Source: Acidimicrobiia bacterium | Lineage (GTDB): Bacteria > Actinomycetota > Acidimicrobiia > Spongiisociales > UBA5794 | Direction: 5' to 3' | NCBI GenBank assembly: GCA_965216945.1 | Contig: CBDCGU010000003.1 | Location: 2,440,382 to 2,504,381, forward strand | DNA: 64,000 bases | In this document: in pieces, positions 1 through 64,000 of the stretch | Numbering within the stretch: position 1 is the first letter of the stretch | How the letters are laid out: each line of letters opens with the position of its first letter | Translations under genes and position numbers: made by a program | Notes under the pieces: model-generated | What the model was told of the DNA's origin: nothing | The model's database searches: none | The model's input: the letters and a program-made list of their open reading frames with translations, nothing else

Positions 1-391
1 CAGCGACCTCGTGTTGGGTGTGGTGGACCTCGCCGGCACGATGGACCAGCGCCTTCGCCATCACATCGGCCGCCTCCGCGGGCAGGCTGTCGAAGCGGAA
101 GGGTGTTCCGGCCGGCACGCCGTCTGCCAACTCATCGATGAGCCCGGCCGTGATCTCGCCGAGTGGCGAGTGGTAATCGGTGACGTCCTCGTGCCCGACG
201 AGATCGAGGGCGCCGCGATGGAGCCTGGCTGCGACGAGACCGCGGGAGTCGTCGGCGATGATCAGGCGATCCTCCGCCGGTGCAGCCGTCGACCACCATG
301 TCTCGAGAAAGGCTCGACCCGGAAAGGGCCCGGTGCGCCCGGCCACCGGCGGGAGGCCGAAGCTCGCACTGTCCCAGGCAGGATCGCTCAT
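1..391 (-). CDS. Partial CDS (N-terminal ~130 aa, runs off the left edge); uncharacterised, possibly GNAT/CelD-like acyltransferase
   Basis: Absent from the ORF track because no stop lies in the window. My reverse-strand translation from ATG 391..389 gives MSDPAWDSASFGLPPVAGRTGPFPGRAFLETWWSTAAPAEDRLIIADDSRGLVAARLH... with G/C-rich third positions. The ATG overlaps the TGA of the upstream gene (ATGA). The family guess is weak. Confidence 0.45.
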   Translation of the reverse strand, partial: MSDPAWDSASFGLPPVAGRTGPFPGRAFLETWWSTAAPAEDRLIIADDSRGLVAARLHRGALDLVGHEDVTDYHSPLGEITAGLIDELADGVPAGTPFRFDSLPAEAADVMAKALVHRAGEVHHTQHEVA

Positions 392-1329
392 TCTCGGGGT
401 GCCCCGGCGACCGGGAGCATGACGCCAACCCGGTTGCCGCCGCCGAGCACAGGCGGCCGCAGCTCGTCTTCGAGGGCTGCCAACGCCGCCGAGCTCAGCA
501 TGCCCATACGAGCGGCGACGTGGATCGTTGCCTGCACAGCCACTGCGATCGAGCCCTCGTGGCTCTTGGCGGCGATGCCGACGCCGTGACGGCCGACAGC
601 CATGACACCTTGGGCACCGCCCTTGGCCGGCCCACCCCACCACATGGCAAGCCGGCCGTCGGCACGATCGTTCCCCGATGTCAGCGCCGGGTAGCGGCTG
701 ATGGCGGTGCGGACGGCTGCAAACCGCTCTTCGATGCTGATGGCGGCGAAGGCGCGCGCCAGACCGCGAATCGAGCCTCGCATGGTCGGCGCACCACAAC
801 CGTCGACCCCCGTCGGTTCGCCGTCGACGCCCGTCAACTCGGAGGTCAGAGCGATGACACGCTGCTGGAGGGGATGGTCCGCGGAGAGGTAGCTCTCGAG
901 GGGCCAGCCTTGGGCAGCCGCAGCGGCGAGAAACCCGGCGTGCTTACCACTGCAGTTGTGAAAGATGCGCTTGCGTGCATGCCCCGCTCGCACTGCATGC
1001 ATACGGGCCCCGGCGCCGAGGGGAAGGTCGGGCGGGCAACGCAACGCAGACTCGTCGAGGCCGGCGCCGGCGAGCACCGACCGCACCAGGGCCAGGTGGG
1101 CCGGGGTGCCGCTGTGGCTGGAACACGCCACGGCCAGCTGCTCGGGTGCCAGCTCCGCCCCGCACTCGATGCTGATCGTCGCCTGGATCGACTTGATCGA
1201 CGACCGGTAGTACAGCGGGCGGTCCGGATCACCCCAGGTCTGCAAGGTCTTGTCCGCCGCGTCGATGACGACGGCGCTCCATGGGTGGGTCGACTCGACG
1301 AGGCCCGAACGAACGGTGACGGCTTCCAC
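388..1329 (-). CDS. Asparaginase family protein (L-asparaginase II type)
   Basis: 313-aa ORF with motifs recalled for the Rhizobium-type asparaginase family: SSIKSIQA, HNCSGKHAGFL, VDGCGAP. Confidence 0.85.
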   Translation of the reverse strand: MEAVTVRSGLVESTHPWSAVVIDAADKTLQTWGDPDRPLYYRSSIKSIQATISIECGAELAPEQLAVACSSHSGTPAHLALVRSVLAGAGLDESALRCPPDLPLGAGARMHAVRAGHARKRIFHNCSGKHAGFLAAAAAQGWPLESYLSADHPLQQRVIALTSELTGVDGEPTGVDGCGAPTMRGSIRGLARAFAAISIEERFAAVRTAISRYPALTSGNDRADGRLAMWWGGPAKGGAQGVMAVGRHGVGIAAKSHEGSIAVAVQATIHVAARMGMLSSAALAALEDELRPPVLGGGNRVGVMLPVAGAPRE

Positions 1330-1338
1330 GGCGGGCGA

Positions 1339-1875
1339 TCAATCCTGCAGCAGCTCGTCGATGGAGGTGAGTCCGAGCCGGTAGCGGCGGCTGATCTCGG
1401 CGCCGAGGGAGTCGTAGGCGTTCTGGGCTGCGGAGCGCAGTGCGGTGATCTCCGTCTCGGTGGCTCGCAGTGTCTCAAGCGCGTCAGTGAGTGCGTTGTC
1501 ATCGAGCTCGTCGATCCGAGCCGGGAAATCGTCGGCGAGGATCTGGTCGATGCGCCGCCGCCCCCGGTCCTCGTGGCCGGGTATTGCGGGAGTGATGCTC
1601 GTTGCCGCTCTGTGTCGGGCAGGAAGCTCGGCATCGGCCAGGATCTCGTCGAGGGCCTCGATCACGGAGCGGTCCTCTTCTCCCGCCCGGCGCCGCTGTT
1701 CGAACGCAACGATGTCGAGCCGGGCGTGGATGAGTCGGCGCTGGTAGGACAACTCGTTCTCGACTTCGCCCGAAACCGCTCGGCGGTGACGCAGCTCCAC
1801 GACCGAGAGGCTGTCGAGCTCGCTCAGGAAGTCAGGAGCGACCACCAGGTCGGTACGGCGCCGTCGGTCGCTCAC
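1339..1875 (-). CDS. RsiG-like coiled-coil protein (candidate c-di-GMP-dependent anti-sigma factor)
   Basis: 178 aa, helical. LSVVELRHRR..ENELSYQRRLIHARLD and ETEITALRSAAQNAYD each match 4 of 5 positions of the RsiG motif E(X)3S(X)2R(X)3Q(X)3D. Confidence 0.6.
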   Translation of the reverse strand: MSDRRRRTDLVVAPDFLSELDSLSVVELRHRRAVSGEVENELSYQRRLIHARLDIVAFEQRRRAGEEDRSVIEALDEILADAELPARHRAATSITPAIPGHEDRGRRRIDQILADDFPARIDELDDNALTDALETLRATETEITALRSAAQNAYDSLGAEISRRYRLGLTSIDELLQD

Positions 1876-1909
1876 CTGGGTGGCTCTTGCCGGTTGCCGT
1901 CGGTCAGGA

Positions 1910-2992
1910 TCAGCACGCCGCCCGCAGCGTCGGATACGGATTCACCGGAGCACCAAATCCCGGGTGGATCTGGAAGTGCAGGTGCGGCGAGGAACCGAGA
2001 GCGTTGCCCGTGTTGCCCACGAAGCCGATCACGGTGCCCGCACTCACGGACATCCCACTGCTGATGCCGGATGCGTAGCCGTCGAGGTGGGCGTAGTAGT
2101 AGCTGGCCGAGTTGGTGCGCAGGTACGCAACGATGCCGCCGAGGCTGTTCGTCTTGAGCGTCAGCGTTCCGTTGCCGACGGCGAGGACATTCGAGCCCCT
2201 CGGGGCGAACATGTCGGTGCCCTTGTGGGTTCTGCCCCCCGAACGCGGGAAACCCCAGTCATTGATGAAACGAGAGCCGGGCACCGGACAGACAAAGCCG
2301 GTGATGGCTCCGACACCGCCGGCGGCGCCCCGGCGCCTGGCCGCTTCTTCGAGCTCCTTGCGGCGTTGTTCTTCGGCGTAGGCCGCCCGGGCAGCCCGGG
2401 CCGCCTCGTCCTCCTTGGCGTACTCGGTGGCGGCGGCGCGCTGCAACTCATCGAGACGGTTGACGACGTCGGCTGCGGCCTCGCTCAGCTCCTCCACGCG
2501 GGCCTGATCCTGGCGGAGCTCTTCGCGGAGACGGTCCATCTCGCGGCGCACGACGTCGAGCCGGTCGAGCTCGATGAGATCGGCGTCGGTGGCTCGATCG
2601 ATGAGTACCTGGCTCGTCAGCAGATCCTGGATGTTGTCGGCTTCGAAGGCGACTTCGAACACGCCGGTGCCTGCCGACATGTAGGCCTCGGTCACCAGCT
2701 CCTTCGCCCGAGCGGTGAGCTCCTCCACCGACGTCTCATGGTCGGTGATACGCTCGACGATCACGCCGATGCGGTATTCGAGCTCCTCCAGCTCGCTGTT
2801 GATGAGGTGGTACTCGAGGAGGGCGGCATCGAGTTGCTCGTTCACGGCGACCAGGCGGTCATACGCCTCTTGGCGCGCCTGCTCGGCACGCTCGACGTCT
2901 GACTCCGTGGTGGCGCTCGCCGTGATCGGGCTCAGGCCGAGGAAGGCCAGAACCAGGATCAGGGGGAGCGCGCGAAAACGCATCGATCTCAT
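1910..2992 (-). CDS. Secreted M23 (LytM-type) metallopeptidase with N-terminal coiled coil
   Basis: Signal peptide MRSMRFRALPLILVLAFLGLSPITASA, a long heptad-like region, and a C-terminal M23 signature HKGTDMFAP...AHLDGY...GNTGNALGSSPHLHFQIH. Confidence 0.85.
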   Translation of the reverse strand: MRSMRFRALPLILVLAFLGLSPITASATTESDVERAEQARQEAYDRLVAVNEQLDAALLEYHLINSELEELEYRIGVIVERITDHETSVEELTARAKELVTEAYMSAGTGVFEVAFEADNIQDLLTSQVLIDRATDADLIELDRLDVVRREMDRLREELRQDQARVEELSEAAADVVNRLDELQRAAATEYAKEDEAARAARAAYAEEQRRKELEEAARRRGAAGGVGAITGFVCPVPGSRFINDWGFPRSGGRTHKGTDMFAPRGSNVLAVGNGTLTLKTNSLGGIVAYLRTNSASYYYAHLDGYASGISSGMSVSAGTVIGFVGNTGNALGSSPHLHFQIHPGFGAPVNPYPTLRAAC

Positions 2993-3155
2993 TGGTCGAA
3001 CAGAATACCAACAAGTTGCCCGCTTGCGGTCAAAACGGCGATTTCGCCCGAGGCGGGGCTCGGGGAGTTGGGAATGTCCGGCTGTGCGGGCTGGGCCCCC
3101 TCGAGCCCCCCGTCGGCCTCGTTTTGCATCGGCCGAGCGTCAGCTCGGGATGGAA

Positions 3156-4142
3156 TCAGCCAAACAGGCGGAGCCCTACCCAGAAGGCTGCGGCGGCGAG
3201 GACGACGCCGTCGATCGCAGTGAGCAGGCCCGGGCCGCGGGTCGTGTGCGCCACATCGCCGCTGCGCAGCATCGATCCGATCACGCGACCGGCGAACCAT
3301 CCGGCCACCGCAGCGGCGCCCGCGACGAGTGCCACGGCCGGTGACATGGATTCGGCGGTGAATCCGACGACGAGCGCCCCGATGAGTACGCCGATGGCGG
3401 CGGCGAGGTTGGGATCGACACCTGCGAGGTTGGGGAGGAAACGGCGCACCAGCCAGGCGGCGACGGCACCGAAGACCATGATGACGAGGAAGGCGGTGAC
3501 GTTCACATCGGAGTCGAGGCGGGCCAGCACGAGGCCGCCGGTTCCGGCGCCCGCCGTCATCGCGGCCAGCACCGTCGGAGCCATGACCCTGAGGTCACGG
3601 CTGCCCTGGTCGAACAGCGGCCAGGTCAGGACCACCATCAGCCCGAGCGCCATCCCCGCGGCGAAACCCACCGTTCCCCAGTGGTAGGTGGCGGTTCCCA
3701 CGGCCGTGGCCGCCACGAAGGCCGGGATGGCAGCGATGAGGGCGCGACGCTCCGCCATGGTGTCGTTGATGTCCCACAGCCACGCCAGAGCACCGCCGAC
3801 CGCGGCGAAGGTGAGGGCCTCGATCGAGATCACGTTGGCGATGAGGAATGTTGCCAGGAGGATCAGCCCCAGCAACGCCGGCGTTGCCTCCTCGGTGAGG
3901 GTCTGGGATCCGCCCGATACCGGTGGGATCAGCGCCACCTCGTCCCCGGGCCCCACCGGGGTGCTCCGGTCCGCGCTGTCGCCGTTGACCCAGATGTTGG
4001 CCACATCGAGGCCGGCGGCGAACGTCTCCCCATATTTCGCCGAGGCGGCGTCGAGTACTTCACCGACAGTGGAGCCATCGACTTCGGCGCGTCCGGTGCC
4101 GGCGGCCTCGCGCAGGTTCGCAAACAATCGGAGTTTGGCCAT
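3156..4142 (-). CDS. MoaD/ThiS-like ubiquitin-fold domain fused to a polytopic membrane domain
   Basis: From ATG 4142: MAKLRLFANLREAAGTGRAEV...GPGDEVALIPPVSGG, which matches the MoaD C-terminus GDEVAffPPVtGG. It continues without a stop (GGC GGA TCC CAG...) into ~250 aa with about 7 hydrophobic helices. The ORF track start at 4349 is probably too far upstream. Confidence 0.6.
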   Translation of the reverse strand: MAKLRLFANLREAAGTGRAEVDGSTVGEVLDAASAKYGETFAAGLDVANIWVNGDSADRSTPVGPGDEVALIPPVSGGSQTLTEEATPALLGLILLATFLIANVISIEALTFAAVGGALAWLWDINDTMAERRALIAAIPAFVAATAVGTATYHWGTVGFAAGMALGLMVVLTWPLFDQGSRDLRVMAPTVLAAMTAGAGTGGLVLARLDSDVNVTAFLVIMVFGAVAAWLVRRFLPNLAGVDPNLAAAIGVLIGALVVGFTAESMSPAVALVAGAAAVAGWFAGRVIGSMLRSGDVAHTTRGPGLLTAIDGVVLAAAAFWVGLRLFG

Positions 4143-4217
4143 CGGCCTCGGAGAGTAGTGGGTCGCAGTCGCACCGCCCTCCATCGTCACGACCGCCGGT
4201 CTCGTAGGATTCTGACC

Positions 4218-5171
4218 ATGGAGTTGCTCATCGACGCACGCCGCACGCTGCTCGGCGGTCTCATCGATTATGCCGGCCTCTTTCCGCCGGCATCGCTGGA
4301 CCTGAGCGGTGCGGTCGCCGAATACCGCACGGCACGACGCGGACCCCATGCGTGGATGCTGGGGCGTTTTCTCTGCCCGACGTCGGTGATCGAGGACCTG
4401 GCCGCAATCCTGTCACAGACGATGAAGGCAGGCGAGCAGCCGTGGTCCGTCGGGGCGATCTTCGACGAGCCGCCCGGAACGGCCGCGTTGCATGCCGGCG
4501 TCTTCGACAAGCACATGGATCCGGCGGCGCGGGTGACGGCAGTCGAGCTGCGCACGCCGCCCGCGGCAGCCGACGGCCGCCCGGCGCCGGCTGCGGCCGA
4601 TGTGCTGCGTCCCGCCGCCACTGCGGTTTCCTCCGTGGGACCCGAGGTATATGGGTTCCTCGAGGTGTCACGCACCGACGCCTGGGCGAGCGGTATCCCC
4701 GCTGTGGTCGACGGGATCGGCCGGCTGCGGACCGAGTTGCTTCTACCTCTCGGCGCCAAGCTGCGTACCGGTGGGCTGGATGCGCAGGCGTTCCCCACGC
4801 CCGAGCAGGTGGCCGCCTTCGTCATCGCCTGCCACCGCTCGGGTGTGCCGTTCAAGGCGACAGCGGGTTTGCACCATCCCGTGCGCCACTACGACCCGGC
4901 GATCGACGTGATGCGTCACGGGTTCCTCAATCTGCTCGTTGCCGCCGGCCTTGCCGCCGAGGGCGAGGACGTTGCGGTTGTCACCGACGCCATCGCCGAC
5001 GATGATCCAAAGGGGTTCGCCGCCGGGCCCGCCGGGCTGCGGTGGCGCAACCGTCGCATCGGTGCGGCCACGCTGCGCACGATGCGCCACGACATGTTTC
5101 CGGGCTACGGGAGTTGCAGCTTCGAAGAGCCCGTCGACGATCTTCTCGCCATGGGGATCCTCGAACGATGA
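4218..5171 (+). CDS. Conserved hypothetical protein, enzyme-like
   Basis: In-frame ATG at 4218 inside ORF 3681..5171: MELLIDARRTLLGGLIDYAGLFPPASL...FKATAGLHHPVRH...HGFLN...GSCSFEEP. GC3-biased. No family recognised. Confidence 0.6.
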   Translation: MELLIDARRTLLGGLIDYAGLFPPASLDLSGAVAEYRTARRGPHAWMLGRFLCPTSVIEDLAAILSQTMKAGEQPWSVGAIFDEPPGTAALHAGVFDKHMDPAARVTAVELRTPPAAADGRPAPAAADVLRPAATAVSSVGPEVYGFLEVSRTDAWASGIPAVVDGIGRLRTELLLPLGAKLRTGGLDAQAFPTPEQVAAFVIACHRSGVPFKATAGLHHPVRHYDPAIDVMRHGFLNLLVAAGLAAEGEDVAVVTDAIADDDPKGFAAGPAGLRWRNRRIGAATLRTMRHDMFPGYGSCSFEEPVDDLLAMGILER

Positions 5172-5229
5172 GACCGGACGGCCAGACGACTGCGCACCGC
5201 TCCATCGCGGTGACAAGAGGAGGGAAGAC

Positions 5230-6336
5230 ATGAACGACGCTGTCGAGGCCCACAAGAACGACTTCCCGATCGAGGGATTCCACCACGTCGAGTTTTGGGT
5301 GGGTAACGCCTACCAAGCGGCTCACTACTACCGGGCCATCCACGGCTACCGCATCGTCGGCTACCGGGGACCCGAGACCGGGGTGCGGGACACGGCGTCC
5401 TATGCGCTCGAACAGGGTGACGTGCGTTTCATCTTCACGGGTGCGATGGCGCCGGAGCATCCGCTGGCGGACCATCTCAAACTCCACGGCCCAGGTGTTC
5501 GCGACGTGGCCATCCAGGTGCCCGACGCAGAGCGTGCCTTCGAACTGGCGCGGGAACGTGGGGCACAGGGAGTGCATCCCCCCACGGTCGTCGAGGGGGA
5601 TCGCGGCAAGTGGAAGGCTGCTGCCATCGAGGCCTACGGCGATACGATCCACTCGCTGGTCGAGAACCCCGACATCACATGGCCACCGCCCGACTTCCGT
5701 CTCCGCGGCGACACCATCGCCGTACCCATCGGGTTCAAGAGCATCGATCACGTCGTCGCCAACGTGGAGCTCGGTGCGATGGACGAGTGGGTGGAGTTCT
5801 ACGAGCGCGTGTTCGGGTTCGTGCTGCTGCGTCACTTCGACGACGAGGCAATTTCCACCGAGTACTCGGCATTGATGTCGAAGGTCGTGTGGGACGGCTC
5901 GGGCGTGATTCGGCTCCCCATCAACGAGCCGGCGACGGGGCGCCGCAGGTCGCAGATCGAGGAGTATCTCGATTTCTACCGTGGTTCGGGCGTGCAGCAC
6001 ATCGCGATCGCGACCGACGACCTCGTGCACACCGTCACCGAGGCGCGGAAGCGGGGTATGGGCTTGATGCGAGTGCCGGACACGTATTACGACGACGTGA
6101 CAGAGCGGGTTCCGGACCTCGATGCCGATGTCGATGTGCTGCGGCGCTTGAACATCCTCGTCGACCAGGACGAAGGCGGCCATCTGCTCCAGATCTTCAC
6201 CAGGATGATGCAGGACCGACCCACCGTGTTCTTCGAGTTCATCGAGCGGCGGGGCGCCCTCGGGTTCGGTGAAGGCAACTTCAAAGCGCTGTTCGAGGCC
6301 ATCGAGCGCGACCAGGCAGAGCGCGGCAACCTGTAG
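5230..6336 (+). CDS. hppD: 4-hydroxyphenylpyruvate dioxygenase
   Basis: MNDAVEAHKNDFPIEGFHHVEFWVGNAYQAAHYY...GVQHIAIATDD...LLQIFT...FFEFIERRG...GFGEGNFKALFEAIE are hallmark HPPD motifs. AGGAGGGAAG lies upstream of ATG 5230. Confidence 0.9.
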   Translation: MNDAVEAHKNDFPIEGFHHVEFWVGNAYQAAHYYRAIHGYRIVGYRGPETGVRDTASYALEQGDVRFIFTGAMAPEHPLADHLKLHGPGVRDVAIQVPDAERAFELARERGAQGVHPPTVVEGDRGKWKAAAIEAYGDTIHSLVENPDITWPPPDFRLRGDTIAVPIGFKSIDHVVANVELGAMDEWVEFYERVFGFVLLRHFDDEAISTEYSALMSKVVWDGSGVIRLPINEPATGRRRSQIEEYLDFYRGSGVQHIAIATDDLVHTVTEARKRGMGLMRVPDTYYDDVTERVPDLDADVDVLRRLNILVDQDEGGHLLQIFTRMMQDRPTVFFEFIERRGALGFGEGNFKALFEAIERDQAERGNL

Positions 6337-6381
6337 GCGCCGCACACGTCCCGCCCGGGGCGGTAGCCTCCCCGGCGGGAG

Positions 6382-7365
6382 GTGGCTGTGGCCAGCGTGC
6401 TTGGACTCGGCGGGTATGTGCCCGAGCGGGTGATGACAAACGAGGATTGGGCAGCGCTCGTCGACACGACGGACGAGTGGATCACCACGCGCACCGGGAT
6501 CAAGCGGCGTCGATTCGCCGCAGACGACCAATCGACCCTCGACCTGGCGGCACTCGCTGCGGAGCGAGCTCTCGAAGACGCCGGGCTGCGCGGCGACGAG
6601 GTTGATGAGATCATCGTCGCCACCGACACGCCGGAGCTGTACACGCCGGACACGGCATCGTTGCTCCAGCATCGACTCGGGGCCGGTCCGGTGCCGACCT
6701 ACGACCTGGGTGGAAGCGGATGTGCCGGATTCGTGCAAGCCCTCGACGTGGCACGCTCGCGCATCCACATGCAGCCCAAACGGGTGCTGGTGGTGGGTGT
6801 CGAGCTGATCTCCCGCCTGATCTCGTGGAAGGACCGCGCAACGGCGGTCCTCTTCGGCGATGGCGCCGGGGCCATGGTGCTCGGCGCCGATGGCGGAGTG
6901 GGGCGACTCCTCGACGTGAGAACCGGGACCGACGGAAGCAAGGCTGGCATTCTCACGCTCAGCACCGGCGGCACACGCAACCCGTTCACCGCCGAAGCCG
7001 CTGCCGCCGGAGAGCACCAGCGACTCACGATGGAAGGTCGCGAGGTGTTCCGCGAGGCGGTGACGCGGATGACCAGTGTCGTGGGTGAGCTCCTCGCCGC
7101 ACTCGGCAAGACCGTTGCGGATGTGGCGCTGGTCGTGCCCCACCAGGCCAACAAGCGGATCATCGACGCTGTGAGGCAGCGATTGGGCGCCACCGAGGAA
7201 CAGGTATACGTCAACGTCCACGAATACGGCAACACCGGTTCGGCATCTGTGCCGTTCGCCCTCTGGGAAGCTCACCGTGGGGGGAAGATCGCCTCCGGCG
7301 ACCTGGTCGTGCTCACCGCCTTCGGCGCCGGATTCCACTGGGCAGCCGCGGCGATCGAGTTCTGA
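6382..7365 (+). CDS. fabH: Beta-ketoacyl-ACP synthase III
   Basis: 327 aa with TSDEWI-type TTDEWITTRTGIKRRR, active-site context GSGCAGF, HQANKRII and GNTGSASVP, typical of KAS III. Confidence 0.85.
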   Translation: MAVASVLGLGGYVPERVMTNEDWAALVDTTDEWITTRTGIKRRRFAADDQSTLDLAALAAERALEDAGLRGDEVDEIIVATDTPELYTPDTASLLQHRLGAGPVPTYDLGGSGCAGFVQALDVARSRIHMQPKRVLVVGVELISRLISWKDRATAVLFGDGAGAMVLGADGGVGRLLDVRTGTDGSKAGILTLSTGGTRNPFTAEAAAAGEHQRLTMEGREVFREAVTRMTSVVGELLAALGKTVADVALVVPHQANKRIIDAVRQRLGATEEQVYVNVHEYGNTGSASVPFALWEAHRGGKIASGDLVVLTAFGAGFHWAAAAIEF

Positions 7366-7903
7366 GACCTGGCACGGCGGCAGGCTTCGGGTGGCTCGAC
7401 GTTCGCACCGAGAGCTGGCGCTCGCTCGTCAGGACGGTTGTGTGGCCGTGGGGGATGCGGGTGCGCTCTCAGGAAGCGAGACCGAGGGGGATGCGGAGGT
7501 CCCCCCCGGATGTTGCTTTCCTCGGTTGGCCCGCCTGCTGGCAAAGAACTATCCGTCGCGGGTGCGTCCGATCGTGGCGGCGACCGCTGAACCGCTCACG
7601 CCGGCAGCAGGTACGCCGGGACGTTGAGCTGGGGAGGAGGAGAGGGGCGCTTGTTCGGGCATCACCAAAGATGTGCGGTGCGCAGTCCCGCCTGCGGCGG
7701 GCGAGTGGCGCGGTGTCGGGTGCGCACCGTTGGTGATGTCGGCCATGCACAGACCGTAGGTGGCACGCGGCGAATTGGCGATGGGTCGACCGGGCCATAG
7801 AGCGCGCTGGCCAAGGCGTCTCGTTCCCGGCCTTTGCCACGGGTGAGACCGAGCCCCGATGCGGTGCGGAGGGAAGCTCCTGTCGTCCCGGTGTGGTCGG
7901 GCC

Positions 7904-8413
7904 TCAGTCGGGTGTGTAGCCCGTCGCTCCGTCCAGCTGCTCGCGCAGGATGTCCATGTGTCCGAGGTGGCGAGCGGTCTCGGCGATCATGTGGCCGAGG
8001 ACGAATCGAAGAGAGACCGGATTCTCGGCGGAACCCCCGACCGCACCGAGATCCATGCCGGCGATCACGGCTCTCGACTCGGCGACTGCCTCGAGATAGA
8101 GAGCGGACACACTGGCAACGGTGTCCGAGTGATCGATGTTCCAGTCCGCGTCGGGATCCTGCGCAGTCCACGGATAAGGCACGTCGATGTCGCCCATGTC
8201 GCCGGCGAAGAACGAGCGCTCCACCCAGGCGAGGTGCTTGACGATCCCCAGGAGAGTCGTTCCAGACGCCACGGTCGACGATCGCGCCAGGTCGTCCGCG
8301 ATGCCATCGAGCTTCCACAGCACGAGCGCACGCTGCTCGTCCAGCAACCCGAGCAGCGTCTCGGACTCGTCTGCGGTACGCGGCACGTCGGGCATCGACA
8401 TCATCGTGCCCAA
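7904..8413 (-). CDS. DinB-family (DUF664 / mycothiol-transferase-like) protein
   Basis: LLDEQRALVLWKLDGI...GIVKHLAWVERSFF...ETARHLGHMDILREQLDG fits the DinB four-helix signature. The track start at 8413 is TTG; ATG codons at 8404 and 8401 are alternatives. Confidence 0.8.
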   Translation of the reverse strand: MGTMMSMPDVPRTADESETLLGLLDEQRALVLWKLDGIADDLARSSTVASGTTLLGIVKHLAWVERSFFAGDMGDIDVPYPWTAQDPDADWNIDHSDTVASVSALYLEAVAESRAVIAGMDLGAVGGSAENPVSLRFVLGHMIAETARHLGHMDILREQLDGATGYTPD

Positions 8414-8442
8414 ACGTACCCTCCGTGGCCTATCGTCGCGCG

Positions 8443-9354
8443 ATGCAACTGCCGGACAGAGTGTCGATCGTCGAGGTGGGGGCGCGGGATGGGCTGCAGA
8501 ACGAGTCGACGCCGCTCGACACGGACACGAAGCTCGCCCTGATCGACCGGCTGGTGGCCGCCGGGACCCGCAGAATCGAGACCGTCTCGTTCGTCCATCC
8601 CAAGCTCGTGCCGCAAATGGCCGATGCCGAGGCTGTCATGGAAGGCCTCGATCGTAGCCCGGACGGGGTCTCCTACATCGGGCTCGTCCTCAACCGGCGC
8701 GGTCTCGACCGTGCTCTCGAGACCACCGTCGACGAGGTGAACTTCGTCGTGTCCGCCAGCGAGGGATTCAACCGCGCCAACCAGGGTGCGGCCGTGGAGG
8801 ACACCATGACCGAGATCGAGGCCATGGTGCCGATCGCCGTCGACGCCGGACGGGCCACGACCGTGACGATCTCGGTTGCATTCGGGTGCCCCTACGACGG
8901 CGAGGTGTCGATCAGGGCCGTGGTCGAACTGGCCGCAAGAGCCGCGGCGTGCGGGGCGGAAGAGATCGCTCTGGGAGACACGATCGGCGTCGCCGCACCG
9001 GGCGATGTGGTCCAGCGCTTCGCGGCAACCGCGGCCGTTGCCGGTGAGGCTCGCCTGCGAGGCCACTTCCACGACACCCGCAACACGGGTGTCGCCAACG
9101 TCTACGCCGCCCTCACGGCGGGCGTAGACGTCGTCGACGCATCCGTTGGAGGTGCCGGCGGATGTCCGTTCGCACCCAACGCCACCGGCAACGTGCCGAC
9201 GGAGGACGTGTTGTATGCGCTCCACCGCATGGGTATCGCCACGGGTATCGACCTCGACGCAACCATCGCCACCGGGGAGTGGCTGGGAAGCCGGCTCGGC
9301 AAGACCCTGCCTGCTGCGCTGGCCCGAGCAGGCGGGTTCCCCGCCGGCGACTGA
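8443..9354 (+). CDS. Hydroxymethylglutaryl-CoA lyase
   Basis: MQLPDRVSIVEVGARDGLQNES...IALGDTIGVAAP...HFHDTRNTGVANVYAAL...GGCPFAP is the HMGL-like family signature. GTG 8425 is an alternative start. Confidence 0.85.
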   Translation: MQLPDRVSIVEVGARDGLQNESTPLDTDTKLALIDRLVAAGTRRIETVSFVHPKLVPQMADAEAVMEGLDRSPDGVSYIGLVLNRRGLDRALETTVDEVNFVVSASEGFNRANQGAAVEDTMTEIEAMVPIAVDAGRATTVTISVAFGCPYDGEVSIRAVVELAARAAACGAEEIALGDTIGVAAPGDVVQRFAATAAVAGEARLRGHFHDTRNTGVANVYAALTAGVDVVDASVGGAGGCPFAPNATGNVPTEDVLYALHRMGIATGIDLDATIATGEWLGSRLGKTLPAALARAGGFPAGD

Positions 9355-9650
9355 GGTCCGAGGACGCCCCCACCCTGCAGGCAGTGCCACGCCCATGACA
9401 TCGGCGATCCTGACCGTCCTGGACGCGGTGGATGTTGTGAGTCGGCGAGGGACGTGGATTGCGTTTCGTCTCGATCACCCGGAGTGTGAGGCGGGACGAC
9501 GCCTTGCGGTTCGTGACACAACGCTGACTCCGTCCCATCCATTCGACCCTTCCTGTCCCGTTGCGATACCAACGCCCGGCCCTGGCGACCGATGGAGGCA
9601 CCCGGCACCGTGGAGGGGATCACGCGATCTGCCGCGAAAGGAGGCCGTTG

Positions 9651-10265
9651 GTGGACACGAGGCTCGCCAACCCCGGACCGCTCGGGCTGATGGGGTTCGG
9701 CATGACCACGATCCTGCTCAACATTCACAACGCAGGTTTCTTCGAGATCAGTGCGGTGATCCTGTCGATGGGGATCTTCTACGGCGGACTCGCTCAAGTC
9801 ATCGCCGGGCGGATGGAGTTCCACAAGGGGAACACGTTCGGCGTGACCGCGTTCACGTCCTACGGGCTGTTCTGGATGTCGCTCGTCGCCCTGCTGCTCT
9901 TGCCCGAGTTCGGCTGGGCCGAGGCCACGCCGACCGCGTTCATGGGCTGGTACCTGTTCTTGTGGGGCGTGTTCACGCTGTTCATGTTCTTCGGGACGCT
10001 CAAGGGTGTCACGATGCTGCAGTTCGTGTTCGCCACGCTCGCAGTGCTCTTCTTCCTCCTCGCCATCGGTGATTGGACCGGCAACGAGACAATCACCAGG
10101 ATCGCCGGCTGGGAGGGCATCCTGTGCGGTGCCAGCGCCTTCTACCTCGCAATGGGCGAAGTGGTGAATGAGGCGCTCGATCGAACCGTGCTGCCGATCG
10201 ACGTCGCCCATCTCCCGCGCCTGCGGAGGCATGAGGTTCGGCATCGTGGAGTGACGGCCCACTGA
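9651..10265 (+). CDS. GPR1/FUN34/YaaH-family acetate/succinate channel (SatP-like)
   Basis: GTG 9651 is preceded by GAAAGGAGG. The product has [14 protein letters not shown] (the NPAPLGL motif), six hydrophobic helices and SYGLFW. Confidence 0.8.
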
Positions 10266-10344
10266 GCTTCACGCACAGACGCCGCGTGGAGGCGGCGCCT
10301 CGACCGCCCTAATCTCGGCTCGCCGTATCAGGGGGCCGGAGCGC

Positions 10345-13635
<3,291 letters not shown>

Positions 13636-13682
13636 CGGTGCCGGGTCGGCCCGGTCGCCGGTACCGATCCCGAGTCCACCGG

Positions 13683-14333
13683 TCAAGACGTGACGATGGT
13701 GGCGTCGTCGCTTGTCCCGACGTCCACCAGTGCATCAGGATCGACGACCAAGCGGGCTTCTCCCGACAGTGATCCGAGCACGGTGCGCACCGACGTGAGC
13801 GACACCGTGGCGTCGCTCGCGTCGATATCGGCGCGCCTCGCCCTGAGCCCCGAAAGGCTGAGTCGGGCACCGTCGCGCGCCACGAGCTCCACCTGGTCGA
13901 CGCGACCCGTTGCCGAGATGCCTGCCCCTCCTGCCGCCTCCAGGTAGGTCAATGCCGGTAGAACCACTTCGACACGGCGGTTGCCCCCCGGAGGGAACGT
14001 GACCGCATCGTCGAGACGGACCATGAGCGTGCCGCCGGATACCTCGGTGACGACCTGATCGACGACATTGTCGTCGTAGTGGACCGTGACGGTTGGTGCG
14101 GCGATCGGGTCGACCACCACTCGGATGTCGAGGAGGCCGAAGGCTTCGATGCGTTCGAACGTCGTGACGTCGCGGGCTTGGCTGACGATCTCACCGGACG
14201 CATCGACGGCGCCTCCGCCGCACGCGGTGAGGGCCAGCATGAGTGCCGTCAGCAGCAGGATCGAGGGGCTTCTCACGAGGGCGTTGCTCGGTTCAGCGAT
14301 GGCTAGGGGCTGTCTGCATGTTGTCATCAGCAT
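13683..14333 (-). CDS. Lipoprotein, beta-helix-like (DUF2807-like, tentative)
   Basis: Lipobox LMLALTAC within the N-terminus, followed by repetitive beta-strand-like segments. GTG 14276 would give a cleaner signal peptide. The upstream part of ORF 13683..14933 overlaps the acyl-CoA dehydrogenase gene and was discarded. Confidence 0.55.
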   Translation of the reverse strand: MLMTTCRQPLAIAEPSNALVRSPSILLLTALMLALTACGGGAVDASGEIVSQARDVTTFERIEAFGLLDIRVVVDPIAAPTVTVHYDDNVVDQVVTEVSGGTLMVRLDDAVTFPPGGNRRVEVVLPALTYLEAAGGAGISATGRVDQVELVARDGARLSLSGLRARRADIDASDATVSLTSVRTVLGSLSGEARLVVDPDALVDVGTSDDATIVTS

Positions 14334-14537
14334 CACAGGTCGGGACGGCCAAGGCGACCGGGGGAAGCACGAGTGCCTCCGGTACGATCTGGCGCCGCCC
14401 CATCGCCGTCGCATCTGCGGGCGGAAGCCGACATCGCTGCCCATCTGTGCGCCGTCGGCATTCCCCGGCGGCGCAGGGAAGAATGAGCCGGACGGCCCAC
14501 TCGGATCGTTTTTGCGAGATGGTACGTTTTGCTCACT

Positions 14538-14693
14538 ATGTCGGTGGTGGGCTCTGTTGTAGGCACGGCATTGGCGATCGCGCTCGGTGCCCTTGGTTGG
14601 AGCCTGTCGTCGGATGCGCGGCGCCACACCGAGCAGCGGCGGTTCGATCGGGAGTTCGAGCGCATCGTGCGCCAGCTCGACGGAACCCGGTGA
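14538..14693 (+). CDS. Candidate small single-pass membrane protein (51 aa)
   Basis: My own translation: MSVVGSVVGTALAIALGALGWSLSSDARRHTEQRRFDREFERIVRQLDGTR. G/C at most third positions. It sits in an otherwise empty 360-nt gap. Below the ORF-track length cutoff. Confidence 0.3.
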   Translation: MSVVGSVVGTALAIALGALGWSLSSDARRHTEQRRFDREFERIVRQLDGTR

Positions 14694-14697
14694 CGCG

Positions 14698-15858
14698 TCA
14701 GATTCCCAGTTGGCGGGCTGCCAGGTCGCGCATGATCTCCTCTGATCCACCGCCGATGGCGTTGACACGCACCTCCCGGTAGATCCGCTCCACCGGGTTG
14801 CCACGAAGGTAGCTGGCGCCGCCGAGAACCTGGGCGGCTTCCCGGGCGCAGAGCTCCATGGTGAGGCTGGCCTGAACCTTGCATTCGGCCAGTTCCGCCA
14901 CCGGCTTGTCGCCCTGGGAGACGCGCCACGCAAGCTGTTCCATCCACGCTCTCGTGGCGTTGATGGTGCGGTCCATCTCGACGAGCTTGTGCCGGATCAC
15001 CTGGTGATCGCCGAGCCGGCGACCGAACGTCTCCCGCTCCCGCGCCCATCTGAGCGCCTCGTCGAAACACACCCGAGAGGCTCCGACCATGCCGGCGATC
15101 ATGAAGAGCCGCTCGTAGTTGAAGTTCTCCATGATGATGCGGAAGCCTGCGTTCTCGGTGCCGAGCAGGTACTTCGCCGGCACCCGGCAGTTGTCGAAGT
15201 ACAACGTTGCGGTGTCCGAGCACCACCATCCCATCTTGGTGAGCGGCGTGGCGGAGAAGCCGTCAGCCGTGGCCGGGACGACGAGCAGCGAGACTCCCGC
15301 CGGGCCCGGCCCGCCCGTGCGCACGGCCGTCGTGATGTAGTCGGCGCGGAGCCCCGACGTGATGAACGTCTTCTGCCCGGTGACGACGAAGTGATCGCCG
15401 TCCCTCACCGCCCTCGTCTCGAGATTGGCGACGTCGGACCCACCACTCGGCTCCGTGATCGCCAGGGCACAGACGAGGTCGCCCGCGAGCATGCCGGGGA
15501 GGATCTCCGCCTTCACCTCGTCGGTTCCGGCGCGGTTGATGGGTGGCCCTCCGATGTAGTTGGAGAACAACGACGCCCCGATTCCGCCTGCGCCGCTCCT
15601 GGCGATCTCCTCGGACAGGATGCAGAGCAGGATCGGGTCGTGGCTGCCCATGCCGCCGAATTCGGTGTCGAAGCCGATACCGAACATTCCGAGTTCGCCG
15701 GCCTTGCGATACAGCTCACGGGGGAACTCGCCGGCCTCGTCCCATTCGTTGGCGAAGGGTGTGATCTCGGTGGCGACGAACTCGCGGATCGTATGACGAA
15801 AGAGACCGTGCTCCTCGGTGTAGATCGGGAGGGTCGTCGTCGAGCTCGTCTCGGCCAT
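14698..15858 (-). CDS. Acyl-CoA dehydrogenase (isovaleryl-CoA dehydrogenase-like by context)
   Basis: The C-terminal 386 aa of ORF 14698..18120, from MAETSSTTTLPIYTEEHGLF. ACAD motifs ALAITEPSGGSD, GQKTFITSG, YEVRVNAIGGGSEEI-type REVRVNAIGGGSEEIM. It is divergent from the carboxylase genes. Confidence 0.9.
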   Translation of the reverse strand: MAETSSTTTLPIYTEEHGLFRHTIREFVATEITPFANEWDEAGEFPRELYRKAGELGMFGIGFDTEFGGMGSHDPILLCILSEEIARSGAGGIGASLFSNYIGGPPINRAGTDEVKAEILPGMLAGDLVCALAITEPSGGSDVANLETRAVRDGDHFVVTGQKTFITSGLRADYITTAVRTGGPGPAGVSLLVVPATADGFSATPLTKMGWWCSDTATLYFDNCRVPAKYLLGTENAGFRIIMENFNYERLFMIAGMVGASRVCFDEALRWARERETFGRRLGDHQVIRHKLVEMDRTINATRAWMEQLAWRVSQGDKPVAELAECKVQASLTMELCAREAAQVLGGASYLRGNPVERIYREVRVNAIGGGSEEIMRDLAARQLGI

Positions 15859-15948
15859 GGGCCGAATGTAGTGGGCGCAGCCGGCGAGCGGTCGGGGGCG
15901 GGGCACTAGGTTGCTCGCGACCGAACCGTCCGTTACCGGGGGACCCTG

Positions 15949-17556
15949 GTGAGCTCGATAGGCACAGCGTTGCGCAGCAGGCTGGACACCGGCTCCGCCG
16001 AGTACCAGGCGAACCTCGCAGCCATGCAGGCGCTGTGGGACGAGGTCGCCGCCCAGCTCGCCCTGGTGCCGGGAATCGGCGGGCAGCGCTACGTGGACCG
16101 CCACCGCCGCCGTGGCAAGCTGTTGGTGCGTGAGCGGATCGAGATCCTCGTCGATGCCGACACTCCGTTTCTCGAGCTGAGCCCTCTGGCCGGCTGGGGC
16201 ACTCAGGATCCGATCGGGGTGGGTGTCGTGACCGGCATCGGCGTCGTCGAGGGCGTGGAATGCGCCATCACCGGATCCGACATGACCTACAAGGGGGGAT
16301 CGGCGAACCCGACCACGCTCACCAAGACCCTGCGCTTCTTCGACATCGCCAGGCAGAACCGGCTGCCGGTGATCGTGCTCAGTGAGTCGGCCGGTGCCGA
16401 TCTGCCCCGCCAGGCGGACATCTTCGTTCGTGGCGGCCAGCAGTTCCGCAACCTCACCCAGCTCTCCAAGTTGGGTATCCCCTCGATCACCGTCGCATTC
16501 GGACCGAACACTGCCGGCGGCGCCTACGTCCCCGGGATGTCCGACTACTCGGTGTTCGTCAGGGAGCGAGGCACGGCGTATCTCGGAGGGCCGCCCCTCG
16601 TGAAGATGGCGATCGACGAGGTCGTGGACGAGGAGGCACTCGGCGGGGCCGAGATGCACTCGCGGACGAGCGGGTTGTCCGACTACCTGGCCGTCGATGA
16701 GATGGATGCGCTCCGCATCACCAGGCAGATCGTGCGCCACCTCCGCTGGCGCAAACTGGGGCCCGGCCCCAGCGAGCAAGGCGATCCGCCGCTCTACGAC
16801 CCCGCCGAGCTGCTGGGCTGCGCCTCGGCCGATGTGCGCATCCCGTTCGACATTCGTGAGGTCTACGCCCGCCTGCTCGACGGGTCCCGATTCGAGGAGT
16901 TCAAGCCGCTGTTCGGAGCACAGCTCGTGTGTGGCTGGGGATCGATCCACGGTTTCCCCGTCGGCCTTCTCGGCAACAACGGGATTCTGTTCTCCGAGGA
17001 GGCGAAGAAGGCAGCCCAATTCATCCAGTTGTGCAACCGGACCGACACGCCGCTGGTGTTCTTGCACAACATCACCGGCTTCATGGTCGGCTCGAAGGCG
17101 GAGCAGGGCGGGATCATCGTCAACGGGGCCAAGATGATCAACGCCGTCTCCAACTCCACCGTGCCGCATTTCAACCTGATGGTGGGGGCCAGCTACGGGG
17201 CGGGAAACTACGGCATGGCGGGCAACGCGTATGACCCCCGCTTCATCTTCTCGTGGCCCAACCACAGGATCGCGGTGATGGGGGGCAAGCAGCTCGCCGG
17301 GGTCATGGAGATCATCTCCCGCAACTCCGCAGCCAAACGCGGACTGGAGATCGAGGAGGCCGCGCTGACCGCCCAGACGGCGATGTTGGAGACGCAGATC
17401 GACAACGAGTCGACGGCGCTGTTTGCAACCGGCCGCGTGTGGGACGACGGCATCATCCACCCGGGCGACTCCCGCACCGTGCTGGGCATGGCGCTGTCCG
17501 CCGCACACAGCAACCTCGTACGTGGCGCGACCGAGTTCGGCGTATGGAGGCACTGA
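15949..17556 (+). CDS. Acyl-CoA carboxylase carboxyltransferase (beta) subunit, methylcrotonyl-CoA carboxylase-like
   Basis: 535 aa carboxyl_trans family: KLLVRERIEILVD, GGSANPTTLTK, SESAGADLP, GAKMINAVSNSTVP, WPNHRIAVMG. Confidence 0.9.
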   Translation: MSSIGTALRSRLDTGSAEYQANLAAMQALWDEVAAQLALVPGIGGQRYVDRHRRRGKLLVRERIEILVDADTPFLELSPLAGWGTQDPIGVGVVTGIGVVEGVECAITGSDMTYKGGSANPTTLTKTLRFFDIARQNRLPVIVLSESAGADLPRQADIFVRGGQQFRNLTQLSKLGIPSITVAFGPNTAGGAYVPGMSDYSVFVRERGTAYLGGPPLVKMAIDEVVDEEALGGAEMHSRTSGLSDYLAVDEMDALRITRQIVRHLRWRKLGPGPSEQGDPPLYDPAELLGCASADVRIPFDIREVYARLLDGSRFEEFKPLFGAQLVCGWGSIHGFPVGLLGNNGILFSEEAKKAAQFIQLCNRTDTPLVFLHNITGFMVGSKAEQGGIIVNGAKMINAVSNSTVPHFNLMVGASYGAGNYGMAGNAYDPRFIFSWPNHRIAVMGGKQLAGVMEIISRNSAAKRGLEIEEAALTAQTAMLETQIDNESTALFATGRVWDDGIIHPGDSRTVLGMALSAAHSNLVRGATEFGVWRH

Positions 17557-19556
17557 TGAGCCGGCGCCTGCGCAAGCTGCTGATCGCAAACCGTGGCGAG
17601 ATCGCCGTCCGTGTCGCCGCCACCGCTCACCGCATGGGCCTCGGGACGGTTGGCTTGTATGCGGAGCCCGATGCCAATGCCCCCCACGTCGATGCGGTCG
17701 ATCGGGCTGTCGCTCTCGGGGGAGCGACCCCCGCCGATTCGTATCTGCGCACCGACGCCGTGCTGAAGGCCGCATTGGAGAACGGGTGTGACGCCGTCCA
17801 TCCGGGCTACGGGTTCCTCGCCGAGAACCCGGATTTCGCCCAACAGGTGGTCGATGCCGGGCTCGTGTGGGTCGGCCCGAGCCCGCAACAGATCGCATCT
17901 CTGGGCGACAAGATACGCGCCAAACAGATCGCAGCCGAGGCAGGGGTTCCCACGGCCTCCGCCGTGCGCGTGACGCCGGGAGAGCCGGCTCCGGACGTTG
18001 CCCTGCCGATCCTGGTGAAAGCGGCTGCCGGTGGTGGGGGGCGCGGCATGCGGGTGGTGCGCACCCGCCACGACCTGGAGGATGCCGTCGAAGCGGCATC
18101 TCGCGAAGCGGCGTCCGCATTCGGCGACGGGACGGTGTTCCTGGAGCCGTTCATCGAGAAGGGTCGCCACGTCGAGGTGCAGATCATGGGAGACCGCCAC
18201 GGCTCGGTGATCCACCTGGGAGACCGGGAGTGCTCGATTCAGCGGCGCAACCAGAAGATCCTGGAGGAGGCGCCCTCCGCGGGCATCACTGCAGAGACGC
18301 GGCAGGCGCTGTTGAACGGTGCGGTGGCGCTGGCCAAGCACGTCGGGTATGACAATGCCGGCACGGTTGAGTTTCTCGTCGCGGCAGATGGCACGGTCAG
18401 CTTCCTCGAGGTGAACGCACGGCTCCAGGTGGAGCATCCGGTCACCGAGGCGGTGACCGGTCTCGATCTCGTCGAGTTGCAGTTGAAGATCGCGGCTGGC
18501 GAGCCCCTTCCGGTGACGCAGGATGACGTGACGTTCGCCGGACACGCCATCGAGGTGCGGCTCGTGGCCGAGGACCCCGCAGCCGGCTGGCTGCCTTCCA
18601 CCGGCCGAATCGAGCGCTTCGACATCGGTGGCGGCGTCCGCGTCGACAGCGGCGTGCGGGCCGGCACGACGATCACCCCTGACTACGACTCGCTGGTTGC
18701 GAAGGTGATCGCGCACGCCCCGACCCGCGGAGAAGCAGCGGCGCGCCTCGCCAGGTCGCTGCGCACCGCAGCCATCGTCGGCCCGCGGACCAATGTGGCG
18801 AGCCTGGTGGCGGTGCTGGAGGACGAGCACTTTGCAGCCGCCGAGACGCCAACCTCCTATCTGGACGACCATCCCGATGTCGTGGCGGCAACGGGTCCCG
18901 AAGGCGACGACCGGGTGGCGCTCCTGCTGGGCGCCGTCTTCGCCGCCGAGCAGGCGTCTCGGTCTGCCGATCCCGCGACGGGATTCGCTCCTTCTGGCTG
19001 GCGCAACCTGCGCACCACCGGTCAGCGGCAGCTCTGGCAGCTCGGCGACGAGGAGCTGCACGTCGAGTACGTGATGCGTGGGTCCGGGGCGGCACTCGTG
19101 ATGCTGGGCGTCCCACCGGCGCCCGGGGATGACGGAAGCCTGCCCGAGGATGCACGTCGCCGCATCGATGTGCGTCTGCTCGATCGCTCATCCGATCGTC
19201 AGGTGGTGGAGCTCGATGGCGTGCGCCACGTCGTGACGGTCTCGACCCACGGATCCGCCGTGCACACCGCCAGCCGCGCCGGGTCGTTGACGTGGACGCG
19301 CAGGCCCCGTTTCGAGGTGCACGACACGGACGAGGCCGGCAGCGGACCGGTGTGCCCTCTCCCCGGCACGGTGATCGCCGTGTACGTCGATCCCGGTCAA
19401 TCCGTCGGCGCGGGCGATGTGCTGATGGTGGTCGAGGCGATGAAGATGGAGCACAAGATCACGACGGTGGCTGCGGCGACCGTGGCTGAGGTGCGCTACG
19501 CGGTCGGCGACCGGGTCGACGCCGGCGATCTGCTCGTCAGGCTCGATAGCGAGTGA
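17556..19556 (+). CDS. Biotin carboxylase / biotin-carboxyl-carrier (alpha) subunit of acyl-CoA carboxylase
   Basis: ATG 17556 overlaps the upstream TGA. The product has KLLIANRGEIAVRV, the ATP-grasp motif GGGGRGMRVV, the EMNARLQVEHPVTE-type EVNARLQVEHPVTE, and the C-terminal biotinylation motif VVEAMKMEH. Confidence 0.9.
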   Translation: MSRRLRKLLIANRGEIAVRVAATAHRMGLGTVGLYAEPDANAPHVDAVDRAVALGGATPADSYLRTDAVLKAALENGCDAVHPGYGFLAENPDFAQQVVDAGLVWVGPSPQQIASLGDKIRAKQIAAEAGVPTASAVRVTPGEPAPDVALPILVKAAAGGGGRGMRVVRTRHDLEDAVEAASREAASAFGDGTVFLEPFIEKGRHVEVQIMGDRHGSVIHLGDRECSIQRRNQKILEEAPSAGITAETRQALLNGAVALAKHVGYDNAGTVEFLVAADGTVSFLEVNARLQVEHPVTEAVTGLDLVELQLKIAAGEPLPVTQDDVTFAGHAIEVRLVAEDPAAGWLPSTGRIERFDIGGGVRVDSGVRAGTTITPDYDSLVAKVIAHAPTRGEAAARLARSLRTAAIVGPRTNVASLVAVLEDEHFAAAETPTSYLDDHPDVVAATGPEGDDRVALLLGAVFAAEQASRSADPATGFAPSGWRNLRTTGQRQLWQLGDEELHVEYVMRGSGAALVMLGVPPAPGDDGSLPEDARRRIDVRLLDRSSDRQVVELDGVRHVVTVSTHGSAVHTASRAGSLTWTRRPRFEVHDTDEAGSGPVCPLPGTVIAVYVDPGQSVGAGDVLMVVEAMKMEHKITTVAAATVAEVRYAVGDRVDAGDLLVRLDSE

Positions 19557-19629
19557 GCGGAAGCGGGGCCGTCGCAGTCCCCGATCGGTACGTTGGGGGA
19601 GACCCGCTGCGTCGAGCCAGGAGGCCCGC

Positions 19630-19935
19630 ATGAACACGATCGTCGTCCGCTACCGCCCCAAGCTCGAGCGCGCCGACGAGAACCAGCGGCTCGTCGAAGC
19701 CGTCTTCTCCGAGCTGCGTGAGTCGAGCCCCGAAGGGCTCAGGTACGCCACCTTCCGTCTCGATGATGGCACGTTCGTCCATATCGCAGAGGTCTCGACA
19801 GACCCCAATCCCCTCGGGAGCGTCGCGGCCTTTGCCGAGTTCCAGGAGGGTATCGCCGAGCGCTGTGAGCCGGGGGAAGCGCCCAATGCCCAACCCGCCA
19901 GCTTGATCGGGAACTACGGCCTCCTCGCCGAGTGA
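19630..19935 (+). CDS. Small hypothetical protein (possible ferredoxin-like/ABM fold)
   Basis: 101-aa ORF with a GGAGG-like site upstream. No diagnostic motif seen. Confidence 0.45.
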   Translation: MNTIVVRYRPKLERADENQRLVEAVFSELRESSPEGLRYATFRLDDGTFVHIAEVSTDPNPLGSVAAFAEFQEGIAERCEPGEAPNAQPASLIGNYGLLAE

Positions 19936-19961
19936 GGGAACAGGGCACTCACCGGCTCCGG

Positions 19962-20801
19962 TCAGGCCGAGCGCAGTGTGGCCAGAGTCGCCAGGACGGC
20001 GGCGACATCTCCTTGCGTGGGGATCCGGTGCGACGCTTGCGTGGGTCCGGGACCGACCTTGATGCCGACGTCGTCCGGGCCGAGGATCGCAAAGGCATCC
20101 TCGTCCGTGACGTCATCGCCGAGGAACACGACGGCGTCGACCTCGAGCGCACGACGGAGACGCCTCAGGGCGATGCCCTTGTCGACGTCGGTCAAGCTCA
20201 GCTCGACGATCTTCTTGCCTTCCATGACGCGAATACGGGGCCGGGCGGCAGGTCCGGTGAGGACGCTGCGAGCGGCGTCGTCCTGCTGGTGACCGGCGAC
20301 GTCGCGATAGTGAAACACGACACCGGCCGGCTTGATCTCGACGCGGCTGCCGGGAAACCGGGTGGCGATGCGGGCCATCTCGTCGGCAATGCCGTCCCGC
20401 AGTGCCTCTCGAGAGCCGGAGAGCACTCGATCGGCGGTGGCCTCGGCTCCGTGACTGCCGAGCAAGACCACACCCTCGGGCTCCCCGGACAGCCGGCGCA
20501 GATCGGCCAGGGTGCGCCCCGAGATGAGTGCGACGTGAGTGTCAGGAGCGGTGGCGAGGTGTGTGAGCGACGTGATGGCGCCCCGGTCGGGGAGCGCACT
20601 GTCCGGATCCGAGACGATCGGCGCCAGGACCCCGTCGTAGTCGGACGCCACCAGCAACGATCGGGATCGGGCGATCTCGCGCAGCGCCGCGTCGAGGCCG
20701 GTCACGACTGGGAGGGTGCTGAACAGCGCCGGTCGGGACCCGAACCGGTGCGGCCGGTGACTCGCGCACATCCGACCACCGCACCCAGCAGTCCGGTCCA
20801 C
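19962..20801 (-). CDS. otsB: Trehalose-6-phosphate phosphatase
   Basis: HAD motif LLVASDYDGVLAPIV, GSHG, and the C-terminal FLGDDVTDEDAF. Starts 4 nt downstream of otsA. Confidence 0.85.
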   Translation of the reverse strand: MDRTAGCGGRMCASHRPHRFGSRPALFSTLPVVTGLDAALREIARSRSLLVASDYDGVLAPIVSDPDSALPDRGAITSLTHLATAPDTHVALISGRTLADLRRLSGEPEGVVLLGSHGAEATADRVLSGSREALRDGIADEMARIATRFPGSRVEIKPAGVVFHYRDVAGHQQDDAARSVLTGPAARPRIRVMEGKKIVELSLTDVDKGIALRRLRRALEVDAVVFLGDDVTDEDAFAILGPDDVGIKVGPGPTQASHRIPTQGDVAAVLATLATLRSA

Positions 20802-20805
20802 GGTG

Positions 20806-22182
20806 TCATGGTCGGTGCCCTCCTAGTGCATCCAGGCACTCGTCGGCCCATTGGTAGACGTCGTGGTTGCGAACGATGCGGCGCAGCGAGCGCATCCGCC
20901 GCCGCATCGGACGAGGTTCCATGGCGACGGCACGTTCCAGCGTGTCGACGACGGCATCGATGTCGTGCGGGTTCACGAGCAACGCCGCTCGTAGCTGCTC
21001 GGCGGCGCCGGCGAACTCCGAGAGCACCAAGACGCCGGTGTCATCGGTGCGGGTGGCGACGTATTCCTTGGCGACCAGGTTCATGCCGTCTCGCAGCGGT
21101 GTGACCAGCATCACGTCGGCAGCGATGTAGAGGCGGATCAGCTCTTCGAGCGGCAGACTGCGGTACATGTATTGCACGGGCACGTAGTCGAGCTGCCCCA
21201 GCTGGCCGTTGACGTTCCCCACGACCTCCTCGATCTGGCTGCGCATACCCTGGTAGGCGGGTACGTTCTCCCGGCTCGGAACGGCCACCTGGAGGAACTG
21301 GTAGCGCTGGTCGGGGTGACGTGCGACGAGGCCGGCGAATGCCTTGATACGGACGTCGATGCCCTTGGTGTAGTCGAGACGGTCGACTCCAAGGATCAAC
21401 CGAGTGGGGTCTCCGAGCCGGGCCCGCAGTTCAGCAACCTCGGCGAGCGTTGAGGGGGCGCTTGCCATGGCGGCGAATTGATCGGCGTCGATCGCGATCG
21501 GTGCCACCTGGACGCGGATGTGACGGCCACGAAAGTGCAGCTCCTGCGACGTGCCCGTTGCGTCGGTGAAACGGCGTGCGGCGCGGGTGAACGCCAGCGC
21601 ACTCTGCCGGGTCTGGAACGCGACGACGTCCGATCCGAGCAGCCCCTCCAAGATCTCACGCCGCCAGGGAAGCCGGGCGAACAGCTCCAGCGGAGGAAAC
21701 GGGATGTGAAGGTAGAACCCGATGGCGAGATCCGGCCGCCGGTCGCGCATCATCCGCGGCACGAGCTGGAGCTGGTAGTCCTGCACCCACACGATCTCGT
21801 CGGGTCCGACGGTGCGCAGCGCGGCCTCCGCATAGAGCGTGTTCACCCGTTCATACGGCCGCCACCAATGCCGGTGGAACTCGGGGGTCACGAGAGCGTC
21901 GTGGTACAGGGGCCACAACGTCCCGTTACAGAACCCTTCGTAGAAGCCTTCGAGCTGCTCGCGGGAGAGCCGCACCGGCACTTGGGCGATACCGGCGTGC
22001 TCGAACGGCTCGAGGTCCAGATCGGGAGCACCGGCCCAACCCACCCAGGCGCCCTCGCTCTCGCGCAGGATGGGCTCGAGGGCCCGCACCAGCCCGCCAG
22101 GGCTCATCGTCCACTGGCCGTTGGGGAGGCTGCTGACAGGCAGACGGTTGGCTACGACGACGATGCGGCGTCTGGTCGGCAT
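20806..22182 (-). CDS. otsA: Alpha,alpha-trehalose-phosphate synthase (UDP/ADP-forming)
   Basis: 458 aa GT20: VVVANRLP, GGLV, WVQDYQL, FLHIPFP, GVDRLDYTKG, TPLRDGMNLVAKEY. Confidence 0.9.
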   Translation of the reverse strand: MPTRRRIVVVANRLPVSSLPNGQWTMSPGGLVRALEPILRESEGAWVGWAGAPDLDLEPFEHAGIAQVPVRLSREQLEGFYEGFCNGTLWPLYHDALVTPEFHRHWWRPYERVNTLYAEAALRTVGPDEIVWVQDYQLQLVPRMMRDRRPDLAIGFYLHIPFPPLELFARLPWRREILEGLLGSDVVAFQTRQSALAFTRAARRFTDATGTSQELHFRGRHIRVQVAPIAIDADQFAAMASAPSTLAEVAELRARLGDPTRLILGVDRLDYTKGIDVRIKAFAGLVARHPDQRYQFLQVAVPSRENVPAYQGMRSQIEEVVGNVNGQLGQLDYVPVQYMYRSLPLEELIRLYIAADVMLVTPLRDGMNLVAKEYVATRTDDTGVLVLSEFAGAAEQLRAALLVNPHDIDAVVDTLERAVAMEPRPMRRRMRSLRRIVRNHDVYQWADECLDALGGHRP

Positions 22183-22275
22183 TGCGCAGACCCTAACGAT
22201 GCTGCGGTTGATGGCGAATCGTCGTGTCGGGACGACCGGCCCTTCTGCCCTGCCGGCAGCGCCGAATAGGCTGAT

Positions 22276-22806
22276 GTGATGGATGTCGACCGTGCCGTCC
22301 CCGGCCTCCTCACCGGCACCATCCGGACACGCCGCGTCGGCCGCTGGAGGTTCCCCGTCGAGGAGCTGACCGCCGATGGCCGCACCGTGGCTCAGCTTGG
22401 CCGCAACGGCTCGATCCGCATCTTCTTCGGTCCGGGCCGCCGGGTGCGGCTGGAGGACGGCACGGAGTGGCGGATCAAGGCAGCTACGTCGTCACGGCAC
22501 ATCGTTCCTGTCATCCGCTCGTCGAAAGGGACCATTGCGATCTCGGGTCCGCTCCACGCCAAGCGGAGTTACGGCATCAACGGCAAGGACTTTGCCTACT
22601 ACCTCATCCCGCTCGACCGCTCGGGGCTGCGACGGCCCGGCCAATGGGCGTTGCGGAGGCACGAGACCGAGGTCGCCCTCATCCATGATCGGTCCCACAC
22701 CGTCGAGGCGGTGGAGCCCGTGCCGCTGGCGGCGATCCTCATGGCCTTCACGCTGATGACGCACGGCATCCCCGGGGAGGCGAACATGACGCCGCGCCGC
22801 GACTGA
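22276..22806 (+). CDS. Hypothetical protein
   Basis: 176-aa ORF followed by a hairpin. No family recognised; a scramblase/LURP-like fold is possible. Confidence 0.5.
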   Translation: MMDVDRAVPGLLTGTIRTRRVGRWRFPVEELTADGRTVAQLGRNGSIRIFFGPGRRVRLEDGTEWRIKAATSSRHIVPVIRSSKGTIAISGPLHAKRSYGINGKDFAYYLIPLDRSGLRRPGQWALRRHETEVALIHDRSHTVEAVEPVPLAAILMAFTLMTHGIPGEANMTPRRD

Positions 22807-22848
22807 TTGCCGGGCCCACAACCCGTCCCCAGCCCCAGCCGACCGAGT

Positions 22849-22866
22849 CCCCGCCTGTCGGCGGGG
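22849..22866 (+). terminator. Stem-loop CCCCGCC-tgtc-GGCGGGG followed by a T-containing tract
   Basis: Perfect 7-bp stem read directly, 43 nt after the stop at 22806, followed by cctctattctcc. Confidence 0.45.
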
Positions 22867-22885
22867 CCTCTATTCTCCGGCGGAG

Positions 22886-23737
22886 ATGTCGGTCCCCGTT
22901 TCGTTCCTCTCTGATTTCGGTCGCGTCGACGAGTTCGTCGGCGTCGTACATGGCGTGATCGCCCGTATTGCTCCCGATGTGCGTGTGATCGACATTGGTC
23001 ACGATTTCCCCCGAGGTGACGTGCGGGCTGGGGCGCTGGCTCTGCTGCGGGCCGTGCAATACATGCCCGAGGGCGTTGCGCTTGCGGTGGTCGACCCGGG
23101 TGTCGGCACGTCGAGGAGGGCGATCTGTGCGCGCACCCCGTGGGGCCACTTCATCGGTCCCGACAACGGGCTGATTGCGCCGGCGGTTGCGATGGTTGGA
23201 GGCGCCGACCGGATCGTCTCGATCGAGAATCCCGAGCTGCAACTGCCCGCCGAGGGGGCCACCTTCCACGGACGCGACCTCTTCGGCCCCGCTGCGGCAG
23301 TGATTGCATCGCGCCAGGCGACGATCGACGAGCTCGGCCCCGTGGTGGAAGCCGGCGGTGTCACGCCGCTCATGATCCCGCTCGTCGAGCACCGCGACGG
23401 TGCTGCGGTTGGCGAGGTGCTCTGGATCGACCACTTCGGCAATGCACAGACCAATGTGACACCCGCGGACCTGCAGATGCTCGGTGTGGCGGAAGGCGAC
23501 GATCTGGTGCTACGAATCGGTGCGTCCGAGCACCGGTTGCGCTGGGTGGGCGTCTACGGGGACGTCGAGCCGGGGGAGGGACTCATCCACGTCGACTCGT
23601 ATGGCCAGGTGGCCCTGGCGGTGCGTGGTGGCAGGGCGGACGAGGCGTTTCCGATCGCAGCCAACGTGGCACTCACTCTGTATCGCCCGTCGGGCGGCAA
23701 CCGCATCGAGATTCATGGCGTGAATCCGGAGGTCTGA
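22886..23737 (+). CDS. SAM hydroxide adenosyltransferase (DUF62, chlorinase/fluorinase family)
   Basis: SFLSDFGRVDEFVGVVHGVIARIAP...VVDPGVGT...GPDNGL...TFHGRDLFGPAAA matches the family signature. Confidence 0.85.
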   Translation: MSVPVSFLSDFGRVDEFVGVVHGVIARIAPDVRVIDIGHDFPRGDVRAGALALLRAVQYMPEGVALAVVDPGVGTSRRAICARTPWGHFIGPDNGLIAPAVAMVGGADRIVSIENPELQLPAEGATFHGRDLFGPAAAVIASRQATIDELGPVVEAGGVTPLMIPLVEHRDGAAVGEVLWIDHFGNAQTNVTPADLQMLGVAEGDDLVLRIGASEHRLRWVGVYGDVEPGEGLIHVDSYGQVALAVRGGRADEAFPIAANVALTLYRPSGGNRIEIHGVNPEV

Positions 23738-23826
23738 GCCTTGATGATGAAGGCAGCCAGGATGAGCACGAGGAGGCCCAGGATCACGGCTGCCGTGGTC
23801 GGTCGCATGCCGCGGACGATAGTGCT

Positions 23827-24096
23827 GTGAGCGCTGCACACGGCGGGCCGCGGGTCACCTGGTACACGAAGCCGAACTGCGGTCTGTGCGACGATGCTTG
23901 GCCCCACGTGGCCCGGTCCGCTCGTTTCCTCCGGATCGGGGTCGATCGTGTCGACGTGGCGGAGGATGCCGGGTTGCGATCACGTTACGGCAGGCGCCTC
24001 CCGGTGCTGGCGGTCGGCGACGCCGTGCTCGCAGAAGGCGTCATCAGTCGTGGCGAGGCGTGGCGGGCGATGCTGCGGCTGAGGTTCGGGCGGTAG
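23827..24096 (+). CDS. Glutaredoxin-like protein (DUF836-type)
   Basis: GTG 23827 lies in frame within ORF 23140..24096. The product has VTWYTKPNCGLCDDA (a CxxC motif) and ...RRLPVLAVGD. The start is uncertain. Confidence 0.55.
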   Translation: MSAAHGGPRVTWYTKPNCGLCDDAWPHVARSARFLRIGVDRVDVAEDAGLRSRYGRRLPVLAVGDAVLAEGVISRGEAWRAMLRLRFGR

Positions 24097-25030
24097 CGCC
24101 GGTCTCGGCTTGGGTGCGGATGCGCGCCTGCTCGCGGATGCGACGCTTGGAGCGTTTGTTGAGCCAAGCCACGAGACCGGCGAGACCGATGAACCCGAAG
24201 AAGATCGTGAGGCCGATGAGCCAGTCGTTGCCACCGGAGGCTCCCTGGAGCGCCTCCGCTCTCAGTGCGTCCTGCCAGGCCTTCTCGATTTCAGCCCAGC
24301 GCTGCGGATCCGGGTCGCTGAGAACCTCGACACCGTGCTGGTCGACCGCCCATTGCACCATGTCCGAGAGCGGGGATTCCTGGAACTGAGGGTTCCATGA
24401 GTACACCGGTGGTTGAGCGGCCCAGGCCCAGTCGGTGGCTTCGATGCCTTGGCCACTGGGATCACGGAAGAAGGCGCCTCCTCGCATCTGGCTGTGGTGG
24501 AGCTCGAGCTTGCCGGCCGCCCGCGCCAGATACCACTGGCCGATGACGGTGGCCAGGGGCTCCGGATAACCCGCTGCACCCTGGCGTGCGGCCACGTCCC
24601 ACAACACGGCGTAGGCGAGACCAAACGCATTGGTCTCCGCAAACAGCCGGCTGTCGAGTGTGTTGACGTAGACGGTGCCATCTTCGTTGAACACGGCTGC
24701 GTGGAGGAGCTGGCCCTCCGGTACGAGTCCGGTCGCATCGAGGCCGTCCTCCGTGCCGAACACACACAGGCTGAGCGGCGGCACGGATCCGAAGTCCTCC
24801 TCGAGGACCCGGGCCATCGCCCCCGCTTCGTCGGCGAGCCGGAGCCCGAGACCGTCGCCGACCGAGGGGGTGGCGGAGACGACGAGCAGGTCGGTCTGGC
24901 CGGTGGAACGCCACTCGACGTCGGGGTACCGATCTCCGCACCCGGCGTGGGCCGGTGCGGCCACGGCGATGCCGACGGCGAACAGAGCCGCAACGAGGGC
25001 GGCGATTGCGGAGAGAGTGCGATACGCCAC
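24044..25030 (-). CDS. Secreted protein with a C-terminal membrane anchor, function unknown
   Basis: Signal peptide ...AVAAPAHAGC, a C-terminal helix WLIGLTIFFGFIGLAGLVAWL, and a basic tail. Confidence 0.6.
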   Translation of the reverse strand: MAYRTLSAIAALVAALFAVGIAVAAPAHAGCGDRYPDVEWRSTGQTDLLVVSATPSVGDGLGLRLADEAGAMARVLEEDFGSVPPLSLCVFGTEDGLDATGLVPEGQLLHAAVFNEDGTVYVNTLDSRLFAETNAFGLAYAVLWDVAARQGAAGYPEPLATVIGQWYLARAAGKLELHHSQMRGGAFFRDPSGQGIEATDWAWAAQPPVYSWNPQFQESPLSDMVQWAVDQHGVEVLSDPDPQRWAEIEKAWQDALRAEALQGASGGNDWLIGLTIFFGFIGLAGLVAWLNKRSKRRIREQARIRTQAETGATARTSAAASPATPRHD

Positions 25031-25144
25031 GGCTCCATCGTATCGGGGGGCGGACCGGTTGTGGCCGAGGTCGGTCCTGCGGATAGGGCCGGACGGCCCG
25101 CTGTGCGGCGGAGGTCGTGCATTGTTTCACTAAATTGCTGTGAC

Positions 25145-25762
25145 GTGAGACCATCCATCCCGCCCGCCACCGTGTCGCGGCTCCCGATCTATCTGCGGAC
25201 GCTTGCCGATCTTCCGGCATCCCAGGCCACGTGCTCATCGGAGCAGATGGCGTCGCTCGCAGGCGTGAACTCGGCCCAGGTGCGCAAAGACTTGTCGTTT
25301 CTGGGATCACATGGGACTCGCGGGGTCGGCTACGGCATCGCCGAACTGCGCGATCAGCTACGGCGTGCGCTGGGTCTGACGACCGAATACGCCGTCATGA
25401 TCGTGGGCGCAGGGAATTTGGGCAGCGCGCTGAGCAACTATGGCGGCTTTGGAACGTGGGGCTTCGAGGTCGTGGCGATTGTGGACGCCGACCCGGCGAA
25501 GATCGGCACCACCGTTGCCGGCATCCCAGTCGAACCCATCGACACCCTGGAGCAGATCGTTGCGCAGCGCGCCGTGCAGATCGCCATCATCGCCACCCCG
25601 TCCCGTGCCGCCCAGGAGGTCGCCAACCGGGTGATCGGGTCGGGAGTGCGCTCGATCCTCAACTTCGCACCGGCGGTGCTGGACGTGCCCGAGGGCGTCA
25701 AGGTTCGTCGGGTCGATCTGTCCACCGAGCTGCAGATCCTCACCTACCACCTGCAGCATTAG
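25145..25762 (+). CDS. rex: Redox-sensing transcriptional repressor Rex
   Basis: GTG 25145 within ORF 24413..25762. The product has TVSRLPIYLRTL, SSEQMASLAGVNSAQVRKDLSFLG, the Rossmann motif IVGAGNLGSAL, and ILNFAP. Confidence 0.85.
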   Translation: MRPSIPPATVSRLPIYLRTLADLPASQATCSSEQMASLAGVNSAQVRKDLSFLGSHGTRGVGYGIAELRDQLRRALGLTTEYAVMIVGAGNLGSALSNYGGFGTWGFEVVAIVDADPAKIGTTVAGIPVEPIDTLEQIVAQRAVQIAIIATPSRAAQEVANRVIGSGVRSILNFAPAVLDVPEGVKVRRVDLSTELQILTYHLQH

Positions 25763-25877
25763 CCGGGCCACCTGTGGCACGAGGGCCGGCATGGACGGCG
25801 GGCGTGGCGGACGGGCGATGCGAGGTCGACACGGGCTGTGATCGATGCCCGGTCGCCGGTACCCGGTCCGGCTCCGC

Positions 25878-26393
25878 TCAGGCTGCGGCGTCTTCTCGCT
25901 CGTAGCGGTCGAGGGCGACGACGAACATCACGAAGAGCACGAAGGACGCCAAGGTGACTGCGATCGCCGGTATCCGAATCTGGAAGGCGTTGAGCCCTTC
26001 CGTGTTCGCCGGACGCAGACCACGCGGTGCGTAGATCACGAAGAGCATGCTGCCGACCACCATCCAGCCGAAGGTGGCGGCGCCGGTGACGAGGAAGCCG
26101 AGGCGGGCACCCAGGTTGGTGTACAACAGGAGGTATCCCGTGCCGATGAAAGAGACGATGGCGACCACCGTGATCAGAATGCCGCGTGCTGCGATGGAGA
26201 AGTCCGAAGTCTCCCCCGTTGTGCCGTCGACTTGCTTGAAGACCGCGTCGTAGGCGTCGCCGAGCCAGGCCCGGAGCTGGGGGACGAACGCAAGGACGGA
26301 GATCACGATGGCGATGACGCCGATCCACTCCAGAGCCGACAGGCCACGCTCGTCGTGATGCAAACGCAAGGCGATCGGGTCGGTGTGCTTCAT
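25878..26393 (-). CDS. Polytopic membrane protein, last gene of the b6-type operon
   Basis: 171 aa from ATG 26393, which overlaps the cytochrome c stop. Four hydrophobic helices. The N-terminus ERGLSALEWIGVIAIVISVL resembles Flp/DUF4244 prepilin-like leaders. Confidence 0.6.
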   Translation of the reverse strand: MKHTDPIALRLHHDERGLSALEWIGVIAIVISVLAFVPQLRAWLGDAYDAVFKQVDGTTGETSDFSIAARGILITVVAIVSFIGTGYLLLYTNLGARLGFLVTGAATFGWMVVGSMLFVIYAPRGLRPANTEGLNAFQIRIPAIAVTLASFVLFVMFVVALDRYEREDAAA

Positions 26394-28051
26394 CACAGTG
26401 ACCTCTCGTAGGCGACGATGAGGGCGATGTCCTCGGCGCTGAGGATCTGTCCGAATCCGGGCATCCGTCCCGAGCCCAAGCCGTTGATGCCGTAGCTCTC
26501 GTTGTCGACGGTCCCGCGGATGACGAACTGGATCTGGTCCTCCACGTCGGGGAACTGGATGAGGGAGCGGCCGTCGAGCAGTGACGGTCCCCACGCACCG
26601 CTGCCGGCGCCCTGCTCGAAGGCAACTCCGGCCTGGTAGCCGCCGGTGTGGCAGCGGGCGCAGTATCCGTTGAACAGTCCGACCGCCCGCTCGGCCTCGC
26701 CGGTCGACAGCCCGGTTGCGGCAGCGACCTCGGCGAAGTCGACCTCCCACAACCGCTGCTCGGCGGACTCCTCCAAGAACGCCAGTCCGCTCTCGACCCT
26801 GTCGAGGAACACGTCCTGACGGTCGGTGATGACCCCGAGCGTGAGGTGCGCAGTGTCGAGATCCAGCAGGAAGGCCTCGGTTCGGGCCAGATCCTGGACC
26901 GGTGCTCCGGTGAGATCCGTTCCCGTGAACGCATTGTCGGGATCGAGTTCCAGCCCGTAGAGGTTGGTGAACGCCGGGTCCTGGATCATCTCGACTTCGG
27001 CGATGCGGTTGCCATCGTCGTCCAGCACGGGCGCTCCTTCGGCATCGACCCGATCGGTCACCTGGCGCACCATCACCGTGCTGTCGATGATTCCGCCGAT
27101 CTCGGTGAGGCGGCGTTCCACGTCGTCGGTCAGACCGTCGCGATCGGTGTCGGTGCCTGCTTCGCCGCAGCTCGATCCGACCGCAGACGCGGATGCCGGC
27201 GTGCACGTTCCGTCGCCGGCCATGAGGAACCGGATCTCGCCGGGGAAGTCTTCGATCACGGCAAACTGGGCCGGCGCCTCCTCGACATCCTCGACCGCAG
27301 CCTGCTGCTCGACGATCTGCCGGGCCACGGTGGCCTCTCCACCTGCGATGCGGGCGAGGGCGTCGGCGACGATGCCCTCGACCTCGTCCAGGGCCTGGCC
27401 CTGCGGGATCTGGATCGTCTCCAGGTATGCCATCACCTGATCGACTTCCTGCAACGTCATGGCACCGCCACCTTCGAGCCCGTTGGCGGGCATCGGCGTG
27501 CCGGCGCGTCCGAACTCGATCCAGTGCCTCACTTCGTCCTCGTCGAAGCGGAGGAACACGTCGTTGATCGACGGAGCGGTCCAGGCGACGTCGAGGCCGC
27601 TGCGTGCTTCGACGAACGGCGCAGCACCGCCACCGCCTTCAGGTCCGTGACAGTTGATGCACGAGAACGTGCTGTACCAGTGCTCGCCTTCCTCCACATC
27701 CTTCTCGTGGATCTTCTCGGCGGCGGCGATCTGGCGGTCGCCCTCGTTGATGAAGTAGACGGGCAGTGCCACTGCCAGCACTGCGGCCGAGACCACGGCG
27801 ACGTTGAGCACGCGTGTGATCCGATTCGTCTCGAGCTCGTCGTCCGACAGGTACGGCTGGAGGTTTTGCGGGGTCTCCTCGGCCAGGCGCGCCCGGCGCC
27901 GGCTGTTGATGAACAGGTAGCCGACCCACGCCAGGAAAGCCGCCGCCGCAAGCGTGAGTACGACCGATCCAACGCCCACGTTGGACGGTTCGACCGGTCC
28001 GTCCTCTGCGGCAACGGCCAGGAACGGCCGCAGAAGCTCGGTCACACGCAC
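26393..28051 (-). CDS. Membrane-anchored dihaem cytochrome c with a long inter-domain insert
   Basis: Two CxxCH motifs: CINCH at aa 131-135 and CARCH at aa 464-468. Two N-terminal helices. C-terminal GRMPGFG...IALIVAYERS. The GTG start overlaps the Rieske gene stop by 10 nt. Confidence 0.85.
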   Translation of the reverse strand: MRVTELLRPFLAVAAEDGPVEPSNVGVGSVVLTLAAAAFLAWVGYLFINSRRRARLAEETPQNLQPYLSDDELETNRITRVLNVAVVSAAVLAVALPVYFINEGDRQIAAAEKIHEKDVEEGEHWYSTFSCINCHGPEGGGGAAPFVEARSGLDVAWTAPSINDVFLRFDEDEVRHWIEFGRAGTPMPANGLEGGGAMTLQEVDQVMAYLETIQIPQGQALDEVEGIVADALARIAGGEATVARQIVEQQAAVEDVEEAPAQFAVIEDFPGEIRFLMAGDGTCTPASASAVGSSCGEAGTDTDRDGLTDDVERRLTEIGGIIDSTVMVRQVTDRVDAEGAPVLDDDGNRIAEVEMIQDPAFTNLYGLELDPDNAFTGTDLTGAPVQDLARTEAFLLDLDTAHLTLGVITDRQDVFLDRVESGLAFLEESAEQRLWEVDFAEVAAATGLSTGEAERAVGLFNGYCARCHTGGYQAGVAFEQGAGSGAWGPSLLDGRSLIQFPDVEDQIQFVIRGTVDNESYGINGLGSGRMPGFGQILSAEDIALIVAYERSL

Positions 28052-28908
28052 GACGGTCCCTGCGGGTAGGGAATCGTCTTGACCTTGGCCCGCGCCGTCT
28101 GCCTCACTTCTCCCGTCAGAACGATCAGCGAGCCCGAGTCGTCGACTTCGACGGCGAAGCGGTCCATGTTGCGGGGTGCCGGGCCCGACTCGTACTCACC
28201 GTGGAAGTTGTAGCGGGAGCCGTGGCACGGGCATTCGAATCCTTGCGACGGCACGCACGATGGGACACGACAGCCGAGGTGGACACATCGCTGCCACAGC
28301 GCCATGAGCCCCGGTTCGCCCCCCTCGGCCCCGGCCACGACATCGAGACCCTCGAACGAGCTCCCGGCGAGATCGCTCTCTGGGAAGGGGACGATCCAAC
28401 TCTGCGCCGCGGCGACGAACTTGGGGACGATCGACCCGTCGCTCTGCAGGATCTCGGCGCGCAACTCGTTGAGGGTGCCGACATTGATGGGCGTCCCGAA
28501 TCCGCCCTTGAGCTTCGGCCACATGAAGGCGAGACCGGCGATGGCGAACTGACCGAGGAAGATGCCGAAGAAGGCGAGCAGGGATCGGTTGAAGAACTTG
28601 CGCCGCTCGACTCCCATCTCCGCCGCGGTGAGCTCCTCTCGCTGCTCGAGCGGATCGACGGGCGGTGGTCCCGGCTCGGCGTGCTCGGCGGTCTCAGGTG
28701 GCGCCAGCAGGGCGACCGAGGACTCGGTGCCGCTCGCGGCGCGCACCTCGCGACCTTGCAGGTCGGCGCGCCTGGCGCGCTTGTCGAACTCGCCGGTGAT
28801 GGTGTCTTCTCCGCCGTCGCCCCGCCGGTACGCGATCGTCATCACGCTGATCGTCACCAGCAGCCCTGCGGCTGCCAGTCCGATGATGAAAGCTGCTGTA
28901 GCGCTCAT
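28042..28908 (-). CDS. Rieske [2Fe-2S] subunit
   Basis: CVHLGC and CPCHGS cluster boxes, an N-terminal helix, and an internal Tat-like ERRKFFNRSLLAF ahead of a second helix. Confidence 0.9.
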   Translation of the reverse strand: MSATAAFIIGLAAAGLLVTISVMTIAYRRGDGGEDTITGEFDKRARRADLQGREVRAASGTESSVALLAPPETAEHAEPGPPPVDPLEQREELTAAEMGVERRKFFNRSLLAFFGIFLGQFAIAGLAFMWPKLKGGFGTPINVGTLNELRAEILQSDGSIVPKFVAAAQSWIVPFPESDLAGSSFEGLDVVAGAEGGEPGLMALWQRCVHLGCRVPSCVPSQGFECPCHGSRYNFHGEYESGPAPRNMDRFAVEVDDSGSLIVLTGEVRQTARAKVKTIPYPQGPSCV

Positions 28909-28918
28909 GAGTCACCCA

Positions 28919-30037
28919 TCAGAAGTCGAAGAAGATGCCGTCTGCCCACGGGTATGTGAAGTTGAACCCCGGGCCGCGGAAGAATGAGCCATAGATCGTC
29001 AGGATCGCGGCAGAGAACAGGAAGAAGCTGAAGATCATGATCGCCAGCTTGCGGTCAGACGGTCGCACCGACGGGTTGCGGTCGATATAGGGGATCACGG
29101 CGAGGCCACCGAGCCCGAAGCCAGGTATGAGCACGCCGGCGACCTGGGGATCGAAGTAGGACAGCAGCTCCTGCAGCCCGAGGAAGTACCACGGCGCCTT
29201 CGACGGATTGGGCTGCTCATTGAAGTTGGCGAACTCGAGCAGCGGAGCGTCGACGAACACGGAGAAGACGAACAACGCTGCGGTGCAGATCATCAAGGCC
29301 ACGAACTCGATGGCCACCAGATGCGGCCACGTGTTGACCTTGTCGGTGGGTTCGGCCTTGACCTGCTGGATCGCACCGGCCTTGACGACGGTCAGCAGGC
29401 GCTGGGTGCGCACCCCCTCGGGGATGGTGGGTGCGGCAGCGGGGGCCGCGGCGGCGCCGGCGGCGGTCGCCACAGTCGCCGGAACGGGTGCAGGGGTCGC
29501 TTCGCCGGCGAATTGCGGCGCTGGTGTGCCATCCCACTTGGCACGTGCGAGGGCGGCGCGGCGCAGCAAGTCGGTGGGAACACCGTATTCGGCGGATTCG
29601 GCAGCGAGATCCCGCACGGGGCCACCCCCGGCTGCGGGGGCTGCGGCCGGTGCGGCCGGCTGCGCCTGCGGTGCGGCTGCGGCGGCGGGCTCTGCGGTGG
29701 CTGCGGCGGGCGGTACAGCGGCGCCGGTCATCTCGGCGAGCATCGCTTCGACGCTGACACCCTTGGCCTTCGCCTTGGCTTCCACCGATCGCCGGAAGAG
29801 CGACTCCGGGATACCTGCAGCCTCGGCGGCTGCCGCCATGTCGGGCGGCCCCGCAGCAGTGGCAGGTGGAGCGGCCTCCGCTTCTGCCACGGGCGCGGGG
29901 GCTGCGGGTTCGGGGGCTGCAGGCGCGGGCGGTTCCTCGCCCTTCATCTCGGCGAGTACTTCCTCGACCGTGCGCCCCTCTGCCTTGGCTCTCGCCTCGG
30001 CGGAGCGCCGGAGGATATGTTCGGGAATCTCAGCCAC
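28919..30037 (-). CDS. Cytochrome b6f subunit-IV-like protein (cytochrome b C-terminal part) with a ~235-aa repeat-containing N-terminal extension
   Basis: GTG 30037 lies 5 nt after AAGGAG, which overlaps the b6 TAA. The C-terminal core TWPHLVAIEF...NPSKAPWYFLGLQELL... parallels PetD AWPNDLLY...PEWYFFPVFQILR, recalled from memory. Confidence 0.8.
   Translation of the reverse strand: MAEIPEHILRRSAEARAKAEGRTVEEVLAEMKGEEPPAPAAPEPAAPAPVAEAEAAPPATAAGPPDMAAAAEAAGIPESLFRRSVEAKAKAKGVSVEAMLAEMTGAAVPPAAATAEPAAAAAPQAQPAAPAAAPAAGGGPVRDLAAESAEYGVPTDLLRRAALARAKWDGTPAPQFAGEATPAPVPATVATAAGAAAAPAAAPTIPEGVRTQRLLTVVKAGAIQQVKAEPTDKVNTWPHLVAIEFVALMICTAALFVFSVFVDAPLLEFANFNEQPNPSKAPWYFLGLQELLSYFDPQVAGVLIPGFGLGGLAVIPYIDRNPSVRPSDRKLAIMIFSFFLFSAAILTIYGSFFRGPGFNFTYPWADGIFFDF
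29522..30037 (-). repeat. Three copies of a ~30-aa helical module separated by Ala/Pro-rich linkers (coding repeat)
   Basis: IPEHILRRSAEARAKAEGRTVEEVLAEM / IPESLFRRSVEAKAKAKGVSVEAMLAEM / VPTDLLRRAALARAKWDG read in the translation. Confidence 0.85.
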
Positions 30038-30045
30038 AGCGCTCC

Positions 30046-30828
30046 TTACAGCGGACCGGAGATGCCGCCGTCCTTGCGCACCCGCCAGAAGTGCACCGCC
30101 ATGAAGATGACGATGACGAACGGCAGGAACAGGACATGGAGAACGTACCAGCGCAGCAGCGTGTCGGGTGTGATCTGTACGCCGCCGATCAACGCAAATG
30201 ACACTTGGTCGCCGATGACAGGGCTGTAGGCCGCCATGTTGGAACCGACGGTGACCGCCCACAACGCCAGCTGGTCCCACGGCAAGAGGTAGCCGGTGAA
30301 GGACAGAAGCAGCGTGAGCAGCAGGAGGATGACGCCGACGACCCAGTTGAACTCCCGGGGTGGTTTGTATGCGCCGTGATAGAACACACGTGCCATGTGG
30401 AGGAACACCGTGAGCACCATGGCGTGGGCACCCCAGCGGTGCATGTTGCGAACGAGCTGGCCGAACGCCACGTCGGTGGCCAGCGCCTGGATGTCTTGGA
30501 AGGCCTGCGGCGACGTGGGTCGGTAGTAGAACATCAGGAAGATGCCGGTGATCGTCAGCAAGATGAAGAGGAAGAAGCTGAGGCCACCGAGACACAAGGT
30601 GTAGGAGAGCCGAACCCCGTGCCGCTTCACCTTCACCGGGTGCAGGTGATAGAGCACGTTGTTCATGATCACGTAGGAGCGGTTGCGGGGGCTGTCCGAG
30701 TACCCGTGCCTGAACGGGGACCCGGGACGGAAGATGCTGGACCACGCCTGGCTGGAGCGGATGTGATCGCCCACCTCGGCGAGGCGATCCTTCAGCCCGA
30801 CCCGGCCGTTGCCATCTCCGTTCGCCAC
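30046..30828 (-). CDS. Cytochrome b6 (split cytochrome b, N-terminal four-helix part)
   Basis: Both His pairs are present with the right spacing ([21 protein letters not shown]; [19 protein letters not shown]). Also YLLPWDQ, a C-terminal [10 protein letters not shown] as in plastid b6, and YTLCLGG containing the haem ci cysteine. Confidence 0.9.
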
Positions 30829-30899
30829 CTCTGCTCCCTCGTGTGCTTCTTCGGCGCCGGCAGTTTCACCGACAGGCGCCGCTGGTCAAAATCCCGCTC

Positions 30900-31346
30900 C
30901 TACCAGCGCATGCCGTAGGAGTAGCCGTTCTTGAAGTCACGCTGTTGAGTGTTGTACTCCCACGGTTTTAGCTCGAATTCCTGCGCCTGATCTGCCAGGG
31001 AGCCGGCGAACTTGCCAAGCGTGATCACGCCCGTCGGGCAGCGGTCGATGCAGAGCGCACAGCGGGTGCACTCGTCCTCGTCGACGAGGAAGAATCCCTG
31101 GTTCTCGGCGGTGTCGCCAGGGTTGTCGACATTGGTGCCTTCTGCGATGGCGTCGAGCGACAGGTAGTGGATGCACTTCCACGGGCAGATGTCGACGCAG
31201 CCTTCGCACAGGATGCACTCCGATTGGTCGATGTGGAGGAACTGCTTCGGTTTGACCGCCGCCTTCAGGTACTCGCCATCCACCGCGGCGAGCTGATAGT
31301 CGTCGCGCATCGGCGGTGTCTCGAACCAGATGTCGGTCTTGGCCAC
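30900..31346 (-). CDS. Soluble 2x[4Fe-4S] ferredoxin-domain protein
   Basis: CILCEGCVDICP and CTRCALCIDRCP. No hydrophobic helix or signal peptide. GTG 31346 lies 8 nt after the upstream stop; ATG 31310 is an alternative. Confidence 0.8.
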   Translation of the reverse strand: MAKTDIWFETPPMRDDYQLAAVDGEYLKAAVKPKQFLHIDQSECILCEGCVDICPWKCIHYLSLDAIAEGTNVDNPGDTAENQGFFLVDEDECTRCALCIDRCPTGVITLGKFAGSLADQAQEFELKPWEYNTQQRDFKNGYSYGMRW

Positions 31347-31354
31347 GGCGCCCG

Positions 31355-31963
31355 CTACCTCTCGACCTTGGTGAGGGGCCGGCCGTACGTCGACACGGGC
31401 TGCGGTGGCGGTGCCGACTCGGCCCGCTTCTGGTATTCCTGCCACTGGTACATCACGACGGCAGTACCCCCGAGCACCACCACGGCGTACGTGCCGGAGA
31501 CGATGTCCTTGACGGCGGCATAGCTGATGGAGACCTCGTTGTTGAGGACGAGCCACGACGGGATCGTCACGGCGGTCTTCTGCGGGGTCCATTCCCACAC
31601 GGATTGGGTGAGGGTGAGCCACTCGTTGGGCACGATGCCGAAAAGGATCATCATCACCGAGACGAACACCAGCGCACCGACCGCGGCACGCGCCCACGTC
31701 ATCGGCCGCTTGTAGAGGAACGCCAGGCAGATCCCACCCAACAGGACGAACGCGCCGCCCAGCGAGATGATCTGACCGATGACGACCGGAAGCCATCCGC
31801 GGGGAATCGACGGGTAGAGGTCGCGGCCGAGACTGTCGGTCTCCGGTAGCCCGGTGAAGTGGGCGATCAACGCCCCGCCGATGGCGACGAGCGTGCCAAC
31901 CACGATGGCGGCGGCACCCATCTGCTGAAATCGACGTATCTCTCTGTCGGTCGTTGCTGCCAT
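31355..31963 (-). CDS. Four-helix membrane protein, first gene of the b6-type operon, unknown family
   Basis: 202 aa from ATG 31963 (GGCGAGG upstream): MAATTDREIRRFQQMGAAAIVVG... with four hydrophobic segments. The upstream part of ORF 31355..32584 was discarded. Confidence 0.6.
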   Translation of the reverse strand: MAATTDREIRRFQQMGAAAIVVGTLVAIGGALIAHFTGLPETDSLGRDLYPSIPRGWLPVVIGQIISLGGAFVLLGGICLAFLYKRPMTWARAAVGALVFVSVMMILFGIVPNEWLTLTQSVWEWTPQKTAVTIPSWLVLNNEVSISYAAVKDIVSGTYAVVVLGGTAVVMYQWQEYQKRAESAPPPQPVSTYGRPLTKVER

Positions 31964-32126
31964 TGCCTCGCCTGGGCGCGTCCGATCGCTCGCTTGGGTG
32001 CGACATTCTATCCACGGCCGTCGACACTCTGTAGTCGGCTCGGCCGGAGATCGACGTCCGACCCGAACCTCGTCTCTCAGGCCATTGCAACGGGTGCTTC
32101 TACCCCATCCCCTAACGTGATCCGCA

Positions 32127-33359
32127 GTGAAGCTGCGCACCCGCATCGAGCGAATTCGGGACAGCCAGTTCGTGGTCCCAGTCGTCTTCATCGTGCTCAG
32201 CATCATTCTCGTGGTGGTGACGACCCAGCTGGACGAGCACGTCAGTCCGCCGGATCTGCTCATCCCCGCCAAGATCGGTGGTGTGCGCACGCTGCTGGCC
32301 ACCGTCGCCGGCTCGATCATCACTGCGGCCGCCCTGGTGTTTTCGTTCTCGGCGATCACGGTGCAGCTGGCCTCGAGCCAGTATTCACCCCGCCTGGTGC
32401 AGGAGTTCCTGCGCGATCGCGTCCAGCAGTCCATCGCCGGGCTCGTCATGGGGACGTTCACATTCGCCCTGACCTCGCTGGCCACACTCGGCGTCAACAC
32501 CTCCGACGAAGCGCGGACCGATTGGACGGCGACGACGGCGGTGGTGCTCGGCGTGGCCAGTGCGGTCTCGATCGTCGTATTCATCGATCACATCACTCGC
32601 CGCATCCGGATCGACGACACGATTCGTCGCATCACGATGCGGACCGTGGCAACGTTCGAAGCCGCCGGCGGTGGCGCCGCGGTCGCCGCCGATGGCTGGA
32701 ACCTGCAGCCGGAGACCAGGTCGTCGTGCGTGCGTTCCGCCGAGACGGGATTCATTCAGGAGATCGAATGCGATCGGCTGGTGGAAGCGCTGCAACCGGG
32801 GATCGTGGCCCGGCTCGACGTCTGGACGGGCGGTTTCGTCGCCGAAGGCGGCAGGCTCCTCACCGTCTGGACGGAACGGGCCGCACCGGCGCCCGCAGCG
32901 CTTCGAGAGTTCATCGCGGTGGGCGACACGAGGACGATCGAGCGGGACCCCGAACACGGCATCCGCCAGTTGGTCGACATCGGCCTGCGTGCCTTGTCGC
33001 CGGGAGTCAACGATCCGGCGACGGCTGCCGACGTCGCTCGCAACCTCGCGCTGTGTGTCCGAGCGGCATATCTCGTGGGTCCGCCGACCCGCGTGTGGGT
33101 ATCCGGCAACGGGGCGCGGCTGTTCGCTCCTCACGCCCGTGGGCCCAGCGACCACGTTGCCGTGGCGTACGAGCCCATACGGCGGAAAGCAGCGGATGAG
33201 CCAATGGTGCTCGGTGCGATCGTCGAGTCCTTGGAGTCCCTGGCCGACGAGCTGGAGGAGCGGGAGATCGACGCTACCGCCATCGACCGTGAGGTGGCGG
33301 CCGCTTCAGCCACGCTGCGTGAGCTCGGCGAGCCGGTCGCCGGCTCGCAACCGCAGTGA
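32127..33359 (+). CDS. DUF2254-family membrane protein
   Basis: 410 aa. N-terminal helices with AITVQLASSQYSPRL and a soluble C-terminal domain, as recalled for DUF2254. Confidence 0.75.
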   Translation: MKLRTRIERIRDSQFVVPVVFIVLSIILVVVTTQLDEHVSPPDLLIPAKIGGVRTLLATVAGSIITAAALVFSFSAITVQLASSQYSPRLVQEFLRDRVQQSIAGLVMGTFTFALTSLATLGVNTSDEARTDWTATTAVVLGVASAVSIVVFIDHITRRIRIDDTIRRITMRTVATFEAAGGGAAVAADGWNLQPETRSSCVRSAETGFIQEIECDRLVEALQPGIVARLDVWTGGFVAEGGRLLTVWTERAAPAPAALREFIAVGDTRTIERDPEHGIRQLVDIGLRALSPGVNDPATAADVARNLALCVRAAYLVGPPTRVWVSGNGARLFAPHARGPSDHVAVAYEPIRRKAADEPMVLGAIVESLESLADELEEREIDATAIDREVAAASATLRELGEPVAGSQPQ

Positions 33360-33431
33360 ACCCGTGACCGAGTCCTCTCGATCGACGTGCGAACCCCCGT
33401 CTTCTCTCGTTCGGGTGAGGACGAGTCTCGT

Positions 33432-33803
33432 TCAGGTGACGACGAAACGTACAGTTGGCCGGCCTGCCTCGGACGTCAGCTCCACGTCCGCAGCGACCGC
33501 CCGGAGGACCATCTGCCCGAGCGAGGTCTCCGCTGGCGGCCACGAATCCAGGGTCGGCGGCGCGCCGGTGGCGGCGACGCTGACGGCGAGACCTCGCTGG
33601 GCTGCGAACGCCTCGCACACGAGCTCGCCGCCCATTCCCAACTCGAGCAGCGCCGTGCTCGCCTCGTCGATGGCGAGACCGAGCTCGTCCATCTTGTCGT
33701 AGCCCATATCGACCTCTGCGGCGGCGCCGCTGGCGACGGAGCGTACGACCCGAACGGCTTCCGGTCGGGCGGGAACTTCGAGGCGGAAGACCGGGGGTGT
33801 CAT
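33432..33803 (-). CDS. Short RsbW-like anti-sigma-factor homologue lacking recognisable ATP-binding boxes
   Basis: 123 aa from ATG 33803: MTPPVFRLEVPARPEAVRVVRSVASGAAAEV...LGLAIDEASTALLE. It resembles the N-terminal half of HATPase-type anti-sigma factors, but no DxGxG or GxGxG box is present. Confidence 0.5.
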   Translation of the reverse strand: MTPPVFRLEVPARPEAVRVVRSVASGAAAEVDMGYDKMDELGLAIDEASTALLELGMGGELVCEAFAAQRGLAVSVAATGAPPTLDSWPPAETSLGQMVLRAVAADVELTSEAGRPTVRFVVT

Positions 33804-33818
33804 GGATTCGTATACTAC

Positions 33819-33838
33819 GGGGTGGTTGACGCCACCCC
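33819..33838. promoter_or_regulatory. Inverted repeat GGGGTGG-ttgacg-CCACCCC in a 54-bp divergent intergenic region
   Basis: Perfect 7-bp arms read directly. The spacer contains a TTGAC -35-like element. Confidence 0.4.
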
Positions 33839-33857
33839 ATGACGAACGAGGCGACCG

Positions 33858-34196
33858 ATGCCCCCGCAACTCACGATCGAGGAATCCACCGACGGAACGC
33901 ACGTCGTTCTCGCCGTCGTCGGTGAGATCGACCTTGCCACTGCGGCGGAGTTCGAGGCGAGGATCGAATCAGCCGGCAGTGCCGCCTCCATCGTCCTCGA
34001 TATGACGCAAGTCGCGTTCATCGATTCGACCGGCCTCAGGGTGCTCCTATCGGCACATGAGCGTGCCGACGACGGTGGCGGTCGACTTGCCATCGTCGCC
34101 GGCGAGGGTCCGGTGACCAAGCTCCTCGCCATCACCGGGGTGGACGAGTGGCTCAATGTCCACGAGACACGGAGCTCAGCCACATCGGATGGCTGA
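33858..34196 (+). CDS. STAS-domain anti-sigma-factor antagonist (RsbV/SpoIIAA-like)
   Basis: 112 aa. VLAVVGEIDLATAAEF, the phospho-serine context FIDSTGLRVLL, and KLLAITGVDE. Confidence 0.85.
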   Translation: MPPQLTIEESTDGTHVVLAVVGEIDLATAAEFEARIESAGSAASIVLDMTQVAFIDSTGLRVLLSAHERADDGGGRLAIVAGEGPVTKLLAITGVDEWLNVHETRSSATSDG

Positions 34197-34551
34197 GCCC
34201 TCCGAGTACCGCCTGCATCTCCCGGCCTCCGCCGAATCCGTTGCGCTGGCGCGTCTCTTCCTCGCGACCGTGTTGCGTACTCACCATGTCGATGAAGCCG
34301 CCGTGGACGATGCCAAGCTCGCCGTGTCGGAGCTGGCTACCGAGTGCGTGGTCAACGGGCCGAGTGATCGGTTCTCGGTCGTGGTCGCCCCGGCAACGGA
34401 GCTCTTTCGCGTCGAGGTCGGGCCGCTGACGCTCGGCGAAGCCGCCGACCGCAGCGAGCGTGTCCACCTCGCCCGAGCGTTGTTTCCGTCGATGGAGCTC
34501 GATCCGGTGACGCACACCGCCATGTACACGATCGCTGCCGCCGAGTCGTGA
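34189..34551 (+). CDS. Second short RsbW-like anti-sigma-factor homologue, degenerate N-box, no G-boxes
   Basis: ATG 34189 overlaps the STAS gene end by 8 nt, and the stop overlaps the sigma gene start (GTGA). LAVSELATECVVNG stands where kinases carry ELxTNAxxH. Confidence 0.5.
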   Translation: MAEPSEYRLHLPASAESVALARLFLATVLRTHHVDEAAVDDAKLAVSELATECVVNGPSDRFSVVVAPATELFRVEVGPLTLGEAADRSERVHLARALFPSMELDPVTHTAMYTIAAAES

Positions 34552-35279
34552 CCGACGCAGAGCTGGAGTTGTTCCAGCAGCGGGACGATCCGGTTGCGCG
34601 TGCACGCCTCGTTGCTGCCTACGAAGGTATCGCGATACGGCTTGCCGCCCGGTATCGAGGACGGGGCGAGCCCGAGGACGACCTCCAGCAGGTCGCCCGC
34701 CTTGGACTTCTCAACGCCATAGACCGCTTCGACGCAGACTACGGCGTCAAGTTCGCCACCTATGCGACGCGCACGATCGTGGGCGAGCTGAAGCGACACC
34801 TGCGGGACAGGACCTGGTCGATCCGGGTGCCCCGGTCGTTGCAGGAGCGCTGGCTGGAGACGAACCGAGCGGCCGAGGATCTCACTCACCGGCTCCACCG
34901 CTCTCCCACGGTCGACGAGATCGCAGCGGAGATCGGAGCGAGCCGGGACGAGGTGCTCGAAGCCATGGATGCGGGAAGTGCGTACACGGCTGGCTCGTTG
35001 GATGTGCCGGTTGGGTCTGAGGACGGCGATGCCGTCCTCGCCGATCGCCTCGGCGCCATCGACGCAGACCTGGAGACAGCAGGACCGTGGGCGTTCGCCG
35101 TCGAACAGATTCGGGCGCTGCCCGCCAGGGAGAGAGCGATCCTCGTGATGCGGTTCTTCGAAGACAAGTCGCAGACCGAGATCGCCGAAGCGATCGGGGT
35201 CTCCCAGATGCACGTGTCCCGCCTGCTCCGACGCAGCTTGAGCAAGCTGCGTGAGACGTCGGGCGCCGGAGGGGTCTGA
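34548..35279 (+). CDS. Group-3 sigma-70 factor (SigB/SigF type)
   Basis: 243 aa. Region 2 DDLQQVARLGLLNAIDRFD...FATYATRTIVGELKRHLRD and region 4 ILVMRFFEDKSQTEIAEAIGVSQMHVSRLL. Confidence 0.85.
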   Translation: MTDAELELFQQRDDPVARARLVAAYEGIAIRLAARYRGRGEPEDDLQQVARLGLLNAIDRFDADYGVKFATYATRTIVGELKRHLRDRTWSIRVPRSLQERWLETNRAAEDLTHRLHRSPTVDEIAAEIGASRDEVLEAMDAGSAYTAGSLDVPVGSEDGDAVLADRLGAIDADLETAGPWAFAVEQIRALPARERAILVMRFFEDKSQTEIAEAIGVSQMHVSRLLRRSLSKLRETSGAGGV

Positions 35280-35308
35280 GCATCCGGTATCCCGGGGGGC
35301 GGTTCGGC

Positions 35309-36850
35309 TCAACCGGCCCTCAAACGGCGCTGCAACAGCACCAGCGACACGGCGAACAGGGCGACGCTGCCAGCGCCCAGCGCGACCATCGTGCGGAGAT
35401 CCACCCCCTCGGCACGGAACATGACGTCGCGCAGCGAGTCGATGGCGTGGGTGATGGGAAGCGCCCACGAGACCGATCGGACCCAGACGACCAGACGGTC
35501 CAGGCTCAAGAAGAAGCCGGAGAAGAACGTACTGAGCAGCAGCACGATGAGCGCCAGGTTGATGGCTTGCGAGTCGGAGCTGACGACGGCCGAGATCGTG
35601 AAGCCGACCCCCAGGGACGCCAACGACAACAGGAACAGCACGAGCGTGTACGCGGCGATCGATCCGGTGATCGGTACGCCGAAGGCTCCCAGCATCAGCA
35701 GCGTCAAGGCGGTTGCGACCAGTGAGATGGCGGCGAGGAAACCGATGTACTTGCCGGCCAGGATCTGTGCGGCGTGCACAGGAGAGACACGGAACAACTC
35801 TTGTGTGCCCAGCGCACGCTCGCGTACGAGGGACAGGCCACCGAGGGTGATGCCGATGTGCTGGATCAACAGCGCGATCACACCGGGCGCATAGAAGGCG
35901 GTGATGTCCAACTCGGTTGCGCTCACGACGTCGGCGTCTGCGCCGAATGGGCTCACGAGGATGTCCGGGGGGACGCGGCGGAAGTCGTCGAGATTGTCGG
36001 CGAGCAGCGTGAGTTCTTCCTCGATCCGATGCATCTCGGCGATCTCGTCATCGAGCGGGCTCCCCACCGCATTGACGTCGAAGCTCTCCAGTTCGCTCAC
36101 GAGCGTCGCGAGTTGCCCCGATGTGCCGTCCTCGCCCGCCGTCGCATCGAAGTCGTCGCGGATGTTCTCGACGAGGATCTCCGTCGAGCCGACTTGTTGC
36201 TGGATCAATCTCAACTGACTGCTCAGCAGCCGGCGTTGCTCGGCGGCCTCGGAGGTGTTCCCCGCCTCGAGGGCACGTCGCATGGCGCCGGCACTCTCGG
36301 TCGCCGCCGGCAGGAGGGTCTCCAGATCCTCGGACTCCTCCTGGCCCGAGGCGACGAGCTCCTCGAGGATCCGGCGGTTGACGACATCCACCGTGCTCCG
36401 GGCGATGAGCGAGATCGTGGCCTGCTCGAACGGGTCGAGCTGATCGTGGAGAACGACGAAGATGGCGCGCTCACCGTTGCGGATCGTGTCGATCGGCGCT
36501 TCGGGCACGACGACTGCGACGTCGGCCCGGCCGTCACGCAGCCAGATCAGCGCCTCGTCGGTCGTGGCGACGTCGCCGACGATGATGATGTCGTCGCCGA
36601 ACTCGTCCGCTCTCGACTCGATCTGCTCCAAGAATGTCCCGTCGCCCGAGCTCACGAACACCGTGGCAAGCGGCTCGGTGTCCTGGCGATAGCCAAGGCC
36701 GAAGAGGGCGAGGATCAGGAATGGACCGAGGATCAGCGTGAGCACCAGTCGGGGCTGCCGGGCCACGTCCGCAATCTCCTTGCGTGCGAACGCGACGACT
36801 CGCGTGATCACGTTACCGATCTCACGCATGGTGAACTCGGGACGTCGCAT
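35309..36850 (-). CDS. ABC-2 type transporter permease with a large extracytoplasmic domain
   Basis: 513 aa: one N-terminal helix, a ~270-aa hydrophilic loop and five C-terminal helices. Overlaps the upstream ATPase gene by 29 nt. Confidence 0.75.
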   Translation of the reverse strand: MRRPEFTMREIGNVITRVVAFARKEIADVARQPRLVLTLILGPFLILALFGLGYRQDTEPLATVFVSSGDGTFLEQIESRADEFGDDIIIVGDVATTDEALIWLRDGRADVAVVVPEAPIDTIRNGERAIFVVLHDQLDPFEQATISLIARSTVDVVNRRILEELVASGQEESEDLETLLPAATESAGAMRRALEAGNTSEAAEQRRLLSSQLRLIQQQVGSTEILVENIRDDFDATAGEDGTSGQLATLVSELESFDVNAVGSPLDDEIAEMHRIEEELTLLADNLDDFRRVPPDILVSPFGADADVVSATELDITAFYAPGVIALLIQHIGITLGGLSLVRERALGTQELFRVSPVHAAQILAGKYIGFLAAISLVATALTLLMLGAFGVPITGSIAAYTLVLFLLSLASLGVGFTISAVVSSDSQAINLALIVLLLSTFFSGFFLSLDRLVVWVRSVSWALPITHAIDSLRDVMFRAEGVDLRTMVALGAGSVALFAVSLVLLQRRLRAG

Positions 36851-37847
36851 CGGTTTCCGAAACCGTGACGTCGCCCTCGATGCGATGGCGGCTCACCAGC
36901 TCCACGAACACATCGTCGAAGGGGGGAAGCCATTCCTCCGCCTGCTCGATGCCGATGTTCCGCTCACCGAGCCACGTGCTCAGGGCCGGCACGGCAACAG
37001 CTGCCTCCTCGACCGTGAAGCGAAGCCGGCGCTGGCCGGTCGGGACGCAATCGCTCGCCGCCGTCACCCGGCGCAGGTCTTCGATCAATCGAGCATCGGG
37101 GGCTTCGGTCAGCTCGACGTCGACGATGTCGCCCCCGTACGCAGCTCGCCGGAGCCCATCGGGCGTCTCTACCAGCAGCAACCTCCCGTCGGCGAGCACG
37201 GCCACGTGATCGCAGTACGCTGCCTCGCCCACGTACTGGGTGGTTACCACGAGCGTTCGTCCCTCTTCGGTGAGTGCCGCGAACCGGTCCCAGAACTTGC
37301 GGCGCAAGATGGGGTCGATGCCGGCGGTAGGTTCATCGAGGAAGACCAGCTCGGGCCGGTGAATGAGTGTCGTGGCGAGGGCGAGGCGTCGCTTCATGCC
37401 GCCGGAGATGTCGCTCACCCGCTTGGTCTGGTGGCCGTCGAGCTCGACGAACTCGAGCGCGGCTTCGAGATGAGGCCTCTTCCTCCACTTGCCGCCGTAC
37501 AGCGAAGCGAAGAAGGCGAGGTTCTCCCACACCGAGAGGTTGGGGTAGAGGACGGAGTGTTGCGGCATGTACCCGAGTCGCTGCCGGGTGGCTGCATCAA
37601 AGGTCGTCGGGCGACCACCGAACACGGTGAGATCACCGCCGGTTGGGCTGAGCACGCCGGTCATGAGGCGTACCGCGGTGGTCTTCCCGGAGCCGCTCGG
37701 GCCGATGAATCCCACGACGGAGCCGGCAGGAACGTTGATGTCGAGGGTGTGGATGCCGTCTCCGGAATCGAAGATCTTGCTCACATCCTCGGCACGCACC
37801 ACGAGGGCGTCGTGCAGCCCCGTGGCGCTGTTGGGTTCGGCGGGCAT
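36822..37847 (-). CDS. ABC transporter ATP-binding protein
   Basis: Walker A GPSGSGKTT, signature ISGGMKRRL, Walker B LVFLDEPTAGID. Confidence 0.9.
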   Translation of the reverse strand: MPAEPNSATGLHDALVVRAEDVSKIFDSGDGIHTLDINVPAGSVVGFIGPSGSGKTTAVRLMTGVLSPTGGDLTVFGGRPTTFDAATRQRLGYMPQHSVLYPNLSVWENLAFFASLYGGKWRKRPHLEAALEFVELDGHQTKRVSDISGGMKRRLALATTLIHRPELVFLDEPTAGIDPILRRKFWDRFAALTEEGRTLVVTTQYVGEAAYCDHVAVLADGRLLLVETPDGLRRAAYGGDIVDVELTEAPDARLIEDLRRVTAASDCVPTGQRRLRFTVEEAAVAVPALSTWLGERNIGIEQAEEWLPPFDDVFVELVSRHRIEGDVTVSETDATSRVHHA

Positions 37848-37889
37848 TTCGCTCCGATCTCTGAACCAGGCGACGCTGACTTACCCATC

Positions 37890-37930
37890 CCGGCGTCTTT
37901 CAAACCAGCCAACCGGCGTCTTTCAAACCA
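37890..37930. repeat. Perfect 18-nt direct repeat CCGGCGTCTTTCAAACCA x2, 23-nt register
   Basis: The copies at 37890..37907 and 37913..37930 were read directly. They lie in the divergent intergenic region between the ABC operon start (37847) and the gene starting at 37990. Confidence 0.9.
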
Positions 37931-37989
37931 ACGAGTCATGACACAGGGGAACACGGTTTCAATCTGGCAGCCTTGGGTAGACCGGGTCC

Positions 37990-38913
37990 ATGAGCACACA
38001 GTCACCGACGACATCTGACGTCCGTCGCAGCGCCCGTCTTGGCCGTCTGCTCATCGGGATCGGCCTGATAGGGCTCGTCGCGGCAGTGATCGTCGTCGTC
38101 CTCGGTTCGCGTTTCGTGGATCGAACCGCAGCCACCATCACCGACAGCCTCGACCTCACCGCCGAGGCCGTCCAGGCGTTCGATGAGACGATCGTCGTCG
38201 CCGCCGAGGCCACCGAGGTCGTCGCTTCGGGACTCGGCACCATCACGGACGCCGTCGCCGACTCGGAAGCGACGCTGGAGTCGGCGGGAGAACTGATGGA
38301 CAGCACCGCCGACGTGTTGAGCGGCGCCGTTCCCGACAGTGTCGATGCGATCCGTCAGACCATGCCGGCTCTCATTCAGACCGCCGAGCTGCTCGAGGAG
38401 GCCCTCGGTGCCCTCTCGTTACTCGGGGTCGACTTCTCTCCGGAGCGGCCGCCGGCCGATTCCCTTCGCAACATCGAGGGCCGTCTCACCGACGTCGTCG
38501 GCACGTTGCGGGAGAGCGCGGTGAGGCTCGAGACCGTTGGCCTCGGGTTCGGCGACCTCAGCAGGAGCGCCGGTTCGCTCACCGGCGAACTGGAGACCCT
38601 CTCGGCGAGCCTCGAGCGCGCCGACCAGCTCCTCGATGGCTACTCCTCGACCACGCAACGGACGGCGCTGCTGGTGGAGCAGGCGCGAAGCGACGTCGAT
38701 GCACAGCGCACCGAGGGACGGCTCGTGGTGCTGTTGCTCGGGTTACTCCTGGGGCTCGGCCAAGTGGTCCCGCTGTCCCTCGGCTGGCACATGCGCCGCA
38801 CCCAGGATCCTGCCCTGTCGGTGGATCCGGGTGGGGACACCCACCATCACGGTCCGACCATGGCCCCCGAATCGGACGTCCTCGGTTTGGATCTGGACGA
38901 TGCGGGTAGGTGA
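37990..38913 (+). CDS. Membrane protein with a helical extracytoplasmic domain, unknown function
   Basis: 307 aa with an N-terminal helix LLIGIGLIGLVAAVIVVVLG, a long Ala/Leu/Glu-rich helical region, and a second helix LVVLLLGLLLGLGQVV. Confidence 0.55.
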   Translation: MSTQSPTTSDVRRSARLGRLLIGIGLIGLVAAVIVVVLGSRFVDRTAATITDSLDLTAEAVQAFDETIVVAAEATEVVASGLGTITDAVADSEATLESAGELMDSTADVLSGAVPDSVDAIRQTMPALIQTAELLEEALGALSLLGVDFSPERPPADSLRNIEGRLTDVVGTLRESAVRLETVGLGFGDLSRSAGSLTGELETLSASLERADQLLDGYSSTTQRTALLVEQARSDVDAQRTEGRLVVLLLGLLLGLGQVVPLSLGWHMRRTQDPALSVDPGGDTHHHGPTMAPESDVLGLDLDDAGR

Positions 38914-38946
38914 GCGGCACTCATCCAACACAGGAGGAACGCGGTC

Positions 38947-39210
38947 ATGGGAATCATCGTCTGGCTGATCATCGGGCTCGTTGCGGGCTTCGTCGCACGT
39001 GCTCTCGTGCCGGGTCCTGATCCAATCGGAATGCTGGGAACTCTCGTGCTCGGCTTGGTCGGTTCGCTGATCGGCGGATTCCTCGGCAATCTCATCTTCA
39101 GCGGTGATCTCGAACTGTCGGCCGCAGGACTCATCGGATCCATCGTTGGCGCCGTGATCGCTCTGCTCATCTATCGGGCCATGAACTCCCGCCGCCCGTC
39201 GCACGTCTGA
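38947..39210 (+). CDS. GlsB/YeaQ/YmgE-family stress membrane protein
   Basis: MGIIVWLIIGLVAGFVARALVPG...LVLGLVGSLIGGFLG is the classic family pattern. Confidence 0.85.
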   Translation: MGIIVWLIIGLVAGFVARALVPGPDPIGMLGTLVLGLVGSLIGGFLGNLIFSGDLELSAAGLIGSIVGAVIALLIYRAMNSRRPSHV

Positions 39211-39234
39211 CGCCCCACATTCCTGCGTGCCCAA

Positions 39235-39268
39235 GTTGCGGGCCGGTGCTGCCGCGCCGGCCCGCAAC
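39235..39268 (+). terminator. 12-bp GC-rich stem-loop GTTGCGGGCCGG-N10-CCGGCCCGCAAC
   Basis: Read directly, 25 nt after the stop at 39210. There is no U-tract, which is common in high-GC actinobacteria. Confidence 0.5.
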
Positions 39269-39353
39269 CCGCGCGGGCGGCGATGTGGTGCGCACGCCAC
39301 GTGGATGTTTGCGGTCCCTCGCGCTCGGGTAGATTCTCCTCGACCGCTCATGA

Positions 39354-39857
39354 ATGGACACGCTCATGCTCGCTGGTGATGGCCACCGTCCCGAGGGCGG
39401 TGCAATCGGGAGCGGGCCGACTGATGCTCACGCACCGCCAACCCTCGAGTTCGAGCTCGCCGCCGAGGCTGCTGCGCCTTCTCGGGCTCGAGCGATCATC
39501 GCCGAGGTCGCAGCCGATCTCCCTGGGCCGGTCGTGTCTCGCGCTCAGCTCGCGGCGAGTGAGCTGGTGACCAACGCCGTACGCCATGGCTCCGACGAGG
39601 GTGGTTCCCTGCGAGTCCGCATCGTCGCCACACCGGCGGCCGCTCGACTATGGCTCGAAGTCACGGACGACGGTCGCACCTTTCCAAGGCCCGGCTCGGA
39701 GGTCGGCGACCATCGGTCGGACGATCGGGGGGGCTTCGGTCTGGGTATCGTCGAGGCCGTCGCGGATTCTGTCGAGGTCGTGCGCGGTGCGGCGTGGCGC
39801 GTCGTCGCCGAGTTCTGGGGAAGCGGGCCGGCAGGACATCTCCATCGCCACGTTTGA
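39354..39857 (+). CDS. RsbW-like anti-sigma factor / serine kinase (HATPase domain)
   Basis: N-box SELVTNAVRHG, EVTDDG, and GGFGLGIVEAV are all present. Confidence 0.7.
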   Translation: MDTLMLAGDGHRPEGGAIGSGPTDAHAPPTLEFELAAEAAAPSRARAIIAEVAADLPGPVVSRAQLAASELVTNAVRHGSDEGGSLRVRIVATPAAARLWLEVTDDGRTFPRPGSEVGDHRSDDRGGFGLGIVEAVADSVEVVRGAAWRVVAEFWGSGPAGHLHRHV

Positions 39858-39913
39858 GCTTGCTCCGGACCGGGTAGTTCGGAAGGACACCCGACCCAGA
39901 GGAGCGACACAGG

Positions 39914-40474
39914 ATGGAATCGCGCTTTCGGCCCGCCGGATTGTCGAGCGAGACCGCAGACGAGCTCGTCGAGGTTCTGCAAAGCCGACTCGTCAGCCTC
40001 ATCGACGTGAGCCTCGTGTTGAAGCACATTCACTGGAACGTCGTGGGACCCGGCTTCATCGGTGTTCATGAGATGCTCGACGATCACGTCGCTGGAGTGC
40101 GTGCGGCCGCCGATGAGGTCGCGGAGCGAATCGCCACGTTGGGAGGTGTTCCCAACGGTCTCCCGGGCCACCTGACGCATACTCGCTCGTGGGACGACTA
40201 CGCGATCGGTCGCGCGGTCGTTGCCGCCCACCTCGGTGCGCTCGACAAGGTCTACGACGGCGTGATCGCCGACCACAGAACCGCCGCCGAGTTCGCTGCC
40301 GACCGCGATCCGGTGACCGAGGACATGCTGGTTGCCCAGACCGGAACCCTTGAGCTATACCAATGGTTCGTGAGAGCCCACGTGGAGAACACGTCGGGTG
40401 AGCTCATGAGCGGTGACGCCGACACCGAACTCGAGGCCGCCGCAGCCGCAGCGACTGCCAGTCCCCTCGATTGA
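39914..40474 (+). CDS. dps: Dps (DNA protection during starvation) ferritin-like protein
   Basis: LQSRLVSLIDVSLVLKHIHWNVVGPGFIGVHEMLDD...RIATLGG... is the Dps ferroxidase signature. Confidence 0.9.
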   Translation: MESRFRPAGLSSETADELVEVLQSRLVSLIDVSLVLKHIHWNVVGPGFIGVHEMLDDHVAGVRAAADEVAERIATLGGVPNGLPGHLTHTRSWDDYAIGRAVVAAHLGALDKVYDGVIADHRTAAEFAADRDPVTEDMLVAQTGTLELYQWFVRAHVENTSGELMSGDADTELEAAAAAATASPLD

Positions 40475-40654
40475 GCACGCCCCCTCCCGAGAGGGCACTG
40501 CTGCCTGAAGCCTCGCGCGTAAAGACGCGGGACGGGCGGTCCGATGTGCCTGCACTTTGTTCTTACCGGCCAACCTCGTAGGCTGCCCGCCGCCACGGTT
40601 GCGTGGCGTGGGAAGGCTGCCAGACGCAGAGGAACCGCCGCGGTGACGTCCGAC

Positions 40655-42577
40655 ATGACAGAGACCTCCGAGCCCGCGACGACGTCTCCGACGACGCCCG
40701 GCCCGGTATCGCCACCCCGCCCGCGGGCCTATGCCGCGGTCAGCCTGACGTTTCTCGGCCTGTCCCTGATCCTGGGCGGTCTCGCCGGTCTTCAGCTACT
40801 GATCCCCGAATTGTTCGAGGGGGTCGCCTTCCTCACATACGGCAAGCTGGCGCCGATCGCAACGGACATGTTCCTCTATGGCTGGCTCACGATCGGGCTG
40901 GCCGGTGCGTTGCTGTACTCCGTCGGCAGCGCCGGGGGCGTCGGCATCCCGCAGTCGCTTGCCGCACGCTCGGCGCTCGCTCTCCTGACCGTGGGTGTCC
41001 TGGCCGGCACGGTTGGGATCGCTCTCGGTTTCAACGAAGGCCGGCAATATCTCGAGTACCCGCTGTGGGCCGACGTCTTCCTGCTCGCCGGGTTCATATC
41101 ACTCGCCGCCACGATCGCTCGCATGTCGAAACGCGCCGCGGTCAACCCAGGACCTGTGAGGTGGTACGCGAACGCCGCCGTGTTGTGGCTCGTCCTTGCG
41201 TTCATCGTCGGCAACGTTCCCGGTATCAGTGGCGTTGCCGTCGCCTTCCAGGCGTCGTTCTTTCGGGCGTCGCTTTTCGGGCTGTGGCTGGCAGCGGGCG
41301 CTGTCGCCGTCGTCTATCACCTGATCCCGCGCATCGCCGGACGCAGCGCGCTTGTCCCGACTCGGATGACGCTGCTCGGATTCTGGTCGTTGACATTCGT
41401 GTGGGCGCTCACCGCCCCGGCGAACCTGACGTACTCCCCGGCGCCGGACTGGTTGGAGACGGTCGGTGTCGTGTTTTCCTTCGGCCTGCTCATCCCCCCG
41501 CTCATCATCGGCAGCGACCTGCTCGTCGCCATGCGGGGCAGGTGGCAGGCAAGCGCCGGCAGCCTCCCACTCAGCTTCACGGTGCTCGGCATGGTTCTGC
41601 TCGCAATGTGGCCGCTCATGAACGTGTCGCTCTCCATCCGCTCGTCGAGTGGCGTCGTTCAGTTCACGGACTGGGTCTCGGGTACGGACGGGTTGCTGCT
41701 GTTCGGGGCAGTCTCGGCTTGGCTGGTGGCCTACAACTACTTCGCCGGCGGCGATCTCTTCCGGGGTTCTGCGCGCCGCGGGCTGGGAAGGCTGCACTAT
41801 CTCGGTACCGTCGTGGGTTTGCTGTTGTGGCTCGGCGCCTCGGTGCTGGCCGGCCTGACGGCGGGGTGGACTTGGGTGGCATCGGCGAACGACGCTGCGG
41901 TACCCGTGGCAGGCTTGGGCTTCTCCAACACCCTGGGCGGTGTCGAGGAGTTGTACATCGCCCGCTTCATCGGGTTCGTCGTCTTTCTCCTCGCCCAGTT
42001 GATCTTCATCGTGAACGTCACGACGGCCCGCGGCTCCGACCCCGCCCCCGACATCGACGAAGGCGTCCAGGAGCTCGACCCCGAGCTCGCTCTCGCCGGC
42101 GACGGCCCCTCCCGGCTGCGCCTCGCCGTGGTCACCCTGTTCGTGCTCGCCGTGACGTTCGTGGTCTTGGTGCCCTGGGCCGAGATGGCGGGTGCCGATG
42201 CGAGCATTCGCGGCGACACGGCGCGGCGATACACCACGGCGGACGAGGTCGCCCGGGGACGGGAGATCTACCTGCAGGAGGGCTGTTGGTACTGCCACAC
42301 CCAGCAGGTGCGGCCCATCGTCGGAGACGTCGGGCTTGGTCCCGTGTCCGAGGCCGGCGACTACGTGTTCGAGACTCCCGCACTCTTCGGCGTCCAGCGC
42401 CTCGGCCCCGACTTGATGCATGCCGGCAACCGTCCCGATACGGACGATCCGGCATGGCTCGAGCGATACCTGGCCGATCCGAGGTCGGAACGCTCGTACT
42501 CCAACATGCCGTCGTACGATCATCTCTCGAGCTCGGATCTCGCCGACCTCGCTGCCTATGTAGCAAGCCTGAAGTGA
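40655..42577 (+). CDS. cbb3-type oxidase CcoN-like membrane domain (all metal-ligand His substituted) fused to a CcoO-type monohaem cytochrome c domain
   Basis: 640 aa from ATG 40655. Similar to CcoN along its length, but APIATD, FRASLF, APANLTY and GTDGLL stand at the His ligand positions. The C-terminal domain has EGCWYCHTQQVRP...GPDLMHAG...NMPSY. Confidence 0.8.
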   Translation: MTETSEPATTSPTTPGPVSPPRPRAYAAVSLTFLGLSLILGGLAGLQLLIPELFEGVAFLTYGKLAPIATDMFLYGWLTIGLAGALLYSVGSAGGVGIPQSLAARSALALLTVGVLAGTVGIALGFNEGRQYLEYPLWADVFLLAGFISLAATIARMSKRAAVNPGPVRWYANAAVLWLVLAFIVGNVPGISGVAVAFQASFFRASLFGLWLAAGAVAVVYHLIPRIAGRSALVPTRMTLLGFWSLTFVWALTAPANLTYSPAPDWLETVGVVFSFGLLIPPLIIGSDLLVAMRGRWQASAGSLPLSFTVLGMVLLAMWPLMNVSLSIRSSSGVVQFTDWVSGTDGLLLFGAVSAWLVAYNYFAGGDLFRGSARRGLGRLHYLGTVVGLLLWLGASVLAGLTAGWTWVASANDAAVPVAGLGFSNTLGGVEELYIARFIGFVVFLLAQLIFIVNVTTARGSDPAPDIDEGVQELDPELALAGDGPSRLRLAVVTLFVLAVTFVVLVPWAEMAGADASIRGDTARRYTTADEVARGREIYLQEGCWYCHTQQVRPIVGDVGLGPVSEAGDYVFETPALFGVQRLGPDLMHAGNRPDTDDPAWLERYLADPRSERSYSNMPSYDHLSSSDLADLAAYVASLK

Positions 42578-42581
42578 CATC

Positions 42582-43490
42582 GTGGAACAGCTGATCGCTC
42601 AAATCGCCGAGATGCACGGCTACCCCGCCGAGATGGTGGAGCGGGCCGCAGCTGCGCGCGCCGGGGCCATGGGTGTCGGCATCGAGCAGGTGTTGCAGCA
42701 GTGGGCGGGTGGCGACGCCGCCCCGGTGGCGCCGGTGGCGCCGGCGGCTGCACCCGAGGCTACGGCACCGGAGTCATCCCTGCCGGCCGAGTCTGCGGCG
42801 CCTGCGCCAGACGAGGCACCGGGCGGCCCGGAGGTCGAGGTGCTCGGCCCGGTCGCCGGCGACGAGACACCCGATGATGATGCTGGCGAACCGGCAGTAC
42901 CCGAGGCGGCCGAGCGCAGAGTCCCGCAGGGATCGGTCGTGTCGGGTTTCCCGCGCTGGCTGGTGGCAGCGTTCGTCATCATCCCGGCCATCGCCCTGCT
43001 CTATCTGATGCAGGCTCCCGACGGCCCCGATTGCGGTGTCGCCGGCCAGCTGGCGCTCGATCCCGTCAGCGGGGAGGCCGTGAACTGCGACGGCACTCCA
43101 TACGGTGTGGAGGTCGTCAACTTCTTCTCGATGGGCCAGGAGATCTACGACACCCGTTGTTCGGCGTGCCACGGAGCCGGCGGTGGCGGTGGCGCTGGGC
43201 AGGTTCTCGCCGGTGGAGCAGTGCTCGCCAGCTTCCCGAGTGGCAGCTGCCTCGAGCACATCGATTGGGTGGCGTTGGGTTCGGACAACTGGCCTGATCC
43301 CACCTACGGTGCACTCGCCAAACCCGTGGGCGGCTTCGGCCAGATGCCTGGATTCGAGGGCACGCTCACGGAGGAGGAGATCGCCTCGGTGGTCCTCTAT
43401 GAGCGGGTGGCCTTCGGCGGCGAGGCCCTGCCCGACGCCGAAGCCGACTGTCAGGTCACGGACGCCGCGGAAGTGTCCGCAGCGCCCTGA
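42582..43490 (+). CDS. Membrane-anchored monohaem cytochrome c (CcoP-like position) with an N-terminal helical module
   Basis: GTG lies 4 nt after the upstream stop. The product has an N-terminal YPAEMVERAAAARAGAMGVGIEQVLQQW, an Ala/Pro linker, the helix WLVAAFVIIPAIALLYL, CSACH, and GQMPGF...VVLYERV. Confidence 0.75.
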   Translation: MEQLIAQIAEMHGYPAEMVERAAAARAGAMGVGIEQVLQQWAGGDAAPVAPVAPAAAPEATAPESSLPAESAAPAPDEAPGGPEVEVLGPVAGDETPDDDAGEPAVPEAAERRVPQGSVVSGFPRWLVAAFVIIPAIALLYLMQAPDGPDCGVAGQLALDPVSGEAVNCDGTPYGVEVVNFFSMGQEIYDTRCSACHGAGGGGGAGQVLAGGAVLASFPSGSCLEHIDWVALGSDNWPDPTYGALAKPVGGFGQMPGFEGTLTEEEIASVVLYERVAFGGEALPDAEADCQVTDAAEVSAAP

Positions 43491-43588
43491 TACACCGAGC
43501 ACTCCCGACCGAAGTCCTGCATCCATCGACGTTGCGGGCTGGCGTTGCAGCCGATCGCTCCTCCCTCGATGGCCCGGCCTCCATGGCG

Positions 43589-44503
43589 TCAACCGGTGCC
43601 GAGGCCCACGTCCGTTGCGGCTGGACAGGTGACGATCTCCCCGGGGTAGATGAGATCGGGGTCACCCGAGCGGAGGCGGGGCTGGTTCGTGCGGACGAGA
43701 TGCGCCCAATAAGTCGCAGTCTCGGCGTCAGACGGGCTCCGCTGCAGCACATCGGCGAGATGACGTTCGGCCACGAGCCACAGGTTGTCGCCAGGTGCGA
43801 TGTCGTACTCGTAGGCCTCGGTCGCCAACCGGCCCTCGGCGGCGACCGGTGCGGTGTCGGCTGCCGCCGGATCGAAACGCAAGGTGTGCTCGGGCGCCGT
43901 CGTTGCGATCGGGCGTGCCCGCTCACCGGCGGGCGTTGGCACGAATGACGCGTCGGTCTCTTCGCTGCTCGGGGCAGGAACCTCCGGGAGGTCACCGGCG
44001 GGCACCGGGATGTAGCCGGTCGGGGAAGGCTCGGCTTGGTCGAGATGGACGACCGGCACTGCGTAATGCTCGTGGGTGGGGGTCTGGGCGGCGACGGCGG
44101 CTCCGATGCCGCCGGCAGAGAGGGTCGATACCGCCAGCGACACGGCGACGGCGCGGTCGGCGAGACGACGTATCGCCGGCAACGTCAGCCACTCGACCGA
44201 GCGAATGAGCGTGGGGATTCTCGACGCCTTGGCGAGGGGATAGGCGACGAGGCTCGCCGCAACCCAATACGCCAGCATCAGCGCCAGCCACCGGGTGAAA
44301 GCAAGCAACACGCGCTCGGGTTCGTGGTCGCCGAGCCACACCCACAGGTTTCCCCACTCGATGGTGGCTGCCGTGTCGCCGGCGAGACCATGGAGAACGA
44401 CGATGGACACGATCGCCGAGGCGAGCGTGGCCGCCCATGGCAACGCGGCGGGAGCGGTGATGGTGCGGATCGACATGACCTCACCGTACTTCACTGAACG
44501 CAC
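43589..44503 (-). CDS. Membrane protein with a C-terminal LysM domain
   Basis: Three N-terminal helices and a C-terminal YDIAPGDNLWLVAERHL...IYPGEIV. The track start 44503 is GTG; ATG 44476 is an alternative. Confidence 0.65.
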   Translation of the reverse strand: MRSVKYGEVMSIRTITAPAALPWAATLASAIVSIVVLHGLAGDTAATIEWGNLWVWLGDHEPERVLLAFTRWLALMLAYWVAASLVAYPLAKASRIPTLIRSVEWLTLPAIRRLADRAVAVSLAVSTLSAGGIGAAVAAQTPTHEHYAVPVVHLDQAEPSPTGYIPVPAGDLPEVPAPSSEETDASFVPTPAGERARPIATTAPEHTLRFDPAAADTAPVAAEGRLATEAYEYDIAPGDNLWLVAERHLADVLQRSPSDAETATYWAHLVRTNQPRLRSGDPDLIYPGEIVTCPAATDVGLGTG

Positions 44504-44504
44504 G

Positions 44505-44519
44505 ATGACAAGGTGTCAT
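44505..44519. promoter_or_regulatory. Perfect palindrome ATGACA-agg-TGTCAT in an unusually AT-rich stretch
   Basis: Read directly. It lies between the divergent LysM-protein gene and ctaA. Confidence 0.4.
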
Positions 44520-44662
44520 ATCATGAAATGAGCGTTGAACAATCTTATATGCCTAAGCCTGGGCAGACTCCCGAACGGCGCGGCCCACGAGGGAACGGTC
44601 TCCGTCGTAGCGAGTCGTCCCCGGAAGCGGTAAGGCCGCGGCGGTCGGGTACGCTTGCCGCG

Positions 44663-45631
44663 ATGGCCACAGCCAGCCCTCCTCCCGAGACCACACCGTC
44701 CAGAGCCGTGCCCCGGCTGGCGTGGGCGAGCCTGGCGTTCACGGTTGCGGTCATCCTCGGAGGGGCCGTCGTTCGAGCGACCGACTCCGGCGCCGGGTGC
44801 GGCGAGTCGTGGCCCCGTTGTGATGGCCAGCTCATCCCGGTCTCGCCGCAGGGTGCGACGGTGATCGAGTTCACCCACCGCATGATGACGGCGGCGCTCG
44901 GGTTTGCGCTGATCGCGCTGGTCGTGCTCGTACTGCGGCACTACCCCAGAGGGCATCGGGTGCGACGTGCGCTGGCGTGGACGATCGGGTTCTTCGTCGG
45001 CGAGGTCATCATCGGGGCACTACTCGTGGTCTTCGGGTGGGTGGAGGACGATGCCAGCATCGGCAGGGTGATCGCCGTGACGGTGCACCTCGTCAACACG
45101 TTCCTCCTGCTCGGAGCGATGACGCTCACGGCACATCTCGCCTCGGGCCGGCCACCCGTGGAGCCCGACTGGAGACGCACCCGTGATCGGCTCCTCCTGG
45201 TCGGTGTGATCACGCTGCTCGTCGTCGGCGCCTCCGGGGCGCTCAACGCCCTGAGCGACACGCTGTTCCCCGCCGACTCGTTGCTCGACGGCATCCGTGC
45301 CGAATTCGGCCCGACGGCTCCTTTCCTCTTGCGGTTGCGGACGGTGCACCCCCTCATCGCCGTAGCGGGCAGTGGTGTCATCTTCATGCTGACGCGTGCC
45401 CCCTCCCTGGGTGGTTCGCCGCGGGTCAACCGCCTCTCGGTGTCGATCCAGGCGCTGCTCGGAGCGCAGGTCGTCATCGGCCTGCTCAACGTGGCGCTGC
45501 TGACGCCGGTGGAGACTCAGGTCGTCCATCTGCTTGCGGCGGACGTTCTCTGGATCCTGTGGGTGCTGCTTGCTGCCGAGGTGATCGGGGTTCGGTCGGT
45601 GTACGGTCTCCGCGAGCGTGAAGCCGCATGA
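44663..45631 (+). CDS. ctaA: Haem A synthase (COX15/CtaA family)
   Basis: MATASPPPE...GGAVVRATDSGAGCGESWPRCDG..., eight helices, and conserved His in HRMMTA and VHLVNTF. The ORF-track start 44513 would add 50 non-hydrophobic residues inside the AT-rich region, so the start is uncertain. Confidence 0.8.
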   Translation: MATASPPPETTPSRAVPRLAWASLAFTVAVILGGAVVRATDSGAGCGESWPRCDGQLIPVSPQGATVIEFTHRMMTAALGFALIALVVLVLRHYPRGHRVRRALAWTIGFFVGEVIIGALLVVFGWVEDDASIGRVIAVTVHLVNTFLLLGAMTLTAHLASGRPPVEPDWRRTRDRLLLVGVITLLVVGASGALNALSDTLFPADSLLDGIRAEFGPTAPFLLRLRTVHPLIAVAGSGVIFMLTRAPSLGGSPRVNRLSVSIQALLGAQVVIGLLNVALLTPVETQVVHLLAADVLWILWVLLAAEVIGVRSVYGLREREAA

Positions 45632-46530
45632 GCGCACCCGAGGTCCGCATCACCGACCCCGAGGAAACCGCTTCACGGGGTGGCGTCCTGCGTGCCTACT
45701 TCGAACTGACCAAGCCGCGCATCATCGAGCTTCTCCTGGTGACGACGGTGCCGGCGATGGCCGTGGCGGCGGCGGGATGGCCGGGTTCGTGGCTGGTGCT
45801 GGCAACGTTGATCGGCGGGGCGCTGTCTGCCGGGGGCGCCAACGCCATCAACCAGGTCGTGGATCGCGACATCGACCGGAAGATGCGCCGCACGCGACGC
45901 AGGCCGGTACCGACCGACCGTATCGGGCCCACCAACGCCGTTGTGTTCGGAACCACACTGGGGCTTGCCGGGTTCGCGTGGCTCTGGGCGACGACCAACC
46001 TCCTGGCGGCAACTCTGTCGACGCTCGGACTGCTCTTCTACGTGTTCGTCTACACGATGTATCTCAAGCGGAGGTCGGTTCAGAACATCGTCATCGGTGG
46101 TGCAGCCGGCGCAGTCCCGCCTCTGGTTGGATGGGCCGCCGTGGCCGGCGATCTGGCGCTGCCCGCCTGGATCATGTTCGCCATCGTCTTCTACTGGACC
46201 CCACCCCACTTCTGGGCACTGGCCCTCAAGTACGAGGCGGACTACGCCGCCGCCGGCGTACCCATGCTGCCCGTGGTCGCCGGCCGCAAGCGCACCGTCG
46301 ACCACATCGTCATGTATACCGTCGTGCTCGTTGGCGTCTCGCTCATGCTGGTGCCGACCGGGACCGTCGGTGTGCTCTACCTGGCGGCGGCGTCACTGCT
46401 CGGGATCGCGCTGTTCCTCGCGGCGTGGCGGCTGCGAACCCACGAAGGCGAGGCGATGCGCTTCTTCCACTGGTCCAACGGATACCTCGCCACGCTCTTC
46501 GTGGCGATGCTGGCGGACGCCCTCCTGTGA
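45628..46530 (+). CDS. ctaB: Protohaem IX farnesyltransferase (haem O synthase)
   Basis: LTKPRIIELLLVTT, NQVVDRDIDRKMRRTRRRP, YWTPPHFWALAL. Overlaps the ctaA stop by 4 nt. Confidence 0.9.
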   Translation: MSAPEVRITDPEETASRGGVLRAYFELTKPRIIELLLVTTVPAMAVAAAGWPGSWLVLATLIGGALSAGGANAINQVVDRDIDRKMRRTRRRPVPTDRIGPTNAVVFGTTLGLAGFAWLWATTNLLAATLSTLGLLFYVFVYTMYLKRRSVQNIVIGGAAGAVPPLVGWAAVAGDLALPAWIMFAIVFYWTPPHFWALALKYEADYAAAGVPMLPVVAGRKRTVDHIVMYTVVLVGVSLMLVPTGTVGVLYLAAASLLGIALFLAAWRLRTHEGEAMRFFHWSNGYLATLFVAMLADALL

Positions 46531-46667
46531 CGTCGCAACAGAGCGCAGGCTGGGGGAAGCGCCGCAGCGGTGTGGGCGGCGGGTCTCGGGGCCAGACCGC
46601 GGCGAGCCGCAGGATGGGGAGCTCGAGCCACCCGCCTTCCGGCGCCATGCGGCGGTAGATTCGCACC

Positions 46668-47672
46668 ATGAGCTCGGGGGTCTCGCTTGCCATCGTCGGG
46701 TTGGGACGCATGGGCCGGGTGCACGCCGAGGTGCTTGCCTCGGTTCCTGCCATCGACGTCGTCGCGGTGGTGGATCCGCGGCCTGAGGCGCAGGTGCGAG
46801 CCGCCGATCTGGTGCCGGGAGCCGTCGCGTTTCGCACCGTCGACGAGCTGGCCGAGTCGAGCGCGGCAACGGCGTGGCTGATCGCAGCCTCGACGCCAAG
46901 CCACCCTGAGCTCGTCGATGCCGCCATCGATGCGGGCGTCCACGTCTTGTGCGAGAAGCCGCTGGCCCTCGACATCTCGGTGGGAGAAGCAGTGGGAGAG
47001 CGAGCGGCAGCCGCAGGGCTCGTGCTGCAAGTGGGGTTCTGGCGCCGTTTCTCTCCTCCGTGGGCCGTGGCGAGGAGACTCGTCCGTGAAGGCGCCATCG
47101 GCCGGCCCCTGATGGTGCGCCTGGCGCAATGGGATCAGGATCCACCACCTCCCCAGTTCTGCGATCCGGCGGTCAGCGGCGGGCTCGCCATCGATTGCGG
47201 TGTCCACGAGTTCGATCTGGCCGAATGGTTGACGGGCAACCGCATCGTCCGCGTCTCCGGGCGACATCTGCCGATCGTCGAGCCGGCCGTTGCCGCCGCC
47301 GGTGATGTCGACAACCTCGTGGCGCTGCTCGACCTCGACGGCGGGGCCGTGGCGACCGTCGACCTGACCCGCAATGCTCGGTACGGCGAGGACGTGCGCA
47401 CCGAGATCCTCGGATCCGACGGCGCGGTGTTCGTCGACATGCTCCCCACCGGTCGCACCCGCCTCGCCGATGTGCGCGGGATCAGAGTCATCCCGGAGAG
47501 CGAGGTCGCCGCCGCAGATCATGCAGGCGTCGCAGAGCAAGCACGCGTGTTCGCCGCCCGCATCTCCGGTGCCCCGATCGACGCCCCGGGCGCCGCAGCA
47601 TCCAACCGCGCCGTTCACGTCGCTCACCGGGTCGAAGAGGCCGTGCGTCGAGGTGGACCCGTTGCCGTCTGA
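46668..47672 (+). CDS. Gfo/Idh/MocA-family oxidoreductase
   Basis: N-terminal Rossmann motif LAIVGLGRMGRVHA and the EKP motif VLCEKPLA. Confidence 0.85.
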   Translation: MSSGVSLAIVGLGRMGRVHAEVLASVPAIDVVAVVDPRPEAQVRAADLVPGAVAFRTVDELAESSAATAWLIAASTPSHPELVDAAIDAGVHVLCEKPLALDISVGEAVGERAAAAGLVLQVGFWRRFSPPWAVARRLVREGAIGRPLMVRLAQWDQDPPPPQFCDPAVSGGLAIDCGVHEFDLAEWLTGNRIVRVSGRHLPIVEPAVAAAGDVDNLVALLDLDGGAVATVDLTRNARYGEDVRTEILGSDGAVFVDMLPTGRTRLADVRGIRVIPESEVAAADHAGVAEQARVFAARISGAPIDAPGAAASNRAVHVAHRVEEAVRRGGPVAV

Positions 47673-47732
47673 TCCGACCCGACCGCACGGTCGCATCTGG
47701 GTTGCCGAGGGCCGCCGGCTCGGGCCGGCTTC

Positions 47733-47909
47733 GTGACCACGTGGCCCGTCCTGCTCGTGGCGACGGCGCTCGCGGTTGGTGGGGGAGTGGCGATCTTCGT
47801 GCGCGATCTCATCCACGGCCGCGCCACCAGCCTCCGCACCGTTGCCGAAGCCTTCCTTCCATTCCTCGCGCTGCTCGTGCTCGTCGTGGCGCTCTGGGTG
47901 GTTCAGTAG
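47733..47909 (+). CDS. Candidate small two-helix membrane protein (58 aa)
   Basis: My own translation from GTG: MTTWPVLLVATALAVGGGVAIFVRDLIHGRATSLRTVAEAFLPFLALLVLVVALWVVQ. GC3-rich. It fills the gap between two annotated genes and falls below the track cutoff. Confidence 0.3.
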   Translation: MTTWPVLLVATALAVGGGVAIFVRDLIHGRATSLRTVAEAFLPFLALLVLVVALWVVQ

Positions 47910-47918
47910 GGTTCCGCC

Positions 47919-48965
47919 GTGGCGCACGACACCGCACCGATCCGTCCTGAGGAAGCGTTCGACCACGACCGCGTCGCCGCGTATCTCCACGCCGAGTTGC
48001 CGGAACTGGTGGGTGGGCACACGATCGTCTTCGACCAGTTTCCTGGCGGTGCCGCCAACCTCACCTACCGGGCGATGGCGGGCGACGTCGAGCTGGTCCT
48101 GCGCCGGGCCCCGCTCGGTCCGGTGGCGGAAGGTGCGCACGACATGGAGCGGGAGCATCGTGTCCTGTCGCGGTTGTGGCGGGCATTTCCCAAAGCGCCT
48201 CGGGCCTACGCCTATTGCGAGGATCCGGATGTCATGGGCAAGCCGTTCTTCGTCATGGAACGGCGGCGGGGCTGGGTGATCCGTGCATCGTGGCCGCCTG
48301 AGTTCGGCGACGACGAGGGAGTACGCCGGACGCTTGCGATCAATGTCGTGCGGACGCTCGCCGAGCTTCACCAGGTGGATCCCGACGAGGTGGGTCTCGG
48401 CGACTTGGGTAGGCCGGACGGCTTCGTGCAGCGCCAGATCGAGGGTTGGGCACGGCGCTGGGACGCTGCCAAGACTCGGGACGTGGCGGCGATGGACGAG
48501 GCACGGAGGCTGCTGCAAACAGGCCTTCCGAAGCCACAGGCCGTCTCGATCCTCCACAACGACTACAAGCTCGACAACACGATGGTGTCGGGCGACGGCG
48601 AGGTCGTCGCGGTGTTCGACTGGGACATGGCGACGCGGGGCGATCCCCTCGTCGACCTCGGGACGTTGCTTGCGTATTGGGCCGAGCCGGACGGCCCCAC
48701 CTACCCCGTCTTCGGCGAGCAGGCGGTGACGCTGGCGCCCTACCTCACGAAGGACGAACTGGTGGAGCAGTACGCCGACGTCGCAGGTTTCGACGTCTCG
48801 GCCGTTCGCTACTACGAGGGACTGGCGCTGTACCGCATCGCGGTGATCATCGAGCAGATCTACGCCCGCTATGTAGCGGGGCAGACGTCCGACGCCCGCT
48901 TTGCTCGGTTCGAGCCGCTGGCGCCGTTGCTGGCGGGCGCAGCGGTGGACGTGCTGCGGTCCTGA
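47919..48965 (+). CDS. Phosphotransferase (APH/ACAD10-11 kinase-like) family protein
   Basis: FPGGAANLTY, and the catalytic loop ILHNDYKLDNTMV...VFDWDMATRGDPL. Confidence 0.85.
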   Translation: MAHDTAPIRPEEAFDHDRVAAYLHAELPELVGGHTIVFDQFPGGAANLTYRAMAGDVELVLRRAPLGPVAEGAHDMEREHRVLSRLWRAFPKAPRAYAYCEDPDVMGKPFFVMERRRGWVIRASWPPEFGDDEGVRRTLAINVVRTLAELHQVDPDEVGLGDLGRPDGFVQRQIEGWARRWDAAKTRDVAAMDEARRLLQTGLPKPQAVSILHNDYKLDNTMVSGDGEVVAVFDWDMATRGDPLVDLGTLLAYWAEPDGPTYPVFGEQAVTLAPYLTKDELVEQYADVAGFDVSAVRYYEGLALYRIAVIIEQIYARYVAGQTSDARFARFEPLAPLLAGAAVDVLRS

Positions 48966-48969
48966 TCGG

Positions 48970-49434
48970 TCAACTCACCTCGAGTTCGAGGAGCAGCAGG
49001 TGGCTGCTCTCCAACTCGACTTCGAAGATCCCGGGGATATCCGCCGTGAAACTGATCTCGGCGGGTGCGGTTGGGGCGACTTCGGCGAACAGGTCGTAGC
49101 CGTGCACGTGGACCTCGTCGGCGACATCGGTGTTGACCACGATTGTCACCTCGTCGCCACGGGCGACGGCGGGGCGTGCGGGACCATCGACCTCGCCGTT
49201 CTCCACCGTCACCTCGATGACGCCGGGTACGTCGGGCGGTGTGGTTGTCGGGAGTGCGGTCGTCGACGTCACCCGGGCGGTGGTGGTCGTCGCGGACGTC
49301 GTGGTCGTGGCCGACGTCTCTGTCGTGGACGCGGCAGGCGGTTGGGTCGTCGACGGCGCATCGGTCTCGGACGAGTCGCCGCATGCTGCCAATACCACGG
49401 CGATGACGACCGTGATCATGGGAAGTCGACGCAT
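48970..49434 (-). CDS. Lipoprotein with a Thr-rich linker and a cupredoxin-like domain
   Basis: Lipobox VLAAC, the linker TTETSATTTTSATTTT, and a C-terminal EVHVHGYD...FEVELE as recalled for cupredoxin_1-type domains. Confidence 0.6.
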   Translation of the reverse strand: MRRLPMITVVIAVVLAACGDSSETDAPSTTQPPAASTTETSATTTTSATTTTARVTSTTALPTTTPPDVPGVIEVTVENGEVDGPARPAVARGDEVTIVVNTDVADEVHVHGYDLFAEVAPTAPAEISFTADIPGIFEVELESSHLLLLELEVS

Positions 49435-49724
49435 GGATCCGAGGCTAGTGCTCCGTCTCAGAACCTTGGCGATGTTCAGGGCGAGTCAGGGGCGTTGTTG
49501 GCAAGGACGCAGGACGCAGGCGCATTCGTGCAATGCGTCAAGGACGAGGACGCCGCCAGCTGCGGTCCTGGCCGTCCTGAACGCGGCAAATGTTGTGTGA
49601 CGGGGCACTGGGTGCCATCGGAGAGCTATCGCTTCCTCCAACGATCTAGTCGCCGCTCCGAGTACGACCGGGAGCCAACGGCAAGGGGCCCCGGTGAGGA
49701 CGCACCCGCCACGGAAGTTGTCGA

Positions 49725-49752
49725 TTGACATTCGGCTCCTTGCGCGTAATGA
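49725..49752 (+). promoter_or_regulatory. Sigma-70-like promoter TTGACA-16 nt-TAATGA, probably giving a leaderless mRNA
   Basis: Consensus -35 at 49725..49730 and -10 at 49747..49752. ATG 49760 lies 7-8 nt downstream of the -10, and no Shine-Dalgarno sequence is present. Confidence 0.4.
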
Positions 49753-49759
49753 TGTAATC

Positions 49760-50296
49760 ATGAAAGCGCAGCGGTCCGCCAAGCCCGTCGACCCCGATGA
49801 GGTGAGCGACTGGTTCACCTCGCAGCTGCCCGAGGCATGGTCCGGCGAGCCGCCGGATGTCAGCGTCGACGGTGACGAGATCCTCGTGATGATCCGTATC
49901 GAAGACGCCGACCTGGCAGGCGACGCCAGTAGTGAAGAGCGATTGGCGGCCCGCAAGGCGCGGATCGGTCACTTCCGCGAGGAGACCCGTGGCAAGCGGA
50001 TGGAGATCGCCGCAGCCGCAGAGGTCCGCTTCGACCGCAAGGTGTCATGGGGCGTCCGCAGCGGTGAGGTCGGCGTGATCTTCACCCACCTCTCCATTCC
50101 GGCCATGACCCGTCTTCGCATCAGGGAGCGGATGGTCCTCGACACTCTGATCGACGCCGGCGTTGCCCGCAGCCGCTCCGATGCGCTGGCGTGGTGTGTG
50201 CGGCTCGTGGGGAAGAACCTCGACGAATGGCTACAAGATCTGCGCGAGGCGATGGTCCACGTCGAGGAGGTGCGCAAGCGCGGACCGGACGCATAG
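49760..50296 (+). CDS. Conserved hypothetical protein
   Basis: 178 aa from ATG 49760 within ORF 49694..50296: MKAQRSAKPVDPDEVSDWF.... No family recognised. Confidence 0.6.
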   Translation: MKAQRSAKPVDPDEVSDWFTSQLPEAWSGEPPDVSVDGDEILVMIRIEDADLAGDASSEERLAARKARIGHFREETRGKRMEIAAAAEVRFDRKVSWGVRSGEVGVIFTHLSIPAMTRLRIRERMVLDTLIDAGVARSRSDALAWCVRLVGKNLDEWLQDLREAMVHVEEVRKRGPDA

Positions 50297-50413
50297 GGAC
50301 TCCCCACCTTGCGGCTTCGCCCCGCTCGTCGCCCACTCCGGCGGCGGCTTGCCGTCGTAAGGGCGTTGGGGCTCTTGCGGTGGGTTGGGGTCGGGGGTAC
50401 ATTGGTCGGCGAC

Positions 50414-50482
50414 ATGCAGCGGCAGTACTTCTTTGCGTATTCCTTTGCCGGGCTTTCGGCCCGGGTCGAGGGAGCGCGCTGA
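50414..50482 (+). CDS. Candidate aromatic-amino-acid leader peptide (22 aa)
   Basis: MQRQYFFAYSFAGLSARVEGAR carries five Tyr/Phe codons within seven consecutive codons. It lies 28 nt upstream of an intrinsic terminator and 93 nt upstream of the DAHP synthase gene. Confidence 0.5.
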   Translation: MQRQYFFAYSFAGLSARVEGAR

Positions 50483-50509
50483 GTACGACCACCGCCACCG
50501 CACCACCAA

Positions 50510-50538
50510 CCCGAAGCCGAGAGCGGCTTCGGGTTTTT
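50510..50538 (+). terminator. Intrinsic terminator / attenuator CCCGAAGCCG-agag-CGGCTTCGGG-TTTTT
   Basis: Perfect 10-bp stem plus a T5 tract read directly. It lies inside a 5' leader, not after a gene. Confidence 0.65.
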
Positions 50539-50574
50539 GCATTCCTGGAGCCGCCGTCACTCCAGGAGACACCC

Positions 50575-51663
50575 GTGACCAGCGAGCAGCCAACCCCAGC
50601 CAGGTCCGAACCGGTGCTGAAGAGCCACCGGCGATCCGACGACGTCTCGACGACGATCGTGACCGTGGGAAACATCGTCTTCGGCGATGGCTCGTATCCC
50701 GTGATCGCCGGCCCCGTCGCCGTGGAGAGCGAGGAGCAGGTCGTCGGCGTCGCGAAGGGAATCGCCGAGGCCGGCGCCTCGATGTTGCGCGGCGGCACCT
50801 TTCGGGCAGAGAACTCTCCGTACAGCTTCCGTGGTCTCGGCCGTGAGGGACTGTGGTTTCTGGAGCATGCCGGCCGCGAGACGGGCCTCCCTGTGGTCAC
50901 CGAGGTCATCGAGCACAGCCACGTCGCCGAGGCCGCCCATCACGCCGACATGCTCGAAGTAGGTCCCGACAACATGCAGAACTTCTCCTTGTTGCGCGAT
51001 GTGGGCAAGGCGGGGAGGCCGGTGCTGCTCCATCGCGGGCCATCGGCCACGATCGACGAGTGGCTCATGGCCGCGGAGTACATCCTGGCGGAGGGCAACG
51101 AGCAGGTCGTTCTCTGTGAGCGTGGCAGCCGGACGTTCGATCCTCGCACCAGCGACACCCTCGACATCTCCGCCATCCCGGTGGTGCAGCGCATGTCACA
51201 TCTGCCCGTGATCATCGACCCCGCACCGACGAAGGGTGGCGAGGACCTCGTCGGCCCCCTGGCGCTGGCGGGCCGGTCCGTCGGGGCCGACGGGCTGAGC
51301 GTGCTGGTGCATTCCGACCCCATGCGATCGCGGGCCGGCAACGGTAGCCAGCTCGACCTCGCGGCGTTTGCCAGACTCATGGACCGGCTCGGCATCCCGT
51401 CGCTGCGCGACGAGATCGACCGCATCGACCGCGAGCTGGTGAGACTCGTCGCCCGCCGGCTCCACAGCTCCGTCGAGATCGCCAAGATCAAAGCGACCAG
51501 AGGGCTTGCCATGCGGTCGCCGGATCGTGAGGCTGAGCTGATCGAGGAGGCCAAGGACGATGCCCGCAAGTTGGGGATCGATCCCGGATACGTCGCCGAG
51601 CTGATGACCTTGGTTCTCGCCCACAGTCGGATCGCCCAGCAACGGGCACTGGCCGACGACTAG
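50575..51663 (+). CDS. 3-deoxy-7-phosphoheptulonate (DAHP) synthase, type I-beta, fused to a C-terminal chorismate mutase
   Basis: GTG 50575 follows AGGAG. The product has PVIAGPVAVESEEQ, MLRGGTFRAENSPYSFRGLG, LCERG and IIDP, then the AroQ-like LRDEIDRIDRELVRLVARRL...RSPDREAELI. Confidence 0.85.
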   Translation: MTSEQPTPARSEPVLKSHRRSDDVSTTIVTVGNIVFGDGSYPVIAGPVAVESEEQVVGVAKGIAEAGASMLRGGTFRAENSPYSFRGLGREGLWFLEHAGRETGLPVVTEVIEHSHVAEAAHHADMLEVGPDNMQNFSLLRDVGKAGRPVLLHRGPSATIDEWLMAAEYILAEGNEQVVLCERGSRTFDPRTSDTLDISAIPVVQRMSHLPVIIDPAPTKGGEDLVGPLALAGRSVGADGLSVLVHSDPMRSRAGNGSQLDLAAFARLMDRLGIPSLRDEIDRIDRELVRLVARRLHSSVEIAKIKATRGLAMRSPDREAELIEEAKDDARKLGIDPGYVAELMTLVLAHSRIAQQRALADD

Positions 51664-51757
51664 ACCAATAGTCGTTCTCCCGCAGCCGTCGGTTGCTGAA
51701 CGAGCTGTCCCGGAGCCCTGGACCGGCGCCCGTAGGAGCACGCCCTAACCTCCGCCC

Positions 51758-52390
51758 ATGGAGCCACATGTCGTTGTCGGAGACGACGGGGTCGCACGGT
51801 GCTGGTGGGGTGCTTCCACGCCGGACTACGTGCCCTACCACGACGATGAGTGGGGCCTGCCGGTCGACGACGATCATCTGCTCTTCGAGAAGCTGTGTCT
51901 CGAGGGGTTCCAGTCCGGGCTGTCGTGGCTGACCATCCTCCGCAAGCGGTCCGACTTCCGCCGAGTCTTCCACGACTTCGACTACGAGCGGGTCGCAGCC
52001 ATGGGCGTCGCGGATGTGGAGCGCCTGCTTCAGGATGCCTCGATCGTGAGACATCGTCGCAAGATCGAATCGACGATCAACAACGCCCGCAAGGCCATCG
52101 ATCTCGCAGACGAATATGGGTCGCTCGGTGCCTTCTTCTGGAAGTACGAACCGACGGTGGCGTCGCCGGCCCTCGCCAGCGAGAGTGCGGAGAGCTGGCA
52201 GATGGCCAAAGACCTGAAGCGGCGCGGATTCACGTTTGTGGGCCCGACGACGGCCTACGCCTTCATGCAGGCCATGGGCATCGTGAACGACCATCTCGAA
52301 GGGTGCGACGCCGCCGCTCGCTGCGAGCTGGCGCGGGCGGCGTTCGTGCGGCCGGCTGTCGCGCCGGGCGCAGGCGAGCGACCGGGCTGA
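51758..52390 (+). CDS. tag: DNA-3-methyladenine glycosylase I
   Basis: RCWWG...YHDDEWGLPV.DD..LFEKLCLEGFQSGLSWLTILRKR...FVGPTTAYAFMQAMG. Confidence 0.9.
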   Translation: MEPHVVVGDDGVARCWWGASTPDYVPYHDDEWGLPVDDDHLLFEKLCLEGFQSGLSWLTILRKRSDFRRVFHDFDYERVAAMGVADVERLLQDASIVRHRRKIESTINNARKAIDLADEYGSLGAFFWKYEPTVASPALASESAESWQMAKDLKRRGFTFVGPTTAYAFMQAMGIVNDHLEGCDAAARCELARAAFVRPAVAPGAGERPG

Positions 52391-52421
52391 TGGCCGATCG
52401 AGATCGGCTGAAGGGTCGAAC

Positions 52422-53420
52422 GTGAGCCGGGTGTTCATCTCGTACCTGCGCAACGACTCGGCCGCCGACACCGGCCGACTCCACGACACGCTGACCGGGT
52501 TGCTGGGCAGCGAAGTCCTGTTCAAGGACGTGGCGGATCTCGAGTTCGGCGACAGCTGGAAGCTGGCCGTCCACGAGGCACTGTCGGACTCCGTGGTGGT
52601 GCTCGTCGTCATGGGTCCTCAATGGCATCCCTCCCCGGCGATCCTGTTCGAGCTGGATGCAGCCCTCTCCAGCAACGTGAGGGTGGTTCCCGTGCTCGTG
52701 AGAGACGCACGGATCGAGGACGTCACCCGTGACCTGCCCGAGTCGCTGGAGCGCCTCCGTGATCAGCATGCGATCTCGCTCGACCACGATCGGTGGCATC
52801 GCGACTGCGAGCGACTGGCGGACTGGCTGAGGAGCGTCCTGGAGGATCCGCACAGCCCCAAGGTGCGGCTCGACGAACGCCCTGATGCGAACGAGCTGCT
52901 CGATCGTGAGCCATCGCCCGGCGACAGGGACGGGCTGTTGAGCCACGCCCGGGATCTGGCGGAGAGCCTGGACGATCCGAGCATCTGGGAGACAGCGAAG
53001 CAGCAACACGCCACGTTCTATGACGAGCTGCGCGCCGCGGGCTCGCTCTCTGCGAGGACGAAGCTTGCATCGACGGTCGAGGAGGCACGCCGCCGGCTGA
53101 GGGTGGAGCACTCGATCGGTGAGCTTCTGTCCCGGCGGCCTGCAGAGAAGGGAGCCGAGGGGGCCCTGTGCAGCTACGCCGGCCGGCTCGGCGAGTATCT
53201 CGACGACCCCGCCATCGCCCGGCGTGCCGCGCTCGAACTGGAGGATTTCGAGGAGCAGCTCAGCGAGATCTCGAGGACGCGAGGTGACAGCGGCAACCCA
53301 CGCGCCCCGCAGCTGGCATTGAACGAGATCGTCGACGACGCGATGGGCCGGCTCGCCGCCGAGCTTCCGGGCATCACGCGGCGGCATCCTCATCGGGAGT
53401 GGCCCGGGAACCCGGCATGA
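52422..53420 (+). CDS. TIR-domain protein with a C-terminal helical repeat domain
   Basis: N-terminal ~140 aa: RVFISYLRNDS...FKDVADLEFGDSW...SVVVLVVMGPQW...ILFELDAAL...VVPVLV, a bacterial TIR pattern with a candidate catalytic Glu. The C-terminus has two LxxxLDDPxI repeats. Confidence 0.7.
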   Translation: MSRVFISYLRNDSAADTGRLHDTLTGLLGSEVLFKDVADLEFGDSWKLAVHEALSDSVVVLVVMGPQWHPSPAILFELDAALSSNVRVVPVLVRDARIEDVTRDLPESLERLRDQHAISLDHDRWHRDCERLADWLRSVLEDPHSPKVRLDERPDANELLDREPSPGDRDGLLSHARDLAESLDDPSIWETAKQQHATFYDELRAAGSLSARTKLASTVEEARRRLRVEHSIGELLSRRPAEKGAEGALCSYAGRLGEYLDDPAIARRAALELEDFEEQLSEISRTRGDSGNPRAPQLALNEIVDDAMGRLAAELPGITRRHPHREWPGNPA

Positions 53421-53475
53421 TCACCGCAGCCCTCGCCTTCCGGCTAGCGGTTGTCGCCGTTCTAATCTCGCCTCC

Positions 53476-54735
53476 ATGACACCTGACGTCCTCGTCGTCG
53501 GCGGCGGGCCCGCCGGCGCCGCCACCGCCTACTGGCTCGCCCGTGACGGATTGTCCGTCCTGGTCGCCGAGAAGAAGAGCTATCCCCGCGCCAAGACCTG
53601 CGGCGACGGTCTCACGCCGCGTGCCATCAAGCAGCTCACCGACATGGGGTTCGACTTCGATGTGCCCGAGCTGCACAAGATCGTCGGGTTGCGCGCCTAC
53701 TCGGGTGAGCTGAAGTTGGAGCTGACGTGGCCCCAGCACTCCAGCTACCCCGATTGGGGTGCGGTGATGCGGCGTAGCGACCTCGACATGCAGGTTGCGT
53801 CACTGGCCGAGAAGCAGGGCGCCGTGATCCGGCAGCGCAACGAAGCCGTTGCGGTGGTCGAAGACGGTCGGCTGGTTGGTGTCGACCTCCGACAGAAGGA
53901 CGCCTCGGGCGTCGTCGACGCCGAACGGGTCACGCCCAAGATCGTCGTCATCGCCGACGGCTCGCTCTCACGGTTCGGACGAAAGCTCGGCACGGCGCGC
54001 CGCAAGGACTACCCCTACGGTTTGGCGGTTCGCGGCTATTTTGCCAGCCCGAACTCGACCGATGGATACATGGAGAGCCAGCTCGACATTCACGATGCCG
54101 AGGGCCGTTCGATGCCCGGCTACGGCTGGATCTTCCCGCTCGGCGACGGTGCCATCAATGTGGGGGTCGGCGTGCTGTCCACGTTCAAGAACTGGAAGGA
54201 CGTCAACACCTCGAAGACGCTGGCGGCCTACGTCGATGCGCTCCCACCCCACTGGCAGGTGACGGCGGACGAAGCGATCACGGAGCCCGTCGGAGGCAAA
54301 CTGCCGATGTCGTTCTCCGTCGGGCCCAAGGTCGGCCGCAACTGGCTGACCGTGGGTGATGCAGCCGGGGCAGTGAACCCGTTCAACGGTGAGGGCATCG
54401 ATTATGCCTACGAGACCGGGCGCATGGCCGCTCCCCACATCGCCGCAGCCGTCGCAACCGGTGACACGACCTTGCTGTGGCGCTACCGGCAGCAGCTCGA
54501 TGACGAGTACGCCGCCTACCACCGGGTGGCACGGGCCTTCGCCATCGCCATCGGGAACCCGCGGCTCATGCGGAGCCTCACCCGGATCGGCTTGCGTTCC
54601 CGGCCATTGATGGAGTGGGTGCTCAAGGTGATGGCGAACCTGCTCGAACCGGAGGAGCTCGGGATGGAAGAACGGATCTACCGGGCGGTGGAGAGAGTCG
54701 TGGCGCTCGGCCCCGAACCACTGGTGCGCAACTGA
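53476..54735 (+). CDS. Geranylgeranyl reductase family flavoprotein (MenJ-like)
   Basis: DVLVVGGGPAGAATAYWLA, KTCGDGLTPRA, GDAAGAVNPFNGEGI. Confidence 0.85.
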   Translation: MTPDVLVVGGGPAGAATAYWLARDGLSVLVAEKKSYPRAKTCGDGLTPRAIKQLTDMGFDFDVPELHKIVGLRAYSGELKLELTWPQHSSYPDWGAVMRRSDLDMQVASLAEKQGAVIRQRNEAVAVVEDGRLVGVDLRQKDASGVVDAERVTPKIVVIADGSLSRFGRKLGTARRKDYPYGLAVRGYFASPNSTDGYMESQLDIHDAEGRSMPGYGWIFPLGDGAINVGVGVLSTFKNWKDVNTSKTLAAYVDALPPHWQVTADEAITEPVGGKLPMSFSVGPKVGRNWLTVGDAAGAVNPFNGEGIDYAYETGRMAAPHIAAAVATGDTTLLWRYRQQLDDEYAAYHRVARAFAIAIGNPRLMRSLTRIGLRSRPLMEWVLKVMANLLEPEELGMEERIYRAVERVVALGPEPLVRN

Positions 54736-54783
54736 CCGATTGCCCTACGGCGCCCGACCGCCGCATGCCGTGGCGGATTGATT

Positions 54784-54811
54784 TTGGACCAACCGAGGTG
54801 GTTCCTAATCT
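54784..54811 (+). promoter_or_regulatory. Possible nuo promoter TTGGAC-16 nt-TAATCT
   Basis: Hexamers read directly 28-55 nt upstream of nuoA. GAGAGGAG is the RBS. Weak evidence only. Confidence 0.3.
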
Positions 54812-54838
54812 CCGATCCCGAGAGGAGCCGCCGCCACC

Positions 54839-55267
54839 ATGACGCTTGCCGACTACCTGCCGATCGCGCTGATGCTCATCCTCGCCATCGGTTTCGCCTC
54901 GCTCATGATGTTCATGTCGTGGAAGCTCGGCCCCAACAAGCCGACAGCCGAGAAGCTGGCTCCTTACGAGTGTGGGATCGTGCCGCTCCAGGAGCCGGTC
55001 GAGCGTTTTCCGGTCAAGTTCTACATCGTGGCGATGCTCTTCGTGATCTTCGACGTCGAGCTCGTGTTCCTGTTCGCCTGGGCGGTCCGCTTCGACGAGT
55101 TCGGATGGGCCGGCATCGGTGCGATGGCGATCTTCGTAGCACTGCTCGCCGAGACGCTCGTCTACGTCTGGAAGCGTGGCGCTCTCGATTGGAACGTGGC
55201 CCGCCGCGAGAGGAACCGCAGAGTGGTGGCTCCGCCGGAGCAGGAAATGGTGGAGGAAGCCGCCTGA
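54839..55267 (+). CDS. nuoA: NADH-quinone oxidoreductase subunit A
   Basis: 142 aa with three helices, KLAPYECG, and FDVELVFLF. Confidence 0.92.
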
Positions 55268-55761
55268 TGGCGGGAGCAACCCAACCTCCGGGCTTCCTGC
55301 TCACGACGCTCAACAAGGGAGTCAACTGGGCACGCACCCGCTCGATGTGGCCGGCGACGTTCGGGCTGGCGTGCTGTGCCATCGAGATGATGGGCACCGG
55401 TGCCGCCCACTACGACCTCGCCCGGTTTGGCATGGAGGTCTTTCGCGCCTCGCCACGTCAAGCCGATCTGATGATCGTGGCCGGCCGTGTCTCCCAGAAG
55501 ATGGCGCCCGTGCTGCGCCAGGTCTACGACCAGATGGCTGAGCCCAAGTGGGTCATCTCGATGGGTGCGTGCGCATCGAGCGGAGGCATGTTCAACAACT
55601 ACGCACTGGTGCAAGGGGTCGACCAGGTTGTCCCCGTCGACATCTACGTGCCGGGGTGCCCCCCGGGACCGCAGTCCTTGATGCACGGCATCCTCACCCT
55701 CCAGGACAAGATCATGAAGGGCGAGATTCGGAGCGAGACCGGATTGACGCAGGCTTCGTGA
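55267..55761 (+). CDS. nuoB: NADH-quinone oxidoreductase subunit B
   Basis: [27 protein letters not shown]. The ATG overlaps the nuoA stop. Confidence 0.93.
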
Positions 55762-55762
55762 C

Positions 55763-56299
55763 ATGAGCGACAACGCCCCCGACACCGCACCGGACGAGCT
55801 CGCTCCTCTCGCCGACCGTGTCATCCCCGACGACCCCACCCTGGCAAGGCTGGCGGGGGAGTTCGGCCAAGTGGTGTTCGCTACGGAGGACGACACCGAC
55901 GTCGCCCATGTGCCGGCCACGGACGTGGCGGCGTTCGCCGCCGCCGTGCGGGCCGCCGGCTACGACGTGTTCATCGACCTGTGTGGCGTCGATTACCTCC
56001 GCCGCCACCCCCGCTACGAAGTGGTCATCAACCTGCTGTCCCATACGAAGCGGCGCCGGATGCGAATTCGGGTGGGCGTCGACGGGGCCAACCCCGAGGT
56101 GCCCAGCGTGAGCGAGGTGTTCGCCGGGGCCAACTTCTACGAGCGGGAGACGTACGACCTGTTCGGCATCCGTTTCATCGGTCATCCCGATCTCACCCGG
56201 ATCCTCCTCCCCGACGATTGGGAGGGCTTCCCGCTGCGCAAGGACTACTCGGTCGGCTCGGTGCCGGTCCAGTTCAAGGGATCTCACAAAGCGCCATGA
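55763..56299 (+). CDS. nuoC: NADH-quinone oxidoreductase subunit C
   Basis: FIDLCGVDYL, ANFYERETYDLFGI.F.GHPD, and the operon position. Confidence 0.9.
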   Translation: MSDNAPDTAPDELAPLADRVIPDDPTLARLAGEFGQVVFATEDDTDVAHVPATDVAAFAAAVRAAGYDVFIDLCGVDYLRRHPRYEVVINLLSHTKRRRMRIRVGVDGANPEVPSVSEVFAGANFYERETYDLFGIRFIGHPDLTRILLPDDWEGFPLRKDYSVGSVPVQFKGSHKAP

Positions 56300-57729
56300 G
56301 CGACACACCCCACGTCGTCACCGGAGACCTCGAGGCTCCCACCACGGAGGCCCCGCCCCAGAGCGAGGCCGGTTCGGAGGCCGCCGAGGAACGCCGCCGG
56401 GTGCACGACATGTGGGTCTCCGGCACCGAAGAGCCCGAGTGGGTGCGGCAGGCGACCGACGAGGGTGCCCAGGAGCTGCTGCCGGAGGGGGAAGAGCCGG
56501 GGATCGATGCTCAGCGCGGTGTCTTGGTGACCGACGACTACCTCATCGACGACTCCGTCGACGACGACGAGCGGCAGATCCTCAACATGGGACCCCAGCA
56601 CCCGTCGACCCACGGCGTGTTGCGGCTCCAGCTCGAGCTCGAGGGCGAGACGATCCGGCGGGTCAAGCCGATCATCGGCTACTTGCACACCGGCATGGAG
56701 AAGACCGCGGAGACGCTGACCTGGCTCCAGGGTCCGACCAACGTCACCCGGATGGACTATCTGTCGCCGTTCCACAACGAGCTCGCCTATTCGCTGGCGG
56801 TGGAGAGGTTGCTCGGAGTGGAGGTGCCGCCGCGGGCACAAGCCATCCGGATCCTGATGACGGAGCTCAATCGGGTGTCGAGCCACCTCCTGTTCCTCGC
56901 CACCCAGGGTATGGACATCGGAGCGGTGTCCATGATGATCTACGGCTGGCGGGAGCGCGAGCTGGTGTTGCGGTTCTTCGAAGAGGTCACCGGTCTGCGG
57001 ATGAACCACAACTACATCCGTCCGGGCGGCGTTGCTGCCGACCTCCCCGACGGATGGGAAGACTCGGTCGAGGCGCTGCTCGTAGACGTGCCAAACGGCG
57101 TTGGCGAGTACGAGGAGCTCCTGAACGAGAACCCCATCTTCCTCGATCGTACGCTCGGTGTGGGTGTCATCACCCCCGACGAATGCAAGGCCTTTGGCGT
57201 CACGGGGCCCAACGCCCGAGCCTCCGGTATCGACTGGGATCTGCGCAAGGTCTTCCCGTACGGCGGCATCGATCGATACGACTTCGACGTCCCGGTTGGA
57301 AAGCATGGCGACGTATTCGACCGTTACATGCTGCGGGTCCGCGAGATCGACCAATCGCTCCGGATCGTGAAACAAGTCATGGAGACCATGCCGCCGGGGG
57401 ACTACCGCACCGAGGACCGCAAGGTCACGCCACCGCCGCGCAAACGCATCGACGAGTCGATGGAGGCGCTCATCCACCACTTCAAGATCTTCACCGAGGG
57501 CTTCAAAGTGCCGGCCGGCGAGGTGTATCAGGCCGTGGAGTCGCCGCGCGGCGAGCTCGGCATGTACATCGTCTCGGAAGGCGGCGCCAAGCCGTGGCGG
57601 GTACACGTACGCGGCCCGTCGTTCGCACACGTCCAGGCGCTTCCGGCGATGATGACGGACTCTCTCGTAGCGGACACGATCGCCACGCTTGCCTCGACCG
57701 ACCCGGTGCTGGGGGACGTCGACCGATGA
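56296..57729 (+). CDS. nuoD: NADH-quinone oxidoreductase subunit D (with an acidic N-terminal extension)
   Basis: ILNMGPQHPSTHGVLRL, GYLHTGMEK, and a C-terminal VLGDVDR. ATG 56296 overlaps the nuoC stop (ATGA). Confidence 0.92.
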   Translation: MSDTPHVVTGDLEAPTTEAPPQSEAGSEAAEERRRVHDMWVSGTEEPEWVRQATDEGAQELLPEGEEPGIDAQRGVLVTDDYLIDDSVDDDERQILNMGPQHPSTHGVLRLQLELEGETIRRVKPIIGYLHTGMEKTAETLTWLQGPTNVTRMDYLSPFHNELAYSLAVERLLGVEVPPRAQAIRILMTELNRVSSHLLFLATQGMDIGAVSMMIYGWRERELVLRFFEEVTGLRMNHNYIRPGGVAADLPDGWEDSVEALLVDVPNGVGEYEELLNENPIFLDRTLGVGVITPDECKAFGVTGPNARASGIDWDLRKVFPYGGIDRYDFDVPVGKHGDVFDRYMLRVREIDQSLRIVKQVMETMPPGDYRTEDRKVTPPPRKRIDESMEALIHHFKIFTEGFKVPAGEVYQAVESPRGELGMYIVSEGGAKPWRVHVRGPSFAHVQALPAMMTDSLVADTIATLASTDPVLGDVDR

Positions 57730-58373
57730 CCGACCGCTCCATCGACAAGACCGTGTCCGGTTGGAGCGCTCCGAACCGTGAGCGCGCCGCCAAGCTGCTC
57801 GCCGCGTATCCGGAGCGCCGCAGTGCCGTGATGCCGCTGCTCTACCTCGCATCGCTGGAGCACCGCTACGTCACGACCGAGGCCATGCACGAGGTGGCGG
57901 AACTGACCGGGTTGAGCTCCGCCCAGGTGCAGTCGGTCGCCAGCTTCTACACGATGTACAAGCGGCACGGGGTCGGCGAGTACCTGCTCTCGGTGTGCAC
58001 GTCGATCTCCTGCTACCTGATGGGCGCCGACGAGGTGCTGGCAGCGATCGAGGACGGCACCGGCACTCTCGACGGCGAGACCTCGGAGGACGGCCTGTTC
58101 ACCGTCGAGCACGTCGAATGTATCGGGGCCTGCGGTGGGGCCCCTGCGGTGCAGGTGAACTACGAGCTCATCGAGGGTGTCCACCCCGACAAGGCCCTCA
58201 CGATGTGCCAGTGGCTCAAGACCAAGCGTCCCGATGTGGTCTCGAGCGATGACATGCAGGAGCGGTTCGGCGATCAGCAGTCCTTCGACTGGGGCCCGCC
58301 GGAGACCGAGGGAGCCGTCGCCGCCGTCCCGGCGTTCGGGCCCTATGGAAGTGCCGGCGAGGCGGCATCATGA
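57726..58373 (+). CDS. nuoE: NADH-quinone oxidoreductase subunit E
   Basis: SAVMPLLYLAS, SFYTMY, the 2Fe-2S cysteines VCTSISC...CIGACGGAP. Confidence 0.9.
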   Translation: MTDRSIDKTVSGWSAPNRERAAKLLAAYPERRSAVMPLLYLASLEHRYVTTEAMHEVAELTGLSSAQVQSVASFYTMYKRHGVGEYLLSVCTSISCYLMGADEVLAAIEDGTGTLDGETSEDGLFTVEHVECIGACGGAPAVQVNYELIEGVHPDKALTMCQWLKTKRPDVVSSDDMQERFGDQQSFDWGPPETEGAVAAVPAFGPYGSAGEAAS

Positions 58374-58446
58374 GCGTCGCCTTACCCGGCAGCGTGGCGG
58401 GGACGCCGGCCGTCGCACGCCGGGTTCCCGTGGCGGGGGCCGGAGA

Positions 58447-59757
58447 ATGACCACGCCGCTCATTCTCACCCAGCGCATGGTCGATCACCGCCAGGATTCG
58501 CACACCCTCCGGCGGTACGAATCCTCCGGGGGCTACGCCGCATTGCGCCGGGCGTTCGGCATGGCAGCCGGGGACGTGGCTGCCGCAGTCAAGGCATCCA
58601 ACATCCGCGGCCGGGGCGGGGCCGGATTCCCCACTGGGGTCAAGTGGGGCTTTCTCGCCCCCACTTCGCCGCGCTATCTCGTCATCAACGGCGACGAGTC
58701 GGAGCCGGGCACGTTCAAGGACCGGCAGTTGCTGGAGCGCGACCCCCACCAGCTGATCGAAGGGGTCATCATCTCGTCGTATGCCCTCGGTGTGAACCAT
58801 GCGTTCATCTACATCCGGGGCGAGTACCCGCGGCCGGCACGAAGGGTGCAGCGAGCGGTCGAGGAGGCATACGAGAAGGGCTATCTCGGGCCGAACATCC
58901 TGGACAGCGGCTTCGACCTCGACATCACGGTGCATCTCGGTGCCGGCGCCTACATCTGTGGCGAGGAGACGGCCCTGCTCAACTCGCTGGAGGGGCGGCG
59001 GGGAGAACCGCGCATCAAGCCTCCGTTCCCGGCCGTCGAGGGGCTCTATGCCAAGCCGACGATCGTCAACAACGTCGAGACGATCTCGAACGTCCCGTGG
59101 ATGATCACGAACGGCGGCGAGGCCTATGCCCACATCGGCCCCGAGAAGTCGGCGGGCACCCGGTTGTTCTCGCTGTCCGGGCACCTCCAGAAGCCGGGCA
59201 ATTACGAGATCGTCATGGGCATGTCGTGGCGTGAGCTGATCTACGACATTGGCGGCGGCATTCGCGACGACCGCAAGCTCAAGTGCTGGATTCCAGGTGG
59301 CGCCTCCGCTCCCTGGTTCGTTCCGGACGCCCATCTCGACATCCCGGTGACCATCGACGACACCGGCCAGCACGGCTCGATGCTCGGTTCGGGAGCCGTC
59401 GTCGTGATGGACGACTCCACCAACGTGGTAGCGGCAGCTCACCGTGTCGTTCGCTTCTTCGCCCATGAATCGTGCGGCCAGTGCACGCCATGCCGGGAGG
59501 GCACGACGTGGCTGGAGCGCATGTTGTGGCGGATCATGAACGGTGACGGCCGGCCGATGGACCTCGACATGCTGCTCGACGTTTGCGACAACATCAGCCC
59601 GGGTTTGCGATGGCCCCCTGCACAGACGACGATCTGCCCACTCGGCCCGTCGGCCGTGTCACCGATCCGCTCGATCTTGACGCATTTCCGCGACGAGGTC
59701 GAGGCGATGATCCCCGATGCGGCCGACTCGAGGACGGAAGGGGTGGCGGTTGGCTGA
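58447..59757 (+). CDS. nuoF: NADH-quinone oxidoreductase subunit F
   Basis: GRGGAGFPTG.KW, VINGDESEPGTFKDR, ESCGQCTPCREG. Confidence 0.93.
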   Translation: MTTPLILTQRMVDHRQDSHTLRRYESSGGYAALRRAFGMAAGDVAAAVKASNIRGRGGAGFPTGVKWGFLAPTSPRYLVINGDESEPGTFKDRQLLERDPHQLIEGVIISSYALGVNHAFIYIRGEYPRPARRVQRAVEEAYEKGYLGPNILDSGFDLDITVHLGAGAYICGEETALLNSLEGRRGEPRIKPPFPAVEGLYAKPTIVNNVETISNVPWMITNGGEAYAHIGPEKSAGTRLFSLSGHLQKPGNYEIVMGMSWRELIYDIGGGIRDDRKLKCWIPGGASAPWFVPDAHLDIPVTIDDTGQHGSMLGSGAVVVMDDSTNVVAAAHRVVRFFAHESCGQCTPCREGTTWLERMLWRIMNGDGRPMDLDMLLDVCDNISPGLRWPPAQTTICPLGPSAVSPIRSILTHFRDEVEAMIPDAADSRTEGVAVG

Positions 59758-59767
59758 GCAGCCGGAC

Positions 59768-62191
59768 ATGGTCACCATCCAGATCGACGGCGAGGAACGC
59801 CAGGTGCCGGCGCGGCAACTGCTGATCAAGGCAGCCGAGGACACGGGCACCTACATCCCGCGCTTCTGCTGGCACCCTCGTATGAAGCCGGTGGGCATGT
59901 GCCGCATGTGTCTCGTCGAGGTGGAGACACCACGCGGCACGATGCTCACAACGTCGTGCACGATGCCGGTCAACGACGGCATGGTCGTCGATACGCAGTC
60001 CGCCGTCGTCACCAAGGCACAGGAGGGCATCCTCGAGTTCCTCCTGATCAACCACCCTCTCGATTGCCCGGTCTGCGACCGCGGCGGCGAGTGCCCGCTG
60101 CAGGACCAGACCATGGCGTACGGCCCGGGAGAAAGCCGGTTCGTCGAGGAGAAGCGGCACTACGAGAAGCCCATCGAGATCAGCGACGTGGTGCTGCTGG
60201 ATCGGGAGCGGTGCATCCTGTGCGCCCGCTGCACCCGGTTCTCCGATGAGGTGTCCGGCGATCCACTCATCGAATTCACCGAACGCGGCGGTAACACGCA
60301 GGTTCTGACCTTCCCCGACGAGCCCTTCGCCTCATACTTCTCCGGCAACACCGTGCAGATCTGCCCGGTGGGGGCGCTCACGGCCAAGCCGTTCCGGTTC
60401 CGGGCGCGCCCTTGGGACCTCGAGGCCGTCGAGAGCGTGTCGCTGGTGGACTCCGTGCACTCCAAGGTCTCCGTACAGTCGAGCCAGAACGAGGTCGTGC
60501 GCATCAATGGTGTCGACAACGACCCGACGAACCACGGCTGGCTGTCCGACAAGGATCGGTTCATCTATCAACACCTCCACTCGCCGGACCGGCTGACGGT
60601 GCCGATGCTCAAGACGGGCGACGGCATGGTGGAGACGACATGGGGCCACGCCCTCGATGTCGTGGCAGAACGTCTCGGCAGCTTCCACGGCACGGCCGTT
60701 GCCGGCTTGGGCGGGGCGCAAGGCACCAACGAGGAGGCCTACGCCTTCGGCAAGTTCCTCCGCACCTGCATCGTGACTCCCCATCTCGACTCGCAGATGG
60801 GCGACGGGCTCGACCCGCATCTCCTCGTCGCCACGGAGCGCCGGGCCGCGATCGACGACATCGACCGCGCCTCCACCATCCTCCTGTGGGCCGGGGACCT
60901 CAAGGAAGAGCTGCCCGTTCTCTACCTGCGGGTGCGCCGCGCCGCACGCGAGCTCGGCGCCAAGCTGATCGTCATACACCCGCGTCGAACCGGGCTCGAC
61001 GACGTCGCCGCTCACAAGATCACCTATCGCCCGGGTGAAGGACCGGAGGTGCTGCGAAAGCTCGCCGCCGGCGCCGAGGGCTACACCGAGGTGCGGGAAG
61101 CGCTCTCCGCCGGCCCCGTCGTGGCGATCGTGGGTCGCACCGGTCTCACCGAGGACGGCAGGCTGGCGGAGTCGGTCGCCGCATTCGCCTCCGGCCTGCC
61201 GGAGGCGGGCGTGCTGCCTGTGGTACGGCGCGCCAACACTTACGGAGCCCTCGACATGGGGCTGGCGCCAACGCTGCTCCCCGGCCGGGTGGCCGTCGAC
61301 GACCAGGCGGGTCGCAGCTCGCTGGAGAAGGTGTGGGGGCCGCTCCCGGAACCGGCCGGTCGTGACGCAACCGCCATCCTCGAAGGACTGGTCGGTGGCG
61401 AGCTCGAAGCCCTCGTCTTGTACGGCGCCGATCCGGTGCGCGACCACCCCGACACGAGCCTGGCTCGAGAGGCCCTCGACACGGCCCAATTCGTCGTTGC
61501 GCTGGATCTGTTCCTCACCGACTCCTCGTCCCGGGCGGACGTGGTGCTTCCGGTGGAGGGTTTTGCCGAGACGGAGGGCACGGCCACGAATCTCGAGGGG
61601 CGTGTACAGAAGGTCAATCAGCTGCTGCCCGGGCCCGGCCAGACGCGTGAAGCGTGGTCCGTGCTCGACGAGCTGGCCCGCCGCATGGGTGGACAGCTCG
61701 GGGCGCAGACGGCCGAAGCCCTGAGCAAGGAGATCGCCACGGTGGCGCCTGCCTACAGGGGCGTGTCGTGGGACCGGCTCGACTGGGGTGATGGACGCAG
61801 CGGCCTCCTGCTGCCGCTCGACGATGGAACCCAACCGTTGCAACACAGCCCGCAGGACGCCGGCCTCATCGCAGGGGGCGGCCGGCTTGCGCTCCACTAT
61901 GCGCGGGTGTTGTACGACGACGGCGTGCGCAACCGCATGTCGCCTTCGCTCGCCGCACTGCAGCCGGGGCCGTTCGTGGGGCTCCACCCTCGCGACGCCG
62001 CTGCGCTGGCCGTCGGCGCCGCCGATGTGGTGCGCGTCGTCGGAGACCACGGCTCCATCGAAGTGCCCGTGGTGATCGACCCGACCCTTGCCGAGGGTGC
62101 TGCCTACGTGCCGGCGAACCTCGCAGGAACCGCTGCGATCGGCGCCTCTCCGTCCGTCACGATCGAACCGTTGCGGGACGGGGGTGGCTGA
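59768..62191 (+). CDS. nuoG: NADH-quinone oxidoreductase subunit G
   Basis: MVTIQIDGEERQVPA, CWHPRMKPVGMCRMCLVEV, HPLDCPVCDRGGECPLQD, CILCARCTRF, and a molybdopterin-like C-terminal region. Confidence 0.92.
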   Translation: MVTIQIDGEERQVPARQLLIKAAEDTGTYIPRFCWHPRMKPVGMCRMCLVEVETPRGTMLTTSCTMPVNDGMVVDTQSAVVTKAQEGILEFLLINHPLDCPVCDRGGECPLQDQTMAYGPGESRFVEEKRHYEKPIEISDVVLLDRERCILCARCTRFSDEVSGDPLIEFTERGGNTQVLTFPDEPFASYFSGNTVQICPVGALTAKPFRFRARPWDLEAVESVSLVDSVHSKVSVQSSQNEVVRINGVDNDPTNHGWLSDKDRFIYQHLHSPDRLTVPMLKTGDGMVETTWGHALDVVAERLGSFHGTAVAGLGGAQGTNEEAYAFGKFLRTCIVTPHLDSQMGDGLDPHLLVATERRAAIDDIDRASTILLWAGDLKEELPVLYLRVRRAARELGAKLIVIHPRRTGLDDVAAHKITYRPGEGPEVLRKLAAGAEGYTEVREALSAGPVVAIVGRTGLTEDGRLAESVAAFASGLPEAGVLPVVRRANTYGALDMGLAPTLLPGRVAVDDQAGRSSLEKVWGPLPEPAGRDATAILEGLVGGELEALVLYGADPVRDHPDTSLAREALDTAQFVVALDLFLTDSSSRADVVLPVEGFAETEGTATNLEGRVQKVNQLLPGPGQTREAWSVLDELARRMGGQLGAQTAEALSKEIATVAPAYRGVSWDRLDWGDGRSGLLLPLDDGTQPLQHSPQDAGLIAGGGRLALHYARVLYDDGVRNRMSPSLAALQPGPFVGLHPRDAAALAVGAADVVRVVGDHGSIEVPVVIDPTLAEGAAYVPANLAGTAAIGASPSVTIEPLRDGGG

Positions 62192-63246
62192 TGTTGAGCG
62201 GTTGGGAGATTCTCGTCGAAGCGGCCATCAAGGTGCTCGCCGTCTTTGCGCTGCTGCTCACCGCAACGATCTTCCTCGTGTGGATCGAGCGCAAGGTCGT
62301 CGCCGACATGCAGAACCGTATCGGCCCGGACCGGGCAGGGCCCTTCGGGATCCTGCAGACCGTCGCCGACGGCGCCAAGCTCGTGTTCAAGGAGAATCTC
62401 ACGCCTCGCCGTGTCGAGTTCGGGCTGTACATCGCCGCTCCGATCGCGGCGCTCGTACCGGCGTTGCTGATCTTCATGGTGATCCCCGTCGGGCGGCCCT
62501 TCATGATCGGCGATCGCGAGATCCAGGTGGTGGGTGCCGACCTGAACATCGGGTTGCTGTACATCCTGGCGCTCAGCTCTCTGGCCGTGTACGCCGTCGT
62601 GCTGGCGGGCTGGTCCTCCGGTTCGAAATACCCCTTGCTCGGCTCGGTGCGGGCCTCGGCGCAGATGATCTCCTACGAGGCGGCGATGGGCCTGGCGCTG
62701 GTGCCGGTGATCATCTTCACCGGGACCACGTCGCTCACCGGCATCGTCGATGCACAGGCCGGGAGTGTGCTCGGGTTCCTCGGAGTGTGGAACGTCGTGC
62801 TGATCCCGTCGTTCGTGATCTTCTTCATCGCCGGGGTCGCCGAGACCAACCGGCCACCGTTCGATCTGGTCGAAGCCGAGTCCGAGATCGTGGGCGGCTA
62901 TCACACCGAGTACAGCGGATTCCGCTTCGCCCTCTTCTTCCTCGCCGAGTACATCAACATGTTCAACATCTCGGCCATCACGGTGACCGTGTTCTTCGGG
63001 GGATGGCACGGCCCCACGTTCGGCACCCCCGACTGGATCTCATGGATATTCCCGATCTTCTGGTTCATGGCGAAGACGCTGTTCTTCGTGTTCGTGTTCG
63101 TCTGGGTGCGGGCTTCGCTGCCACGCATGCGCTACGACCAGCTGATGTCGTTCGGCTGGAAGCGGCTGATCCCCATCAGCCTCGCCTGGATCGTGCTGGC
63201 AACCCTCGCCATCGGCGTCCGCCGATTTGGCGTCCCGTGGGCGTGA
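62191..63246 (+). CDS. nuoH: NADH-quinone oxidoreductase subunit H
   Basis: ERKVVADMQNRIGPDRAGPFGILQ, ETNRPPFDLVEAESEIVGGYHTEYSG, and WVRASLPRMRYDQLM. Confidence 0.93.
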   Translation: MLSGWEILVEAAIKVLAVFALLLTATIFLVWIERKVVADMQNRIGPDRAGPFGILQTVADGAKLVFKENLTPRRVEFGLYIAAPIAALVPALLIFMVIPVGRPFMIGDREIQVVGADLNIGLLYILALSSLAVYAVVLAGWSSGSKYPLLGSVRASAQMISYEAAMGLALVPVIIFTGTTSLTGIVDAQAGSVLGFLGVWNVVLIPSFVIFFIAGVAETNRPPFDLVEAESEIVGGYHTEYSGFRFALFFLAEYINMFNISAITVTVFFGGWHGPTFGTPDWISWIFPIFWFMAKTLFFVFVFVWVRASLPRMRYDQLMSFGWKRLIPISLAWIVLATLAIGVRRFGVPWA

Positions 63247-63251
63247 TCTGA

Positions 63252-63917
63252 ATGGGTTGGTTTGCCGATCTGCTTGGACCGTTCCGGGGATTTGCCGTCA
63301 CCTTGCGCCAGATGTCGAAGCCGCGCCTGACGGATGAGTACCCGAAGGAGAAGCGGCAGAAGCCGCAACGCTTCCATGGCCGCCACGTTCTCAATCGCTA
63401 CCCCGACGGCATGGAGAAGTGCATCGGGTGCGAGCTGTGCGCAGGAGTGTGCCCGGCGCGGTGCATCTACGTACGCGGCGCCGACAACCCACAGGACGCT
63501 CCGGTCAGCCCGGGGGAGCGGTTCGGCTTCGTCTACGAGATCAACATGCTCCGCTGCATCTTCTGCGGGCTGTGCGTCGAGGCGTGTCCCACCGAGGCGA
63601 TCACGATGACCCATCTGTTCGAGATGTCGGTTGAGGACCGCGACGACGCCATCTACACCAAGGACGAGCTCCTCGTTGAGCCGGACGGCACACCCAATCA
63701 CTCGCAGCCGGACGGGCCGCTCATCGATCTCGCCGAGCTGCGTATCGCCGACGGCTGGATGCGGGCCACCGCACCGTCGGGGCGTGCCGCCTACGAAGGC
63801 ATCCCGGCATGGACTCCGTCCGCCGGCGTCGGCCTTCGCCCCCCCGAGAAGGGACAGCGCGACACGTCGGAAGCCAGGCCGCAGAGGTCGGACCGCACGG
63901 ATGGAGACAGGACGTGA
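63252..63917 (+). CDS. nuoI: NADH-quinone oxidoreductase subunit I (with a C-terminal extension)
   Basis: [12 protein letters not shown] and [12 protein letters not shown]. The ~60 aa beyond the usual end are Pro/Arg-rich. Confidence 0.92.
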
Positions 63918-63972
63918 GCGTCACTCCGTACCCCGCCTGTGGCGTCAGGGCGCTCCCCGGGAAGGCTCACTC

Positions 63973-64000
63973 GTGAACGTCGAGTTCTTCGTGTTTGCGC
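63973..64000 (+). CDS. nuoJ: Probable start of NADH-quinone oxidoreductase subunit J (partial)
   Basis: GTG 63973 gives VNVEFFVFA..., which is hydrophobic and in the expected operon position. Only 9 codons are visible. Confidence 0.4.

Follow-up and report, generated by a model that had tools for sequence, protein, structure and literature searches.

On the minus strand of the 64,000-nucleotide stretch of DNA analysed here (hereafter the window), seven genes, which we refer to as g1 to g7, are packed between positions 25878 and 31963. They encode a membrane protein (g1, 31355-31963, 202 aa), a soluble iron-sulfur protein (g2, 30900-31346, 148 aa, with a GTG start), cytochrome b6 (g3, 30046-30828, 260 aa), subunit IV (g4, 28919-30037, 372 aa), a Rieske protein (g5, 28042-28908, 288 aa), a dihaem cytochrome c (g6, 26393-28051, 552 aa) and a second membrane protein (g7, 25878-26393, 171 aa). 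From g1 to g7, the gaps amount to 8, 71, 8 and 10 nt, followed by overlaps of 10 and 1 nt; the ORFs and translations of the window reproduce exactly both the tight spacing and the gene content reported in a preliminary description of the locus. Gene content was assigned by searches with Pfam and NCBIfam profiles, and transmembrane (TM) helices by a hydropathy scan. Between g1 and a divergent DUF2254 gene there is an intergenic region of 163 nt (31964-32126), in which the promoter of the operon is presumed to lie; this assignment is made from position only, because a simple scan of positions 25000-32600 revealed no sigma-70 consensus promoter.

The centre of the operon encodes a split cytochrome b. 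The product of g3 matches the Pfam Cytochrome_B family (166 bits), exhibits four conserved haem-ligand histidines with b6-type spacing (pairs H130/H144 and H231/H246), and its C-terminus can be aligned with the RKQ-GISGPL end of the cyanobacterial b6 (PDB 7r0w). A covalently bound haem cn is predicted from the CxGG motif, present as TLCLGG, and an N-terminal extension of ~75 residues, which is highly conserved, contains the motif YHLHP. Among the solved structures, b6 proteins are the closest (168 bits vs 82 bits for QcrB), in agreement with the earlier view of a split b6-type core unlike qcrCAB. In g4, the part that matches Pfam Cytochrom_B_C (subunit IV) is the final ~135 residues; it follows an N-terminal extension of ~235 residues, has three TM helices and contains the Qo motif. 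In the PDB, g4 has only weak similarity to cytochrome b and subunit IV. The Qo motif had been read as APWY, correctly, and in the form 'PSKAPWYFLGLQE' it recurs in 70 of the 71 sequences examined. In the extension (29497-30037, minus strand) the translation reveals three copies of the repeat 'IPExLxRRSxEAxAKAxG..VEe.LAEM', with Ala/Pro-rich linkers between them, and this region has no match in Pfam or PDB. A looser version of the repeat motif, P-x2-hydrophobic x2-x-R-[SA]-x2-[AS]-[KR]-A, is found in 0-2 copies per orthologue, often at residue 5.

A split cytochrome b, the APWY Qo motif and the CxGG haem-cn motif are the hallmarks of the "APWY clade" that Kao & Hunte described in 2014 (PMC4122944) and that already took in the acidimicrobial Ilumatobacter. 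Judged by these motifs, the core encoded in the window is a member of this clade and so already described, and by its shared features it most likely also belongs to the "subfamily G" of Dibrova et al. In a neighbor-joining tree of b6 proteins, calculated without bootstrap values, the Acidimicrobiia group with the Chloroflexota, whose complexes appear to be the closest relatives. The score of g3 against the NCBIfam profile of ExtP (NF040969; 309 bits, cut-off 290) would also fit an Ext-type system like extOPQ of Geobacter, for which a role in the reduction of selenite/tellurite or of extracellular metals has been suggested, but g4 attains just 56 bits against ExtQ, under the cut-off of 150, and the cells of Acidimicrobiia, being of the Gram-positive type, have no outer-membrane conduit. 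Besides, the operon in the window does not encode the 4- to 12-haem cytochromes, the porin and the rhodanese that define the Ext cluster (PMC5877670). We regard such a function as extremely improbable; the ExtP match most likely reflects common membership in the APWY clade.

The g5 protein possesses a Pfam Rieske domain for a [2Fe-2S] cluster, with the cluster boxes CVHLGC and CPCHGS, two TM helices and a twin-arginine motif (ERRKFF) ahead of the second helix. In the PDB, it is most similar to two Rieske proteins of anammox bacteria, Kuste4569 (9rk4) and Kustd1480 (9rk3), with PetC of b6f next in rank. The g6 protein is membrane-anchored, with two N-terminal TM helices and two cytochrome c domains (Pfam Cytochrom_C and Cytochrome_CBB3; haem motifs CINCH and CARCH) separated by >200 residues; it has no sequence match in the PDB. 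The length of g6 orthologues ranges from 331 to 568 aa, and two CxxCH motifs are present in 64 of the 65 sequences examined.

The protein encoded by g2 has no TM helices and comprises a Fer4 dicluster domain (Pfam Fer4 families) with two CxxCxxCxxxCP motifs; 77 of 78 orthologues retain both motifs intact, and all eight cluster cysteines are conserved. Its identification as NuoI can be ruled out, because the window holds a separate NuoI at 63252-63914. It can be aligned (33% identity, E 2e-15) with residues 504-611 of a 611-aa protein whose gene immediately precedes b6 in a Chloroflexota locus (L081), a GltD-like NAD(P)/FAD oxidoreductase composed of Fer4_20, Pyr_redox_2 and Fer4 domains. A g2-like domain is located directly upstream of b6 in 77 of the 80 'Ca. 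Limnocylindrales'/Chloroflexota loci, in which b6 is 58-60% identical to that of the window and precedes subunit IV and Rieske in unchanged order, and the fused protein also adjoins an APWY-type b6 in loci of Chloroflexia (L225), Nitrospirae (L229) and a 'delta proteobacterium' (L233). On the strength of this alignment, g2 corresponds, in stand-alone form, to the C-terminal 2x[4Fe-4S] domain found in a GltD-like NAD(P) oxidoreductase subunit; Acidimicrobiia have retained the iron-sulfur domain but not the flavin/NAD(P) module. A cytoplasmic-side iron-sulfur oxidoreductase is a known companion of such complexes (PMC5600118; PMC12954380): NAD(P)-binding iron-sulfur oxidoreductases are found together with the cytochromes b of subfamily G (PMC5600118), and in AlphaFold3 models of the anammox complexes the oxidoreductase subunit is placed on the negative (cytoplasmic) side and wired to the b6 haems via iron-sulfur clusters (PMC12954380). 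A gene for a cytoplasmic-side iron-sulfur protein is absent from ~75 of the 80 diverse APWY-clade loci sampled, and also from Ktedonobacterales; since most of the sampled operons lack it, such a subunit would be dispensable for the core reaction.

Each of the two remaining membrane proteins has four TM helices. In g1, residues W90, D153 and Q175 are invariant (alignments A1 and A2) and the cytoplasmic C-terminal tail contains a conserved S-x-[YF]-G-R-P motif; only 265 homologues were found, none with a functional name, and the few organism labels among the matches listed are all Acidimicrobiia or Actinomycetota. It has no sequence match in Pfam, NCBIfam or the PDB, and its AlphaFold2 model (pLDDT 88) has no match among PDB folds (best E 0.17, TM-score <0.3). 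The conserved three-helix core of g7, 'YTNLGxRLxFLVxGAxxFGW...YAPRG' (alignment A3), is accompanied by an extra N-terminal helix with a Flp-prepilin-like motif (G/xxxxE-W) and, in Ilumatobacteraceae and Microthrixaceae, by an insert of ~100-200 aa. This protein has no match in Pfam or NCBIfam, its AlphaFold2 pLDDT is only 71, and of its 1058 homologues, those among the matches listed are all 'hypothetical' except for one labelled 'Flp pilin'. Both g1 and g7 have only unnamed homologues of the Acidimicrobiia type, and no family or fold match.

Small membrane proteins of no known fold, with a few invariant aromatic or charged residues, as g1 and g7 are, could be maturation factors, and it is conceivable, albeit unlikely, that g1, g2 and/or g7 are co-transcribed for maturation or assembly (e.g. 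to attach haem cn covalently, as functional counterparts of the CCB system, or to deliver cofactors). In that case, only b6, subunit IV, the Rieske protein and the dihaem cytochrome c would make up the working complex. Related APWY-clade operons function without g1 and g7 and, to our knowledge, non-photosynthetic lineages with haem ci lack the known CCB factors. However, there is no Pfam match to the CCB1, CCB2/4 or YGGT families, and the b6 of Chloroflexota carries CxGG (78/78), yet no homologue of g1 or g7 is found nearby. As for g2, the corresponding subunit of the anammox models is structural and carries electrons, and eight conserved cluster cysteines are expected of a redox wire.

Essentially every Acidimicrobiia locus retrieved contains all seven genes in an identical order, and the gene order and tight spacing were found again in ~80 species-level genomes. 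Among the Acidimicrobiia loci with sufficient flanks, synteny is retained for g1 in 67/69 (upstream of g2), g2 in 75/75, g4 in 66/68, g5 in 64/65, g6 in 61/63 and g7 in 55/58, with median intergenic distances of -4 to 17 nt. Conservation reaches ~95-100% of the 65-80 sequences examined for each of the following: the YHLHP and TLCLGG motifs, the histidine pairs, the Rieske boxes, the two CxxCH and the two [4Fe-4S] motifs. The seven-gene operon is the standard arrangement in Acidimicrobiia, and the composition that the preliminary description had regarded as non-canonical for an actinobacterium is the norm for the lineage to which the window belongs. On the other hand, its suggestion that three extra genes go with the core is borne out by their synteny (55-75 of 58-75 flanked loci) and the short gaps, and the survey of phylogenetic co-occurrence that it had proposed gave a positive result, because the order of the genes is kept in essentially all the Acidimicrobiia loci retrieved. 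Such synteny suggests that g1, g2 and g7 are physically associated with the core.

Our preferred explanation, to which we assign a probability of roughly 65%, is that in Acidimicrobiia these seven genes make up the operon for an APWY-clade complex of the b6 type. This complex most likely functions in respiration as a menaquinol:cytochrome c oxidoreductase and would carry an iron-sulfur subunit at its cytoplasmic side. Respiratory genes in the window include nuo genes, CtaA, CtaB, a CcoN-CcoO-like oxidase with cytochrome c, and Rex. In the proposed mechanism, quinol would be oxidised at the outer-face site, the first electron passing via Rieske and the dihaem cytochrome c to a terminal oxidase, and the second one reaching haem cn across the membrane by way of haems bL and bH. 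The g2 protein would dock at the cytoplasmic face, with the conserved N-terminal extension of b6, the N-terminus of subunit IV and the tail of g1 as candidate contacts, and its two clusters would link haem cn to a putative cytoplasmic redox partner, as an exit for electrons or as an entry into the quinone pool. The g1 and g7 proteins would be additional subunits within the membrane or, possibly, would assist in assembly.

Kao & Hunte noted that, owing to the proline in APWY, the carboxylate ligand is lost; they suggested non-standard operation and, as a speculation, a reverse mode of working for APWY complexes (PMC4122944). Instead of acting chiefly as a Q-cycle complex III, the complex might carry out quinol-driven bifurcation, as proposed for the anammox complexes, with the downhill flow from Rieske via cytochrome cc to O2 driving the second electron uphill from haem cn through the g2 clusters to a putative low-potential acceptor in the cytoplasm, or, in the opposite direction, g2 might be a ferredoxin-type entry to the menaquinone pool. 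The alignment of g2 with the iron-sulfur domain of an NAD(P) reductase subunit, the similarity of the g5 Rieske to the high-potential anammox Rieske proteins and the conserved haem cn site are all compatible with this possibility, but g2 lacks the flavin/NAD(P) module, and neither the operon nor its surroundings revealed a gene for a partner of g2. Moreover, Acidimicrobiia are mostly described as aerobic heterotrophs, which need an ordinary complex III, and we consider both modes quite improbable.

Under the preferred reading as a menaquinol:cytochrome c oxidoreductase, a class-wide operon of Acidimicrobiia would encode a quinol-oxidising respiratory complex of the b6 type, not of the bc type usual in actinobacteria. 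The preliminary description had envisaged a new variant of the Rieske/cytochrome b family; this does not apply to the core, which belongs to a clade known since 2014, but it may stand for the additions, as we found in the searchable literature no description of the reduction of an oxidoreductase subunit to a bare dicluster ferredoxin, of the two membrane proteins with only unnamed Acidimicrobiia-type homologues, or of the repeat-bearing extension of g4. Compared with qcrCAB of Actinomycetes, the operon in the window is of the b6 type, and the NCBIfam profiles of QcrB, QcrA and QcrC score only 112, 23 and 23 bits, below their cut-offs of 500, 275 and 200. Whereas Chloroflexota possess the fused oxidoreductase of 611 aa beside b6, Acidimicrobiia have g2, a bare dicluster protein of 148 aa. 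The anammox Rieske/cytochrome b complexes, in turn, include a subunit similar to the Chloroflexota NAD(P)/FAD oxidoreductase, and its iron-sulfur part resembles FwdF (PMC12954380); FwdF polyferredoxins are also the best PDB matches of g2.

ORF listing and start-codon analysis placed the seven genes of the operon, numbered g1 to g7 in transcription order, on the minus strand at 31355-31963 (g1, 202 aa), 30900-31346 (g2, 148 aa), 30046-30828 (g3, 260 aa), 28919-30037 (g4, 372 aa), 28042-28908 (g5, 288 aa), 26393-28051 (g6, 552 aa) and 25878-26393 (g7, 171 aa), with gaps of 8, 71, 8 and 10 nt between the first five and overlaps of 10 and 1 nt between the last three. Pfam and NCBIfam identified five of the seven products, namely a 2x[4Fe-4S] ferredoxin-like protein (g2), cytochrome b6 (g3), a subunit IV homologue (g4), a Rieske protein (g5) and a dihaem cytochrome c (g6), while g1 and g7 encode membrane proteins without a family. 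A hydropathy scan assigned four transmembrane helices each to g1 and g7, none to g2, three to g4 and two each to g5 and g6; it flagged three in g3, whose fold has four. ORFs, Pfam, NCBIfam and motifs bear out in every detail the number, spacing and content of the genes given in the preliminary description.

The b6 encoded in the window is 97% identical to that of metagenome-assembled genomes of Acidimicrobiia. Scanning one genome per species gave over 570 b6 relatives, and the best 80, which we took for comparison, come from Acidimicrobiia, including Ilumatobacteraceae, Microthrixaceae, Iamiaceae, sponge-associated lineages, OM1 and acIV. According to tblastn and ORF-level blastp with the seven proteins, nearly all these loci carry the genes on a single strand in the order g1 to g7. 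Counting only loci with sufficient flanking sequence, g1 was found in 67/69, g2 in 75/75, g4 in 66/68, g5 in 64/65, g6 in 61/63 and g7 in 55/58, with median intergenic distances across the Acidimicrobiia loci of -4 to 17 nt. The flanking ferredoxin and membrane protein genes are thus syntenic in relatives, and the survey of co-occurrence finds all seven genes together in nearly all Acidimicrobiia loci; the cluster is a class-wide standard of Acidimicrobiia, not an oddity of a single genome. Literature searches found no description of this conserved seven-gene architecture. Two Ilumatobacteraceae loci (L016 and L032) also contain an orphan b6 paralogue (78% identical, match at 8001-8768 of the locus) with intact CxGG motif and C-terminus and with the other six genes absent nearby; in L016, the one inspected, it follows a multi-pass membrane protein of about 900 aa and precedes a sigma-factor-like gene.

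The product of g3 (Pfam Cytochrome_B, 166 bits) carries the histidine pairs expected for haems bL and bH, H130/H144 and H231/H246. The columns of H130 and H144 are at least 95% conserved and the helix-D pair is present in 80/80 sequences examined, while the 14 residues between H231 and H246 correspond to the helix-D spacing of b6-type proteins. Cytochrome b is split between two ORFs, g3 and g4, with 8 nt between them. The best PDB matches of g3 are cyanobacterial and plastid b6 (168 bits), followed by mitochondrial cytochrome b (119) and actinobacterial QcrB (82), and the plastid-like C-terminus noticed earlier (11 residues) is indeed present and aligns with the end of cyanobacterial b6. With the NCBIfam b6 model PRK03735, g3 scores 219 bits, under the cut-off of 325. 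The CxGG motif, in the form TLCLGG, occurs in 79/80 Acidimicrobiia b6 sequences, and from this motif we predict a covalent haem cn (ci) on its cysteine. Conservation exceeds 95% in the N-terminal extension (residues ~27-78), which contains YHLHP and is a candidate docking surface; since YHLHP is found throughout the clade, also in operons that lack an iron-sulfur gene, it is not specific to g2. In anammox b6, His43 and His62, possible equivalents of the YHLHP histidines, are the proposed ligands of an extra haem b.

The Qo motif APWY lies on the g4 polypeptide, where it reads PSKAPWYFLGLQE in 70/71 sequences examined. This protein begins with an extension of about 235 residues, cytoplasmic by analogy with subunit IV, in which three helix-rich copies of a repeat (IPExLxRRSxEAxAKAxG..VEe.LAEM; 29497-30037, minus strand) are joined by Ala/Pro-rich linkers. 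A looser form of the repeat motif is found in 0-2 copies in Acidimicrobiia orthologues, often at residue 5, and no Pfam or PDB match was obtained for the repeats. The Rieske protein (Pfam Rieske) has the boxes CVHLGC and CPCHGS, conserved in 66-67 of the 68 sequences examined, and its best PDB matches are Rieske proteins of anammox bacteria (9rk4, 9rk3). The two cytochrome c domains of g6, with haem motifs CINCH and CARCH, are separated by more than 200 residues and make it a dihaem protein of class-I type, for which no PDB sequence match was found.

Split cytochromes b that carry CxGG have been grouped in the APWY clade, with members in delta-Proteobacteria (including a Geobacter complex), Chloroflexi, Nitrospirales, Planctomycetes, two deep Firmicutes and a few Actinobacteria, among which Ilumatobacter coccineum (Acidimicrobidae) is named explicitly (Kao & Hunte 2014, PMC4122944). 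By its APWY and CxGG motifs, the core of the operon belongs to a clade described in 2013-2014 with an acidimicrobial member already included, and the suggestion that the operon represents an undescribed variant does not hold for the core (PMC4122944); it stands for the seven-gene architecture, the bare ferredoxin and g1/g7, of which no description was found. Kao & Hunte stated that no member of the clade had been characterized (PMC4122944), and our literature searches found none that has been purified or mechanistically characterized. A subfamily G of mostly short cytochromes b (Dibrova et al. 2013/2017) co-occurs with large NAD(P)-binding iron-sulfur oxidoreductases, e.g. in the anammox clusters Kuste4569-74 and Kustd1480-85 (Dibrova et al. 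2017, PMC5600118). Judging from their shared sequence features, the APWY clade and subfamily G are most likely the same grouping.

An exhaustive search with g3 against representatives of 50%-identity clusters yielded non-acidimicrobial relatives at 45-60% identity, and the closest of those with a readable subunit IV part carry APWY. A diverse set of 80 APWY loci was obtained by a genome scan with one representative (P0175, itself without a close match in the collection) and includes Nitrospirota, Binatia, Terriglobia, Planctomycetota, Latescibacterota and others. These relatives (51-62% identity) have LHLHP in 78/80, APWY in 76/80 and CxGG in 63/80 cases. A neighbor-joining tree, built without bootstrap values and without the published reference set, places the Acidimicrobiia b6 beside Chloroflexota, amid other APWY lineages. 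A further candidate was a system like the Geobacter Ext cluster extHIJKLMNOPQS, with multihaem cytochromes ExtKL, M, N and S, porin ExtI and rhodanese ExtH (PMC5877670). Here g3 exceeds the cut-off of the ExtP model (309 vs 290 bits), but ExtQ is under its own (56 vs 150 bits), and the operon has no multihaem cytochromes, porin or rhodanese, its sole cytochrome c being dihaem. We rejected an Ext system on these grounds and regard an Ext-like function as highly improbable; since the Geobacter complex falls within the APWY clade (PMC4122944), the ExtP match most likely reflects shared clade membership, and the label "selenite/tellurite reduction ExtP" is misleading for g3.

The g2 product consists of Fer4 domains only (Pfam), and both its [4Fe-4S] motifs are intact in 77/78 orthologues, which indicates that the clusters are under selection. 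Its origin is illuminated by the closest non-acidimicrobial b6 relative (58% identity), which led to 80 Chloroflexota loci, mostly from 'Ca. Limnocylindrales'. A g2-like domain is encoded immediately upstream of b6 in 77/80 of them, followed by b6, subunit IV (with APWY) and Rieske, as in the window. In one such locus (L081) the upstream gene encodes a GltD/DPD-like, FAD/NAD(P)-binding protein of 611 aa, composed of Fer4_20, Pyr_redox_2 and a C-terminal dicluster domain; g2 aligns with its residues 504-611 (33% identity, E 2e-15) over a stretch that includes the two cluster motifs and their long intervening segment. The diverse APWY set usually has the order Rieske, b6, subunit IV without an iron-sulfur gene, and a GltD-ferredoxin fusion adjoins the core in just three of its loci, from Chloroflexia (L225), Nitrospirae (L229) and a 'delta proteobacterium' (L233). 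Ktedonobacterales show the order b6, subunit IV, Rieske and no GltD-ferredoxin gene. No GltD-like sequence is present anywhere in the 64-kb window.

The best PDB sequence matches of g2 are FwdF polyferredoxins. The iron-sulfur part of the anammox oxidoreductase likewise resembles FwdF, and the enzyme has been modelled on the negative (cytoplasmic) side of the membrane, with its iron-sulfur clusters wiring to the b6 haems (Hauser et al. 2025, PMC12954380). While the association of cytoplasmic-side iron-sulfur oxidoreductases with subfamily G cytochromes b is already published (PMC5600118), no description of such an oxidoreductase cut down to a bare ferredoxin was found in literature searches. 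We conclude that g2 corresponds to the iron-sulfur connector domain of a GltD-like oxidoreductase, encoded on its own and, in Acidimicrobiia, without the flavin/NAD(P) module. Identity of g2 with NuoI was considered and rejected, as the genuine NuoI is encoded at 63252-63914 in the nuo operon; one g2 homologue among the best 120 listed bears the name "NuoI", which is misleading here.

The sequences predict the full redox centres of a Rieske/b6 complex together with a dihaem cytochrome c; a pair of additional [4Fe-4S] clusters is predicted on the soluble product of g2, whose gene lies between g1 and b6. We favor the reading that the operon encodes a b6-type complex of the respiratory chain in which g2 is a subunit on the cytoplasmic side, and assign to it a probability of about 0.65. 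Menaquinol would be oxidized at the site on the outer face, one electron passing through Rieske and cytochrome cc to an oxidase and the second through bL and bH to haem cn, while g2 would dock on the cytoplasmic face and connect haem cn to the cytoplasm. The clusters of g2 might then serve as an electron exit, with bifurcation towards an acceptor of low potential as in the anammox proposal, or as an electron entry, with a ferredoxin-type donor feeding the quinone pool, a route long suspected in chloroplast b6f; they might also be a regulatory or structural remnant, and any specific direction of electron flow commands considerably less of our confidence than the overall reading. That the complex functions mainly in bifurcation or in reverse, which the anammox proposal and the kinship of g2 with its oxidoreductase would suit, seems to us improbable in an operon that has no flavin/NAD(P) module.

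The two membrane proteins have no counterpart among known families. No match to g1 was found in Pfam, NCBIfam or a profile search against PDB sequences, and its AlphaFold2 model, a confident one (pLDDT 88), has no fold neighbour in the PDB. It has 265 homologues, with no functional name among the best 120 listed and, where an organism label is given (in few cases), Acidimicrobiia or Actinomycetota as the source; their conserved core comprises the last three helices and a cytoplasmic tail S-x-[YF]-G-R-P. For g7, which likewise lacks a Pfam or NCBIfam match, 1058 homologues were obtained, and the best 120 listed are all 'hypothetical' except for one 'Flp pilin' (JGI). Those of the best 120 homologues of g7 that carry an organism label are from Acidimicrobiia or Actinomycetota, as are those of g2; because only the best 120 matches were listed for g2, g1 and g7, these labels say little about distribution outside the class. 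A core of three helices is conserved in g7, and the versions from Ilumatobacteraceae and Microthrixaceae contain a large insert, probably extracytoplasmic; the AlphaFold2 model (pLDDT 71) was too uncertain for a fold search. The N-terminus of g7 (26343-26393, minus strand) contains ERG-LSALEW, which fits the Flp-prepilin processing motif G/xxxxE[YW]; close homologues all have G17 and E22, and the Flp-like segment is missing from shorter orthologues. No description of g1 or g7 was found in literature searches. Alternatively, g1, g2 or g7 could be assembly factors; given the intact cluster motifs of g2 and its alignment with an oxidoreductase domain, we consider such a role rather unlikely.

The surroundings of the operon include further genes of respiration. 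At 40544-43490 (plus strand) a 677-aa ORF with COX1 (CcoN-like), FixO (CcoO) and cytochrome c domains looks from its domain content like a fused CcoN-CcoO haem-copper oxidase, which would be unusual for an actinobacterium, and a separate cytochrome c gene follows it at 42582-43490 (plus); this oxidase may be the electron acceptor of the b6 complex. CtaA (haem A synthase, COX15) and CtaB (haem O synthase, UbiA family) are encoded side by side at 44513-46527 (plus), which implies an aa3-type oxidase elsewhere in the genome, and the nuo (complex I) operon at 55763-63917 (plus) includes NuoC/D, NuoG, NuoH and NuoI, NuoC/D being recognized by its match to the 49-kDa subunit, with its ORF boundary unsettled. 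Together, the nuo, oxidase and haem genes make the window a respiratory gene neighbourhood. The redox-sensing repressor gene rex (25145-25759, plus) is convergent with the 3' end of the operon and adjoins it in only 3/80 related loci. No Rex operator was found near the operon promoter: the sole site in the window (25115-25132) has three mismatches, is not significant and lies upstream of rex itself. A scan for promoters and terminators gave nothing informative. A partner-switching module at 33432-35279, upstream of a divergent DUF2254 gene, comprises an anti-sigma-like HATPase_c_2 protein, a STAS anti-anti-sigma factor, a second HATPase_c_2 protein and a sigma-70-family factor.

Acidimicrobiia are abundant in fresh water (acIV), the ocean (OM1), sponges, soils and activated sludge (Microthrix), and their respiratory chain is usually taken to resemble that of Mycobacterium. 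The conserved operon suggests instead that they respire with a b6-type complex predicted to bear haem cn. A bolder and tentative proposal, which we think more probably wrong than right, is that this complex is their main respiratory quinol oxidase, with a permanently bound ferredoxin connected to haem cn and g1 and g7 as structural subunits. If true, it would provide a natural and genetically tractable case in which a b6-type complex and an iron-sulfur carrier of the cytoplasm exchange electrons directly, be it by ferredoxin-type input to the quinone pool or by bifurcation, driven by quinol, to a low-potential reductant under oxic conditions, and g1 and g7 would be subunits unknown until now, serving to hold the ferredoxin in place or to connect the complex with an oxidase. 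The stand-alone ferredoxin is a minimal version of the cytoplasmic module that is proposed to produce NAD(P)H in anammox bacteria, and it would sit on the very face where ferredoxin is suspected to feed haem cn in chloroplasts. The operon deserves attention because these bacteria are abundant and some of them can be grown in culture: Ilumatobacter and Iamia would offer aerobic hosts for structural and spectroscopic work on an iron-sulfur wire at haem cn.

Among known complexes, members of the APWY clade share with the operon separate b6 and subunit IV genes, APWY at Qo and CxGG; the papers on the clade and on subfamily G (PMC4122944, PMC5600118) deal with cytochrome b only and do not cover the seven-gene operon, the stand-alone ferredoxin, g1 or g7. 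Close counterparts are the complexes of Chloroflexota and of anammox bacteria (Kuste4569-4574, Kustd1480-1485; PMC12954380), which combine a b6-like cytochrome carrying haem cN with a subunit IV-like protein, a related Rieske protein and a cytoplasmic-side iron-sulfur subunit, whose dicluster domain aligns with g2 in Chloroflexota. In both, however, that subunit is a full GltD-like FAD/NAD(P) oxidoreductase of about 600 aa, whereas the Acidimicrobiia operon retains the 148-aa dicluster domain only. The order b6, subunit IV, Rieske is common only to the operon and Chloroflexota, most clade members having Rieske, b6, subunit IV; only g2-g5 counterparts were detected in the Chloroflexota loci, with no product like g1, g6 or g7. 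Instead of the dihaem g6, Chloroflexota have a monohaem cytochrome c fused to a cupredoxin (blue-copper) domain (10196-11290 in L081, 8162-9190 in L230, another related locus), and in L081 a membrane-anchored Kelch-repeat protein is encoded after it. In the anammox complexes, moreover, the cytochromes are hexa- or octahaem and subunit IV has five helices, in contrast to the dihaem c, the three-helix subunit IV with repeat extension, g1 and g7 of the operon. Complexome profiling has detected the anammox complexes, whose Rieske domains also have solved structures; anammox Rieske/cytochrome b complexes are reportedly also covered by Kartal 2013 and de Almeida 2016.

With the b6f complex of cyanobacteria and plastids (1VF5, 7R0W), g3 and g4 share the split, the 14-residue spacing in helix D, CxGG and the C-terminal ...RK-GISGPL. 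Unlike b6f, the operon has APWY rather than PEWY, a b6 N-terminus about 40 residues longer and neither cytochrome f nor PetG/L/M/N, as none of the seven products gave a Pfam hit to these proteins; its complex presumably works with menaquinol and would have a dedicated iron-sulfur subunit where b6f binds ferredoxin/FNR transiently. Haem cn of b6f has long been suspected to take electrons from ferredoxin in chloroplast cyclic electron flow. The b6c complexes of Firmicutes and heliobacteria are likewise menaquinol-oxidizing b6-type complexes of Gram-positive-type cells with covalent haem on b6 (predicted for the operon), and that of Heliobacterium also has a dihaem cytochrome c subunit (cf. PMC4122944). 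They differ in having PDWY instead of APWY at Qo and no ferredoxin subunit, g1 or g7, and in QcrABC of Bacillus cytochrome c is fused to subunit IV.

The QcrCAB complex of Mycobacterium and Corynebacterium comes from the same phylum and likewise includes a dihaem cytochrome c anchored in the membrane and a Rieske protein that has several helices and an internal Tat motif. Its QcrB, however, is unsplit, with at least eight helices, a PDWY-type Qo site and no haem cn, and its gene order is c, Rieske, b, whereas the operon has a split cytochrome b and the order b6, subunit IV, Rieske, c. The NCBIfam Qcr models score far below their cut-offs (NF050120, 112 bits vs 500; NF050121, 23 vs 275; NF050122, 23 vs 200), so that canonical qcrCAB was rejected on NCBIfam scores, PDB scores and gene order, in agreement with the initial reading. 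By analogy, QcrCAB nevertheless suggests that the complex encoded by the operon would hand over electrons directly to an oxidase.

Follow-up and report, generated by a model that had tools for sequence, protein, structure and literature searches.

A conserved ferredoxin gene next to a cytochrome b6 with a haem ci-type cysteine in Actinomycetota: a plausible n-side electron port

The stretch of DNA analyzed here (64,000 nucleotides; hereafter the window, to which all coordinates refer) carries a tight seven-gene operon on the minus strand (31963..25878), encoding in order the membrane protein memU, a ferredoxin (Fd), cytochrome b6, subunit IV, a Rieske protein, a dihaem cytochrome c and the membrane protein memD. 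As judged from sequence, the ferredoxin very probably belongs to an actinobacterial b6c complex as a subunit on its cytoplasmic side, and a haem ci attached covalently at the n-side site of quinone reduction is probably part of the low-potential chain of this complex. It is plausible to read the gene pair as a ferredoxin:quinone port. The best explanation of the locus as a whole, which we favor tentatively and with slightly more doubt than belief, is that the seven genes encode a single b6c-type complex serving an Acidimicrobiia-like actinobacterium as respiratory menaquinol:cytochrome c oxidoreductase, in which bound ferredoxin would act as a side port to the quinone-reduction site with an inward net direction.

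Operon organization

Neighboring genes of the operon either overlap or lie 8-71 nt apart. The first, memU (31355..31963, minus strand, as are all features below), was recognized from its open reading frame and a transmembrane (TM) scan as a membrane protein of 202 aa, predicted to form four TM helices, and 8 nt separate its stop codon from the start of Fd (30900..31346; 148 aa, GTG start), a 2x[4Fe-4S]-type ferredoxin that matches Pfam Fer4 families. The Fd gene is located 71 nt upstream of the gene for a b6-type four-helix cytochrome b (30046..30828; 260 aa, GTG start), identified by PF00033, NF040969 and the b6 chains in PDB. The remaining genes encode subunit IV (28919..30037; 372 aa; PF00032 and NF040970, ExtQ), the Rieske [2Fe-2S] protein (28042..28908; 288 aa, two TM segments, CPCHGSRY motif; PF00355), a membrane-anchored dihaem cytochrome c (26393..28051; 552 aa, CINCH and CARCH motifs; PF13442 and PF00034), whose first 10 nt are shared with the end of the Rieske gene, and memD (25878..26393), a 171-aa membrane protein whose ATG shares nucleotides with the stop codon of cytochrome c (TGATG).

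Neither memU nor memD has a Pfam or NCBIfam match, and for both proteins, as for the repeats of subunit IV described below, nothing significant was found even at E = 10. A domain scan detected no flavin/NAD(P) domain or flavoprotein gene in the operon. The search for the Rex operator consensus returned a single site with three mismatches, which is at chance level, given that one or more matches also turned up in 38 of 100 shuffled sequences; the GC content of the DNA is 67%. The operon lies in a respiratory island: the window also contains nuo genes, a haem-copper oxidase and CtaA.

The haem ci site of cytochrome b6

A preliminary description of this DNA had proposed that the b6 cysteine encoded at 30594..30592 occupies the position of the haem ci/cn ligand, and the alignment with structurally characterized chains bears this out. 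In a phmmer search against PDB (E = 4e-48), b6 residues 75-79 (SYTLC) align with residues 31-35 of 1vf5_A (NIFYC), and thus Cys79 (codon TGT, 30592..30594) corresponds to PetB Cys35, which binds haem ci/cn through a thioether. The protein matches PF00033 with E = 1.1e-48, and the b6 chains of PDB align with it end to end (E ~1e-48). None of the 81 homologous b6 sequences spanning this position lacks the CxGG cysteine, which occurs as LCLGG or FCLGG. The equivalents of PetB Arg207/Lys208 (R251/K252), a basic pair close to the haem propionates, are invariant, and so are the four haem-b histidines, arranged as the two pairs on helices B and D that ligate haems bP and bN (H130/H144 and H231/H246). 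Subunit IV Phe245 aligns with PetD Phe40, and the adjoining Glu244 is invariant; in low-potential forms, Glu replaces Phe40 as the subunit IV residue over the haem face.

The dedicated n-side haem attachment system of oxygenic phototrophs is CCB1-4, and no CCB or YGGT family match was found in the operon and about 20 neighboring genes scanned. Kao & Hunte (2014) had already drawn attention to the haem ci cysteine of the APWY clade, while regarding haem ci itself as still unverified throughout that clade (PMC4122944).

Extensions of the cytochrome b subunits and features of the Rieske protein

Conserved n-side stretches that are absent from PetB and PetD occur at b6 residues 34-70 and subunit IV residues 203-240. 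Cytochrome b6 has a conserved n-side N-terminal extension of about 45 residues, which contains an HLHP motif (His61 and His63; 30637..30648) that is invariant in the alignment, including the flavoprotein-linked cytochrome b of locus L171. By position only, the HLHP histidines are candidate equivalents of Kuste4571 His43, which has been proposed from Kuenenia models to ligate an extra interfacial haem b (PMC12954380). The N-terminal ~200 residues of subunit IV likewise form an n-side extension, built of three ~28-aa repeats and Ala/Pro linkers, and its C-terminal part comprises three TM helices and two invariant elements, the Glu244-Phe245 pair and the APWY Qo motif (residues 281-284; nt 29186..29197). 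In the Rieske protein, Ser231 and Tyr233 are conserved in at least 98% of sequences, and its best PDB matches are 9rk4 and 9rk3, the Kuenenia proteins Kuste4569 and Kustd1480.

The ferredoxin

The two cluster motifs of Fd, CILCEGCVDICP at residues 44-55 and CTRCALCIDRCP at residues 93-104, are separated by 37 residues, and the protein exceeds the cut-offs of PF00037, PF14697 and PF12838. All eight CxxCxxCxxxCP cysteines are invariant, with a ninth invariant cysteine at position 58. No hydrophobic segment was detected in Fd (maximum Kyte-Doolittle 19-residue mean of 1.03 against a threshold of 1.6), and no twin-arginine or signal sequence was found, which together point to a cytoplasmic protein. 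Motifs and TM scan therefore agree with the preliminary description of a soluble 148-aa two-cluster ferredoxin that lacks a membrane anchor. Two of its further details need rewording: the 37-residue "insert" has the length given, but it is the whole spacer between the cluster motifs, which is roughly 18-20 residues in minimal clostridial-type ferredoxins; and the aromatic C-terminus described as conserved, a GYxYGMR[WF] tail, is kept in Acidimicrobiia-type sequences but absent from more distant lineages.

Both the N- and C-terminal extensions of Fd are conserved, and homologues begin alike with MAKTD or MARTD. Among the 60 best PDB matches listed for Fd, there were no chains from b6f or bc1 entries. 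An AF2 model of Fd alone, built on a 53-sequence alignment of close homologues, was unusable (mean pLDDT 44.6, pTM 0.29) and was set aside.

Conservation of gene linkage

Related loci numbered 170, and the Fd-b6 count was limited to the 150 with at least 400 nt of downstream sequence. The b6 gene directly follows Fd in 148 of these 150 loci, a pairing that is not attributable to chance and that answers positively whether the gene pair persists in relatives, a check called for in the preliminary description. The linkage holds in four divergent lineages of Actinomycetota in which Fd is only 36-43% identical. Of the two exceptions, L169 has memU and Fd followed by an unrelated gene, and L090 has Fd but also lacks b6.

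A memU homologue lies directly upstream of Fd in 149 of 158 loci. The other nine, distant loci encode in the same slot a TM protein of 115-154 aa with the same TW(T/A)xA...(I/V)PxxWL helix, and memU is a likely membrane anchor for the ferredoxin. The position of memD is kept in 55 of the first 80 loci and is missing only where the downstream sequence ends. In distant lineages the module lies beside cytochrome c maturation genes; this ccm/ResBC neighborhood is variable and is absent from the window.

The fraction of positions that are at least 90% conserved is 0.65 in b6, 0.47 in Fd (88 sequences), 0.27 in subunit IV, 0.24 in the Rieske protein, 0.18 in memD, 0.16 in cytochrome c and 0.13 in memU, so that Fd is the second most conserved product of the operon, ahead of the Rieske protein. 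Apparent Fd-b6 or memU-Fd fusions (P0133, P0158, P0162, P0195, P0199, P0211 and P0232) were discarded because they read as frameshifted or chimeric metagenome gene calls. Small stand-alone relatives from other phyla (P0223, P0226 and P0235) were set aside too, since they appear to be C-terminal flavoprotein fragments at contig ends or in broken genes.

Relationship to flavoprotein modules and anammox complexes

Multi-domain polyferredoxins aside, the closest relatives of Fd outside its own family are the C-terminal dicluster domains of ~600-aa Fer4_20 + Pyr_redox_2 flavoproteins, which are 40-44% identical to Fd (E ~1e-13) in a search of 1.84 billion representative proteins. In loci L171-L176 the identity to the dicluster domain is 38-43% over 82-103 residues, and the aligned region begins ahead of the first cluster motif. 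In Fd itself no Fer4_20 or Pyr_redox_2 domain was found, only Fer4 domains. The flavoprotein genes lie directly upstream of Rieske genes in L171, L172, L174 and L176, and L171 and L176 also encode a cytochrome b that is 54-55% identical to the window b6. This homology to the FeS module of cytochrome b-linked flavoproteins supports a physical partnership of Fd with the complex on the n-side. The haem ci cysteine is missing from the flavoprotein-linked cytochromes b of these two loci (L171 and L176), and the FeS module thus does not need haem ci.

The domain architecture of these flavoproteins recurs in the cytoplasmic NAD(P) oxidoreductase subunit of the Kuenenia Rieske/cytochrome b complexes (PMC12954380), and the related 'subfamily G' complexes also have a cytoplasmic NAD(P) oxidoreductase (Dibrova 2017, PMC5600118; PMC12954380). 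The Kuenenia stuttgartiensis clusters Kuste4569-4574 and Kustd1480-1485 resemble the window operon in having a b6-type cytochrome b of the same clade, and their Rieske proteins are the nearest solved relatives of the window Rieske protein. Fd is homologous to the C-terminal dicluster module of flavoproteins that match the Kuenenia oxidoreductase in domain architecture and gene context. The differences are nevertheless considerable: Kuenenia has a flavin/NAD(P) subunit where the window has a stand-alone 148-aa FeS protein and a dedicated membrane protein, hexa/octahaem cytochromes in place of the dihaem cytochrome c, and five TM helices in subunit IV rather than three, and it is an anammox bacterium whereas the host of the window is apparently an aerobic heterotroph. 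The Kuenenia complexes are reportedly also treated in Kartal 2013 and de Almeida 2016.

Comparison with other b6-type complexes

Like the window complex, cytochrome b6f and the firmicute b6c complexes (Bacillus QcrABC, Heliobacterium) have a split cytochrome b with subunit IV, and they share with the window b6 the CxGG cysteine of the Cys35 type, the Arg/Lys pair and the four haem-b histidines; the Heliobacterium complex also has a dihaem cytochrome c. In contrast to the window operon, no ferredoxin subunit is encoded alongside b6f or present in its solved structures. The window complex further differs from both by its Qo motif (APWY versus PEWY/PDWY), the long n-side extensions of b6 and subunit IV, and the gene order b6-subunit IV-Rieske-cytochrome c.

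The closest annotated cytochrome b family is ExtP of the Geobacter ExtOPQ module (NF040969, selenite/tellurite reduction operon cytochrome b). Against this model the window b6 scores 309 bits, above the equivalog cut-off of 290, and against ExtQ (NF040970) the window subunit IV scores 56 bits, under the cut-off of 150. The Geobacter extHIJKLMNOPQS cluster includes a porin, a rhodanese and four multihaem cytochromes, and the only FeS protein listed for it is the Rieske protein (PMC5877670). None of these ext-cluster partners (porin, rhodanese, multihaem cytochromes) occurs in the window operon, and with no ferredoxin listed for the ext cluster, association with a ferredoxin is not universal in the clade. 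In the 'PDWF-FeS clade' of Kao & Hunte (2014), cytochrome b is fused to 4Fe-4S or flavin domains (PMC4122944). Cytochrome b is joined to cytoplasmic FeS modules there as well, but by fusion, in another clade and with another Qo motif. A mechanistic analogy, and an analogy only, is offered by PsaC, a small and very conserved 2x[4Fe-4S] protein that carries extensions and, bound to the n-side of photosystem I, serves as the interface to soluble ferredoxin; its similarity to Fd is of the generic Fer4 kind (E ~0.03-0.07), and its partner complex is different.

Direction of electron flow and alternative explanations

Under the preferred explanation, the core of the complex would consist of b6, subunit IV, the Rieske protein and the dihaem cytochrome c, with the ferredoxin stably associated and probably held by memU and the n-side extensions of b6 and subunit IV. 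This would place both [4Fe-4S] clusters of the ferredoxin within electron-transfer distance of the haem bN/ci pair, and this side port would join cytoplasmic low-potential carriers to the quinone-reduction site. In the preferred, inward direction, electrons would pass from reduced soluble ferredoxin to the bound clusters, to haem ci/bN and on to menaquinone, the reduced ferredoxin being supplied, for example, by 2-oxoglutarate:ferredoxin or pyruvate:ferredoxin oxidoreductases. Related Acidimicrobiia use a 2-oxoglutarate:ferredoxin oxidoreductase in place of 2-oxoglutarate dehydrogenase (PMC12008989), which suggests a need for a sink for reduced ferredoxin. The inward direction is plausible, on grounds that are purely physiological. 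To our knowledge, other KOR-bearing actinobacteria do without such a ferredoxin subunit.

The main rival to an inward port, although in our view an unlikely one, is a flow in the opposite direction, in which bifurcation at the Qo site would push the low-potential electron via bP, bN/ci and possibly an extra haem to the Fd clusters, with menaquinol oxidation by cytochrome c/O2 driving a supply of reduced ferredoxin to cytoplasmic enzymes. Such an outward port would parallel the NAD(P)H production proposed for the anammox complexes, the closest known relatives (PMC12954380), and Fd is homologous to the FeS module of the proposed NAD(P)H-making subunit. The Ser/Tyr pair kept in CPCHGSRY raises the Rieske potential, and the best solved relatives, Kuste4569 and Kustd1480, measured +303 and +335 mV, respectively (PMC12954380), although for the window Rieske protein the potential is a prediction from sequence. 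The APWY motif was tied by Kao & Hunte to reverse or unusual operation (PMC4122944), and the HLHP histidines are conserved where the extra haem ligand was proposed. However, the host appears to be an aerobic heterotroph with an NADH-oxidizing complex I in the window, and a shortage of low-potential reductant is unlikely; diverting the low-potential electron would forfeit the Q cycle in what is apparently the main complex III; and the conservation of the haem ci cysteine, the Arg/Lys pair and the Glu suggests that the quinone-reduction site is functional. An extended wire, running from haem bP through bN/ci and an HLHP-ligated inter-monomer haem b to the two [4Fe-4S] clusters of the ferredoxin, and making the complex a reversible bifurcating quinol:cytochrome c/ferredoxin oxidoreductase, seems improbable; if it did exist, it would allow an aerobic complex III to link the reduction of ferredoxin to the oxidation of menaquinol by cytochrome c, or to catalyze the reverse reaction.

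It is also conceivable, if rather unlikely, that Fd and memU are subunits or assembly factors through which no electrons flow, such as a redox or oxygen sensor gating the complex, a structural n-side cap or a helper in haem ci insertion from the cytoplasmic side. The memU-Fd pair occurs without b6 in L169, CCB-type maturation genes are not recognizable in the cluster, memU and memD belong to no known family, and the module of distant lineages adjoins cytochrome c maturation genes; yet those ccm/ResBC neighbors vary while the linkage to b6 is constant, both full CxxCxxCxxxCP motifs are invariant, and the homologous FeS domains of the flavoprotein relatives serve as an electron wire (PMC12954380). 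That Fd is an ordinary soluble carrier, serving for instance KOR/PFOR or P450-type enzymes and merely co-transcribed with the complex, appears very unlikely. Its lack of a membrane anchor and its public annotation as ferredoxin or 4Fe-4S binding protein would suit this role, and operon membership by itself is no proof of interaction, but the gene order is kept down to 36% identity, Fd is conserved above the Rieske protein, its gene is spaced from that of the membrane protein in a manner typical of translational coupling, and homologous modules are repeatedly fused to flavoproteins beside the same cytochrome b clade.

Significance

Since the b6f structures of 2003, it has been debated whether haem ci/cn accepts electrons from ferredoxin on the n-side, and tests in chloroplasts are hampered by the presence of ferredoxin, FNR, PGR5 and NDH. 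Here, a conserved haem ci site is accompanied by an adjacent ferredoxin gene that selection has maintained in at least several hundred species-level genomes, and if Fd is bound, the complex would offer a defined non-photosynthetic system for measuring FeS-to-haem electron transfer on the n-side. A full-text literature search returned no description of a ferredoxin subunit in an actinobacterial b6-type complex. The Fd-bearing b6c complex is very probably a minimal version of a known, uncharacterized kind of complex, and the one in the window represents a minimal, flavin-free relative of the anammox complexes with proposed bifurcating NAD(P)H production. It also fits the proposal of Dibrova and colleagues that Rieske/cytochrome b complexes arose from a four-helix cytochrome b anchoring a cytoplasmic FeS oxidoreductase (PMC5600118). 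In current genome annotations the parts are labeled "ferredoxin", "NuoI", "PreA subunit" or "ExtP", and with such labels a probable complex III subunit is overlooked when the metabolism of the abundant marine and soil Acidimicrobiia is reconstructed.

Gene order and its conservation

Seven closely packed genes on the minus strand (31963..25878) follow the order memU, ferredoxin (Fd), cytochrome b6, subunit IV (SUIV), Rieske protein, cytochrome c and memD, and we read this operon as encoding one b6c-type menaquinol:cytochrome c oxidoreductase. The genes at its two ends, memU (31963..31355, 202 aa, four predicted TM helices) and memD (26393..25878, 171 aa, four TM helices), encode membrane proteins without a recognised family; between them lie the genes for Fd (31346..30900, 148 aa), b6 (30828..30046, 260 aa), SUIV (30037..28919, 372 aa), the Rieske protein (28908..28042, 288 aa) and a membrane-anchored dihaem cytochrome c (28051..26393, 552 aa). 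Spacers measure 8 nt between memU and Fd, 71 nt between Fd and b6, and 8 nt and 10 nt at the next two junctions, and the Rieske/cytochrome c and cytochrome c/memD junctions are overlaps. Gene identities are backed by Pfam and NCBIfam searches, and b6, SUIV and the Rieske protein are members of the split-cytochrome-b Rieske/cytochrome b family. The GC content of the window is ~67%, and the nearest database relatives of Fd carry Acidimicrobiia annotation.

When genomes were scanned at one per species, at least 504 relatives emerged, and in the best 80 the seven-gene order is constant wherever the contig reaches far enough; loci from metagenomes agreed with this. Fd is followed by b6 in 148 of the 150 loci (out of 170 in all) whose downstream sequence extends for 400 nt or more, so that the gene pair pointed out in the preliminary description is indeed conserved in relatives, as part of a larger conserved unit. 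Searched exhaustively, a set of 1.84 billion representative proteins shows the Fd family to be compact with a few divergent branches, and those bearing an organism name are all labelled Actinomycetota. Four divergent branches, with Fd 36-43% identical, also have this module: the memU slot is taken by a small TM protein that has one recognisable helix in common with memU, and Fd, b6, SUIV, Rieske protein and cytochrome c follow. Three of the four are flanked by cytochrome c maturation genes (Ccm or ResB/CcsA), two of these three also having a haem-copper oxidase, and the fourth is known from contigs <3 kb only. The adjoining maturation genes are System I ccmABC(D)(E)FH in loci L082 (1..5530) and L089 (2656..7271) and System II ResB/CcsA with DsbD and thioredoxin in L088 (2828..6714); none occurs in the immediate flank of the operon in the window. 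The two exceptions have Fd with no b6 downstream: in L169 (1052..2129) the gene after memU and Fd is unrelated, Fpg/Nei-like and oppositely oriented, and in L090 (672..1085) the gene after Fd encodes a 511-aa protein without a family. Second copies, rearrangements or misassemblies could account for them, and because of them memU and Fd are best regarded as a unit that nearly always accompanies b6 but need not do so.

The ferredoxin and its flavoprotein relatives

Fd contains two complete CxxCxxCxxxCP motifs with 37 residues between them, and its sequence has neither a hydrophobic segment nor an export signal; its earlier description as a cytoplasmic two-cluster ferredoxin without a membrane anchor is therefore upheld. 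A ninth cysteine, Cys58, lies three residues past the first cluster motif (CPWKC) and never varies, either within the ferredoxin family or among the flavoprotein C-terminal domains aligned with it; this cysteine could serve as an alternative ligand or belong to the second coordination sphere.

Polyferredoxins with multiple domains aside, the best matches of Fd outside its family are single stretches of 40-44% identity (E ~1e-13) that span the spacer and reach into the N-terminal extension, and that fall at the C-terminal end of ~550-700-aa proteins composed of Fer4_20, Pyr_redox_2 (FAD/NAD(P)) and a dicluster domain. Among loci with context available, the flavoprotein gene lies directly upstream of the Rieske gene in L171, L172, L174 and L176, and outside a Rieske context in L173 and L175. 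The cytochrome b of L171 and L176 is 54-55% identical to the window b6, and L171 also encodes a multihaem cytochrome c. Fd is most likely the stand-alone, flavin-free counterpart of the FeS module borne on the flavoprotein in related complexes. Two tandem copies of the flavoprotein are present in L171 (2..2444).

Constraint, taken as the share of positions with 90% or higher conservation among the loci, is unusually strong on Fd (0.47), second among the seven products to b6 (0.65) and followed by SUIV (0.27), Rieske protein (0.24), memD (0.18), cytochrome c (0.16) and memU (0.13). Near-invariant n-side segments missing from PetB/PetD were found at residues 34-70 of b6 and 203-240 of SUIV; conserved cytoplasmic surfaces on these two subunits, alongside an FeS protein of the cytoplasm that is likewise conserved, are what docking would predict. 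SUIV also has a cytoplasmic N-terminal extension of ~200 residues (29440..30037, minus strand; residues 1-~200) with no Pfam match, in which three ~28-aa repeats (IPEHILRRSAEARAKAEGRTVEEVLAEM, IPESLFRRSVEAKAKAKGVSVEAMLAEM, VPTDLLRRAALARAKWDG...) are separated by Ala/Pro-rich linkers. Species differ in its length, and the first of the repeats shows moderate conservation; the extension could act as a tether, or as a place where cytoplasmic partners dock.

The predicted haem ci site

The cysteine proposed earlier as the haem ci ligand of b6 is confirmed as Cys79 (TGT, 30594..30592, minus strand): a phmmer search against all PDB chains pairs SYTLC of b6 with NIFYC of PetB, placing Cys79 on Cys35, to which haem ci/cn is attached through a thioether bond. 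The cysteine is present in all 81 homologous b6 sequences that reach the site, and b6 retains both CxGG glycines, the Arg and Lys that correspond to PetB Arg207/Lys208, and all four haem-b histidines. In SUIV, Phe245 aligns with PetD Phe40, which sits over haem cn, and the neighbouring Glu244 is invariant. Low-potential haem ci in menaquinone organisms is associated with a glutamate ligand (PMC12954380), and either Glu244 or Phe245 may be the residue facing haem ci. Occupancy of b6 by haem ci is plausible on these grounds.

The b6 N-terminal extension contains an HLHP motif (His61-Leu-His63-Pro, 30637..30648) that is invariant in all lineages examined and is also kept in the flavoprotein-linked long cytochrome b of L171, at residues 42-45, close in numbering to Kuste4571 His43. 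AlphaFold3 models of the Rieske/cytochrome b complexes of the anammox bacterium Kuenenia stuttgartiensis predict an extra haem b between two cytochrome b monomers, ligated by an N-terminal histidine (PMC12954380), of which the HLHP histidines are candidate equivalents, judged by position and numbering. Among solved structures, the window Rieske protein matches 9rk4 and 9rk3 best, both of which are Kuenenia Rieske proteins, and these matches and the HLHP motif point the same way as the homology of Fd to the flavoproteins. In the L171 cytochrome b, Gly replaces the haem ci cysteine, and APWY and the SUIV glutamate are kept.

Relation to known complexes

By Qo motif, b6, SUIV and the Rieske protein belong to the APWY clade of Kao and Hunte, who listed split cytochrome b in Acidimicrobidae (Ilumatobacter), placed actinobacterial split cytochromes b in the PEWY-cyt c or APWY clade, and noted CxGG motifs in the latter, stressing that haem ci there was unverified (PMC4122944); the cysteine itself is thus not new. 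Cytoplasmic FeS/flavin subunits accompany b6-type cytochromes in anammox bacteria (PMC12954380) and in Dibrova's subfamily G (PMC5600118), and in the Kuenenia models an NAD(P) oxidoreductase subunit lies on the n-side with an FeS cluster chain leading off haem bN/cN (PMC12954380). The full texts searched yielded no account of a stand-alone ferredoxin and a dedicated membrane protein as conserved parts of an Actinomycetota respiratory b6c operon, which published operon maps may already depict, nor a report of homology between such a ferredoxin and the reductase FeS module. The complex is a new variant of a kind already known but biochemically uncharacterised. As it is widespread and minimal, follow-up appears worthwhile, with the cultured genera Ilumatobacter, Iamia and Acidimicrobium among the related taxa that are candidates for carrying the operon.

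The b6 scores 309 bits against an NCBIfam equivalog cut-off of 290 for 'selenite/tellurite reduction operon b-type cytochrome ExtP'. The Geobacter ext cluster has a wholly different partner set, so that the name is misleading here, and automatic annotation would give b6 a Geobacter-specific functional name unsupported by its gene context.

Function and direction of electron flow

The preliminary description had envisaged a ferredoxin-b6 link at the n-side. This reading is supported in part: the 148/150 loci and the flavoprotein FeS-module homology give strong support to the linkage of the genes and to a partnership on the n-side, occupancy by haem ci is plausible, and flow from ferredoxin to quinone is a candidate direction. 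Fd is quite probably a real n-side subunit of the b6c complex, and we consider it improbable that it is an unrelated soluble carrier. The bound dicluster Fd would probably be positioned by memU and the conserved b6 and SUIV extensions, and its clusters would connect cytoplasmic low-potential carriers with haem bN/ci. A role for Fd without electron flux seems rather doubtful.

Regarding direction, inward flow from reduced ferredoxin to menaquinone, as originally suggested, is tentatively put forward as the full reading, at somewhat below an even chance. Such flow is exergonic, leaves the Q cycle in place and offers an outlet for ferredoxin that has been reduced by 2-oxoglutarate:ferredoxin oxidoreductase (KOR) or pyruvate:ferredoxin oxidoreductase (PFOR); related Acidimicrobiia rely on KOR instead of 2-oxoglutarate dehydrogenase (PMC12008989). 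Outward flow, in which quinol would drive ferredoxin reduction through Qo bifurcation, has already been proposed for the nearest relatives (PMC12954380) and agrees with the APWY Qo motif (PMC4122944) and with the conserved Ser231/Tyr233 of a Rieske protein of high-potential type, the potential being read from sequence; it is harder to square with an aerobic heterotroph having an NADH-oxidising complex I and with an apparently intact quinone-reduction site, and we regard it as unlikely.

Respiratory surroundings

The operon lies in a respiratory island. A Rex-type redox-sensing regulator gene (25100..25762, plus strand; Put_DNA-bind_N and CoA_binding) converges on the operon end, as does its counterpart in the distant locus L082 (10829..11491); a Rex operator search gave nothing above chance. 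In a 677-aa product (40544..42577, plus strand) a domain of haem-copper oxidase subunit I (COX1, weak match) is joined to a FixO-like monohaem cytochrome c domain; the protein is predicted to be a C-family-like oxidase or a relative of NO reductase, unusual in being a single polypeptide. A COX1(+FixO) oxidase also occurs in L088 and L089. CtaA is encoded nearby (44513..45631).

The nuo genes for complex I, including NuoF and NuoG, occupy ~54.8-64 kb; in a 582-aa product (55981..57729, plus strand) the 49-kDa (NuoD) domain is confined to the C-terminal half, which suggests a NuoC-NuoD fusion. Upstream of this cluster, a geranylgeranyl-reductase-like flavoprotein (53476..54735, plus strand) may serve to saturate the side chain of menaquinone, in keeping with the use of that quinone. 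A 332-aa protein with an N-terminal TIR_2 domain (52422..53420, plus strand) also adjoins the respiratory genes and may be defence-related.

Follow-up and report, generated by a model that had tools for sequence, protein, structure and literature searches.

A CcoN-CcoO fusion protein of Acidimicrobiia that lacks all haem and copper ligands, probably a membrane scaffold for c-type cytochromes

What can the catalytic subunit of a haem-copper oxidase (HCO) still be used for once every residue that holds its cofactors is gone? The question is raised by a gene of the window (the whole 64-kb stretch of Acidimicrobiia DNA analysed) that encodes a fusion of the cbb3 oxidase subunits CcoN and CcoO, and in which an earlier note on this DNA had found none of the ligand histidines. 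The ligands of haem b, haem b3, CuB and Ca2+ are missing, together with most of the proton-path residues; hence, the product, here called pCcoNO, cannot reduce O2 or NO in the known way. As the gene is kept under selection across Acidimicrobiia in the neighbourhood of a Rieske/cytochrome b operon (bc operon), pCcoNO probably serves c-type cytochromes as a membrane scaffold and does not act as an O2-reducing enzyme.

Gene model, ligand columns and predicted fold

The features discussed are collected in Table 1. The start of pCcoNO is likely GTG 40643, with a GAGGAA-like site 8-9 nt upstream, or ATG 40655. The mechanical start of the open reading frame (ORF), ATG 40544, falls within a terminator-like hairpin after the Dps gene; a scan of positions 39800-44600 for promoters and terminators returned no promoter-like site and only this weak hairpin. 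A database model of 644 aa is 100% identical to the window protein, and its numbering is used below (minus 4 for the ATG 40655 start). As described earlier, the ORF is uninterrupted and GC3-biased (GC3 of 0.83), and 4 nt separate its stop codon (42575-42577) from the GTG (42582) of the following cytochrome c gene.

Table 1. Features of the pCcoNO locus and of the neighbouring bc operon (positions in the window).
Feature	Position	Strand	Details
Membrane-anchored dihaem cytochrome c of the bc operon	26393..28051	-	CxxCH at aa 131 and 464
Rieske iron-sulphur protein	28042..28908	-	
Subunit-IV-like protein (cytochrome b C-terminal part)	28919..30037	-	N-terminal extension with the ~33-aa motif in triplicate
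Cytochrome b6-like protein (N-terminal half of cytochrome b)	30046..30828	-	74-97% identity among loci of Acidimicrobiia
2x[4Fe-4S] ferredoxin-like subunit of the bc operon, 148 aa	30900..31346	-	
Membrane protein of 202 aa, no Pfam family	31355..31963	-	First gene of the bc operon
Block of ~8.4 kb between the two operons	32127..40474		DUF2254, ABC-2 transporter pair, hypothetical, Transgly_assoc, RsbW-like HATPase, Dps
Ligand-less CcoN-CcoO fusion gene (pCcoNO)	40643..42577	+	644 aa from GTG 40643 or 640 aa from ATG 40655
CcoN-like 12-helix membrane domain	40643..42022	+	aa 1-460; His in 0/6 haem/CuB ligand columns
Poorly conserved linker, helix 12 to CcoO anchor helix	42023..42115	+	aa 461-491; mean conservation 0.37
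Transmembrane anchor helix of the CcoO-like part	42116..42190	+	aa 492-516
CcoO/FixO monohaem c domain	42191..42574	+	aa 517-644; CWYCH 42284-42298; 'MPSY' motif conserved
Membrane-anchored monohaem cytochrome c, CcoP gene position	42582..43490	+	N-terminal motif 42621-42719; CSACH 43158-43172
CtaA (haem A synthase) and CtaB (haem O synthase)	44513..46530	+	Context only

That the gene is a CcoN-CcoO fusion was borne out by Pfam, where both parts exceed the gathering scores: COX1 (PF00115) covers residues 25-440 of 640 and profile positions 5-433 of 436 (E 1.1e-24; 87.6 bits, cut-off 34.8), and FixO (PF02433) covers residues 489-629 (E 6.2e-25; 88.4 bits, cut-off 29.6). The scores are below the cut-offs of the NCBIfam models TIGR00780 ccoN (96.2 bits vs. 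583) and TIGR00781 ccoO (85.7 bits vs. 200.65). The FixO domain possesses its CxxCH, its axial Met motif and its N-terminal anchor helix (residues 492-516). At the haem c site, C548, C551 and H552 are invariant, as is P623, and the conservation of M622 reaches at least 90%; the 'MPSY' motif carries the axial Met. According to the topology of the model, the linker (residues 461-491) is predicted to lie on the cytoplasmic side.

In a phmmer search against the PDB, residues 25-464 matched residues 16-465 of Pseudomonas stutzeri CcoN (3mk7_A, E 1.5e-18), and all the CcoN reference strings given in the earlier note are visible in this alignment. In CcoN, H60 and H347 are the ligands of haem b, H345 of haem b3, and H207, H257 and H258 of CuB. 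The counterparts of H60, H207, H257, H258, H345 and H347 are A73, A209, A260, N261, T348 and G350; these calls do not differ between the pairwise alignment of phmmer and two alignments by MAFFT, so all six ligand histidines are indeed gone. They are likewise absent in 49/49 homologues and in about 35 genome loci. The Tyr251 of helix VII, cross-linked to H207 in CcoN, is also replaced, not by Phe, as the earlier note had it with a register off by two residues, but by Trp (W254). This column holds Trp in 45/49 homologues, and the partner His is missing too.

The loss extends beyond the ligands. Residues invariant in 44 canonical relatives (R57, E122, W203, N208, T215, Y317, Q/E323 and G324) are replaced in the ligand-less clade, including all those listed for Ca2+/haem-propionate binding and the proton path (E122, R57, T215, Y317, E/Q323): Y317 gives way to F/L, T215 to A/G and E323 to hydrophobic residues. 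Y223 is retained, and the S240 position varies among S, T, A and G. The structural Gly, Pro and Trp residues of CcoN are retained in the ligand-less proteins. Only two histidines are left among the 470 residues of the membrane domain, H226 and H385, neither at a ligand column, as had been noted before; H385 is conserved in 45/49 family members. New polar residues specific to the family are found in the membrane region: R208 (41/49), E/D349 (45/49), Q203 (48/49) and D292 (49/49). R208 adjoins the former position of H207, and E/D349 lies between those of H345 and H347.

The AlphaFold2 model of pCcoNO (pLDDT 85, pTM 0.90) was superposed by Foldseek on cbb3 CcoN with a TM score of 0.87 and an rmsd of 2.1 Å, bearing in mind that AlphaFold2 folds such a protein holo-like whether or not a cofactor binds. 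With the topology inferred from the helix order of the model, conservation is 0.66 in the periplasmic loops and 0.66 in the periplasmic helix halves vs. 0.45 in the cytoplasmic loops. The periplasmic face is the CcoO side in cbb3.

Homologues, selection and the conserved locus

The ligand loss is common to >100 homologues, 25-72% identical and mostly from Acidimicrobiia. The clade is deep, with members that are only about 25-40% identical and yet all devoid of ligands. The dN/dS ratio is 0.08-0.3 in the CcoN domain of the fused genes, similar to that of the CcoO domain, and 0.18-0.36 in the stand-alone ligand-less CcoN genes. Across 49 sequences, 19 residues of the N domain are invariant, long loop motifs are conserved as well, and the ORFs are intact in every full-length locus examined. 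No sign of pseudogene decay was thus seen among the homologues, and pCcoNO is not a decaying gene. In a rough NJ tree, one split holds 105/121 ligand-less sequences and 0/66 canonical ones, which fits one ancient loss. The notion of a pseudo-oxidase is strongly supported by the complete, clade-wide ligand loss, the loss of the Ca2+ and proton-path residues, the purifying selection and the CcoN fold.

Unfused pairs of ligand-less CcoN and CcoO genes were found at the same type of locus and in the same layout as the fused genes; the N-O fusion is therefore incidental and not essential. An apparent triple fusion of CcoNO with the cytochrome c in two loci (L013/L014) was rejected, the 1013-aa stop-to-stop ORF being an alternative-frame run-on typical of high-GC DNA. 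Other CcoN lineages in the protein library show partial ligand loss, which hints that degenerate oxidases form a broader class than has been recognised.

The conserved locus consists of nine genes. In 30/35 ligand-less loci, the cytochrome b gene is divergent and 1.2-2.5 kb away, and in 28/35 a monohaem cytochrome c is the next gene after the ligand-less one. Only in the present genome is pCcoNO parted from the bc operon by the ~8.4-kb block. Counted from cytochrome b, ~27/80 Acidimicrobiia loci with the bc operon have a CcoN-like gene within 10 kb, and Ilumatobacteraceae and Microthrixaceae have none within that distance; hence, the module is dispensable for the bc complex. Several Acidimicrobiia lineages have lost CcoN/O and kept the motif-bearing partner cytochrome c. 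Neither this loss, nor the divergent operon as a conserved partner, nor the incidental nature of the fusion was part of the earlier note.

The downstream cytochrome c matches ccoP weakly (20.7 bits against 180), no FixP_N domain is reported in it by Pfam, and its matches in the PDB are only weak c6/CcoP-like ones (E about 5e-4), so that it is not established as a CcoP homologue. It shares the ~33-aa motif with the subunit-IV-like protein of the bc operon, and the motif occurs in these two proteins only. A search with a 44-column profile of the motif returned only fragments of 36-77 aa, from Acidimicrobiia or Actinomycetota where the organism was named. In the cytochrome c, the motif is placed on the cytoplasmic side by the inferred topology.

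No maturation genes of cbb3 oxidases (ccoGHIS) were found among the Pfam-scanned ORFs of the 64-kb window. The presence of ctaA and ctaB implies a haem-A oxidase elsewhere in the genome. Their adjacency to the locus was discarded as a conserved link, since it is common only to the closest relative (L001), and they are kept merely as a sign of that oxidase. An A-type oxidase subunit I (GHPEVY motif) was absent from the 167 fetched loci and from the window.

Proposed role and alternatives

The reading we favour, at a probability of roughly one in two, is that pCcoNO is a redox-dead cbb3 core, kept as the scaffold of a relay of two c-type haems that serves the bc complex while another oxidase reduces O2. 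The CcoN domain would be retained as a structural membrane core, around which the CcoO haem domain and the monohaem cytochrome c encoded downstream would be assembled much as in cbb3. The two c-type haems of these partners would form the electron relay. The module may work with the Rieske/cytochrome b6-type complex, either docking to it or acting as its dedicated acceptor, and would hand the electrons to a separate terminal oxidase, putatively the haem-A oxidase implied by ctaA/ctaB. The link to the bc complex is suggested by the gene neighbourhood and the shared motif. The role as a membrane platform for c-type haems, already put forward in the earlier note, is a reasonable inference.

Could pCcoNO instead be a slowly decaying relic heading for loss, which anchors the CcoO haem domain and has no other specific role? 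CcoN/O have disappeared wholly from many Acidimicrobiia with the same bc operon, some of which keep only the motif-bearing cytochrome c, and evolution is much faster in the ligand-less protein (31-72% identity) than in the adjacent cytochrome b (78-97%). However, a relic is hard to reconcile with intact ORFs in all full-length loci examined, dN/dS well below 1 in fused and stand-alone genes, the depth of a clade in which every member lacks the ligands, the 19 invariant N-domain residues and the conserved long loops. We consider it unlikely.

Somewhat less credence still is given to a new, non-redox activity of the cofactor-less CcoN domain (conduction of ions or protons, binding or sensing of small molecules or lipids), served by the c-haem domain. 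The CcoN domain persists as a separate gene in the unfused forms, and the polar residues conserved around the former binuclear centre (R208, E/D349, Q203, D292 and H385) fit such an activity. Of these, R208, E/D349 and D292 could point to a new activity and not just to a scaffold, and the buried Arg-Glu pair at the old binuclear centre might carry it. The same pair is explained equally well as a structural plug, though; the known proton-path residues are dismantled (Y317, T215, E323), and no transporter or sensor genes are conserved as neighbours.

A function in biogenesis and not in steady-state electron transfer, such as that of a platform on which c-type cytochromes or the bc complex are assembled, would agree with the absent catalytic residues and with the conserved synteny with the bc operon and the cytochrome c gene. 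It is improbable: pCcoNO has a strongly conserved covalent haem c domain of its own with His/Met ligation, a trait of an electron carrier and not of a chaperone, and no known maturation genes are conserved alongside. Single ligand swaps are indeed tolerated in other HCO families: in gNOR, Asp takes the place of a metal-ligand His, and in nNOR and some eNORs the low-spin haem is coordinated by His/Met or His/Lys (PMC11214002). That pCcoNO is still a haem or metal enzyme through unconventional ligands, for which the conserved H385, Y66 and Y225 of the ligand-less homologues might be candidates, or that the ligand columns are misaligned, is nonetheless very improbable, as three alignment methods concur and the flanking motifs align unambiguously, just two histidines remain in the membrane domain, the CcoN-domain helices of the 49 homologues contain no conserved Met, Cys or Lys, and neither the haem-propionate Arg (R57) nor the Ca2+ Glu (E122) nor any of the CuB-site residues is preserved.

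Beyond the scaffold reading, a broader proposal is tentative, and we doubt it somewhat more than we believe it: pCcoNO may be the first natural haem-copper pseudo-oxidase, whose subunit I was stripped of all redox cofactors a single time, early in Acidimicrobiia, and was then kept for very long as the core of a new respiratory assembly. This assembly would comprise a Rieske/cytochrome b6 complex, the extra ferredoxin and membrane subunits and a cbb3-shaped, c-haem-only module, tied together by the shared cytoplasmic motif. No description of a ligand-less CcoN was found in the full-text literature, including PMC11214002 and a Ferrigenium preprint, which is weak evidence, with most subscription journals outside the scope.

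The annotation of these genes has consequences. Source databases label the ligand-less proteins 'cbb3-type cytochrome c oxidase subunit I' or 'subunit I/II', a label that could mislead metabolic inference. In metagenome papers, cbb3 oxidases are listed for MAGs from automatic annotation (PMC8357290); if such genes are of the ligand-less type, the inferred high-affinity, micro-oxic respiration would be wrong for a class widespread in water, soil and sediment. More generally, pCcoNO offers a clean natural case of a 12-helix catalytic membrane subunit that has survived without any of its cofactors. This case is relevant to the question of how much the oxidase fold relies on haem for its stability, and to the recruitment of dead enzymes as structural parts of respiratory complexes. 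For the bioenergetics of Acidimicrobiia, the nine genes of the conserved locus point to a respiratory assembly not yet characterised.

Comparison with known systems

The closest model is the cbb3 oxidase itself (C-family HCO; P. stutzeri, 3MK7/5DJQ). The fold and helix order of the CcoN domain match (TM 0.87), the CcoO monohaem domain with its CxxCH and MPSY is homologous, and a gene for a membrane-anchored cytochrome c occupies the CcoP position. On the contrary, pCcoNO lacks the His ligands of haem b, haem b3 and CuB, the cross-link Tyr, the Ca2+ Glu and most proton-path residues. Moreover, the third subunit at its locus is monohaem instead of dihaem and without FixP_N according to Pfam, and no ccoGHIS genes are seen nearby in the 64-kb window.

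Natural active CcoN-CcoO and CcoN-O-P fusions (NCBIfam PRK14485, 'bifunctional cbb3 subunit I/II') have the same N-to-C domain order, and fused relatives with the full HHYHHHH ligand set are present in the protein library (e.g., P0089, P0093, P0099 and P0102). With 193 bits vs. a cut-off of 1080, pCcoNO fits the architecture of PRK14485 but not its sequence class; furthermore, it lacks the ligands, and the fusion is optional within its clade.

Haem-free paralogues of a catalytic subunit, retained as structural partners, occur in cytochrome bd (CydB and the archaeal CydA'). These belong to a different superfamily, however, and their partner within the enzyme is an active paralogue, whereas none is encoded near pCcoNO. 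In qNOR, the domain order is reversed relative to pCcoNO. Like pCcoNO, qNOR is an HCO with a cytochrome c subunit fused to subunit I and with one part free of cofactors (PMC11214002), but it represents the reverse case: its fused c-type domain has lost the haem and its catalytic subunit is intact, whereas in pCcoNO the catalytic part is stripped of its ligands and the c domain is intact.

In the bc1-cbb3 supercomplexes of R. capsulatus (6XKW) and P. aeruginosa (8SMR), a cbb3 core docks on a bc complex, and the electrons pass via membrane-anchored c-type cytochromes. There, cbb3 is an active oxidase, while the association of pCcoNO with a bc complex is suggested by synteny and the shared motif. 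The CcoN chains of both supercomplexes are among the best structural matches to pCcoNO.

The fusion gene and its ligand columns

The ligand-less CcoN-CcoO fusion (CcoNO; residues numbered after the 644-aa model) is encoded by a single ORF without interruption, for which three starts are available. The start of the long mechanical ORF is covered by a weak terminator-like hairpin, which argues that the true start is one of the two downstream codons. As claimed in the earlier note, the ORF is GC3-biased (0.83), and the next gene, encoding a cytochrome c, begins 4 nt past its stop. The CcoN and CcoO/FixO identities assigned there were confirmed by Pfam: a full-length COX1 match (E 1.1e-24, profile 5-433 of 436) is followed C-terminally by a FixO domain (E 6.2e-25), both above the gathering score. 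The NCBIfam CcoN/O fusion, ccoN and ccoO models reach 193, 96 and 86 bits, against curated cut-offs of 1080, 583 and 201.

Coordinates of the features in the window
Feature	Position	Strand	Remark
Rieske/cytochrome b6-type (bc) operon	26393-31963	-	
Subunit-IV-like gene	28919-30037	-	33-aa motif in N-terminal extension; 1-4 copies across loci, three in the window
Block between bc operon and CcoNO	32127-40474		8.4 kb
Weak terminator-like hairpin	40533-40552		after Dps gene
CcoNO, mechanical ORF start	ATG 40544	+	codon overlapped by hairpin
CcoNO, database gene model start	GTG 40643	+	644 aa, P0001; GAGGAA-like site 8-9 nt upstream
CcoNO, start in the earlier note	ATG 40655	+	12 nt downstream of the GTG
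CcoNO, end	42577	+	
Motif of the cytochrome c after CcoNO	42621-42719	+	N-terminus; 1-5 copies across loci, one in the window
TIR-domain protein	52422-53420	+	332 aa

With phmmer, residues 25-464 align with Pseudomonas stutzeri CcoN (3mk7_A, E 1.5e-18), and the reference strings quoted in the earlier note are all present in this alignment. Phmmer and two MAFFT alignments agree on the ligand columns: the haem b ligands H60 and H347 correspond to A73 and G350, the haem b3 ligand H345 to T348, and the CuB ligands H207, H257 and H258 to A209, A260 and N261. The loss of all six His, as well as the count of only two His in the membrane part, was hence rightly recognized. The cross-link Tyr, on the contrary, is not replaced by Phe: the Tyr251 column holds a Trp (W254). 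Set against 44 canonical relatives, the protein has also exchanged further residues that never vary in active enzymes, among them R57, E122 of the Ca2+ site, W203, N208, T215, Y317, Q/E323 and G324, and it has the structural Gly, Pro and Trp residues in common with them. In the haem c site, which is intact, C548, C551 and H552 are invariant and M622/P623 conserved. Judged from the aligned residues, no known mode of ligation of haem b, haem b3 or CuB is open to the CcoN domain.

Conservation, fold and the wider family

A collection of 5.8 billion proteins yielded 51 close homologues, 33-72% identical, and none of the 49 aligned has a His at any ligand column. In contigs from one genome per species, the ligand-less form is present in about 35 loci, almost all of which bear the label Acidimicrobiia or Actinomycetota. 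Loci next in rank, at 24-29% identity (Acidobacteriota, Vampirovibrionales and others), carry the complete ligand set of six His and Tyr, the exceptions being one fragment and two loci whose alignment has a gap at the Tyr column. The dN/dS of the CcoN domain is 0.08-0.3, like that of the haem domain, even if these Nei-Gojobori values are rough, synonymous sites being near saturation. The protein is under selection and the gene is retained, no decaying pseudogene; a slowly decaying remnant, as a rival explanation, sits poorly with these values and with a ligand loss common to all aligned homologues.

AlphaFold2, supplied with the family alignment, predicts 12 + 1 helices (pLDDT 85, pTM 0.90). 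In Foldseek, the model superposes on cbb3 CcoN chains (TM 0.87, rmsd 2.1 Å), ranked above NO reductases and A/B-type oxidases. The oxidase scaffold thus appears to be kept, as had been proposed, and CcoNO is, by homology and predicted fold, a derivative of the C-family oxidases.

A profile search of 1.84 billion representatives gave 5025 hits. Among the best 150, His is missing from every one of the six columns in 64, occupies some of them in 28 and all of them in 21, and 34 are fragments. Ligand-less CcoN is also encoded by itself, in 467-479 aa (P0098, P0125, P0218), and downstream of such genes come FixO, as a gene of its own, and a cytochrome c gene; with a dN/dS of 0.18-0.36, these CcoN genes are under purifying selection. 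In a rough neighbour-joining tree, one split contains 105 of 121 ligand-less and none of 66 canonical sequences, which fits a ligand loss that happened once, long ago, in this clade. Other ligand-less and partial forms fall elsewhere in the tree and look like separate events; some come from Planctomycetales and have a CcoP-like gene of their own.

Apparent partial-ligand homologues of CcoN or CcoNO are P0154, P0162, P0116, P0167, P0175, P0181, P0189 and P0198, as well as those at loci L086 and L087. Some have both haem His sets and no CuB His, others only the low-spin haem pair; one is from Planctomycetales. These homologues come with a CcoP-like gene of their own, and a bc operon is absent from their neighbourhood. 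At another locus (L084, P0107), the surroundings of a ligand-less CcoN and CcoO pair are different: a nuo operon adjoins it, and the genes upstream encode a large multihaem cytochrome, a cNMP-binding Fe-S protein and an FHA-domain flavoprotein.

The linked bc operon

The main new finding is the gene context with a cytochrome b operon. Of 35 ligand-less loci, 30 have a cytochrome b gene 1.2-2.5 kb off on the opposite strand, and in 28 a monohaem cytochrome c follows directly downstream. The divergent operon encodes, in order, a ~200-aa membrane protein without Pfam family (202 aa in the window), a ~148-aa 2x[4Fe-4S] ferredoxin, a b6-like cytochrome b, a subunit-IV-like protein, a Rieske protein and a dihaem cytochrome c. 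Of 80 Acidimicrobiia loci, more than 70 contain the two unusual extra genes before cytochrome b. The closest relative (L001) has no 8.4-kb block, its two operons being only ~0.4 kb apart; the remainder is colinear with the window, to a point past ctaA and ctaB. This block holds DUF2254, an ABC-2 transporter pair, a hypothetical protein, Transgly_assoc, an RsbW-like HATPase and Dps. Elsewhere in the window, a protein with an N-terminal TIR domain (PF13676, E 4e-12) is encoded between methyladenine glycosylase and geranylgeranyl-reductase-like genes, just upstream of the nuo operon.

Exactly two proteins in these loci, the subunit-IV-like protein and the cytochrome c after CcoNO, carry a ~33-aa motif (xPEhLLRRSAEARAKAEGxxVEeVLAEm) without Pfam family, on N-termini that are both probably cytoplasmic. 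No match was found in canonical cbb3 loci, and a database profile search retrieved short fragments only, the named source organisms being Acidimicrobiia or Actinomycetota.

The reverse test took cytochrome b as its starting point and covered 80 Acidimicrobiia loci that have the bc operon. A CcoN-like gene is present within 10 kb in only about 27 of them, every one ligand-less; in Ilumatobacteraceae, Microthrixaceae and many Acidimicrobiales loci, none was detected even at E < 10. In several of these lineages, a monohaem cytochrome c with the motif is still encoded divergently from the bc operon. CcoN/O is therefore a repeatedly lost accessory, and cytochrome c the more constant partner of the operon. 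Loci with a divergent monohaem cytochrome c and no CcoN/O are L104, L110, L139, L140, L144, L152 and L163 (Microthrixaceae, Ilumatobacteraceae, Acidimicrobiales), the motif being present in L104, L110, L139 and L144. Where downstream genes were read, a NuoA-like gene lies shortly after the bc operon (L132, L140, L163).

Possible role and known systems

The CcoN domain may be a structural core that holds together the haem domain of CcoO and the partner cytochrome c; through the c-haems of these two, electrons would pass from the adjacent bc complex to another oxidase. We give this reading a probability of about 0.5. In cbb3 oxidases, CcoO docks on the periplasmic face, and conservation here peaks on the putative periplasmic face (0.66 vs. 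0.45 for cytoplasmic loops). Two conserved residues may pair in place of the metal centre: R208, beside the position of the former H207, and Glu/Asp 349, flanked by those of the former H345 and H347. A haem-A enzyme is implied by ctaA/ctaB in the window; none was found in the fetched DNA. Besides the slowly decaying remnant, rival explanations are a CcoN-like domain with a new non-redox activity, a role in biogenesis, and cryptic catalysis, which would have to use unusual ligands. The platform for c-type haems of the earlier note is plausible as a candidate role.

A ligand-free branch is not mentioned in a broad survey of haem-copper oxidase families (PMC11214002), and no published description of a ligand-less CcoN was found in a literature search of an incomplete corpus; specialists may already have set such sequences aside. 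The finding has practical weight because databases currently name these genes cbb3 oxidase.

Compared with a cbb3 oxidase, CcoNO fails the defining tests (ligands, Tyr, proton path, curated scores, dihaem CcoP), and the proposed pseudo-oxidase is well supported. The fusion is shared with active N-O and N-O-P fusions among relatives and is in itself ordinary. Cytochrome bd, with its haem-free CydB/CydA' subunits, offers a conceptual precedent for a ligand-less CcoN. Structures of bc1-cbb3 supercomplexes show that a cbb3 core can dock on a bc complex, whereas here an association is suggested by the genes. The mirror case is qNOR, in which the c-type part has lost its haem (PMC11214002).
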